DNA of 64,000 bases. It comes from Macrostomum lignano. Lineage: Eukaryota. A program made the translations under genes and the position numbers. Within the stretch, counting starts at the first letter, position 1; each line of letters begins with the position of its first letter. The notes beneath the pieces were generated by a model. It was not told where the DNA came from. It ran no database searches and was given only the letters and a program-made list of their open reading frames with translations. Shown one piece after another: positions 1-64,000 of this stretch. The stretch is from NCBI GenBank assembly GCA_002269645.1, contig NIVC01001264.1, positions 124,001 through 188,000 of the forward strand, in the 5' to 3' direction.

Positions 1-2923
1 GCTATTTCTTCGACCTGTCCCCGTCTGCACAGAGTTCAGTTGTACTGCAGGCCCACTGCGCCATCCGAGTCAGCACCGGGGGACCCGTGCCCAGCGGCGC
101 GGACGCCGTTGTCCAAGTTGAAGACACCAAACTAATCGAATCCAGTCCCGACCTGACCAAGGAACTCGTTATAGAAGTGTTGAAGCCGCCAGCTGAAGGT
201 CAGGACATTCGACCGGTCGGTTCGGACATCGCGCTCGGCGCTAAAGTACTTGACGCCGGCGCTAAGATTGGACCATGCGAGCTGGGCATTCTGGCTTCTA
301 TTGGCTGTTCGTTAGTGCCCGTGCACAAGCTGCCGACTGTTGGGGTGGCTTCTACTGGCAATGAGGTTTCAATTGTGCTTGGATGAATTTTCTTCAGTGC
401 ACAACTCACTCCGCTGTACACCCACCCCACTCCACTGTACAACGGAGTGGGGTAGGTGTACAGTGGAGTGGGGTAGGTGTACACTCACCCCACTCCGCGT
501 GCGCACCAACCTCACTAGGCTGAACACGCACCCGACTCAGCTACGTACCAACCTAACCCCGCTGCACACCAACCTCACTCCGATGTACACCCACACCACT
601 CCACTGTACATCCACCCCACTCGACTGTACACCCACCCCACTCCTCTGCGCACCAAACTCACTCGACTATACACTCACCCCACTCCACTACGCACCAACC
701 TCACTCCGTTAAACACCCACCCCACTTCGCTGTACACCCACCCGACTCCGCCATGCACCAACCTCACACCAATCTCACTCCGCTGTACACCCACCCCCTC
801 CACTGTACAGCCACCCCACTCCACTGTACACCCACACCAATCCGGTGCGCACCAACCTCACTCCGCTTAACACCCGCCCCACCCGCCCCACTCCGCAATA
901 CAGTTACTTGACCAGCAAACGAGAGTCCACTCCTCGCAGTTTTCTTTTTTGTTTTTGTCCAGAGACCCTTTTCTATCGTTCAAGTTGAATTGAGTCTACT
1001 AATAGTAGAATTTCACGGAAAATCACAATATACTAAAGTATTTTACTAATTTGCTGCTGCGTTTTTATTCTCACCTCTGAATAGCTGATGGAGCCATTCG
1101 GTGCTGGACTTGGCGGCGCAAAAATTCGCGACAGCAACCGCACCACGCTGCTAGCAATGCTGTCCTCGCATGGCTTCCCGGTTGTTGATCTGGGCATCAT
1201 TCCCGATAAGTGAGTTTTGCTGCTCTGATTTGTTCATGAAGTTTTAGTATGTTTCTGTGATACTCATGATACTTCTATGATACTATATCCACTCACTCAC
1301 TCACTCACTCACTCACTCACTCACTCACTCACTCACTTACGCACTCTCTCACTCACTTACGCACTCTCTCACTCACTCACTCACCCACTTACGCACTCTC
1401 TCACTCACTCACTCACCCACTCACTCACTCATTCACCCACTCACTCACTCACTCACCCACTCACTCACTCATTCACTCACTCACTCACTCACTCACTCAT
1501 TCACTCACTCACTCACTCACGCACTCACTCACTCACTCACTCACTCACTCACTCACTCACGCACTCACTCACTCACGCACTCACTCACTCACGCGCATGA
1601 TTATAATGAGCATGTTATAATTTTCAGGGCGGATTGCCTAGTGACAGCTTTTGAGAAAGCTATCAAGACCTGCCAAGTGATAGTCACTACTGGCGGTGTA
1701 TCCATGGGCGAAAGGGTGAGCTTCATCATTTCCATATCCAAAGATATTTCGTTTTGCAAAGTCTGCAAGATAAAAACAGCGTTGAAATTGCTGTTGACTT
1801 TCTATTTTTGTGAACAATTTTGTAGGATCTTGTAAAGCAAGTTTTAACAGCCGATTTCAATGCAACGCTACACTTTGCGCAGGTGCGAATGAAGCCAGGG
1901 TAAGATATAATTACTCATTTTTCGTCTGTGCGATTATTTTTTTTATGTTTAATGAGCGAAAATTTTCTGCGTCTCTAAATTGATGTAAAGATGTCGATTT
2001 TATAGGAGATTCGTCCAAACGGTCCTTTAGAGTCCTCTTTAAACCCAAAAATCATAAATAATATATAAACTGAAAGGTATTAGTCACATTGGGCTAAGCG
2101 GACATCAACTCTCTCCCGCAGCAAGCCGACCTCCTTTGCAACCCTATCAGTTGCCAATCGGCACCCGGTTCTGTTCTTTGGCCTGCCCGGAAATCCCGTT
2201 AGCGCGTTTGTCACGGCTAATCTGTACGTGATTCCCGCCTGCCGGAGGCTTGGCGGCTGGTCGACGCCCCAGCGCTCTGTTTTTAATGTCAAGGTGAGGT
2301 TCAAAGCGGCCCAAATCCGTAATTCCTGTCTGTTTTGTGGAGAGCAACAGAGGAAGTATAGAGAAGAGGAGAGGGAGGGAGGGGAAGAGAGTGAGGGAGG
2401 GGAAGAGAGTGAGGGAGGGAGAGGAGAGGAAGAAGAGAGGAGAGAGAGGTGAGAACGAGGGGGTAAAAGGAGGGGAGAACAGAAAGTGATCAGAAGAGGA
2501 CAGGAAGTGAAGTGGAGTCTTTTACAGCAGAACCGGATCAATCTTCTATATGAATGGAAAATAAGCTAACAGATAGGAGGCACACGGAGAAGGGTTTACG
2601 CATTGGGGACGCAAAGTTGTACAAAAAGCAAATTAGCAATGCTGCGCTAATTCTGGGATTTTATCACCCAACAAAAACTGCAGCTTGGCCAGGAGATCCG
2701 TCTGGACCCCCGGCCAGAGTACCACCGCTGCACTCTGCAGTGGCCCAGCGGCATCGATGCGGATGTCCTGCCAACCGCCTGGAGCACGGGGAGTCAGGCC
2801 AGCAGCCGCCTGCTCTCCTGTCAGTCAGCGAGCGGCTTGCTGATTCTGCCGGCTCGTTCCGACTCGCTACTCAGCCTGCCGGCTGGTCACGTGACCCAGT
2901 GCATGCTGCTGGACTGTCCCTAG
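1..2923 (+). CDS. GPHN: Gephyrin / molybdopterin molybdotransferase (MoeA/E domain), 3' part; exons <51-365, 1085-1209, 1628-1715, 1826-1899, 2122-2293, 2684-2923
   Basis: Spliced translation gives [70 protein letters not shown] and [10 protein letters not shown]. All junctions are GT-AG and in phase; stop TAG at 2921-2923. The 5' part lies outside the window. Confidence 0.95.
400..870. repeat. Degenerate C/A-rich minisatellite (CACCCACTCCACTGTA-like) in gephyrin intron
   Basis: Recurrent tgtacacccaccccactc and gcaccaacctcact units. Confidence 0.8.
1288..1595. repeat. (CACT)n microsatellite, intronic
   Basis: Direct reading of the sequence. Confidence 0.95.
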
Positions 2924-2969
2924 TGCCTGTCTGTGGCGATCGCATGAGTAATGTTCTTATGTGACTTAG

Positions 2970-3137
2970 GCGCAACCTTGGGATTCGCCCGGTCGTTTCT
3001 ATTGGCGGCACACGCATGTAAGTCGCTATTGAACGGAATCACGTGAACGGACGGACTCACGTGACTGCTCTCAGCCAATAGCGACTTACATGTGTGTGTT
3101 GCCAGTGGAAACGGCCGGGTGATTCCCAAGGTTGCGC
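2970..3137 (+). other. Long inverted repeat / RNA hairpin (62-bp arms, 44-nt loop) just 3' of the gephyrin stop
   Basis: Arms 2970-3031 and 3076-3137 pair without indels: 54 Watson-Crick pairs, 7 G-U and 1 U-U on the + strand. Confidence 0.9.
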
Positions 3138-3359
3138 ATGTATGTGATGTGACGACGTAGCTTCAATATAGACTGTAGCTTCATTATATTTATCTAATAA
3201 TTAGCCTCATTAGAATACACATTAGGTTTTAAATTTTCAATAGAATTCCTTCTTATACGATAATACATCGAAGATTAATTAATTTAAGCCAAATGATTTA
3301 CGTGATTGCGAGAATTTCATTGTAGGTCTGACTTTGAGATTCTACTAAAATCGCACTAT

Positions 3360-3510
3360 CCTAATACGTTGTAAAGATGTTCTTAACTTTGGTTGCGCGC
3401 GGATGATGTGGCCTGCCAGCTGGAGTCGCCGATGGTGCAAGGGGTCGCCGACCTTGAAGATGACGCTCAGCAGGCCAGCGTCTGCCGCGTAAACTTGCTC
3501 CCTGGAGCAC
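3360..3510 (-). mobile_element. Small non-LTR retrotransposon (LINE) remnant, post-RT C-terminal region
   Basis: Minus frame contains RRLQLAGHIIR, resembling the RRLxxAGHxxR motif at the end of RTE/CR1-like ORF2. Confidence 0.45.
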
Positions 3511-4440
3511 CCCAGAAAGTACATGTATATCGAAGAAGAGTCCCTATAGGGAGAGGAGCATTCTGTGTGACTGTTACATTTCAAGGTCACACTTGACTCA
3601 GGTGCGATTGTCCCAGTCAATTATTGTGCCTTAGGAAATAATTGCTAAAATTGTTTCATTTAATGGCTCTCTTGTGTTTTTCTCTATTCTTTTTGCAGCT
3701 GCGTCTGTCTGGAAATAGACAGTCTCTTTACAGCTCCAGCTGCATCAATCGTAGGATGCAGCAGTTTAGGCCAGACAAAAAACTGTTGCCGAAGCGCTGC
3801 ACTGGTCGGTTTAGCAATTTAATGTACTGAAACTGATTGACAGTAGAAGCACCAAAAGGTAGGGGGGGGGCTTGCTAATGCCTCCAAATTTCATCAGAAT
3901 GTCGTCCAAAATGTGCCTACATCAGCTCTGACTTTGTTAGTCTCTAGCCTTCACCTAGGCGGAGCTTCTGGACCTTCTGCAAGTCCATAGTCGCCTGGTG
4001 TCATCCCTGATGGAGGTGCTGACGGCGTCTGGGTGATGACTGAATGCTTGAGACTAAATACTTTGAAATATACTTAGGACCGTTTTAATGCCGGATACAA
4101 GTTTATAGTACCTGTAGTTTCCGAAAGCATTACGGTAAGCGGCTTGGACTCCTCATCGGGCTCAATTTGATTATTCACGAGCCTTTTTATGTCCAGTATG
4201 CTACCGCTTGCAGCGGTCGATCGATCTCTTTCACAGCTTCTTGTTTCAAAAGGAACCATGCAGTCTTGCTTTTAGATACTTTGGCTTGGGGCATTCTTCC
4301 TTAATTCCATGAGTGACTTCGTAGCAGCGACTCCGGCACTGACATTACGCCTGGTCTCGTGCAACGCATGCACACTAAGAGTAGCTATCTCTGCTAAGTA
4401 GTGCGTATGTCCAGTACTTGGAAGATGCTTGGTACATGTA

Positions 4441-5480
4441 CAAGGGATATTCAATAAGTTTCCGGATGCGAAAAGACTGAAATAGTTATAGAGCAACTGA
4501 CAGTCATATTTTTTCAAGGTACTCTCCAGAAGAGTCTACACCGCTGCATCCCCTCAAACCATTTATTGAAGCAGCTGGACCACTATAAACTTGGCACCCC
4601 CTTGACATGCTTGATGAATGTCTCGACTGCAGCTTCCGGCGATGAATTGCAACTGGCACACATCTGCTTAATTTGCCGAAACACGAAGAAGTCGCACAGG
4701 GGTCAGGTCTGGGCTGTAGGGTGGATGGCCGAGCTCTTGAATGCGTTTTTCAGCCAGGAATTCTACCACTTGCCTGGCATTGTCGTGATGAAGAAGCACA
4801 CCCCGAGCTCGAGTCCTTGGGTGGCAACTAGAGAGACAACTCAGCGCTTGGCAGGCAGAAGTTGGTACACCAGTTGCCAGTGATTGTGTGCGTTGCTGCA
4901 CAAGTGGCACGGTCGCTAGATGATCAGCTTTCATCACAAAAATGGCCACCATCTGCTTTGCCACGCTGTGTTCTCGCTGCAGCTTCAATGGTTGGGCGCC
5001 TCCAACTGGTGTCCACTGGATCGACTGCTGCTTGGTCTCTGGGTCAAAACTACAGATCCAGGATTCGTCACCACTGACGAGTTCCCAGACTGAGTTTAAG
5101 CGGCCACTATCAAATCTAGCTCGTATCAAGCATGGCGCATGGCACCAAGCCACCTGAGCCTCCTTTGCTCCTCCGTCAGGTGATGAGGCACCCAGCGTGC
5201 AGAAACCTTGCTCAGATTGAGCCTTGAGCGCAGGATCGTGCGGATGGTCCCGATGAGATGTCCACTTCTGTCTCTATCTGGGTCACAGTTACCCTGGCAT
5301 CATCCTCAATCATGGCCCGAATGGCAGCAACATATTCTCATCCCTTGCTGCGGAGGTGGGCCGGCCGCTGCACTCTTCATCATCCAGACTCCGCTGGCCA
5401 CGTCGGAAGGTGCTTCATTGCCCAAAGCCGCTTGAAGTCGCTCAAAGCTTCAGCTCACAGCTCACGGTGTAACTTGTGCC
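4441..5480 (-). mobile_element. Degenerate mariner (DD34D) transposon
   Basis: Frameshifted minus-strand pieces include SLDDEECSGRP, KVSARWVPHHLT, VSGDESW, LLHHDNAR, HPPYSPDL and KWFEGMQRC. A TIR-like end TA|CAAGGGATATTCAATAAGTT lies at 4439-4460; the partner TIR was not found. Confidence 0.9.
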
Positions 5481-5824
5481 GAGTGTGCAATTCCTTACGG
5501 CCCTTCCACAGATAGCTACAGTAATTGGTACATGAGATGCCTCTCGTGCTGATTGAAATTATGGATACCTGGTATTTACAGTACACACGTCTTCATCATT
5601 CATCTGTTTGTTGCATTTGAATCGCGGCTTCTTTGAAATCAGGAAGTTTCTGTAGGTTGGTTTTAAAGTGGATTCGTGCACATCGTGGCGAAATTATTCT
5701 GCTATATACACTGCAGAATTTCCTTATTGCATTCTGACGTGGGTCGAGCTGCCGCATTTTTGACAACTAGAATTCCCAGACAGTTTCGTCTTCTGATTTA
5801 GGTGCAGGCTTCATAACAGTGTTA

Positions 5825-6047
5825 CTCTTAACAGTGTCAGAGAAAGTTCTTATCACACTATTTTGTGCCTCACATGCTGCTCTAACGCCGCAATAATCGA
5901 TTTTTCATGTTAAATTGGTCTGTCACTTGAAAAAACGTTTAAAATAATGACAAAAACAATTTAACATGAAAAATCGATTAATGCGTCGTTAGAGCAGCAT
6001 GTGAGGCACAAAATAATGATTAGGACTTTCTCTGACACTGTTAAGAG
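5825..6047. repeat. Inverted repeat (about 92-bp arms, 39-bp spacer); foldback/MITE-like
   Basis: 5825-5917 is the near-perfect reverse complement of 5957-6047 (ctcttaacagtgtcagagaaag ... ctttctctgacactgttaagag). Confidence 0.9.
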
Positions 6048-7106
6048 ACCCAATCACTGTTTTAATGTTTTTTAATTTCCTATCTCCGTAGTGTATTTTT
6101 CCGGTGAAACCTGCCTTTAAAACTATTTCTGAACAAAAAGCTTTATGAATATCGATAAAGCAATAAGAAAGGCACAGCATATCAAAAGATGAACACTGGA
6201 TCTGCCTTCTATCAAAAGCAATAACAATTTTTGTGCTGAAAAAATTAAAACCTATCTCTGTGGTGTATTTTTCGGCGAAAAGTTGCCTTCAAAACATTTA
6301 CCTTAGATTTCGAGTGTAGCGTCCAATATATATATTACTTGAGTATTCCTTGACTGTATGTACTGCCATTTAAATTTAAGCGATAATGAAAATCGAAAAA
6401 CACCAAATAAAATAATCATTTTTATGCTTTTGCAATGCTGAAACTTTATGTTTTGTAGATTTTTTGTTTTAAAAGGTCTTAAATTTTGAAGGAAAAGGTC
6501 TACATTTTTCACAAAGTTTAAATCTAAAATTTTCACATTAAAGACTTATTTTACTTTAGTTAGCTAAAATATTTCAACGCATTAAAAACTTTTGTTTTAC
6601 ATAGAAAAAACTCAACAAGAAAAATCACAACAATAAACTTTTTTAGGTAGCTAAAATCTAAAAAAATTATATTAAAAAGTTTTGTTTTACCTAGTACGTA
6701 GGTAAAATCTAAAGAAATCACAACATTATTTAAATGGTTTTGTTTTACATAGAAAAATCAAAGAATAACTCACAGCATTAGCTAATTAAAAAGTTTTATT
6801 TTATTTAGATAAAATCCACAATTATCATTTAAAGTTTTTTTTACTTCGTAACATCTAAAAGACTCACAACATAATTTTTTTTGTTATGATTTTGTTAAGT
6901 GCTCAAAAAATTGATTGTGGCTCTTAATTAAGTAAAACAGTTTAAACGGATCCGTTATTTTTGCTTGTGGAATGCTTGAAAAAAATGATTTGTAGTTTTG
7001 GTTCACAAAAGTTGCTTCAAATAATTTTGAGGGAGGGGTAGTGACTTCGCAAATCACAGTTGTTTATTCAACTTTTTTGAGGTTGAGAATTTAGAGCTGA
7101 ACAGAT

Positions 7107-7802
7107 CTATAGATTCAGCTGCTTCAGGTGGTATTGCCTGTCCAGGAGTTCGCATTGAATGCCCATGTATCCGATCGGGCAACTGGAAAATCAACGAATT
7201 TCAACAAAAACTCATCGGAATTGAGACAAGGGCTAAATCAGAAGCCAAAAAATAATAATTAGCTACCTGCATATATTTTTCCCGTTCAGAAGAAACCTGG
7301 TACAGATGCCGCCGTGAATGCAGGGTTTCTTGCAGATCGGGGGTTCGCTCATCCAGCGCTCGAGTTTCTTCTCGAACTCGGCGTCCTTGGCTTCGGTTGT
7401 TTCCTCGTCTTCCGTTTCGATCTTGCGGGCCGGTAGCTGCTCGGCAGGCTGGGGAAGGGCAGTCGGTGTCGGTGCAGGCGTCGTCTTGTCGAATCCGGTC
7501 GGAGGCATCGCAGTCGCTTTGGCGTTGCGACTCACCTGGATGCGGATGGTGACAACGGCGCCCTCGGAGATGGTGGCGCGGACGACCTCCTCAAATTTCT
7601 CAAGCCGTGAGCCCGGCAGTTCGCGGCGGCACAGAGTCTTGTTCACGTTGAGGCGCGGCTTGCCGTCCACGCTGATCAGGGCGCTCAGCTTCACGTCGCC
7701 TCCTTCTTTGTCCTGCAGCTGCTGCTGCTTCTCGTGCTCGATGCTGGTGCAGAGCATCGAGGGAACCTGCATCAGCGCTAAAAGCAGAAAGAATGGCGGC
7801 AT
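7107..7802 (-). CDS. Secreted single-EGF-domain protein, 203 aa; exons 7802-7267 and 7182-7107
   Basis: Hydrophobic N-terminus MPPFFLLLALMQVPSMLC. An 84-bp GT-AG intron completes the six-Cys EGF motif CKKPCIHGGICTRFLLNGKNICS|CPIGYMGIQCE, followed by a stop after 14 more residues. Confidence 0.85.
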
Positions 7803-8067
7803 GGATAGGTTAGTGAAACGCGTTGCTTTTGCAAATTGTCAAGAAAGAACCAAGACGGACTCTTCTCGGATCTGGATGCAACGACTTCACCCAAAATATC
7901 GGATCAATTTATGGACATGGCGCTCCCAGCTAATTGGCTGGCGCCTCTCGCCAGACGACGCGGGCAACCATTGGCCTACGGACTTAATTGATTCCGGAGA
8001 AAACCGGCCTTGGCGAAGGACCGCGAGGCCGCTCCACCAACTCTTAACTTAATCTTACTCGCCAGGC

Positions 8068-8526
8068 TTAATTCCTCCGCATGTCGCTCCAGAAGCGTAT
8101 CTCAGCATGTACAGCGCCGCGATCGTATTGGTCTTTCATGATCGCGACGATCTGGTCCATCAAATGTTCTTTGCATCTGAAGTACAGAGGGTTGTCTCGA
8201 GGTGGGCCTGGTAGGTCTTCAAATCCCACCGCTGTGCCACCAATAAAGTACCTGTGGTTCTCAGGTTGTGCTAGCACCGAGCTCTTGGGTTGTCTCATGC
8301 TCTCTCTTGCCAGGAGCCTACTTATCAGTATCCTTGGGTTGTGGAGTTCCCGGTGAATCGGTGTAGAACCTGGCTGGCCTATAGTAGTCGTAGTCGGCAC
8401 AATGCTCAGATAAGTAGCGTCGAACGGAGAGACTTCGCAAGTCGTCAACCTGTGCCGGTGGGGCCGCGGCCGGAGATTTGCCTGCAGATTTTGAGGGACC
8501 AGATCGCAGGTCCAAAAAATGACCAC
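8068..8526 (-). CDS. Possible small ORF of unknown function
   Basis: GC-balanced, non-repetitive 152-codon frame with no recognised motif; could be a TE remnant or UTR. Confidence 0.25.
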   Translation of the reverse strand: MVIFWTCDLVPQNLQANLRPRPHRHRLTTCEVSPFDATYLSIVPTTTTIGQPGSTPIHRELHNPRILISRLLARESMRQPKSSVLAQPENHRYFIGGTAVGFEDLPGPPRDNPLYFRCKEHLMDQIVAIMKDQYDRGAVHAEIRFWSDMRRN

Positions 8527-9334
8527 AAAATGACTTCTAACAAAATTTGCTTACTAGATATTAGATATTACTTTTATGCATAATTAATTACGTGCAAAAT
8601 CCAACTTACAGAATTGTAGTAAGCCTGCCAGATGTTAGCAAGTGATCATAAGCTAGTGTATATTTTTGGAATTTTGTAGCAAAATTGATCCATGCAGTTC
8701 TGATGAGTTTGATAAGTCAATATAGTTTGTTATAATCTGCAAACTAATATTTTTGTCGGCATTAATAAAGTTTGACTAGACTTTCACACGCCACACCACG
8801 AGGCATATAGATATCTTCATCATCTGGCATGTAGGATTGATATCATGATCAAGAGTCGTAGATCCATGAGCTAGCTATTAAATGTAGAGTTCACCAGGCG
8901 ATCAGCTGACTAACCCCTCTCGATATCTCGTAGTTCTAAGCAATTAAATATTTTAAGACATGAAGAAAAAATTGTTAAATTATCTTATAGAATTCGACGT
9001 ATCATTGCTGATTCACAAATCAAATGTCAAGAAATCAGAAAGTAAAGGTGACAAAAATAGCTCGCTTTATTTCGCTCAATTAGATTTTGGAAGGACAAGG
9101 CCACGTATTTTTTGAAAAAAAATCTTTGAGATTACACCTTGCAATGTTGTTCTAAATTAAAATATGTTTTTAGACATTTTCTGGCATTATTTAGACGCTC
9201 TTTATCTGAGAATACGTTGCATGTGGAGATATTAGTATCAATAAATAAATTTGACAGCAAAAATCAAAACTTTCATTGCATTTCTCTGTTCGAGACAAAC
9301 TCAGTAAACTAGCGAACTATGCTGAGTCAGTCTT

Positions 9335-9715
9335 GCTTGTGAGACATGAGTTTCCCGGTTGTGAGACATGGGTTTCCCGGTTATGAGACATGGGTTTCCC
9401 GGTTATGAGACATGGGTTTCCCGGTTGTGAGACATGGATTTCCCGGTTGTGAGACATGGGTTTCCCGGTTGTGAGACATGGATTTCCCGGTTGTGAGACA
9501 TGGGTTTCCCGGTTGTGAGACATGGATTTCCCGGTTATGAGACATGGGTTTCCCGGTTGTGAGACGTGGGTTTCCCGGTTATGAGACATGGGTTTCCCGG
9601 TTATGAGACATGGGTGTCCCAGTTGTGAGACATAGGTTTCCCGGTTATGAGACATGGGTTTCCCGGTTATGAGACATGGGTTTCCGGTTGTGAGACATGG
9701 GTTTCCCGGTTGTGT
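9335..9715. repeat. 22-bp minisatellite (TGAGACATGGGTTTCCCGGTTG/A)
   Basis: Period 22 read directly. Confidence 0.95.
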
Positions 9716-9927
9716 GATAGGTTGTAATTTCTGAAAAATGAAAAACAGAATTAGAACTTTTTTCCTATCTTATTATCAAATCATGTGCAAGCGTGTGTAG
9801 AAATCAGGAAAAAATTAAAATAGTTTGTGATTAGTTATTATTCTTTGTTTAAGTATGACGTATAAATTAAAATTTACTAAATATCAAAACTCATTTAGTT
9901 ATATCTATAAAATTTAGCAGATTATCA

Positions 9928-18287
<8,360 letters not shown>

Positions 18288-18519
18288 CTGCGGATTCGGT
18301 AATCAACATCTTCAGTAGCCTACTTTAAGTAAGCGTGCCGATTTTTTAACAAATATTCTTAAAAATTGTCCAAAATGTTAGATTGAATCAGAATCCGAGT
18401 GACTGTTTAAAGCGTCATCTATTCATAATTAGCGACTCACTTATTTTTCATGACTGATCATTGCTGCAATTCAATAAATAATCATAGCTGCATACAGCAA
18501 TATGATCACTATACTGCTG

Positions 18520-20365
18520 CCGCGATCAAGTGATTATTCCTGTCTGCGTATTCAAATCATTTCCGCGATCAAGAGATAATTCCTGTCTGTATATTCAAAT
18601 CATTTCCGCAATCGAGTGATTATTCGTGTCTGTATATTAAAATCATTTGCGCAATTAAGTGATTATTCATTTTTGCATATTCAAATAATCATTTCTGAGA
18701 CCAAGTGATTATTCCCGTCTGCACATTCAAATAATAATTTCTGAAATCGAGTGATAATTCCTGTCTGCATATTCAAATAATCATTTCTGAAACCGAGTGA
18801 TGATTCCCGTCTGCATATTCAAATAATCATTTCTGAAATCGAGTGATAATTCCTGTCTGCATATTCAAATAATCATTTCTGAAATCGAGTGATTATTCCC
18901 GTCCGCATATTCAAATCATTTCCGCAATCGAGTGATTATTCGTGTCTGCATATTCAAATCATTTCCGCAATCGAGTGATTATTCATTTCTGCATATTCAA
19001 ATCATTTCCGCAATCGAGTGATTATTCATTTCTGCATATTCAAATCATTTCCGCAATCGAGTGATTATTCATTTCTGCATATTCAAATCATTTCCGCAAT
19101 CGAGTGATTATTCATTTCTGCATATTCAAATCATTTCCGCAATCGAGTGATTATTCATTTCTGCATATTCAAATCATTTCCGCAATCGAGTGATTATTCG
19201 TGTCTGCATATTCAAATCATTTCCGCAATCGAGTGATTATTCATTTCTGCATATTCAAATCATTTCCGCAATCGAGTGATTATTCATTTCTGCATATTCA
19301 AATCATTTCCGCAATCGAGTGATTATTCATTTCTGCATATTCAAATCATTTCCGCAATCGAGTGATTATTCATTTCTGCATATTCAAATCATTTCCGCAA
19401 TCGAGTGATTATTCATTTCTGCATATTCAAATCATTTCCGCAATCGAGTGATTATTCATTTCTGCATATTCAAATCATTTCCGCAATCGAGTGATTATTC
19501 ATTTCTGCATATTCAAATCATTTCCGCAATCGAGTGATTATTCATTTCTGCATATTCAAATCATTTCCACAATCGAGTGATTATTCATTTCTGCATATTC
19601 AAATCATTTCCGCAATCGAGTGATTATTCATTTCTGCATATTCAAATCATTTCCGCAATCGAGTGATTATTCATTTCTGCATATTCAAATCATTTCCGCA
19701 ATCGAGTGATTATTCATTTCTGCATATTCAAATCATTTCCACAATCGAGTGATTATTCATTTCTGCATATTCAAATCATTTCCACAATCGAGTGATTATT
19801 CATTTCTGCATATTCAAATCATTTCCGCAATCGAGTGATTATTCATTTCTGCATATTCAAATCATTTCCGCAATCGAGTGATTATTCATTTCTGCATATT
19901 CAAATCATTTCCACAATCGAGTGATTATTCATTTCTGCATATTCAAATCATTTCCACAATCGAGTGATTATTCATTTCTGCATATTCAAATCATTTCCGC
20001 AATCGAGTGATTATTCATTTCTGCATATTCAAATCATTTCCGCAATCGAGTGATTATTCATTTCTGCATATTCAAATCATTTCCGCAATCGAGTGATTAT
20101 TCATTTCTGCATATTCAAATCATTTCCGCAATCGAGTGATTATTCATTTCTGCATATTCAAATCATTTCCACAATCGAGTGATTATTCATTTCTGCATAT
20201 TCAAATCATTTCCGCAATCGAGTGATTATTCATTTCTGCATATTCAAATCATTTCCGCAATCGAGTGATTATTCATTTCTGCATATTCAAATCATTTCCA
20301 CAATCGAGTGATTATTCATTTCTGCATATTCAAATCATTTCCGCAATCGAGTGATTATTCGTGTC
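18520..20365. repeat. 43-bp satellite array (GAGTGATTATTCATTTCTGCATATTCAAATCATTTCCGCAATC)
   Basis: Period 43; highly homogeneous from about 18950 to 20340, diverged at the left end. Confidence 0.97.
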
Positions 20366-20879
20366 TGCCTGATTGATTGATGCCCGTTATAAAGAATTAC
20401 GCTTGTAGAATTATAAAAAATAATACAACAGAGATTAAAGTTAATAGCTCTAGCTAGAATTTTAAACTTGATAAACTCATCAACAAAGTAATTTTGGAAG
20501 CGCAACAATAATGGAACAAATTGTGATCTTAAAAATTTATTTAAAATAAACAAGAAACCAAGAAAAACAATCAACATGAACAAGCTGAAATTTATTGATT
20601 TTTTTAAATAAGTGGCAACTATTATTGTAAACATAAGAAAGAAGCAGCAATATAGGAAGCACAAAAAACGCTGGGAAAAAACTCGAAAAACAAACAACAA
20701 CTTTGACAATCAAAAAGTAGAAACGGGAAAAACTTGGATACAAAAGCCGAACAAAAACAGCAGAGAAAAAAACGAAATGCTAAAAAATTGCCAAAAATCT
20801 CGACAAATAACAGGAGAGACCGCCGCTTGGCTCTCTGAAACAGTGCCAGTTTAGAAGGAGCAACTACAGAGAGTTTATT

Positions 20880-21685
20880 GGAGATTTTAAGGGAGTTAAT
20901 CAGAGATTATCCAGGGAGTTTATCAGAGATTATCTAAGGAGTGTATCAGATAATATCGAGGGAGTTTATCAGAGATTATCGAAGGAGTTGATCAGATATT
21001 ATCGAGGGAGTTTATCAGAGATTATCGAGGGAGTTGATCAGATATTATCGAGGGAGTTTATCAGAGATTATCGAGGGAGTTTATCAGAGATTATCCAGGG
21101 AGTTTATCAGAGATTATCTAAGGAGTGTATCAGATATTATAGAGGGAGTTTATCAGAGATTATCCAGGGAGTTTATCAGAGATTATCCAGGGAGTTTATC
21201 AGAGATTATCTAAGGAGTGTATCAGATAATATCGAGGGAGTTTATCAGAGATTATCTAAGGAGTGTATCAGATAATATCGAGGGAGTTTATCAGAGATTA
21301 TCGAAGGAGTTGATCAGATATTATCGAGGGAGTTTATCAGAGATTATCGAAGGAGTTGATCAGATATTATCGAGGGAGTTTATCAGAGATTATCCAGGGA
21401 GTTTATCAGAGATTATCCAGGGAGTTTATCAGAGATTATCTAAGGAGTGTATCAGATATTATAGAGGGAGTTTATCAGAGATTATCCAGGGAGTTTATCA
21501 GAGATTATCCAGGGAGTTTATCAGAGATTATCGAGGGAGTTTATCAGAGATTATCCAGGGAGTTTATCAGAGATTATCTAAGGAGTGTATCAGATATTAT
21601 AGAGGGAGTTTATCAGAGATTATCGAGGGAGTTTATCAGAGATTATCTAAGGAGTGTATCAGAGATTATCGAGAGAGTTTATCAG
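20880..21685. repeat. 23-bp minisatellite (GAGTTTATCAGAGATTATCGAGG)
   Basis: Period 23. Confidence 0.95.
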
Positions 21686-21765
21686 CGATAGCAGTAGAAT
21701 ATTAGAATGCTAACCATAACTTCAAAGTGATCCAGACTAACAAGCGAGCGCTACTGCCCAACTTT

Positions 21766-22638
21766 TCATCGATAGCGCCAATGACGATTGATTGCCATTA
21801 TCTTATCATAGGCCCTGATATTGTCAACCATGAGCATCAGCTCAGCCTCGGCCCGGCGCATCTCCGAGTCCGGACTCTCCAGAGGCCACATGCTGCGCTG
21901 AATTTGGCGCAAAGTTCTCGGCGACGGGGTGCTGCGACAGCTTTCAGAGTCTGTGGAATCTCTATCCTCTGCCTCAGCAGCTTGTTCAACAGCCGAACTG
22001 CTCTCGGCAGCAGCCAGGATGCTGGGCACTTCCTCATCATCGCTCTGCTCTTCGCATTCGGCAATGGCTGGCAGAACTGGTTTAAACTGCAAGCCGCCAT
22101 TTAAACTGGAATTGGCGCCAAGAGTCCGGCGCCGATTCACAATCTGGCGCCTGGGTTCAGCTGGAATAGTCGGCTCAATTATTATTGTCCTCTCAGTCTC
22201 CAACGCTTCATCATTGTTGGCTTCATCTTCGTCGAATAGAGACGACAGTAGATTAGGCTCGACTGGCTCAGCAGCAACCGCTTGTGGATTTTCCCCACTA
22301 ACACGAATCTTTTTCGAGGCCGGATGAAGCTGCTCATCCTCGCCGGAAGCTGGAGCATCCTGCTCGGCAGGATAGGCTGTAGCCAGTCGGTCACGCAGCC
22401 AGTTAGCAAAAGCAGACGAATTCGTGCATCCAACCTGGTCCATCAACGGCCGGTACTGACTGTGCGACGACAACAGACGGTGCAAATCGTTCGAAATTGA
22501 CTGCAGACTGGCAAACAGTTCTGGTAGCTGCTGTCTTCTAGTAGAACTGCCGCCGCTGCTGCTAACATCGCTACTATTTGACGAAGAAGGCCGAGGACGT
22601 TTAATATTAGACTTTCCGCTGGGCTTGTTATGCGACAT
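21766..22638 (-). CDS. Hypothetical 290-aa protein, Ser-rich/acidic, largely low-complexity, with NLS-like motifs
   Basis: ATG-initiated non-repetitive ORF with host-like GC content. A strong 3' splice acceptor (TTTCTTTTTGCAG) lies just upstream. No family recognised. Confidence 0.7.
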   Translation of the reverse strand: MSHNKPSGKSNIKRPRPSSSNSSDVSSSGGSSTRRQQLPELFASLQSISNDLHRLLSSHSQYRPLMDQVGCTNSSAFANWLRDRLATAYPAEQDAPASGEDEQLHPASKKIRVSGENPQAVAAEPVEPNLLSSLFDEDEANNDEALETERTIIIEPTIPAEPRRQIVNRRRTLGANSSLNGGLQFKPVLPAIAECEEQSDDEEVPSILAAAESSSAVEQAAEAEDRDSTDSESCRSTPSPRTLRQIQRSMWPLESPDSEMRRAEAELMLMVDNIRAYDKIMAINRHWRYR

Positions 22639-23334
22639 TGCTACAGTTTGAACTTTGAACTTTGAAAGTCGACCTGCAAAAAGAAAATGAGACAGTAAGT
22701 TTCGCTTAAATCAGACAAAAGTTTGCTAACTTTTAATGCTCAATTGAAGAGCTTTATTGCCTGCGACTCTTGGGGCCGTTAAAATATGTCTATAAAATAA
22801 GTAACCTACTTGCACTATATAGATTTACTGCGTATTTCAATGTATAGACAGACTATATAAAAATCAATCAATGTATTTATTATATCACATTATTGAAGCA
22901 TGGGAATCAATCGTACTCGTAGCAGCAAATCGGCAAGGACAAATGAGACACAACAACACCTTACTAATAGTAATTTGTTCATATATCGAATATGAGCTCG
23001 CAGAAACAATCGTATTAATCTTTTAAACACAGCAAAAAACTGTTTTTAATGTGTAACTCCACTAAACAAACGTAGAAATCTTTTAATAGACAATTGAGAG
23101 AAAATCAAGTTTCACAAAATCAGTTTCCATGACAACTAATTTATAATTTAGCATGCCTTTTATCTTTTAATTTTCATATTGGCAGGCAGAACAATTCGAG
23201 CATGACTACTGTTAGTAACTAAGTGAATACTATAATCTTTCTGTAATTATTTAACAAGAAAGCACAGGTACATACGATCATACAGTGCTGTAGATTTTTA
23301 TATTTTAAAGTAGATACAGCTCAGGTAGACGCTG

Positions 23335-24172
23335 AGGCGAATCTCAGGTAAATTTTAGGAGGGAATCTCAGTTAGATTCCGGGGGGATCTCAGGTAAATT
23401 CAGGGGGAATTTCAGGTAGATTCCGGGGGGATCTCAGGTAAATTCAGGGGAATCTCAGGTAGATTCCGGGGGGATCTCAGGTAAATTTTAGGAGGGAATC
23501 TCAGTTAGATTCCGGGGGGATCTCAGGTAAATTCAGGGGGAATTTCAGGTAGATTCCGGGGGGATCTCAGGTAAATTCAGGGGGAATTTCAGGTAGATTC
23601 CGGGGGATCTCAGGTAAATTCAGGGGAATCTCAGGTAGATTCCGGGGGGATCTCAGGTAAATTCAGGGGAATCTCAGGTAGATTCCGGGGGATCTCAGGT
23701 AAATTCAGGGGAATCTCAGGTAGATTCCGGGGGATCTCAGGTAAAATCAGGGGAATCTCAGGTAGATTCCGGGGAGATCTCAGGTAAATTCAGGGGAATC
23801 TCAGGTAGATTCCGGGGGGATCTCAGGTAAATTCAGGGGGAATTTCAGTTAGATTCCGGGGGATCTCAGGTAAATTCAGGGGGAATTTCAGTTAGATTCC
23901 GGGGGATCTCAGGTAGATTCAGGGGGAATTTCAGGTAGATTCAGGGGGATTTTCAGGTAGATTCAGAGGGAATTTCAGGTAGATTCAGGGAGGGGGAATC
24001 TCACGTAGATTCCGGGGAGGGGAAATCTCAGGTAGATTCCGAGGGAATCTCAGGTAGATTCTGGGGGAATTTCAGGTAGATTCAGGGGAATTTCAAATAG
24101 ATTCCAGGGGGGAATTTCAGGTAGATTCAGGGGCGAATCTCAGGTAGATTCAGGGGCGAATCTCAGTTAGAT
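23335..24172. repeat. G-rich 21/22-bp minisatellite (CTCAGGTAGATTCCGGGGGGAT / CTCAGGTAAATTCAGGGGAAT)
   Basis: Alternating related units. Confidence 0.95.
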
Positions 24173-24304
24173 TTAAGGGCAGTCAGTTGGGCATCAGGCT
24201 AGAAAATATCGAAGCCTGGGTTAATAATCCAAAGCAAAATCATGAACGCCAATACAAATCGGTTTTCTTGATTATTATACTCATGATCAATCTGTCCTCA
24301 TGCA

Positions 24305-31692
<7,388 letters not shown>

Positions 31693-31789
31693 GGTTCAGT
31701 AATTTTGATTCGGGCTAGAGACTTCCGACTCTCTGTGGGGTTGTTGTTGCGCTGTAATCAGAAATCACAACTAATCACACCTTAGAGAC

Positions 31790-32745
31790 CAACTAATGAG
31801 GATCTGGGACGCTGGCCCAGAAACTGACACTCTGGGAGGCTGGCCCAGCAACTGAGGATCTGGGAGGCTGGCACGGAAACTGAGGATCTGAGAGACTAGC
31901 CTAACAACTGAGGATCTGGAAGGCTGGCCCAGCAACTGACACTATGAAAGGCTGGCCCAGCAACTGAGGATCTGTGAGGCTGAACCAGCAACTGAGGATC
32001 TGTGAGGCTGGCCCAGCAACTGACACTCCGAAAGGCTGGCCCAGCAACTGAGGATCTGTGAGGCTGGCCCAGCAACTGAGGATCTGTGAGGCTGGCCCAG
32101 CAACTGACACTCCGAAAGGCTGGCCCAGCAACTGAGGATCTGGGAGGCTGGCCTAGCAACTGACACTCTGGGAGGCCGGCCCAGAAACTGAGGATCTGGG
32201 AGGCTGGCCCAGCAACCGAGGATCTGGGAGACTGGTCCAGCAACTGAGGATCTGTGAGGCTGGCCTAGCAACTGACACTCTGGGAGGCCGGCCCAGAAAC
32301 TGAGGATCTGGGAGGCTGGCCCAGCAACCGAGGATCTGGGAGACTGGTCCAGCAACTGAGGATCTGGGAGGCTGGCCCAGCAACTGAGGATCTGGGAGGC
32401 TGATGGCCCAGCAACTGGGGATCTGGGAGGCTGGCCCAGCAACTGAGGATCTGGGAGGCCGGCCCAGAAACTGAGGATCTGGGAGGCTGGCCCAGCAACC
32501 GAGGATCTGGGAGACTGGTCCAGCAACTGAGGATCTGGGAGGCTGGCCCAGCAACTGAGGATCTGGGAGGCTGACGGCCCAGCAACTGGGGATCTGGGAG
32601 GCTGGCCCAGCAACTGAGGATCTGGGAGGCTGGCCCAGCAACTGAGGATCTGGGAGGCTGGCCCAGCAACTGAGGATCTGGGAGGCTGGCCCAGCAACTG
32701 AGGATCTGGGAGGCTGGCCCAGCAAATGAGGATCTGGGAGGCTGG
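31790..32745. repeat. 28-bp minisatellite (CTGGCCCAGCAACTGAGGATCTGGGAGG)
   Basis: Period 28; equals the 31-mer at 12130 without its GAT. Confidence 0.95.
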
Positions 32746-33004
32746 CGACTGCAATTGAATTGCAATTACTAAGTTTATCGAAGTATAAACAAAAGGAAAA
32801 AGAATAAAAATGTCAAAAAGAACTATTTTGATTACTTTATACGTTTAATATAACAACAAAGCAAATAGTGACACATTGTAGACATCAGTTTAGGCATAGC
32901 AATAGTAAATTTCAATAAGAAATTCAACAGTTAAACACTGCGGTAACTTACGCAGATATTTTTGAATTACGAAGTTTGACAAGACAAATTATAAAATGCA
33001 CAGA

Positions 33005-33545
33005 TTTGCCCAATGTCTGAGGATCTGGTAGGGTGGCAGATCTGCCCAATGTCTGAGGATCTGGTAGGGTGGCAGATCTGCCCAATGTCTGAGGATCTGG
33101 TAGGGTGGCTGATCTGCATAATGTCGAGGATCTGGTAGGGCGGCTGATCTGCCCCAATGTCTGAGGATCTGGTAGGGTGGCTGATCTGCCCAGTGTCTGA
33201 GGATCTGGTAGGGTGGCTGATCTGCATAATGTCGAGGATCTGGTAGGGCGGCTGATCTGCCCCAATGTCTGAGGATCTGGTAGGGTGGCTGATCTGCCCA
33301 GTGTCTGAGGATCTGGTAGGGTGGCTGATCTGCCCAATGTCTGAGGATCTGGTAGGGTGGCAGATCTGCCCAATGTCTGAGGATCTGGTAGGGTGGCAGA
33401 TCTGCATAATGTCTGAGGATCTGGTAGGGTGGTTGATCTGCCCAATGTCTGAGGATCTGGTAGGGTGGTTGATCTGCCCAATGTCTGGGGATCTGGTAGG
33501 GTGGCAGATCTGCCCAAATGTCTGAGGATCTGGTAGGGTGGCAGT
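33005..33545. repeat. 36-bp minisatellite (GAGGATCTGGTAGGGTGGCAGATCTGCCCAATGTCT)
   Basis: Period 36. Confidence 0.95.
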
Positions 33546-33639
33546 ATATGAAATCGAAGGACATTTGAAGGTGTTTGTGATCGATCTGTTTCTGCAGTAT
33601 GTCAAACAACATTCTAAACTGAAATGATTACAGTCTGGT

Positions 33640-36600
33640 TTACATTAGCTGCGTCACCATGGTAACCTCTTCTTCGTCATCCGAGTCTCTATAGACATCG
33701 TAGACGCCAGCAGCTCCTACACTTGAGCCGCCGGCAGCAGCAGCGGTGTCAGAATCAGCGAGGGCGCTGACCGATGCTGCAGAAGCAGACGCCGTCGCGG
33801 CAGTCATTGCGACCGACCGTTGCAGCATGGCATTGCGAATGAACCGCAAACCGAATTCCACGTGTTTAGCAGTGTCAGAGGATCCGCTATCAGGCTGCTG
33901 ACTGCTACTATTAGTAGTAGTGTTATCAAAGCCGCTGACCACGGCTACGCTATAGGGATTGCCAATGGCACCAGCGGCGGATAGCGAAGCTGCTGCATAA
34001 CCTGGCGACGCCGCAATATCCATATCGGAGCCGCTAGCCGAAGATGGCGACGACTCTAACTCTCCATCGTCTTCATCATTACCGACATTTTCAATTGTCG
34101 ACATGTCAACATCGCAAGCTGTGCCAGACGCTGACAGTAGCATATTAGGCAATAAATCTACAGTGTCCAGGCGGCGACTCGCCAAAGCTTTGTCAAGCAT
34201 ACTGGCTAAGCAGCGGACTCTTCGACCGGCTAAACGAACGCAGTTAATTAGCGATCGTTTATCCAATTGCAATCCGCCGATTGTGTGCAGACAGCAGATC
34301 TCTCGATTGGCGCTCATTGCTACCACTATCCTGCTCTCGGCTAGGGACTCCTCCTGCGGAGTTTCACGGCAGATGAGTGATTGTGAATGATTTTAAGGCT
34401 TTGGTGAATTAGTGAACGTGAATCATTATAAAGCCATTGTAAATACATGAATGTGAATGATTTGAAAGCTTTGGTGAATGAGTGATTCTGGATGGTTTAA
34501 AGGCTTTGGTGAATGTGAATGATTTGAAAGCTTTGGTGAATGTGAATGATTTAAAATCTTTGCTGAATTGGTGAATGTGAATGATTTGAAAGCTTTGGTG
34601 AATAAGTGATTCTGGATGATTTAAAGGCTTTGGTGAATGTGAATGATTTGAAAGCTTTGGTGAATGTGAATGATTTAAAATCTTTGCTGAATTGGTGAAT
34701 GTGAATGATTTAAAAGCTTTGGTGAATGAGTGATTCTAGGTTATTTAAAGGCTTTGGTGAATGTGAATGATTTGAAAGCTTTGGTGAATGCGAATGATTT
34801 AAAAAGCTTTGGTGAATTGGTGAATGTGAATGATTTGAAAGCTTTGGTGAATTAGTGAATGTGATTGATTTTAAAGCTTTGGTGAATGAGTGAATGTGAA
34901 TGATTGTAAGGCTTTAGTGAATGAGTGAGCAATGATGATTGTAGTGCAATACTCCTAGTAAAGTAGTGAATGAGTAATTTGACGGCTCTACTTTTCATTA
35001 AACAAAAATTCGATCACAAAAGACTTTAATATTTAGGACGTCACTCACTTTAGCGGACAAATCGGCCACAATGTACTTCCCATCGGAGTCGAACAGGCCA
35101 AACGTTTGCACTAGCGGATAAAAGTTCAAGTTTAATTGCACTGTTGCGTTTTCGCCCACACGAACGGCGCCCTGCATTGAAAGAAAAAATAATTAATATT
35201 AAATCAATAGATTTAAGAGTACAAAGGTTTGAGCGCGATTTTTTGTGATATAAATGGCGATTATTTTGGTAGAAGGGCGATTATTTTTCAGATGGCGATT
35301 ATTCTTAGAAAGGTGATTATTCTACGAGGGCCATTATTCTGAGAAGGGCGATTACTCTAAGTAGGGCGATAATTCCAAGAAGGGCGACAATTCTAAGAAA
35401 TGAGGGTTTTTCTAAAAAAGCAATTATTCTAAGTAGGGCGATTATTCTAAGAAGGGCGATTATTCTAAAAAAGGAGGGTTTTTCTAAGAAAAGCCATTAT
35501 TCTGAGAAGGGCGATTACTCTAAGTATGGCGATTATTCTAGCAAGGGCGACAATTTTTAAGAAAGGAGGGTTTTTCTAATAAAAGCGGTTATTCTAAGAA
35601 AGGAGAGGTTTTCTAAGAAAAGCGATTATTCTAAGAAAGGAGGGTTTTTCTAATAAAAGCGGTTATTCTAAGAAAGGAGAGGTTTTTCTAAGAAAAGCGA
35701 TTATTCTAAGAAAGGAGGGTTTTTCTAAGAAAAGCGATTATTCTAAGAAAGGAGAGGTTTTCTAAGAAAAGCGATTATTCTAAGAAAGGAGGGTTTTTCT
35801 AAGCAAGCGATTATTCTAAGTAGGGCGATTATTCTAATGGCAGCAGAGTTTGCAAGACTGAAGTAGGAAGACCTGAACTCTGCACAATAAAATTAGCCAA
35901 TCAGCGCACCTGCACCAGGGACACATCAGGCCGGCGATAGTCAGCCAGAGCCAGCACAACAGCCATAGCGGCGCAGTCGATCACGTTGCCATCATTATTA
36001 ATAACGGTAGCTGTCACCCGGATGAGGAACACCCGCTCGCCAGGCACAATGCACAGACTCTCGAGATCTAGGCAGCGCGACTCTTTGAAGCAGCGCTCCA
36101 GAGCGCGCTGGGCGCGCAGGCCATCGTCGTCCAATTGCTGCTGCTGAGATCCATCGGTGCTTGGCACCTCTAGGTTCACCTTTTTGGTGGGGAAGAATAA
36201 CGATACTTACTATCAATATAAGATATATATGTTAGGTATTAAATAAAAAATCGAAAATTGAATATAAGAGTTCATAGTTATCAAAGTGCAAGCATTGAGA
36301 CCAGAATGACAACAATAGATATGAGAGTGACAAGACTAGATATGAAAGTGACAAGATGGGATATCAGACTGACAGCATGAGATATCAGAGTGACAGTATG
36401 AGATATCAGAGTGACAGCATGAGATATCAGAATGACAGCATGAGATATCAGAGTGACAGCATGAGATATCAGAGTGACAGCATGAGATATCAGAGTGACA
36501 GCATGAGATATCATAGCGACAATATTAGATATCAGAGTGACAGAGTGAGATATCAGAGTGACAATATTAGATATCAGAGTGACAGCATGAGATATCAGAA

Positions 36601-37148
36601 TGACAGCATGAGATATCAGAGTGACAGCATGAGATATCAGAGTGACAGCATGAGATATCAGAGTGACAGCATGAGATATCATAGCGACAATATTAGATAT
36701 CAGAGTGACAGAGTGAGATATCAGAGTGACAATATTAGATATCAGAGTGACAGCATGAGATATCAGAGTGACAGTATTAGATATCAGAGTGACAGCATGA
36801 GATATCAGAGTGACAGTATGAGATATCAGAGTGGCAGCATGAGATATCAGAGTGACAGTAAAATGAACTACAGTACCAATGAGGCATAAGGAGTGCCGGC
36901 CTCACCTGCAGCTGACCTTCGGCAGGCCTATGCGGCCAAGGCTCCACAACGTCGTGCGTCACCTTGGCAACAACAATAGTAGCTCCCAGCCGAGCCGTGA
37001 CGCAGCCGGATTCGGTGTCGGCAAATCGACACCGAATCCGGCGAATGTCGGTCAAATTTCGACCATCGATTCGGCACTGATTGGCGATGCTATTGGCTAT
37101 GGCCTTGCGCTCGTTGGTGGACAGAAATAAACTGTTGTCTTGCCGCAT
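33640..37148 (-). CDS. EXOSC9: Exosome complex component RRP45, 449 aa; exons 37148-36906, 36179-35910, 35171-35049, 34353-33640
   Basis: RNase PH-like motifs NERKAI..RIDGR, RPAEG, LERCFKESRCLDLESLCIVPGERVFLIRV, NDGNVIDCA, YRRPDV and VAMSANREIC. Joined exons total 1350 nt, in frame. Confidence 0.95.
34385..34930. repeat. TGAATGTGAATGATTTGAAAGCTTTGG-type minisatellite
   Basis: Direct reading; EXOSC9 intron. Confidence 0.9.
35270..35840. repeat. GCGATTATTCTAAGAA-type minisatellite
   Basis: Direct reading; EXOSC9 intron. Confidence 0.9.
36340..36860. repeat. 21-bp minisatellite (GAGATATCAGAGTGACAGCAT)
   Basis: Period 21. Confidence 0.95.
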
Positions 37149-37259
37149 TGGCGCACTGGATCGCTGCAAACTGTTTTCAGCAAATAGTGTTGAGCCTGCA
37201 CACAATACAGACAATTAGGATATTTTAAATAGGTAAGCCGGAAAAGAGATGGAATAGGG

Positions 37260-38925
37260 GGGATGGAGAGAAGAGATGGGACAAAGGATGGGGAGAAGAG
37301 ATGGGACAAGAGGGGTTGGGGAGAAGAGATGGGACAAGAGGGAGTGGGGAGAAGAGATGGGACAAGAGGGGGTGGGGAGAAGAGATGGGACAAGAGGGGG
37401 TGGGGAGAAGAGATGGGACAAGAGGGGTTGGAGAGAAGAGATGGGACAAGAGGGAGTGGGGAGAAGAGATGGGACAAGAGGGGGTGGGGAGAAGAGATGG
37501 GACAAGAGGGGTTGGAGAGAAGAGATGGGACAAAAGGGGGTGGGGAGAAGAGAAGGGACAACAGGGGGTGGGGAGAAGAGATGGGACAACAGGGGGTGGG
37601 GAGAAGAGATGGGACAACAGGGGGTGGGGAGAAGAGATGGGACAACAGGGGGTGGGGAGAAGAGATGGGACAACAGGGGGTGGGGAGAAGAGATGGGACA
37701 ACAGGGGGTGGGGAGAAGAGATGGGACAAGAGGGGGTGGGGAGAAGAGATGGGACAAGAGGGGATGGGAAGAAGAGATGGGACAAGAGGGGTGGGGAGAA
37801 GAGATGGGACAAGAGGGGATGGGGAGAAGAGAAGGGACAAGAAGGGATGGGGAGAAGAGAAGGGATGGGGGATGGTGCGAAGAGATAGGATGGGTGGGGG
37901 GAGAAGAGATGGGACAAGAGGGGATGGGGAGAAGAGAAGGGACAAGAGGGGATGGGGAGAAGAGAAGGGACAAGAGAGGGTGGGGAGAAGAGATGGGACA
38001 ACAGGGGGTGGGGAGAAGAGATGGGACAAGAGGGGATGGGGAGAAGAGAAGGGACAACAGGGGGTGGGGAGAAGAGATGGGACAAGAGGGGGTGGGGAGA
38101 AGAGATGGGACAAGAGGGGATGGGGAGAAGAGAAGGGACAAGAGGGGATGGGGAGAAAAGAAGGGATGGGGGATGGTGCGAAGAGATAGGATGGGTGGGG
38201 GGAGAAGAGATGGGACAAGAGGGGGTGGGGAGAAGAGATGGGACAAGAGGGGGTGGGGAGAAGAGATGGGACAACAGGGGGTGGGGAGAAGAGATGGGAC
38301 AAGAGGGGGTGGGGAGAAGAGATGGGACAAGAGGGGGTGGGGAGAAGAGATGGGACAAGAGGGGATGGGAAGAAGAGATGGGACAAGAGGGGGTGGGGAG
38401 AAGAGATGGGACAAGAGGGGATGGGGAGAAGAGAAGGGATAAGAAGGGATGGGGAGAAGAGAAGGGATGGGGGATGGTGCGAAGAGATAGGATGGGTGGG
38501 GGGAGAAGAGATGGGACAAGAGGGGATGGGGAGAAGAGAAGGGACAAGAGGGGATGGGGAGAAGAGAAGGGACAAGAGAGGGTGGGGAGAAGAGATGGGA
38601 CAACAGGGGGTGGGGAGAAGAGATGGGACAAGAGGGGATGGGGAGAAGAGATGGGACAAGAGTGGATGGGGAGAAGAGAAGGGACAAGAGGGGATGGGGA
38701 GAAGAGAAGGGATGGGGGATGGTGCGAAGAGATAGGATGGGTGGGGGGAGAAGAGATGGGACAAGAGGGGGTGGGGAGAAGAGATGGGACAAGAGGGGAT
38801 GGGGAGAAGAGAAGGGACAAGAGGGGATGGGGAGAAGAGATGGGACAAGAGGGGATGGGGAGAAGAGAAGGGATGGGGGATGGTGCGAAGAGATAGGATG
38901 GGGTGGGGAGAAGAGATGGGATCGG
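37260..38925. repeat. G-rich minisatellite (GGGAGAAGAGATGGGACAAGAGGGGGT) with higher-order structure
   Basis: The interrupting unit GGATGGTGCGAAGAGATAGGATGG recurs five times. Confidence 0.95.
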
Positions 38926-39700
38926 GATGGGGAGATGGAAATGCATGGGAAATGGGAAGTGACGCCAGACGTCAAGCTAACTTGCTACTAAATTTCATCA
39001 GCCTGCAATCAAAACAGCAGCAGAGGAGTTTCTCGCAACTCGAATCGAATCAAACTAATTGTTATTACAATAAAGAATATATTATAACTTTACTTAATCA
39101 ATAACAATTAGCACTAGAAAAGTCACATGGTATAAGCAGAACCAGATGCTAACAAAAAAACGAAAATAATTAACGAATTGAGAGAGAAAGTTGCGAGCTG
39201 AGCACAACCATTACAAACAGACAACAAGGCCCAACTAAACATTACAGATGACAAAATATAGCACTATAGGCAAACACAGTTAGCGAGCCTCTATATACGC
39301 TGAATATAACTAAATAGGTATATAGGAGCCAAGTCTAGGGGGAATTGTTTAAACATTAATTTAAGCCAAAATTTCAAACTTCAAAACGGCACCTCAGGCC
39401 AAGAAGATACTCTATAAACGGCGAGATATTGCGGTACAAATAGCCTAAGATTTAATTTTAGGTGGTTTATTGTCTGCGACTCTTTTGAATTAGAATCGCA
39501 TTTTGCATTTTTACGCTCTTATAACAATTCTATCTAGTCTACCTGTGAGTTAGTAGACAGTTACGACTTTAGGACGACTTTTTTCGAGACACTTTTTACA
39601 ATTCTACCACTTTTAAAAATTGACCAACATCATTACTTGAAGTAGTGAAGCTCTTATTTATTTCAACTAACAATACTAGTTCCCATTGCCCTATCCAGCG

Positions 39701-42700
39701 TCAATACTTTTCATAGTTGCTATCGCCGACCCGTTCGCCGCTGCTGCCGTAGCCAAACTTGGCCAAATCTCGTTCGATCTGTTCCGCCCGACTCTCGCCG
39801 TTAGTCTCGCCGACTGTCGAGCCGGAACTGTTTTTGAATCGTTCGTAGCTGGCGTAGAACGCATCGGACATTGCGGCCGGGCCGGTCATGCTGACTCCTC
39901 CGCCAGTCTGCTCAGCCGAGGTGCCCAGGCCGCCGCCGCCACTGCCCCCACTGCCGCCGCTATAAAACGAAGTTGACGAAGTAGATCCCGACGACAAACT
40001 TGGCTGACCACTAGGCGGGTGAGTTGGCGCAGGACTAGATGGGCTTGAATCCACAGACTTGTAGATTGCTAAAGCCTGTGATAAAAATTCAGTTATGAAA
40101 TTTTCTGTCAATACTCAAAAGAGTCAAAAAATGCTTTAATGGGTTAAAAGAATCTCAGGGGTTTGGGGGACCAGTCGTAAAACTTTCTTATCTGAAAGGG
40201 CCAGCTAATAAATCCAGCTCATGGCTGCGGGCCAGATGAGAGTGGAAAGGAGATGAAATGGAAAATGAGGGATGAAAGAAGAGAGGGGCGAGAGAGAAGA
40301 TTAGAGGAAAGATGGAAGAGGGGAGGGGAGGGGAGAGAAGGGGAAAAGAGAGATGGGAGAGGAGGGGAGAGAAGAGAAGAGAGAGAAGGGGAGAAGAGGA
40401 GAGAGGGGAGAAGAGGACAGAGGGGATAGAAGATGGGAGAGAAGAGGGGATAGGAGAGGAGAGGGGAGACGGGAGAGGGGAGAGGAGGGGAGAGAAGAGG
40501 AGAGAGGGAAGAGGAGGGGAGAGACGAAAAGAGAAGAGGAGAGAGGGGAGAAGAGGAGAGAGGGGAGAGAAGATAGGAGAGAAGAGGGGAGAGGAGAGGA
40601 GAGGGGAGACGGGAGAGGGGAGAGGAGGGGAGAGAAGAGGAGAGGAGAGAGGGGAGAGGAGGGGAGAAGAGTAGAGAGGGGAGACAAGATTGGAGAGAAG
40701 AGGGGAGAGGAGAGGAGAGAAGAGGAGAGATGGGAGAGGAAGGGAGAGAAGAGAGGGGAGAGAAGGGGAGAAGAGGAGAGAGGGGGAAGAGGAGAGAGGG
40801 GAGACAAGATTGGAGAGAAGAGGGGAGAAGAGAGGAGAGAAGAGGGGAGAGGAGAGGAGAGAAGAGGAGAGATGGGAGAGGAAGGGAGAGAAGAGAGGGG
40901 AGAGAAGGGGAGAAGAGGAGAGAGGGGGAAGAGGAGAGAGGGGAGACAAGATTGGAGAGAAGAGGGGAGAAGAGAGGAGAGAAGAGGGGAGAGGAGAGGA
41001 GAGAAGAGGAGAGATGGGAGAGGAAGGGAGAGAAGAGAGGGGAGAGAAGGGGAGAAGAGGAGAGAGGGGGAAGAGGAGAGAGGGGAGACAAGATTGGAGA
41101 AAAGAGGGGAGAGGAGAGGAGAGAAGAGGAGAGATGGGAGAGGAAGGGAGAGAAGAGAGGGGAGAGATGGGGAGAAGAGGAGAGAGGGGAGAAGAGGAGA
41201 GAGGGGAGACATGATTGGAGAGAAGAGGGGAGAGGAGATTAGAGAAGAGGAGAGAGGGGAGAAGAGGGGAGAAGAGGAGAGAGGGGGAAGAGGAGAGAGG
41301 GGAGACAAGATTGGAGAGAAGAGGGGAGAGGAGAGGAGAGAAGAGGAGAGATGGGAGAGGAAGGGAGAGAAGAGAGGGGAGAGAAGGGGAGAAGAGGAGA
41401 GAGGGGGAAGAGGAGAGAGGGGAGACAAGATTGGAGAGAAGAGGGGAGAAGAGAGGAGAGAAGAGGGGAGAGGAGAGGAGAGAAGAGGAGAGATGGGAGA
41501 GGAAGGGAGAGAAGAGAGGGGAGAGAAGGGGAGAAGAGGAGAGAGGGGGAAGAGGAGAGAGGGGAGACAAGATTGGAGAAAAGAGGGGAGAGGAGAGGAG
41601 AGAAGAGGAGAGATGGGAGAGGAAGGGAGAGAAGAGAGGGGAGAGATGGGGAGAAGAGGAGAGAGGGGAGAAGAGGAGAGAGGGGAGACATGATTGGAGA
41701 GAAGAGGGGAGAGGAGATTAGAGAAGAGGAGAGAGGGGAGAAGAGGGGAGAAGAGGAGAGAGGGGGAAGAGGAGAGAGGGGAGACAAGATTGGAGAGAAG
41801 AGGGGAGAGGAGAGGAGAGAAGAGGAGAGATGGGAGAGGAAGGGAGAGAAGAGGAGAGAGGGGAGAAGAGGAGAGACGCAAGGAGAGATCGCACGCAAGC
41901 TGGCGAGGAGAGATAGGCCGAGGCGGGCACAACGCACGGGGCTAAAAAGGCCCAACAGACACCCACCCCCGCCCCAGGGGCGGCGCACCCACCCCCGGAC
42001 CAAGCACCCCCAAACACGGGCGACGACAAGCCCCCCCCCGGCCCCGCTAACAGCGATTGGCCAGCCAATCTACACTAATAAACAATGAAAAGCCCACCTG
42101 AGCAACCATGCTTGCAATATCACCAGACTGGGCCGGCAATAGCACAGTATTAGTAGACTTGGCCAATTTGCTAAACGCTTCAATGTATTTCTCAGCGATG
42201 GTCATGGACACAACGCTGGATCCGTTGGCCTGATTGAGCGAGTCGGCTACTGACCGGATCGCTTGAGCCCGGGCCTCGGCTAAGCGAATGATAGCTTCGC
42301 TCTCGCCCAGCGCTTTGTTCAGCACCTCGCGTTGAAATGCTTCGGAAGCCAAGATCTGGGCCTGCTTCTTGCCTTCGGCTACGTTGATATCGGAATTGCG
42401 AATGCCCTCGGACTCGAGGATGGCCGCCCGCTTGCGCCTGTCCGCCTCCACCTGAGCGGGTGAGAGCACAGATTCAACTGCTCGCGTGTTGATGCTCGTC
42501 CATCGGATCTCATCTCATCTCATCTCACCCATAGTATCCTTTCCCTTCTATCATATCATCCATAGTATCGTATCTTATCTCACCCTTAGTTTCTTATTCT
42601 ATCTCATTCCTCGTATCTTATCGCATCTCACCCTTTATTATCGAAGCTAAACTCATCTCATCACTAGTATTTTATCTCATCTAATCCCTAGTATCTTATC

Positions 42701-45700
42701 TCATCCCTAGTATATTATCTCATCTCATCCCTAGTATCTTATCTCACCCTTAGTATCTTATCTCATCTCATCCCTAGTATCTTATCTCATCTTATCCCCA
42801 GTATCTTATCTTATCTCTAGCATCTTTTCTTATCCCATCGCTAGTATCCTATCTCATCTCATTCCTAGTATCTTATCTCATCTCATCTCACGCCTCGTAT
42901 CTTATCTTATCTTACGCCTCGTATCTTATTTCATCTCATCCCTCGAATTTTATAATCTCATTTCTAGTATCTTATCCCATCCCTTGTATCATATCTCATC
43001 CCTTGTATCTTATCTCATCTCATCGTACCCCTCATATCTATCTCATCTCATCGCTAGTATCCTATCTCATCTCATCGCTAGTATCCTATCTCATCTCATC
43101 GCTAGTATCCTATCTCATCTCACCATCTCATCTCATCTCAGCCGTTTTTGCTAAAATCGATCGCATATCTAGATAGATAGATAGATACCGACAGACCATA
43201 TATGGATATACATGTATATGCATGCATCCATATATATATGTATATGGATCTCATCTCACCCCTCGTATCTTATCTCGTCCCATCCCTAGAAGTGTAGAGT
43301 ATTATATCTCCCAGAAAAGTTATTTAAAATTGTTAACGTACTACTTAAATAGTAGTAATTTGAGGAGCATGTATAAGGATATGCGCTGAACCATACATAT
43401 ATTCGAATTAACCAATAGAAAGAGAGAAATCTCGAGCATGCTAATTTTAGAAATCACCCAATCACGTGCGACCAACAACTGTCAATTCAAACCCCACCTT
43501 CAAGTCATCATTTGGTTTGCACTCGGGTTGCACCCGGATGAACCAATCAAAGTCTACCAGCTACGGTAACCAATCATGCGCTTTTACAGTAGACTAGTTG
43601 CGCAACTTTCTACCCTGTCATGCTTGACAGCCACCGAATCGTGACCCTTTGACATTTGCGAAGACAGTGATGTACGACCTCGAGAGAGGTATGAACGCCT
43701 ATAAATACAAGTGGTCCGGAACGGACCCGGAGCCACAATTTCTCCGGAAGGAGAAGAGCTCCGAAGAGGAAGCCACTACAGGACTTCCTACAGAAGACTC
43801 GTCGAGTTCTTGCGGTAAGCCTTACTCATTTGCGCCTGTGTTTTGAGACGTCTCGTTGGAGTTTAGTTTGAGTCTGTTGAGACTCCTGAGTCTGTTTAGA
43901 CTCTACTGGTTGCAGTCTCCAGAAGGACTGCCCCTGATAGATCTTAGAAGACTATCAGTGGTTTCCGGAGCTATACCTAGAGTGCATAGAGGCACTGCTA
44001 GGAGTAGGCTTATGTTAAACGCGCAGGGTACCCGTTGTTAACTTGGAAGCTTCCGATTGGTCCGAACTACAGATAACCGGCCGGCAAGAAGTCAAGGAGA
44101 CAATTGCAAGAGCGGACCAGATCAACTGTTGACCGGCGCCCGGAATTCCTGAAGGACAGGAACGCTACTGATAGCGAGATCAACGAACAAGGAGTATTGA
44201 CGAGAGCTCTCAGTTAAGGACTCAAGGTAATTGAATACCTTCTGTTGACGTACTGGGTTGCCTAGCTACTGAGCTAGAAGTGAGTGTTCTTTGATTACCA
44301 AAAGTCGGGTAATAAGGAACACATCAGAAGCTTATCTCTAGTATCAATTATCTTATCTTGTCCCTGGTATCTTGTCTTAACTCATCCCTAGTATATTATC
44401 TCATCTCACCCCTCGTATCTTATATCATTTCATCTCTCAACCCATATTATTTTTATCTTATCGATATTAAATCACAATCCGAATACATCCTAGTATTATC
44501 TAGTCTCTCACACAGATCTGTTTAATATCTTCAAACAAAGGATGGCCTTTTCGCAAGCTTGACAACAACTTTTCAGTTTGAGAATAGAACAGCTCACCTG
44601 AGTCTGCATAGCATCTTTAATTTTCGGCGGCAATATAATGTCCCGAATCTCGTAGCGCAAACAATTAATACCCCAGGGCTCGCTGGCCTGGTTAATAGTC
44701 TCAACAATGGCCCGATTTAGGCTGTCCCGTTCGCGGAATACGCTGTCCAATGAGATTTTGCCCAACTCTGAGCGCATAGTGGTCTGAGCCAGTTGAGTCA
44801 TAGCAAACTCAGCGTCCTCAATGCCATAGGAAGCTTGATAAGGATCGAATACTTTGAGAAACAGTACGCCGTTGATCTGCAAAGTGACATTGTCCACCGT
44901 GATAGCCGGCTGGTCGGGAATGTTAATAGGAATCTCTTTCAGGCTCTGTATGTAAGCAATGCGGTCCACTACAGGCAAGCAGAAGTTCAGGCCGGGATTC
45001 AATATCCGGCTGAACTTGCCAAATCGTTCAATAATCCAGGCCTCCTGCTGCGGCACAAACATTATGCCCGTGTTGCGGGGCAACCGGCGACCCGTGGTGA
45101 ACTGGCGGCGCTGTTGGCGTTGCTATGGTAACGGAGAAAGAAATGATCGAATGCAAGTAATTAACAGCAAAATTAATGATAGATTTCTACTAGCCTAAGG
45201 ATTTTCTACCCTAAAATTGAATGGTTTGCTTTTCTAATTACTAAATTTCAAAAGATCATGCACCTTCTAATGACCTAATGACTGATTGAAGTCAAAGATC
45301 ATGCACTTTCTAATGACCTAATGACTGATTGAAGTCAAAGATCATGCACCTTCTAATGACCTAATGACTGATTGAAGTCAAAGATCAGCAATTTCTAATG
45401 ACCTAATGACTGATTGAAGTCAAAGATCATGCACTTTCTAATGACCTAATGACTGATTGAAGTCAAAGATCATGCACCTTCTAATGATCTAATGACTGTA
45501 GGAAGTCAAAGATCAGCAATTTCTAATGACCTAATGACTGATTGAAGTCAAAGATCATGCACTTTCTAATGACACCTAATGACTGTAGAAAGTCAAAGAT
45601 CATGCACTTTCTAATGACACCTAATGACTGTAGAAAGTCAAAGATCATGCACTTTCTAATGATCTAATGACTGATTGAAGTCAAAGATCATGCACTTTCT

Positions 45701-46455
45701 AATGACACCTAATGACTGTAGAAAGTCAAAGATCATGCACTTTCTAATGATCTAATGACTGATTGAAGTCAAAGATCATGCACTTTCTAATGACCTAATG
45801 ACTGATTGAAGTCAAAGATCATGCACTTTCTAATGACACCTAATGACTGTAGGAAGTCAAAGATTATGCACTTTCTAATGATCTAATGACTGATTGAAGT
45901 CAAAGATCATGCACTTTCTAATGACCTAATGACTGATTGAAGTCAAAGATCATGCACTTTCTAATGACACCTAATGACTGATTGAAGTCAAAGATCATGC
46001 ACTTTCTAATGACACCTAATGACTGTAGGAAGTCAAAGATTATGCACCTTCTAATGACCTAATGACTGTAGGAAGTCAAAGATCATGCACTTTCTAATGA
46101 CACCTAATGACTGTAGGAAGTCAAAGATTATGCACTTTCTAATGACACCTAATGACTGATTGAAGTCAAAGATCATGCACTTTCTAATGACACCTAATGA
46201 CTGTAGGAAGTCAAAGATCAGCAATTTTCAATAACCTAATAACAAATGAGCAATATTTTACAACAAAAAGCTCAATGCTACAAGATACAACACAATGAGA
46301 GAACTCACTCCAAGGTGAAAGCCATTCAGTGCCACAATGTGATAGGTAGCGGCAGTTGCTAGGCAGTCAGAGGGCACGGGCAAGCGCCGGGAATGAGCAG
46401 GCATCAAACGAGCCATACTCAAGCCAATTCGACATGCAGTCAGAGAGCTGCTCAT
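39701..46455 (-). CDS. STOML2: Stomatin-like protein 2 (mitochondrial SPFH protein), 466 aa; exons 46455-46309, 45122-44598, 42451-42098, 40075-39701
   Basis: FVPQQEAWIIERFGKF, AITVDNVTLQINGVL, QLAQTTMRSELGK, WGINCLRYEIRDI, QVEADRRKRAAILESEG, AEKYIEAFSKLAK, SMVAQ|ALAIY. The Arg/Ser/Leu-rich first exon resembles a mitochondrial presequence (that exon is less certain). Total 1401 nt. Confidence 0.93.
40275..41875. repeat. Nearly pure polypurine (GA-rich) tract with long internal duplications
   Basis: The + strand is almost all G/A over about 1.6 kb; markers GACAAGATTG and GACATGATTG recur. Confidence 0.95.
42510..43288. repeat. Degenerate (ATCTC)n / CTAGTATCT repeat, resuming at 44331-44460
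   Basis: The same repeat flanks the LTR insertion on both sides. Confidence 0.85.
43293..44326 (+). mobile_element. Solo LTR (1034 bp) in STOML2 intron 2
   Basis: GAAG|TG...CA|GAAG: TG/CA termini and a 4-bp TSD (43289-43292, 44327-44330). Non-repetitive sequence interrupting a simple-repeat array, with no gag/pol. Confidence 0.85.
43410..43707 (+). promoter_or_regulatory. U3-like promoter of the solo LTR: several CCAAT boxes and a TATA box
   Basis: CCAATCA near 43457, 43543 and 43570; TATAAATA at 43700-43707. Confidence 0.65.
45255..46225. repeat. 43-45-bp minisatellite (CTAATGACTGATTGAAGTCAAAGATCATGCACTTTCTAATGAC)
   Basis: Period 43, with +2 variants. Confidence 0.95.
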
Positions 46456-46734
46456 ATCGTCCTTTGTTGTTATAAAATCCAAAATATTTTTAGGATAAAT
46501 AAGGTGGTTTACAGACTAGTTGTAAATGCAGATGCTGAAATGATTGTTTTAACTTTTGCACTTCGAAACTAAGTTTTAAGCCAGGCGAAGTGACTAGGAA
46601 AGACTTCGAAACGATGTGAAGTTTCAAAGGTGTAAAGCTTCGAATTTATGAGGATTCGAACTTATGAAGATTTAATCTTGTGAAGATTCGAGCTTGTAAA
46701 ATTTAGAGCTTGTGAAGCTTCGGGCTTGTGAAGA

Positions 46735-47740
46735 TTCGAGATTGTGTGAAGTTTCGAGCTGTTGAAGATTCGAGATTGTGTGAAGTTTCAAGCTGTTGAA
46801 GATTCGAGATTGTGTGAAGTTTCAAGCTGTTGAAGATTCGAGATTGTGTGAAGTTTCAAGCTGTTGAAGATTCGAGATTGTGTGAAGTTTCGAGCTTGTG
46901 AAGATTCGAGATTGTGTGAAGTTTCAAGCTGTTGAAGATTCGAGATTGTGTGAAGTTTCGAGCTTGTGAAGATTCGAGATTGTGTGAAGTTTCAAGCTGT
47001 TGAAGATTCGAGATTGTGTGAAGTTTCGAGCTTGTGAAGATTCGAGATTGTGTGAAGTTTCAAGCTGTTGAAGATTCGAGATTGTGTGAAGTTTCGAGCT
47101 TGTGAAAAGTCGAGATTGTGTGAAGTTTTGAGCTTTTGAAGATTCGAGATTGTGTGAAGTTTCGAGCTTTTGAAGATTCGAGATTGTGTGAAGTTTCGGG
47201 CTTGTGAAGATTCGAGATTGTGTGAAGTTTCGAGCTTGTGAAGATTCGAGATTGTGTGAAGTTTCGAGCTTGTGAAGATTCGAGATTGTGTGAAGTTTCA
47301 AGCTGTTGAAGATTCGAGATTGTGTGAAGTTTCGAGCTTGTGAAGATTCGAGATTGTGTGAAGTTTCAAGCTGTTGAAGATTCGAGATTGTGTGAAGTTT
47401 CGAGCTTGTGAAGATTCGAGATTGTGTGAAGTTTCAAGCTGTTGAAGATTCGAGATTGTGTGAAGTTTCGAGCTTGTGAAGATTCGAGATTGTGTGAAGT
47501 TTCAAGCTGTTGAAGATTCAAGATTGTGTGAAGTTTCAAGCTGTTGAAGATTCGAGATTGTGTGAAGTTTCGAGCTTGTGAAGATTCGAGATTGTGTGAA
47601 GTTTCAAGCTGTTGAAGATTCAAGATTGTGTGAAGTTTCGAGCTTGTGAAGATTCGAGATTGCGTGAAATTTCGAGCTTGTGAAAAGTCGAGATTGTGTG
47701 AAGCTTCGAGCTTTTGAAGATTCGAGATTGTGAATTTTCG
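46735..47740. repeat. 34-35-bp minisatellite (GAAGATTCGAGATTGTGTGAAGTTTCGAGCTTGT)
   Basis: Period 34. Confidence 0.95.
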
Positions 47741-48387
47741 ATTTTTCAAAGCTTAGCGTTTTAAGTATTTTAAGGGTCGTCTAACTTAAAAAAGTAATAT
47801 CTTAAGTCTTTGTTTAGCACTCTGGCTAAATAGTTTAAGTGACACAAGTACAGCTTAATCTTACTTGTCTTCTATAATATCCTATCGCTGTGAAACTATA
47901 AGTAAAATATTAAAATTAGTAAACTAGACTAGACAATGTTATAAACAAGAAACTGCATATATAACAAATTTATTTATTTCTGTCACCAGGCATACTTGAG
48001 GGGGCATGCACAGATTTTCATGTTTGACAAACAAATTTTGGCAAAAGAAATTAATCAATAAAGAAACAAAGCAAAAATAATAATATAGTAAAAAATTAAA
48101 ACACAAGAAAGAACTGGAAACTGAATGTAGAAATTCACTAGTTAGCAACATATTTTATATATAATATTGACCCTAAATATACCACATTTAAGTGCGCACG
48201 GTTTCCTATAAATGCAAACTTATAAACATACGACTTTAAAACGACGAGATGTTTGTGATGAGCGCATCACAATTCACGTGATGCACTCGTGACTCGACAG
48301 TCGCCTCTCTGCCGTTTGAGTCGTTTTAAAAGTCACTAGAGTCGAGTCGCTAGAGTCACTAGTGAGTTGTTTGCTATACCAGTTGTT

Positions 48388-49110
48388 GACTGACTGAGCT
48401 GATTGAGCATCTGACTGAGCTGATTGAGCATCTGACTGAGTTGATTGAGCATCTGACTGAGCTGATTGACCATCTGACTGAGCTGATTGAGCATCTGACT
48501 GAGCTGATTGAGCATCTGACTGAGCTGATTGAGCATCTGACTGAGTTGATTGAGCATCTGACTGAGCTGATTGAGCATCTGACTGAGCTTATTGAGCATC
48601 TGACTGAGCTGATTGAGCATCTGACTGAGTTGATTGAGCATCTGACTGAGCTGATTGAGCATCTGACTGAGTTGATTGACCATCTGACTGAGCTGATTAA
48701 GCATCTGACTGAATTGATTAAGCATCTGACTGAATTGATTGAGCATCTGACTGAGCTGATTGAGCATCTGACTGAGCTGATTGAGCATCTGACTGAGCTG
48801 ATTGAGCATCTGACTGAGCTGATTGAGCATCTGACTGAGTTGATTGAGCATCTGACTGAGCTGATTGAGCATCTGACTGAGCTGATTGAGCATCTGACTG
48901 AGTTGATTGAGCATCTGACTGAGCTGATTGAGCATCTGACTGAGTTGATTGAGCATCTGACTGAGCTGATTGAGCATCTGACTGAGTTGATTGAGCATCT
49001 GACTGAGTTGATTGAGCATCTGACTGAGTTGATTGAGCATCTGACCGAGTTGATTGAGCATCTGACTGAGTTGATTGAGCATCTGACTGAGCTGATTGAG
49101 CATCTGACTG
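48388..49110. repeat. 21-bp minisatellite (CTGACTGAGCTGATTGAGCAT)
   Basis: Period 21; begins about 85 nt after the SMARCAL1 stop. Confidence 0.95.
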
Positions 49111-49194
49111 ACCTGAGTATGGCTCGTATGAGTCTTTATAGCGATTCTTGTCACGTTAAAGCTTTTCATAAGGGGTGACAGTTTCATCAATCGA

Positions 49195-50738
49195 TTAAGC
49201 CTTCCAATCGAAATCCCATTCTTCATCTGGTATGCCAGCTAGTAGGGCTTCAACATCCACTTCATCATCATTCTGCGTCCGTTGCTGAGCCTTAGCTGAA
49301 TTGCTGGCTACATTCAGTCTACTAGAAGAAGAACCAGCAGCAGCAGAAGCGGAAGCAGCTGGCGACGCGACGCTAGCAGCGGATGGGCCAAAAAAATGAG
49401 CCAATTGCAGTTGCTCCTTTCGCTTCTTGATTTCTGTTCGCTTGTATCTGAAAATTATGCACAAACTCTGCATTGATTTGAGCAGCTTTCGGCCTGACTT
49501 TGAGTAATCTTTTGCGTCCTACCTCTTGGCCAGAGGCTCCTGCTGCTCACTATGATCGCCCTCGGTCTCAGCATCCGCAGCTGCCTGATGAGGAACTCCA
49601 TTCTCCGACTCAAACAGAGCCTTGTTAGTCTCATCTTCGTCAACCATAGCCTGATAGAAATCCGTAATGCAGGCCTGCTTATCGGCGCTCAGGTGCAAAT
49701 AGGCCGTCTCCGCGTCGCGAAATGTCTCGCGATTGAGGCCGGCCGAGCCCAGCACTGCCAGCTTGCGCTGCACCAGCGGCCACAGGTGATCGTCAGCTGT
49801 GCCCTGGTGAGCGGGGGTGAGGGCTGACTGACTGACTGACTGACTGACTGACTGACTGACTGACTGACTGACTGACTGACTGGCTGACTGACTGACTGAC
49901 TGACTGACTGACTGACTGACTGACTGACTGACTGACTGACTGACTGACTGACTGACTGACTGACTGACTGACTGACTGACTGACTGACTGACTGACTGAC
50001 TGACTGACTGACTGACTGACTGACTGACTGACTGACTGACTGACTGACTGACTGACTGACTGACTGACTGACTGATTGACTGATTGACTGACTGACTGAC
50101 TGACTGAGTTGATTGAGCATCTACTGAGTTGACTGAGAATGATCTGAGTATGGCTGATTGGTGAGTGAGAATAAGCAGGTATAACGCTCACCTGCGCCAC
50201 TAGGTAGTGCACACAGACGGAGTTCTGCTGCCCAATGCGGTAGGCCCGATCCTCGGCCTGCAGCAGGATGCCGGGATTCCAGAATAGCTCGCCGAACACC
50301 ACAAGAGAGGCGGCCGTCAGATTGACTCCAGTGCCAGCCGCCGTGATGCTTAGCAAAGCCACTCGAACGTTGGCCCGAGTCTGGAAAGCTTCGGCGAATG
50401 CGTGCCGCGCCTCCGGCTGGGTGCGACCGTCGATTCGAATTCTATCGACGCTTTTGTCGGCGAGCATTGAGTCCAGCTCGTCTAGGAATTCGGAGTGGTG
50501 CGCGAATACGAGAAATTTGCGGGTCTCTGACGCTTCGAGTAGGTCGAGGATGTACTGCTTCACGGCGGACACCTGCGGGGCCGACGCGGTGCACAAGGGG
50601 CATGGGATGAATAATAGTTCGTTTGTATAGATGAAAAGATCTCACTGTTGGTGCATTAGATTCCATGTATTGATAATTGTCTTTTAGGTGTATTTTGTAT
50701 TTTATGTCTGTCTGTCTGTCTGCGTGTCTGTCTATCTA

Positions 50739-50797
<59 letters not shown>

Positions 50798-50844
50798 TAG
50801 TGTCTGTCTGTCTGTCTGTCTGTCTTAGTGTCTGTCTGCCTTAG

Positions 50845-50889
<45 letters not shown>

Positions 50890-53800
50890 TTCTGTCTGTC
50901 TTAGTATCTCTAAAACAGCTCTATAGTGGTTAGTGCGAGAAACCAAAAGTATTGAGCTCTGAGCTCACTAGACGACTTTTATATTTTTGGTACAAGCGAA
51001 CGTAAGAATAATTGATGCATAAAAGCACAGGGGGTTTTACAAGAACGCACACACTAGTCACGCTCAATGAAGCATTGTCAGTCAATCGATAAAAATAAAA
51101 AAGCGAGTGTACTCAATGTACACCCGCTGAGTCACGCGATACGACAGTACCTGTCTGTCTGTCTGTCTATGTATCTATCTGACTGTTTTGGTGTCAAATT
51201 TACTGTCTGTTGGTCTATCTACATACTCTAGTGACAGCTTACTTTAAATTAACAGCCAATAGCGTACCTTGACCCGGGCGGTACCGTGAAAGTACTCCAA
51301 CAATAAGCCGCGCTTCTCAGCAGCCGACCGATTCTCATTAGCAGATTGTTCGACATTCTTAGCGAGACCGCTAAGTGATTCGCGTCGTTTCAGACTGGTG
51401 GGATCGAGCACCACCTGAAGGGAGTTCGAGTGAGCTGAAGACATTGGGCGATTCTCATGCTGAGATCTATGGGCGATTCTCATGCTGAGATCTATGGGAG
51501 ATTCTCGTGCTGAGATCTATTGAGCGATCCTCATGCTGAGATCTATGGGAGGTTCTCATGCTGAGATCTATAGGCGATTCTCATGCTGAGATCTATGGGC
51601 GATTCTCGTGCTAAGATCTATGGGCGATTTTCATGCTGAGATCTATTGGCGATTCTCATGCTGAAATCTATGGGAGATTCTCATGCATGCTGAGATCTAT
51701 AGGCGATCCTCGTGCTGAGATCTATGGGCGATTCTCGTGCTGAGATCTATGGGAGATTCTCGTGCTGAGATCTATAGGCGATTCTCGTGCTGAGATCTAT
51801 GGGAGATTCTCGTGCTGAGATCTATGGGCGATTCTCGTGCTGAGATCTATAGGCGATTCTCATGCTGAGATCTATGGGCGATTCTCGTGCTAAGATCTAT
51901 GGGCGATTTTCATGCTGAGATTTATTGGCGATTCTCATGCTGAAATCTATGGGAGATTCTCATGCATGCTGAGATCTATAGGCGATCCTCGTGCTGAGAT
52001 CTATGGGCGATTCTCGTGCTGAGATCTATGGGAGATTCTCGTGCTGAGATCTATGGGCGATTCTCGTGCTGAGATCTATGGGTGATTCTCATGCTGAGAT
52101 CTATAGGCGATTCTTAGAGGTATTGAAATAAGACAGACGCACCATCTGTCGCCTCTTAGCCGGCAGCTGGTCCAGCACGTCAGATTTCAATCGCCGAATC
52201 ATAAGCGAATCCTCCAGCAACAATTGCAGCTCCGGCATATTCGAACTACCCGAATAATCCGTGCCCCAGGCCCGTTGCTTTGGATCGCAATAGCGCTGAC
52301 CGAATTCGTGAAAACCGCCAGGGAATAATCTAGGCCTAATCATGGACATCTGAGTGTAGAGCTCGGCCGGCCTGGATAGAGCCGGAGTGCCGGACAACAG
52401 CAGAAGGCGCCTGGCATTTTTAGTTACACGAACGGCCGCTTTGGAACGAGCTGTTTTTGGATTCTTCAAGAAGTGACTCTCGTCAAATATGATAGTTGGA
52501 TAGGAGCGAGACGCCAGCTGATCTGCGCAGCGAGATAGTAGATCGTAGCTCACAATGGTTATGGGCACGTGGCAGCTTTGCGATGTCAGGGCTTTGCTGT
52601 TGTCTAGCACCTATAGTGAGTGTGTAAATTGTTGCAAAGACTCGATTACTTTATTTTCAACTGTAAGACACAAAAGCAAGCCTTAAAAGGCGTCAAACAA
52701 CTATCACAATTGAAAACAATCTAATACAATACTATTCAACAAGTTTCTAATCAATTTTTGGATCTTTGTCATAGGTTAGCACAAAAAACGCAAGAAGTCT
52801 TTGTCATTTCTTAGCACCCAAACGCAACAAGTCTTTGTCATTATTCAGCACCCAAACGCAACAAGTCTTTGTCACTATTTAGCACCCAAACGCAAGAAGT
52901 CTGTCATTATTTAGCACTTAAACGCAACAAGTCTTTGTCATTATTTAGCACCCAAACGCAACAAGTCTTTGTCACTGTTTAGCACCCAAACGCAAGAAGT
53001 CTTTGTCACTATTTAGCACCCAAACGCAAGAAGTCTTTGTCATTATTTAGCACTTAAACGCAACAAGTCTTTGTCATTATTTAGCACCCAAACGCAACAA
53101 GTCTTTGTCACTGTTTAGCACCCAAACGCAACAAGTCTTTGTCACTGTTTAGCACCCAAACGCAACAAGTCTTTGTCACTGTTTAGCACCCAAACGCAAC
53201 AAGTCTTTGTCAGTATTTAGCACCCAAACGCAAGAAGTCTTTGTCATTTCTTAGCACCCAAACGCAACAAGTCTTTGTCACTATTTAGCACCCTAAAGCA
53301 AGAAATCTTTGTCATTATTTAGCACTCAAACGCAACAAGTCTTTGTCACTACCCAAACACAAGAAGTCTTTGTCATTATTTAGCACTCAAACGCAACAAG
53401 TCTATGTCACTACCCAAACACAAGAAGTCTTTGTCATTATTTAGCACCCAAACGCAACAAGTCTTTATCATAGCACAACACCAAAATACTGTCTAACTTA
53501 CACTAGGCCTGCTCCGTGGGCCTCAGTGTAAAGTGTGTTAACCCCACACCTCCCCCTTCGCCCACCTCTCCTCCGCCGCGTGCCGGGGGTTCTTAAACCC
53601 AGTGTTTTCTGGCTTGGGCGTCTGCGTGCAAGTGCTCTGATTTTTTTATTTTTAATTTCTCTTGTTTTATTCTCCCCGGATTTATCGATCATTTTCGAAT
53701 TCGACGTATGCACGTTGTTTATTGCGCAAAATAAATGCAACATCCGAAGGGGTCGCCTTCCCCACCTCGTCGCTGCTTTGTGCTCGCTGCCATCCTGCCG

Positions 53801-56800
53801 CCTTTGCCTTTCTTTCGCTGCTTGTGGGGTTGCGGGTTAAAGCACGTCTTTGTCATAGCTTAGCATCAAAATACAGTTCAGGTCTTTGTCATAGCTTAGC
53901 ATCAAAATACAGTTCAGCTCTTTGTCATAGCTTAGCATCAAAATACAGTTCAGCTCTTTGTCATAGCTTAGCATCAAAATACAGTTCAGGGCTTTGTCAT
54001 AGCTTAGCATCAAAATACAGTTCAGGGCTTTGTCATAGCTTAGCATCAAAATACAACTGGTCTTTGTCATAGCTTAGCATCAAAATACAACTGGTCTTTG
54101 TCATAGCTTAGCATCAAAATACAACTGGTCTTTGTCATAGCTTAGCATCAAAATACAACAGGGCTTTGTCATAGCTTAGCATCGAAATACAACAGGGCTT
54201 TGTCATAGCTTAGCATCAAAATACAACTGGTCTTTGTCATAGCTTAGCATCAAAATACAACTAGTCTTTGTCATAGCTTAGCATCAAAATACAACTGGTC
54301 TTTGTCATAGCTTAGCATCAAAATACAACTGGTCTTTGTCATAGCTTAGCATCAAAATACAACTGGTCTTTGTCATAGCTTAGCATCAAAATACAACTGG
54401 TCTTTGTCATAGCTTAGCATCAAAATACAACTGGTCTTTGTCATAGCTTAGCATCAAAATACAACTGGTCTTTGTCATAGCTTAGCATCAAAATACAACT
54501 GGTCTTTGTCATAGCTTAGCATCAAAATACAACTGGTCTTTGTCATAGCTTAGCATCAAAATACAACTGGTATTTGTCATAGCTTAGCATCAAAATACAA
54601 CTGGTCTTTGTCATAGCTTAGCATCAAAATACAACTGGTCTTTGTCATTCTCACAAGAATATCCTCTTCAAGCAGGGCCTGGCCAGCCCATCGCAACACC
54701 TGACTACGCCAGGCGTAACGAACAGACGATGGCGCCACAATTAACGCAGGCCAATCGTTAGCCCGATAGTACAAAGCCACAGCAATAGCTTGCACAGTTT
54801 TTCCTAAGCCCATATCGTCGCCAATGAGAGCTCGGCCAGATTTGCTAATAACAAATTGCACTCCGCGAACTTGAAATGGCAGCAACGAGTTGGCCAAATC
54901 GCTGCCAATTACGCTGCCAAGTTGAGCTAAATCTGGTATGGCGGGCGATTGTGCCTTCGACTGCTGAGCCTATGTGTGCAATTGGAAATGGAAATTTTAT
55001 GTAGCTCATATAGTAAATAAATGCAGCTCTTGCTTAATTACTTTTTAAAGTATTTTAAATTAAACTAGCAATTTGGGGAGCCAAAAAATATACAGTACAA
55101 GTTTTTTAATAAACTACATGTAGTGTTTCTTTGCAATAACCTCAGCAATCTATTGTAAGCATTGACATCTTAGCAATTTCCCCCCCCCACAAGCCTTAAC
55201 ATATCAATCCCCCCTCCTTTCAAGAGATCTCAGCGATGACCACAATAAGCATTGAAATTTTTAAAATCTGTTACCCTTCTAACCCTAACCCTAACCTTAA
55301 AGCATTGACATTTCAGGAATTCTCCCCAAGAGTCATTATAGCATTACAGCATTATAGCGATTATAGCTTGAGTGTCTAGGAATTATGCTATTGTGCTGAA
55401 AAAGATTCTAGAAGGGGGGGGGTAGATTGGTAGAAGCTGCCAATTTTTACTAGGGTCGAGGTTTTGGAATGTCTGAGATGTCAAGGCTGAGAGGGGAATT
55501 GCTGAGATGTCAAGGCTGAGAGGGGAATTGCTGAGATGTCAAGGCTGAGAGGGGAATTGCTGAGATGTCAAGGCTGAGAGGAGAATTGCTGAGATGTCAA
55601 GGCTGAGGGGGGAATTGCTGAGATGTCAAGGCTGAGAGGGGAATTGCTGAGATGTCAAGGCTGAGAGGGGAATTGCTGAGATGTCAAGGCTGAGGGGGAA
55701 TTGCTGAGATGTCGAGGCTGACAGGGGGGAATTGCTGAGATGTCGAGGCTGACAGGGGGGAATTGCTGAGATGTCGAGGCTGACAGGGGGGATTCCTGAG
55801 ATGTCGAGGCTGACAGGGGGAATTGCTGAGATGTCGAGGCTGACAGGGGGGAATTGCTGAGATCTCGAGGCTGACAGGGGGGAATTGCTGAGATGTCAAG
55901 ACTGACGGGGGAATTGCTGAGATGTCGAGGCTGACAGGGGGGAATTGCTGAGATGTCAAGGCTGAGAGGGGAATTGCTGAGATGTCAAGGCTGAGAGGGG
56001 AATTGCTGAGATGTCAAGGCTGAGGGGGGAATTGCTGAGATGTCAAGGCTGAGAGGGGAATTGCTGAGATGTCAAGGCTGAGAGGGGAATTGCTGAGATG
56101 TCAAGGCTGAGGGGGGAATTGCTGAGATGTCGAGGCTGACAGGGGGGGGATTCCTGAGATGTCGAGGCTGACAGGGGGGGATTCCTGAGATGTCGAGGCT
56201 GACAGGGGGGGATTCCTGAGATGTCGAGGCTGACAGGGGGGAATTGCTGAGATGTCGAGGCTGACAGGGGGGAATTGCTGAGATGTCGAGGCTGACAGGG
56301 GGGAATTGCTGAGATGTCAAGACTGACGGGGGATTGCTGAGATGTCGAGGCTGACAGGGGGGGGGATTCCTGAGATGTCGAGGCTGACATGGGGGAATTG
56401 CTGAGATGTCGAGGCTGACAGGGGGGGGGATTGCTGAGATGTCAAGACTGACAGGGGGAATTGCTGAGATGTCAAGACTGACGGGGGGATTGCTGAGATG
56501 TCGAGGCTGACAGGGGGGGATTGCTGAGATGTCAAGACTGACAGGGGGAATTGCTGAGATGTCAAGACTGACGGGGGGATTGCTGAGACGTCGAGGCTGA
56601 CAGGGGGGAATTGCTGAGATGTCGAGGCTGACAGGGGGGGGATTGCTGAGATGTCAAGACTGACAGGGGGAATTGCTGAGATGTCAAGACTGACAGGGGG
56701 AATTGCTGAGATGTGAAGACTGAGAAAACAGAAGCTATATGTAAAGAAAAAGTTATTCCATCCTTTGTTGCCTACTAACAGGGGGTGCTGATTGTTAAGT

Positions 56801-57236
56801 CTTGAAGCTAAAAATTAGTCTCCAATAGACTTATTTCAGATAGAAAATGTTACAAGTGTGTAGCACTTACAGCGCTTGCAGAGGATTGAGGCGGATTATG
56901 CTGAGGCTGAGCTGGCCTATACCTTCTAGCCAGTATGCTAGCTATGACTGGCGGCAATGGTTCGATTTTTAATTCGCGTTTCAAACTGGGATCCGCATCC
57001 CGCAGCAGGCGCATGAAGGTGTCATAGTCGCGAGCGTGAAATGACCACCTACGCGTGGCTGGGTCGTAATTCCTGGATGGCACAGACTTGAACAATTGCA
57101 ATAGGCCCATGTGGTAGCCAATCTTCACTTCGAATTGGTTTTCATTTAATAGCACTACTTTGCCTTCTAGCTTGGGAGTTGGCTGTTTCTGCTGGCATTG
57201 ATTTCCTGGCTGGCCGCGGCCTCTCTGAGGCTGCAT
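49195..57236 (-). CDS. SMARCAL1: SMARCAL1 annealing helicase / fork remodeller, about 736 aa, single HARP domain; exons 57236-56871, 54969-54655, 52610-52143, 51414-51268, 50572-50192, 49803-49523, 49447-49195
   Basis: HARP ([27 protein letters not shown]); SNF2 motifs [82 protein letters not shown]. Total 2211 nt, in frame. Additional upstream exons cannot be excluded. Confidence 0.95.
49823..50105. repeat. (CTGA)n microsatellite
   Basis: Direct reading. Confidence 0.97.
50705..50905. repeat. (TCTG)n microsatellite
   Basis: Direct reading. Confidence 0.95.
51445..52110. repeat. 25-bp minisatellite (GCTGAGATCTATGGGCGATTCTCGT/AT)
   Basis: Period 25. Confidence 0.95.
52780..53470. repeat. 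34-bp minisatellite A (TCTTTGTCACTGTTTAGCACCCAAACGCAACAAG)
   Basis: Period 34. Confidence 0.93.
53845..54648. repeat. 34-bp minisatellite B (TCTTTGTCATAGCTTAGCATCAAAATACAACTGG)
   Basis: Period 34; highly homogeneous. Confidence 0.95.
55478..56722. repeat. 29-30-bp minisatellite (GCTGAGATGTCAAGGCTGAGAGGGGAATT)
   Basis: Period 29 with a variable G-run. Confidence 0.95.
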
Positions 57237-57469
57237 AGTCAAGCTTCTAACTGCTTAACTAGAGTTTAATAATTAATCACATATGTAATAGTACATTTTT
57301 TCTGGTGACAGGCTGCAAAGAAAATAATGATTTAAAACTGCTAGAGCTAAAATTTTGCTTCTTTATAATCAAATAGAAGCTTGAAAGTTATGCTAAAACT
57401 TTAATAATTATAATAATAATAAATGTAGTTGATTACCCCTGCACTAATGGGCAAATGATTGCTACACAT

Positions 57470-57534
57470 ACACACCCCCTTAATCACCCCAGCTAATGCC
57501 AGTACCCTTTTTACAGCAGCTGGGTGAACTGAGC
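57470..57534 (-). mobile_element. Fragment of the same CORE-type SINE as at 13375-13617
   Basis: CCCCAGCTAATGC..ACCC..TTTTACAG..CTGGGTGAACTGA is shared with about 13480-13535. Confidence 0.7.
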
Positions 57535-57881
57535 ATTGGAACCTTATATCCAACACTCTAACCCACTAGGCTATATAGAACCCCAAAATTTAGCACTACA
57601 TAAGCCAATGAAAATGTACCAATGTTCATATAAATGTCTGCTGCAAAAAAGAGAGGACTGGCATTACTTGACATATATCCCTATAGGAAAAAGTTGTAAA
57701 ACTGCAGACAGCGTCCGGCACACTTTCGAAATTTTTCTAAAGCGCAGTGCGCGCACAGGCGCATAGCGCCTGCACGCGCAGTGCCTTTTCCCACTGGCTG
57801 CTGCTCAAGCAAATAAATATACATGGAAGGGGGCCTAATACCTTTGTAGAAGGAGCCTATACACTTGTCATTTATAATACC

Positions 57882-58215
57882 TAGCGATGTTCCAAAATTT
57901 CAATTTCAATTTTCCAAAATTCAAAATTTTTAAGAGCAAATTTCGATTTTGAAAAAAATTGGAAGTCAAAATTTCGAAAGTGTCTAAGTGGCTAAAAATA
58001 AACAGCAAGGAATTTCTGCTACATATACATGTATTTTGTTTTGCATAAGCAGTAAATCAAAACGTAAAAAGTAAGTGTTAGTCATATTAAACTTTGTTTT
58101 TCTGAATTTTGATTTCAGAAAATTTCAAGTTCAATTTCAATTTTGGAAAGTTATCGAATTTCGATTTCGACAGATTGAAATGGACGATTTCGTCAATTGC
58201 AATGGAACATCTCTA
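57882..58215. mobile_element. hAT-like MITE (334 bp)
   Basis: TIRs TAGCGATGTTCCA / TGGAACATCTCTA (12/13 match); flanks ATAATACC and ATAATGCT resemble a decayed 8-bp TSD (6/8). Confidence 0.65.
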
Positions 58216-58447
58216 ATAATGCTAAAGTGCGGTAAAATAATTTGACTCTACTCTAAAGTGCGCATCCGCGGGTTTTCAACTTTTATTCCAATAGGGACAT
58301 GTATTTGCATTTTTCTAGGATGCTTTTGCACTTTGACTCATTAGCATAGCAATTGTAAATAAGTTGGCATATAAATTAACATAAAATTCCATTCGAACAT
58401 TGGTGCAATATCTAAAGCAAGTGTCAGCAAACTTTACTGTAAGGGCC

Positions 58448-58771
58448 AGATAGAGAACCTAGAGCATGACTGTGGGTCAGATAGAGAACCTAGAGCACGA
58501 CTGTGGGTCAGATAGAGAACCTAGAGCACGACTGTGGGTCAGATAGAGAACCTAGAGCATGACTGTAGGTCAGATAGAGAACCTAGAGCATGACTGTGGG
58601 TCAGATAGAGAACCTAGAGCACAACTGTGGGCCAGATAGAGAACCTAGAGCATGACTGTGGGTCAGATAGAGAACCTAGAGCACGACTGTAGGCCAGATA
58701 GAGAACCTAGAGCATGACTGTGGGTCAGATAGAGAACCTAGAGCACGACTGTGGGTCAGATAGAGAACCTA
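58448..58771. repeat. 31-bp minisatellite (TGGGTCAGATAGAGAACCTAGAGCACGACTG), truncated by the CACTA element
   Basis: Period 31; the last unit stops at GAACCTA, directly before CACTGTAAA. Confidence 0.93.
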
Positions 58772-59288
58772 CACTGTAAATCTTATGGGTCCGGATAAGG
58801 TCCGAATTGCATAATGCGGACCTTCATGCCTGAAGGCGGACCTTCATGTCTGAAGGTCCAATTTTTTTGGTCAGAGAAAACGAATGAAATTTTTTCAAGT
58901 GCCCTCAAATGATATTTTTTTAAGCACACGCGAGATTTTATAGAGAAAATCGGACTGGAAATAAATTTAGGTTTTATACCACCGTATTTTTTGCCGCATA
59001 AAAACACAAATAAAATTATCCGTCAAATGTAATTGCATCAATCGAAAGCTCTAAATGCCTTAAATTAAAGGAATTATATATTGTATTCCTTTTAACAGGT
59101 ACAAGCGCATTTCTAACACAGATCAAAAATATGTTGGGAACTTTTGTTTCACTCTACTAACTTCGAACATTTAGATTGTTGCGTGCAATTCGTTCTGATC
59201 AAACCTAAAAATTAGTGCTTTTTAAACGTTTTTACGCGTTGTCCATTCCACAACGACGAATTTAGTAGGCTTATCCACTGTCCAGGAT

Positions 59289-61835
59289 ATGTTAAATGGA
59301 GATGAAAATGTAATTTCAAAACTATTTCAATGTAGTATATGTCTTCATACACACAAGGATTTATTTAAGCTTATAAGTCATATAAAACTATACCATTCTT
59401 TTGGGAATAGCAATTTTTTATGTCCAGTTAGGGGATGTTACCATATTAGTGTTACAATTGAAGGATTACAAGCACATGCCTATCGTATGCACAAAAACAG
59501 TGTTGTTGATAATTTTTCCCAAGACCAAGTTCTACAGCCAAATTGTGTTCATAATAACCCTACTCTAGACTTATTAGGAAACCCTTTAGAAAATGAATTG
59601 CAAGCTGTGCCTATAGATATAGCCATATTATCTACTATTTGTAACCAAGTTGAAAATGAAAAAAAAGACCCTGAATTTGAAATGTCTAGTGATTTTTTAT
59701 GTGAAAATACAAGAAAACATCTTGCTGAAAATTTTGTTTACTTTTATCTAAAGTCTAGACATTTCTTTTTAATTCCTAAAAGCAAATCTAATCAATTATG
59801 TGAACTTGTTAAGGAAATAGTTTGCTGATGACTATTTTTTGTTATTTGAGCAATTTTTAAAAGAAGAATGTCCTTCAATAGTTAACAGCTATAATTCTTA
59901 TAAAAATAAATTAAATTTGCAAGAAATGATTGACCTTTCATTAGAGCATCTATTAAGTAATAAAAAAATATTTGAAATTTTACAAAACAAGTTTAATTTT
60001 GTTGAGCCCATTGAAATCATAGATGAAGAATCAAAATTAAAAATTCTATATATTCCAATAAAAGAAACACTTAGTTCTATTATAAAAAATGAGACATTGC
60101 TTAAGTATATTATTACAAATTCTTATTTAAATGCAACCAACAAAGAAAATTTTTTTTTCAAGTCTACTTATTTTGAAGAACATATTAGTCCATTGTTAAC
60201 AAATAAGAATGGTATATTCATAAAACTTTATTCAGATGAAATTGAAATATGTAATCCTATTGGGTCTGCCAAAACAAAACATAAATTATGTGTAGTATAC
60301 TTTACTATTCTTAATTTCCCTGAATATCTTAGTTCATCTTCAGACTTATATTTTCTTTTAACAGTATTTAATGATTCAAATGTTAAAAAGAAAGGTTTAC
60401 AGTTTTGTTTATTTCCATTAATTAGAGAGCTGAATGAGCTTTACTTTGAAGAATTTCAAATAAGTAATTTGATAAAAATGCCTGTTATTGCTGCTTTCAT
60501 GACTGGGGATAATTTATCAATACATAGAATGTTAGGTATGCAAACTTGGTTTTCAAGTGGTTATATTTGTAGATTTTGTTTTATAGGTTATAAACAGCTT
60601 TGTAGCATTAGATTAGAAGAATTAAGTACATTATTCCTATTTGAATATCGAGATAATTCATCATATATTGAAGATTTTAAATCCTTAAGTAATGGTTTAA
60701 TTTCACCATCTGTGTTTAGAAGTGTAGCATATATTAACTTTCAATATTTTTCCCCCCTGATATAATGCATGATGTGTTTGAAGGGTTTTCTCATGTTGTT
60801 ATATGTATTATTCTATTAAGTATTATTCAAAATCATAATATTAGTATAGACTATATAAACAAACAACTAAATTTGATTAAAGAAATCAGTATTCCTACAA
60901 TAAATAAATATCACTTACAAAATTATCATCTACCATGTACTTCTAATCAAATAATTGTTATTCTACAATACTTTGGACTTTTATTTGGACATTTGTTTGA
61001 GTTGGATGATGATATTTGGATATTATTTAATTGTCACAGGCAGTTTCTTGACATAATTTTGTCCCCATATGATAGTAGCATAAACTTAGAATATTTTCAA
61101 TCTCTTATTTCTGGCCAATTAGAATTAATATATAGAAACACGGGCTTCAATCCTAAATATAAATGTAAATTGCATTATATATGTCACTATCCTGAATTTT
61201 ATCATTATTATAGTGGTCTTAAATACTTATGGTGTATGCGAGGTGAAGCTCATCATCAATTGCTTAAGAATATAAACAGGCATGCAAGAAATTTCAAAAA
61301 TCCTGCCTATACATGTGCAAAACAATATCAAATTCAAAAAGCACTTATCATTAAGCACTATGAACCAGGTACAATTAAGAGCCATAATATAAATCCTATT
61401 AGCTTAAATATGCTATTGACAATAGATGAACAAACTGAGTTATGCAACAACATGAATTTAGATACAGACTCAATTATTGGCACTATTTGTCTTTCTACTA
61501 ATGAACTAAAATATCAGGGGTTTGTATATCGGACTCCAACATTAAATTACCGTTATTGTTTGCCAATTTTAGAACCAACTGGAATTGCTTTAGCATTAAT
61601 TAGCCATATTATTCAACTTTCCAACAAGTGGATAATTATTTGTAAAAAAGTGAATGCTAAATTTTCTTGTCATTATAGCAGTTTTATATGCACTGTGAAT
61701 AATGACCATTTAGTATTTATTGAACCTACTCAGCACTTTTTTCATCAGCCAATTCCATTTTTAATGTATCAAGGGAAACTTTTTCTTTCTTTAAAATATT
61801 ATCCAATGCTACATTGCCAAAACATTGATCAATAA
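59289..61835 (+). pseudogene. EnSpm/CMC-type transposase with N-terminal C2H2 zinc fingers, split into three ORFs by two frameshifts
   Basis: CSIC..HIKLYH and CPVRGC..HAYRMH; LYSDEIEICNPIGSAKTKHK, GDNLSIH, CRFC, (PPDI)MHDVFEG, KLHYICHY, LWCMRGEAHH. Frame changes occur near 59820 and in the T5C6 run at 60747-60757. Confidence 0.85.
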
Positions 61836-62129
61836 TCTACAATCTTAGTGGGTATCATTTTAGATAAATTTAAGCATATAACAATATGGCATACACTTGC
61901 ACTTCATAAAATAACAAATTATTACAAGGGCCACCTTGCCTCTAGCACAAGGAACTGTGCTCTCCACCTTACATAGATTTCTGGCCTATAGGTGTCTAAC
62001 CTTTTTATGATAGGTCGGCTTGCCCTTTCTTGACTAGGCTAGTTCTATGTAGATGGTGCAGGTTTTCGAACCATTTCTTGCCTAAAATGGGTTCATCCTC
62101 TGTCTAAGCTTGTTGAAGCTTCAGCTTTT

Positions 62130-62683
62130 AGTATTGAAGAGTGAAGATTGTTCAGAAAAAAGCAACAAAAAAACAAAAGCATCATAAAAACACTAAACAT
62201 TTTGTTGTCACAGTCATTACTTATGGCTGCAAGGTATGGGGTCCACTGGCCAGGCAATCAAAAATTAAGGATCTGGATAATATTCAATTGAAATTCTATA
62301 AGTCTCTCCTTAAATTCTTAATCTACCAGAGCATACATACAAGCAATAAAGTCATACTCAATGAACTCAACATTCTTCCTATTTCTGAAATCATTAAGAA
62401 AAGGTACCTCCTTTTCTGGTTAAAACTTATTTAAAGCTAACTCTACTACCACTAGTCTCTTTAACAACAATGACAATCCAATTGATCCTTGGAAGAAAGC
62501 CATCTCACAGCAACTTAAAGGCATTGATCTAATGCAAAAACTTCTACTGTTTAAATTGTATTGTCCATTATTGACAACTTTTGTTAACACTAAGTTATTC
62601 ATATCTAATTAAATACACTCTATTAACATAACGGGCACTACTTGCCCAAGCCAATTAACTACTACTACTACTACTACTACTAC
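62130..62683 (+). mobile_element. 5'-truncated LINE fragment (post-RT C-terminus) with (CTA)n tail
   Basis: VITYGCKVW..LDNIQLKFYKSLL..TSNKVILNELNILPI, followed by in-frame stops; (ACT)n at 62658-62683. Confidence 0.7.
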
Positions 62684-62814
62684 ATTAAGTCAAGCCAAGG
62701 ACAAAAGCCGAAAAATCATAATGAACAAGAATTCCTTGGCTTTATAAATTCATTTTATCTGTGTCTTACCAGATGTATTCTGATTGAGGTTGTGCACATC
62801 ATACCTCATTTCAG

Positions 62815-64000
62815 CTTCGAATCTGCAACGGCTCAGAGGAGCGCAAGAAGCTCCTTCCAGCTTCTGGCCTGACCTTGGCGGACCTTTGCATCAAAGGTTG
62901 TTTAAAATTGGACATTGCAGATGTTGAAAATGTTCGCATTGTCACTTCTGACGGTTTCGAAATCGACGACGATGATTTAATATCGGAGGTGGCAAAGGAA
63001 TGTAGAACTGTGTACTTCCTTCTTTCTGGAGAGTTGCTTCCAAGCTGCGGTGCATGCCCTGTAGAACCTTCAACTACACCAAAGCAGCAAAGCGAAATAC
63101 GCAATGTCGAGATTGCCACAACACCGAGTCGAGGCACACAGGCTCTGAGTCCAAATCCAGCTGTAGCAGCTACGGCTGCAACTACACTTCCATGGCCCGA
63201 AGTGTACTCGCTTCCACGAATGGACGATCTCGCCAACGCCCTTCGTGATCTACGAATGCACCCCGAAAAGGGTTCCGATTTAAAAATGAATGCGACGTTT
63301 GTCAACAAGTTCCTTAAATTCATCGTCGATCACATCTGTTTGAACTATCTGTCGCCAAATGAACCATACCTGTCATCTAGCCAGATAACAGATGTGTGCA
63401 CTTCCATAGTAACTTCGTATCCTGGACTGAAGGACACCTCATTAAGTGGGAGCTCAAGCTTTTGGCGCCAAAAGCTTATTCGGCGTTTCAAAGAGCTCCG
63501 GTTCGTTGGCGACTTTGTCGACAAGAGCAGCCCAACGGTTCAGGAGATGCAACGGAAGCATGGTCGACTTGGTCATCGGCGTATAATTCTACCAAATGCT
63601 GCTGCAGCTGCTGCAGGCCCAAGTGCGGTTACTGTGAGCCAAAGGCATAAACGGCAGTACAAGGAAGTTGAAGGCCAGGAAGATGATGACGACAATGAAA
63701 TTATAGCTTCACGTGCTAAAAGAGCCAACAAGCAGCGTATCAACGACGACGAAGATCTGATCGAAGAAGAAGGCGATGATGATAGTGATGCAGACGATGC
63801 TGGCAGTGCAATGGCGAAGAGCGTTGACTTCGGCGAGTTCGATACCGATGTACCACCGTCACACGAAGCTCGTCGAACGAGATTGAACGAGACTCATCAT
63901 GACTCTTCAATATCAGACGTTCTCAACGAAATGCAGGCTCTGTTTCCGATTCGAATATTGCGGTGCCAAGATTTGACGGTTAGTGACGAAATTGCCTTAT
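62815..64000 (+). CDS. Partial gene (>395 codons, open to the window edge): CIDE-N-like N-terminal domain, central helical domain and acidic tract; probable accessory gene of the CACTA element
   Basis: Hand translation after acceptor CATTTCAG (62814) shows no stop up to 64000: LRICNGSEERKKLLPASGLTLADLCIKGCLKLDIADVENVRIVTSDGFEIDDDDLISEV...; absent from the ORF track, probably because it runs off the edge. Confidence 0.8.

Follow-up and report, generated by a model that had tools for sequence, protein, structure and literature searches.

The window, i.e., the whole 64,000-nucleotide stretch of Macrostomum lignano DNA that was analysed, ends inside a long open frame on the forward strand. Frame 1 from position 62815 is free of stop codons for 395 codons up to 64000 and then runs off the end, which is the only reason why it is missing from the list of ORFs; the preliminary description had already pointed to this unlisted frame and put it at more than 395 codons. 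Both other frames over 62815-64000 are rich in stop codons, and the chance of 395 codons without a stop is about (61/64)^395, or 6e-9. The open stretch really begins at 62788, right after a stop, with no in-frame ATG upstream. Sibling copies elsewhere in the genome provided the full-length product, a protein of 572 amino acids that we refer to as the accessory protein. A transposase gene precedes it on the same strand at a distance of 980 bp, close to the 1 kb first estimated, and is frameshifted in the window, as had been noticed, being split into three ORFs by an 8-bp and a 1-bp deletion relative to the siblings (Table 1).

Table 1. Features of the transposon copy at the end of the window (positions in the window; aa, residues of the accessory protein).
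Feature	Position	Strand	Details
Presumed 2-bp target-site duplication TA, left copy	58770..58771	.	Right copy beyond the window; siblings duplicate 2 bp
Left TIR CACTGTAAAT	58772..58781	+	8 bp exactly complementary to right end ...TTACAGTG
Left subterminal repeats GGTCCG/CGGACC	58788..58860	.	At 58788, 58799, 58817, 58837; a fifth (58855) is degenerate in the window copy
Transposase gene, N-terminal C2H2 fingers and CACTA/Plavaka-type DDE core	59289..61835	+	Three ORFs: 59289-59828, 59839-60765, 60765-61835
Intergenic passenger, a fragment akin to a LINE reverse transcriptase's C-terminal tail	62141..62434	+	ORF; followed by a (TAC)n run at ~62657-62684
Splice acceptor tttcag, probably a spliced-leader trans-splice site	62809..62814	+	Directly before codon 1
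CIDE-N domain (aa 1-75)	62815..63039	+	Pfam, PDB profile matches, AF2 and Foldseek
Helical middle domain (aa 125-228) and basic tail (aa 229-262)	63187..63600	+	Sole basic part of the protein
Disordered acidic tract (aa 263-335)	63601..63819	+	Every family member has a net charge of -7 to -17 here; pLDDT <50
C-terminal domain, first 60 of 237 residues	63820..64000	+	Remainder beyond the window end

A two-gene CACTA transposon

A recently active 6.6-kb cut-and-paste DNA transposon of M. lignano, from the CACTA/CMC superfamily, carries the ORF as its downstream gene. Seven copies were recovered, which are ~99.3-99.6% identical, have identical termini and unrelated flanks, and all occupy different sites, one of them within a Maverick-like element. 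The TIR of the element is CACTGTAA, and the termini CACTGTAA ... TTACAGTG, with their CACT(A/G) start, are found in the window family, in L011/L012, and in L010. A 29-mer (CACTGTAAATCTTATGGGTCCGGATAAGG) is present in the window (at 58772) and in 6/6 siblings, and homology between the window copy and sibling L001 begins within ~8 bp of 58772 (99.3% identity over 5261 bp). The right end first proposed (...TTTACAGTG) was wrong, as the sibling copies read ...GGAATTACAGTG; by comparison with them, the right TIR should lie ~1.37 kb beyond the window end. All nine complete copies (six of the window family, L011, L012, and L010) are flanked by 2-bp target duplications, namely TA, TG, TA, TG, TA, and CT in the six siblings and TG in L011 and L012. 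The latter two form a second family, are 99.97% identical, and have both ORFs intact. Subterminal GGTCCG/CGGACC hexamers cluster at the ends: 14 of the 15 copies in the full element lie at most 90 bp from the left end or at most 215 bp from the right end. The same clustering recurs in the diverged families L011 and L010, and in three diverged families there are 14-19 hexamers near the ends versus 1-2 in the ~6-kb interior.

The initial suggestion that a CACTA element carries the ORF as its second gene holds, as the TIRs enclose it in each complete copy (all six of the window family plus L010, L011, and L012) and it always follows downstream of the transposase. The window copy on its own, with an intact ORF beside a frameshifted transposase, might have been taken for a domesticated single-copy host gene adjoining a dead transposon. 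However, at least seven near-identical copies sit at unrelated sites inside TIRs and other copies retain an intact or nearly intact transposase, so that a captured or domesticated host gene, proposed at the outset as the other option, is rejected for the window copy and the other complete copies, and the single-copy reading is scarcely credible.

The intact transposases have 812 aa in L011, 797 aa in L010, and 801 aa in L008. The 1-bp changes in the transposase genes fall in A8, T9, or T6 runs and could be assembly errors, whereas indels of 8, 7, and 2 bp lie outside such runs. Invariant positions are D284, D375, CRxC, PPDxMHD, and E623 (L011 numbering), i.e., the D, D, CxxC, DxMH, and E motifs of Plavaka and Transposase_21 (tnp2) are kept. 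Relatives with 21-30% identity reach or approach the Pfam cutoffs for these families (Plavaka: 26.5 bits, cutoff 26.3, and 24.7 bits; Transposase_21: 23 bits) and include a weak DUF4218 match, whereas the element's own transposase stays below both (Transposase_21: 16.4 and 14.1 bits, cutoff 28.6, or no match). Plavaka was described from fungi, whereas the M. lignano transposase represents an animal clade.

A transposase of ~800 aa is encoded directly upstream on the same strand in 14/14 loci examined. These loci include four M. lignano families that have diverged to synonymous saturation and three contigs from other samples (L008, L009, and L010). In the Ixodes relative of the transposase (L015), the accessory gene was not found. 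An exhaustive phmmer search of the 572-aa protein against 1.84 billion representatives returned only 15 proteins, all of which are family members or fragments, and a profile search of a word-indexed 5.8-billion database added no further family members. All six lineages that were compared are free of stops over 480-572 codons. Among five closer lineages pN is 0.33-0.42 versus a saturated pS of 0.75-0.81; of the dN/dS estimate envisaged in the preliminary description, only the statement that pN is well below pS can be made between families, because synonymous sites are saturated. Differences within families are few (2-8 per copy) and should be neutral once a copy has inserted. The gene pair has thus been kept together, and the accessory protein is under purifying selection across lineages with saturated synonymous sites.

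Between both genes lies a LINE-like ORF that is common to all seven copies of the window family; it has a weak BLASTP match to the corresponding part of a LINE ORF in L002 (E = 0.014) and no Pfam match. GC3 is ~0.2 in the transposase (0.18-0.26) versus ~0.5 in the accessory gene (0.44-0.59), and this strong gap could reflect different origins of both genes. CACTA elements are known gene capturers. A captured piece of a host gene, as in Pack-MULE or CACTA capture, that travels as a functionless passenger would account for a GC3 that is closer to the host than the GC3 of the AT-rich transposase is, and would find a parallel in the LINE fragment carried by the same element. We nevertheless consider this very unlikely: no copy examined has a broken ORF, four M. 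lignano families and three foreign contigs have conserved it, pN is about half of pS despite synonymous saturation, the position of the start codon is conserved, and there is no stand-alone host version among the 1.84 billion proteins.

The CIDE-N domain and the remainder of the accessory protein

CIDE-N is a protein-protein docking module of cell-death DNase and lipid-droplet proteins. The N-terminal 75 amino acids of the accessory protein are a CIDE-N domain; Pfam, profile matches in the PDB, and the predicted fold all agree with the CIDE-N/CAD pattern that had been recognised there. Pfam PF02017 matches residues 2-61 of the window copy (E = 1.4e-4, 22.3 bits), 1.2 bits short of the gathering cutoff of 23.5, and the full-length sibling scores 23.2 bits. 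Homologues with 29-52% identity score 31.9-42.7 bits, above the cutoff, so the window copy belongs to CIDE-N by homology despite the missing 1.2 bits. A single-sequence phmmer search of the ORF against PDB sequences gave no match and the family profile alone succeeded: the first 12 among the 13 matches listed are CIDE-N chains, e.g., ICAD (1.6e-7), DREP2 (1.9e-6), DFF45 (4.9e-6), and CIDE-A (1.7e-5). AlphaFold2 modeled aa 1-70 as strand-strand-helix-strand-helix-strand with a block-mean pLDDT of 75-90, a fold of the CIDE-N/ubiquitin-like type. Neither of the two observations that had been named at the outset as refuting, an N-terminus with another fold or a single-copy host gene outside the TIRs, was made. 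Its best Foldseek match in the PDB is the CIDE domain of DREP2 (4d2k; TM 0.69, rmsd 2.6 Å, 24% identity), followed by ubiquitin-like domains; the E-values are weak (0.13 for 4d2k) because the query was the whole 572-aa model.

Basic and acidic interface patches have been described for CIDE dimers and filaments (PMC6292858). Alignment places K11/K12, K27, and K31 of the accessory protein at R22/K23, R36, and K40 of DREP2, and DGFEIDDDD (D51-D54) at the EDGTIVDDDDY stretch of ICAD, with K31 and D51 invariant across the family. By this alignment, both complementary patches for head-to-tail association appear to be present, as in DFF45/ICAD, DFF40/CAD, Drosophila DREP1-4, and CIDE-A/B/C, which likewise carry the domain at the N-terminus. 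Unlike in these proteins, the remainder of the accessory protein is unrelated to theirs and the gene is transposon-borne and multi-copy. In the literature, we found CIDE-N reported in viruses and no report from a transposon. The betabaculovirus CIDE_N ORFs (MyunGV#8 ORF38 and homologues) also place the domain in a genetic parasite and have been proposed to act at the host DFF complex, but these ORFs of insect viruses are stand-alone (mostly 91-111 aa, one of 185 aa; PMC5245865), whereas in M. lignano a DNA transposon encodes a multidomain protein of 572 aa.

Such a role is conceivable here as well: the CIDE-N domain may bind CIDE-N proteins of the host (homologues of DFF40/CAD and DFF45/ICAD), and the accessory protein would then manipulate the host, damping or redirecting apoptotic DNA fragmentation when transposition breaks the chromosome, and not be an architectural factor of transposition. 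CIDE-N hetero-dimers form as readily as homo-oligomers (PMC6292858), the best PDB match of the family profile is the CIDE-N domain of ICAD/DFF45, and exactly this role was proposed for the small betabaculovirus ORFs (PMC5245865). On the other hand, homologues of DFF40 and DFF45 are not established in M. lignano, ~500 further conserved residues would be superfluous for a simple decoy, and the protein has both charge patches, like self-assembling CIDE domains, whereas DFF45 has the acidic patch only; we regard host binding as unlikely. Its more specific form, in which the accessory protein docks on a CAD/ICAD-type apoptotic DNase complex and either borrows the nuclease or suppresses death in the stem or germ cell where a jump takes place, seems to us distinctly less likely still. 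If true, it would be the first transposon-borne modulator of the DNA-fragmentation pathway and would raise the question of whether CIDE-N modules moved repeatedly between host cell-death genes and mobile elements.

The CIDE-N domain is followed by a low-complexity linker, a basic helical domain, an acidic tract, and a C-terminal domain of 237 aa. The middle domain and its tail have invariant residues (W127, P128, Y131, L133, N164, Y185, W217, and R229), a block-mean pLDDT of mostly 71-88 over aa 131-220, and a net charge of +6 in the window family and +8 to +12 in most relatives. No Pfam or PDB relative of this domain was found. A SAMD3-like character had been ascribed to it, which we could not substantiate: the exhaustive phmmer search gave only family members, Pfam detected no SAM domain, and nothing on a link to SAMD3 was found in the literature. 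The Asp/Glu tract noticed behind it is present at aa 263-335 (21 D+E versus 10 K+R). The full C-terminal domain, taken from sibling L001 (11006-11716), was modeled with a pLDDT of 95.1 and a pTM of 0.91, and Foldseek found no match to it in the PDB (best E = 1.9, TM <0.27) or BFVD. CIDE-N is the sole Pfam match of the full-length members at E up to 0.1-1; DFF40 nuclease, DFF-C, and CIDE-C regions were not detected at this threshold in any of them, and no family member matched Transposase_24 (TnpA). The window copy alone also gave 17.3 bits to DUF6128, for which we found no mention in the literature; we treat this match as chance because it recurs neither in the relatives nor in the distant L014 gene.

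Start codon and probable trans-splicing of the accessory gene

Annotated M. lignano proteins of the family begin at LRI(C/T), directly behind the acceptor tttcag. The junction, cag followed by (C/T)TTCGAATCTGC, also occurs in L002, L013, and L010. A genomic ATG sits exactly at the acceptor position in L011, L012, and L003, and L008 also has its own ATG at the start of the ORF. The spliced leader of M. lignano ends in ...TTGCATG (PMC8629364); joined to CTTCGAATC between 62814 and 62815, it would produce an in-frame M-LRIC. The accessory mRNA is thus probably made by spliced-leader trans-splicing, as read from the sequence and the annotated protein starts, possibly out of a two-gene primary transcript, and in most M. 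lignano families the terminal AUG of the leader would serve as start codon. The upstream cis exon that had been expected is probably unnecessary, since the leader would supply the ATG.

Two unrelated long translations, P0014 (2381 aa) and P0033 (2034 aa), meet the accessory protein at or next to the LRIC residue. The only part of P0014 that matches the window or L001-L007 is that of the accessory protein itself. Both look like chimeric or read-through models, and we therefore used them only as a sign of joining at or next to the LRIC acceptor.

An acceptor directly before the CIDE-N ORF could also mean that cis-splicing joins the transposase and the CIDE-N protein as two halves of a single product. 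The genes are on the same strand, 0.1-1.4 kb apart, and the NCBI names Mlig000438g6 (transposase) and g7/g11 (CIDE-N protein) share a cluster number. Yet every intact copy of the transposase ORF is closed by a stop, the CIDE-N ORF starts with its own ATG in four loci (L011, L012, L003, and L008), and the annotated proteins begin at LRI(C/T), all of which makes such a fusion highly improbable.

A candidate counterpart of TnpA

In the En/Spm element of maize, TnpD is the transposase and TnpA binds the subterminal repeats and pairs the ends. The M. lignano element shares with En/Spm the CACT... termini, short target duplications, subterminal repeats clustered at both ends, and a second non-catalytic protein that is encoded downstream of the transposase and whose production depends, in M. 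lignano probably, on RNA splicing. It differs in that it duplicates 2 bp and not 3 bp, and in that its accessory protein is probably expressed by spliced-leader trans-splicing, whereas En/Spm uses alternative cis-splicing. Unlike TnpA, the accessory protein starts with CIDE-N and has no detectable TnpA similarity, so the likeness is positional and functional only. SmTRC1 from Schistosoma mansoni, also a flatworm element of the CACTA superfamily, likewise has 2-bp duplications and a second, non-transposase protein; it gives several transcripts, among them short ones encoding non-transposase proteins of unknown fold (PMC1636069). Its TIR core, in contrast, is reported as CCC, and its proteins PrA and PrB are reported without similarity to anything, with no CIDE-N reported (PMC1636069).

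Overall, we lean towards an accessory protein of the TnpA type, which would form oligomers on the transposon ends by means of CIDE-N and whose mRNA would receive the spliced leader. It would correspond in function to TnpA of maize and contact the ends of the element with its basic helical part or, alternatively, be recruited to them by the zinc-finger transposase. Head-to-tail self-association of CIDE-N would then serve to pair or coat both ends and to assemble or regulate the transposition complex. Points against this reading are that the transposase could recognise the subterminal repeats with its own C2H2 fingers, that similarity to TnpA is lacking, that the window copy falls short of the Pfam cutoff for CIDE-N, and that both genes differ strongly in GC3.

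Two-gene CACTA transposons are textbook knowledge in plants, and to our knowledge the accessory proteins of animal CACTA transposons are essentially uncharacterised. The recognisable oligomerisation module at the N-terminus provides a concrete, testable model of end pairing. It also adds a DNA transposon to the contexts in which CIDE-N is known, which so far comprised a few baculovirus ORFs besides the DFF, Drep, and CIDE proteins. The apparent start at a leader AUG, possibly on an operon-like transcript, would be an unusual expression route for the second gene of a transposon, and the 237-aa C-terminal domain combines a confident model with the lack of a PDB or BFVD match. The element family looks recently active, with copies that are 99.3-99.97% identical and both ORFs intact in one family. 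Transgenesis and RNAi are available in M. lignano, and in this tractable host the element is directly testable and might serve as a tool.

A mobile two-gene element and its copies

Translation of the window showed 395 codons with zero stops at 62815-64000 on the plus strand, where both other frames are stop-rich; the ORF list omits the frame only because it continues past the window end. It contains the stretches named in the preliminary description, that is, an N-terminal CIDE-N-like stretch (LRIC...RKKL...DGFEIDDDD), a middle stretch (YLSSSQITDVC...FWRQKLIRRFKELR), and an Asp/Glu tract. The nearest database proteins are hypothetical proteins of Macrostomum lignano, e.g., PAA47353.1 (GCA_002269645.1). 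We retrieved six more loci (L001 and L003-L007), each encoding a protein of at least 99% identity. In these sibling copies the full accessory protein comprises 572 aa, so the window carries its first 395 residues.

The six loci and the window have one block of ~6.6 kb in common (DNA identity 99.3-99.6%), and the flanking sequences are unrelated between copies. The block starts with CACTGTAAATCTTATGGGTCCGG and finishes with CGGACCTTTAGGAATTACAGTG, and each complete copy has the same dinucleotide on either side (TA, TG, TA, TG, TA, and CT). The right end is expected ~1.37 kb past base 64000. The stop of the CIDE-N ORF lies ~840 bp short of this end, and the ORF is thus internal to the element; with a transposase directly upstream, it is the second gene of a CACTA-type transposon, as had been proposed. 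The element contains 15 copies of the hexamer CGGACC/GGTCCG (chance expectation for the whole element: ~1), and 14 of these sites are located at most 90 bp from the left or 215 bp from the right end. Two diverged families, L011 and L010, show the same terminal clustering; L010 is a complete element, with a length of 6068 bp, TIRs of 14 bp, and a duplicated TA. With its CACT... TIR, short duplication of the target, and arrays of subterminal repeats, the window element matches the CACTA/EnSpm (CMC) superfamily; 2-bp duplications are also made by the flatworm CACTA element SmTRC1 (PMC1636069).

Features of the window and segments of the accessory protein
Feature	Position	Strand	Description
SMARCAL1-like host gene	49793-57242	minus	HARP, SNF2, and Helicase_C domains; upstream of the element
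Left end of element	58772		Match to sibling copies
Transposase	59289-61835	+	Three consecutive ORFs, equivalent to one protein of ~800 aa
tttcag	62809-62814	+	Directly precedes the CIDE-N ORF
Linker	aa 76-124		Disordered, low complexity
Helical middle domain	aa 125-228		Invariant W127, P128, Y131, L133; weakly basic
Basic tail	aa 229-262		Net charge +4 to +9
Acidic tract	aa 263-335		Net charge -7 to -17; disordered
C-terminal domain	aa 336-572		pLDDT 95.1, pTM 0.91

Intact transposases have 812 aa (L011/L012, a diverged family), 801 aa (L008), or 797 aa (L010). Compared with its siblings, the window transposase lacks 8 bp at one site and, in a T run, 1 bp at another, and an annotated 691-aa protein of the window family is continuous across both breaks. 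Every sampled window-family copy has at least one transposase frameshift; the sole fault in L005 and L007 is a single-base difference in a T9 run, possibly an artifact of the assembly. The element transposases have only weak Pfam matches, to Transposase_21, and relatives with 21-30% identity match Plavaka (26.5 bits; cutoff 26.3), Transposase_21, and DUF4218. D284, D375, CRxC, PPDxMHD, and E623 (L011 numbering) are invariant in 10 of 10 sequences, and fingers of C2H2 type are present at the N-terminus.

The two genes are separated by 980 bp, within which an ORF (62141-62434) resembles a LINE reverse transcriptase at its C-terminal tail and is followed by (TAC)n at ~62657-62684. Against a LINE ORF of the diverged locus L002, this ORF gives a weak BLASTP match (E = 0.014), and it has no Pfam match. 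The LINE-like fragment and (TAC)n are common to all seven copies and are thus carried along by the transposon.

The transposon lies ~1.5 kb upstream of the first HARP exon of the host gene, whose introns and flanks hold many short tandem repeats readable as long artificial ORFs (e.g., SVSQ repeats at 49.7-50.1 kb and another protein-level repeat at 55.7-56.6 kb). Purine-rich minisatellites at 36302-41876 account for the extreme GC and AT skew in the composition profile; their units measure 21 bp at 36302-36858 and 28 bp at 37240-38873, and the array at 40.3-41.9 kb is GA-rich. The L001 copy sits among Maverick/Polinton-like genes (L001 1-5900 and 12700-19400), recognized by eye from translations as protein-primed DNA polymerase, integrase, cysteine protease, packaging ATPase, and capsid-like ORFs. 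In L004, nested insertions (~2.9 kb and ~0.9 kb) interrupt the transposase gene in its 5' part (~2877-6770).

The CIDE-N domain and the remainder of the protein

The window ORF and a full-length sibling score 22.3 and 23.2 bits with Pfam PF02017 (cutoff 23.5), and related database proteins score 35.7 (P0002), 42.7 (P0018), 31.9 (P0019), 32.8 (P0020), and 32.8 (P0022). When a profile of eight family members was searched against PDB sequences, the first 12 matches were all CIDE-N chains, with ICAD (E = 1.6e-7), DREP2 (1.9e-6), DFF45 (4.9e-6), and CIDE-A (1.7e-5) followed, in order, by CIDE-3, DREP3, CIDE-B, CAD, and DREP4. An AlphaFold2 model from a seven-sequence alignment is confident in the N-terminal domain, and its top PDB match by Foldseek is the DREP2 CIDE domain (TM 0.69, rmsd 2.6 Å); ubiquitin-like folds rank next. 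The relatives above the Pfam cutoff, the profile, and the structural match all identify the N-terminus as CIDE-N, in agreement with the preliminary description.

The same description had called the middle region SAMD3-like, which found no support at the sensitivity of the searches used: an exhaustive phmmer search of 1.84 billion representatives matched the 572-aa protein to 15 proteins in total, all from four M. lignano subfamilies and sequences of JGI and Logan assemblies, and profile and literature searches gave none. Besides CIDE-N, no Pfam family recurs among family members; DUF6128 was a single match (17.3 bits) in the window copy only and was rejected. The C-terminal domain matched neither PDB structures (best E = 1.9, TM below 0.27) nor viral ones. 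In locus L014 (ENA ERZ24986310 ctg37935l), a multi-exon gene (11567-14240) lies downstream of a Plavaka-type transposase that is more distant. Pieces of this gene give weak, collinear matches to the accessory middle region (SWPLVYQLP...), and no CIDE-N was detected in it. This hints that the helical core is the older accessory gene, to which CIDE-N was added in one clade.

Start of the accessory protein

The frame is free of stops from 62788 and has no in-frame ATG ahead of 62815. The first bases of the ORF, (C/T)TTCGAATCTGC, directly follow cag| in the window family as well as in L002, L013, and L010; the upstream open frame lacks an ATG in the first three, all M. lignano families, and L010 has in-frame ATGs there. 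The M. lignano spliced leader is CGGTCTCTTACTGCGAAGACTCAATTTATTGCATG (PMC8629364). Joined to the acceptor, it gives ATG CTT CGA ATC, i.e., M-L-R-I, in frame. A genomic ATG stands exactly at the leader-junction position in L011/L012 (9998-10000) and in the window-family copy L003. In schistosomes, the terminal AUG of the flatworm leader is reportedly established as an initiator. L003 reads aattcATG at 9993-10000, where L001 and L004-L007 read catttcAG; four of the eight bases preceding the ORF are changed in an otherwise 99.5%-identical copy, and a splice acceptor is replaced by a genomic ATG.

Annotated M. lignano family proteins start at LRI(C/T) or a few residues away, and two unrelated long translations join the accessory protein at this start or the adjacent residue. 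Operons resolved by trans-splicing have been assigned about 15% of M. lignano genes, at a spacing threshold of 1 kb adjusted for repeats (PMC8629364). From the leader-frame fit, the genomic ATG at the same spot, the annotated starts, and the operon spacing, we infer that the accessory mRNA is probably trans-spliced, possibly cut out of a two-gene primary transcript. A spliced fusion of the accessory protein with the transposase is a reading we disfavor. NCBI names the transposase Mlig000438g6 and the CIDE-N proteins Mlig000438g7/g11 (P0036, P0008, and P0005); the common cluster number may reflect assembly of both genes into a single transcript cluster.

Pairing, constraint, and a putative role at the element ends

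A homologous transposase is located directly upstream on the same strand in 14 of the 14 loci retrieved (window, L001-L007, L011-L013, and the contigs from other samples L008, L009, and L010). Among the five closer lineages, nonsynonymous differences per site are 0.33-0.42 versus 0.75-0.81 for synonymous ones (random level), and the accessory gene has no stop codons in the six lineages compared. The protein has thus been kept by selection throughout the existence of these element lineages. Long-term pairing and constraint argue against both a functionless passenger and the captured or domesticated host gene that had been considered as an alternative; we disfavor these readings. The window holds a mobile two-gene CACTA-type element, the second protein of which has CIDE-N at its N-terminus and is under long-term constraint.

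The two genes also differ in composition (transposase: GC 0.27-0.33, GC3 0.18-0.26; accessory gene: GC 0.47-0.54, GC3 0.44-0.59). This contrast within one 6.6-kb element is found in all M. lignano families (measured in the window, L011, L002, and L005) and in L010; in L008 and L009, from AT-rich hosts/contigs, both genes are AT-rich and the GC3 contrast is absent. Because synonymous sites are saturated between families, the contrast must be actively maintained, and gene-specific selection on expression is one possibility.

In HMMER alignments, the family's K11/K12, K27, and K31 align to R22/K23, R36, and K40 of DREP2, and DGFEIDDDD aligns to EDGTIVDDDDY of ICAD. Such basic and acidic patches mediate CIDE-CIDE dimers and filaments (PMC6292858). 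By alignment, the accessory protein has both patches, like self-assembling CIDE domains and unlike DFF45, which has the acidic patch only. The accessory protein may play the role that TnpA has in En/Spm: either its basic helical region or the zinc-finger transposase would bring it to the CGGACC arrays, and head-to-tail CIDE-N association would bridge or coat the two element ends. A rival reading is that CIDE-N binds host DFF/Drep proteins, which has a precedent in baculoviral CIDE_N ORFs (PMC5245865).

In full-text literature searches, no published transposon with a CIDE-N domain was found. UniProt automatically names one M. lignano model 'CIDE-N domain-containing protein', and in Hydra genomes CIDE-N is over-represented alongside transposase domains (PMC7642931). 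Relative to the literature searched, the CACTA two-gene transposon is known and this type of accessory protein would be new.
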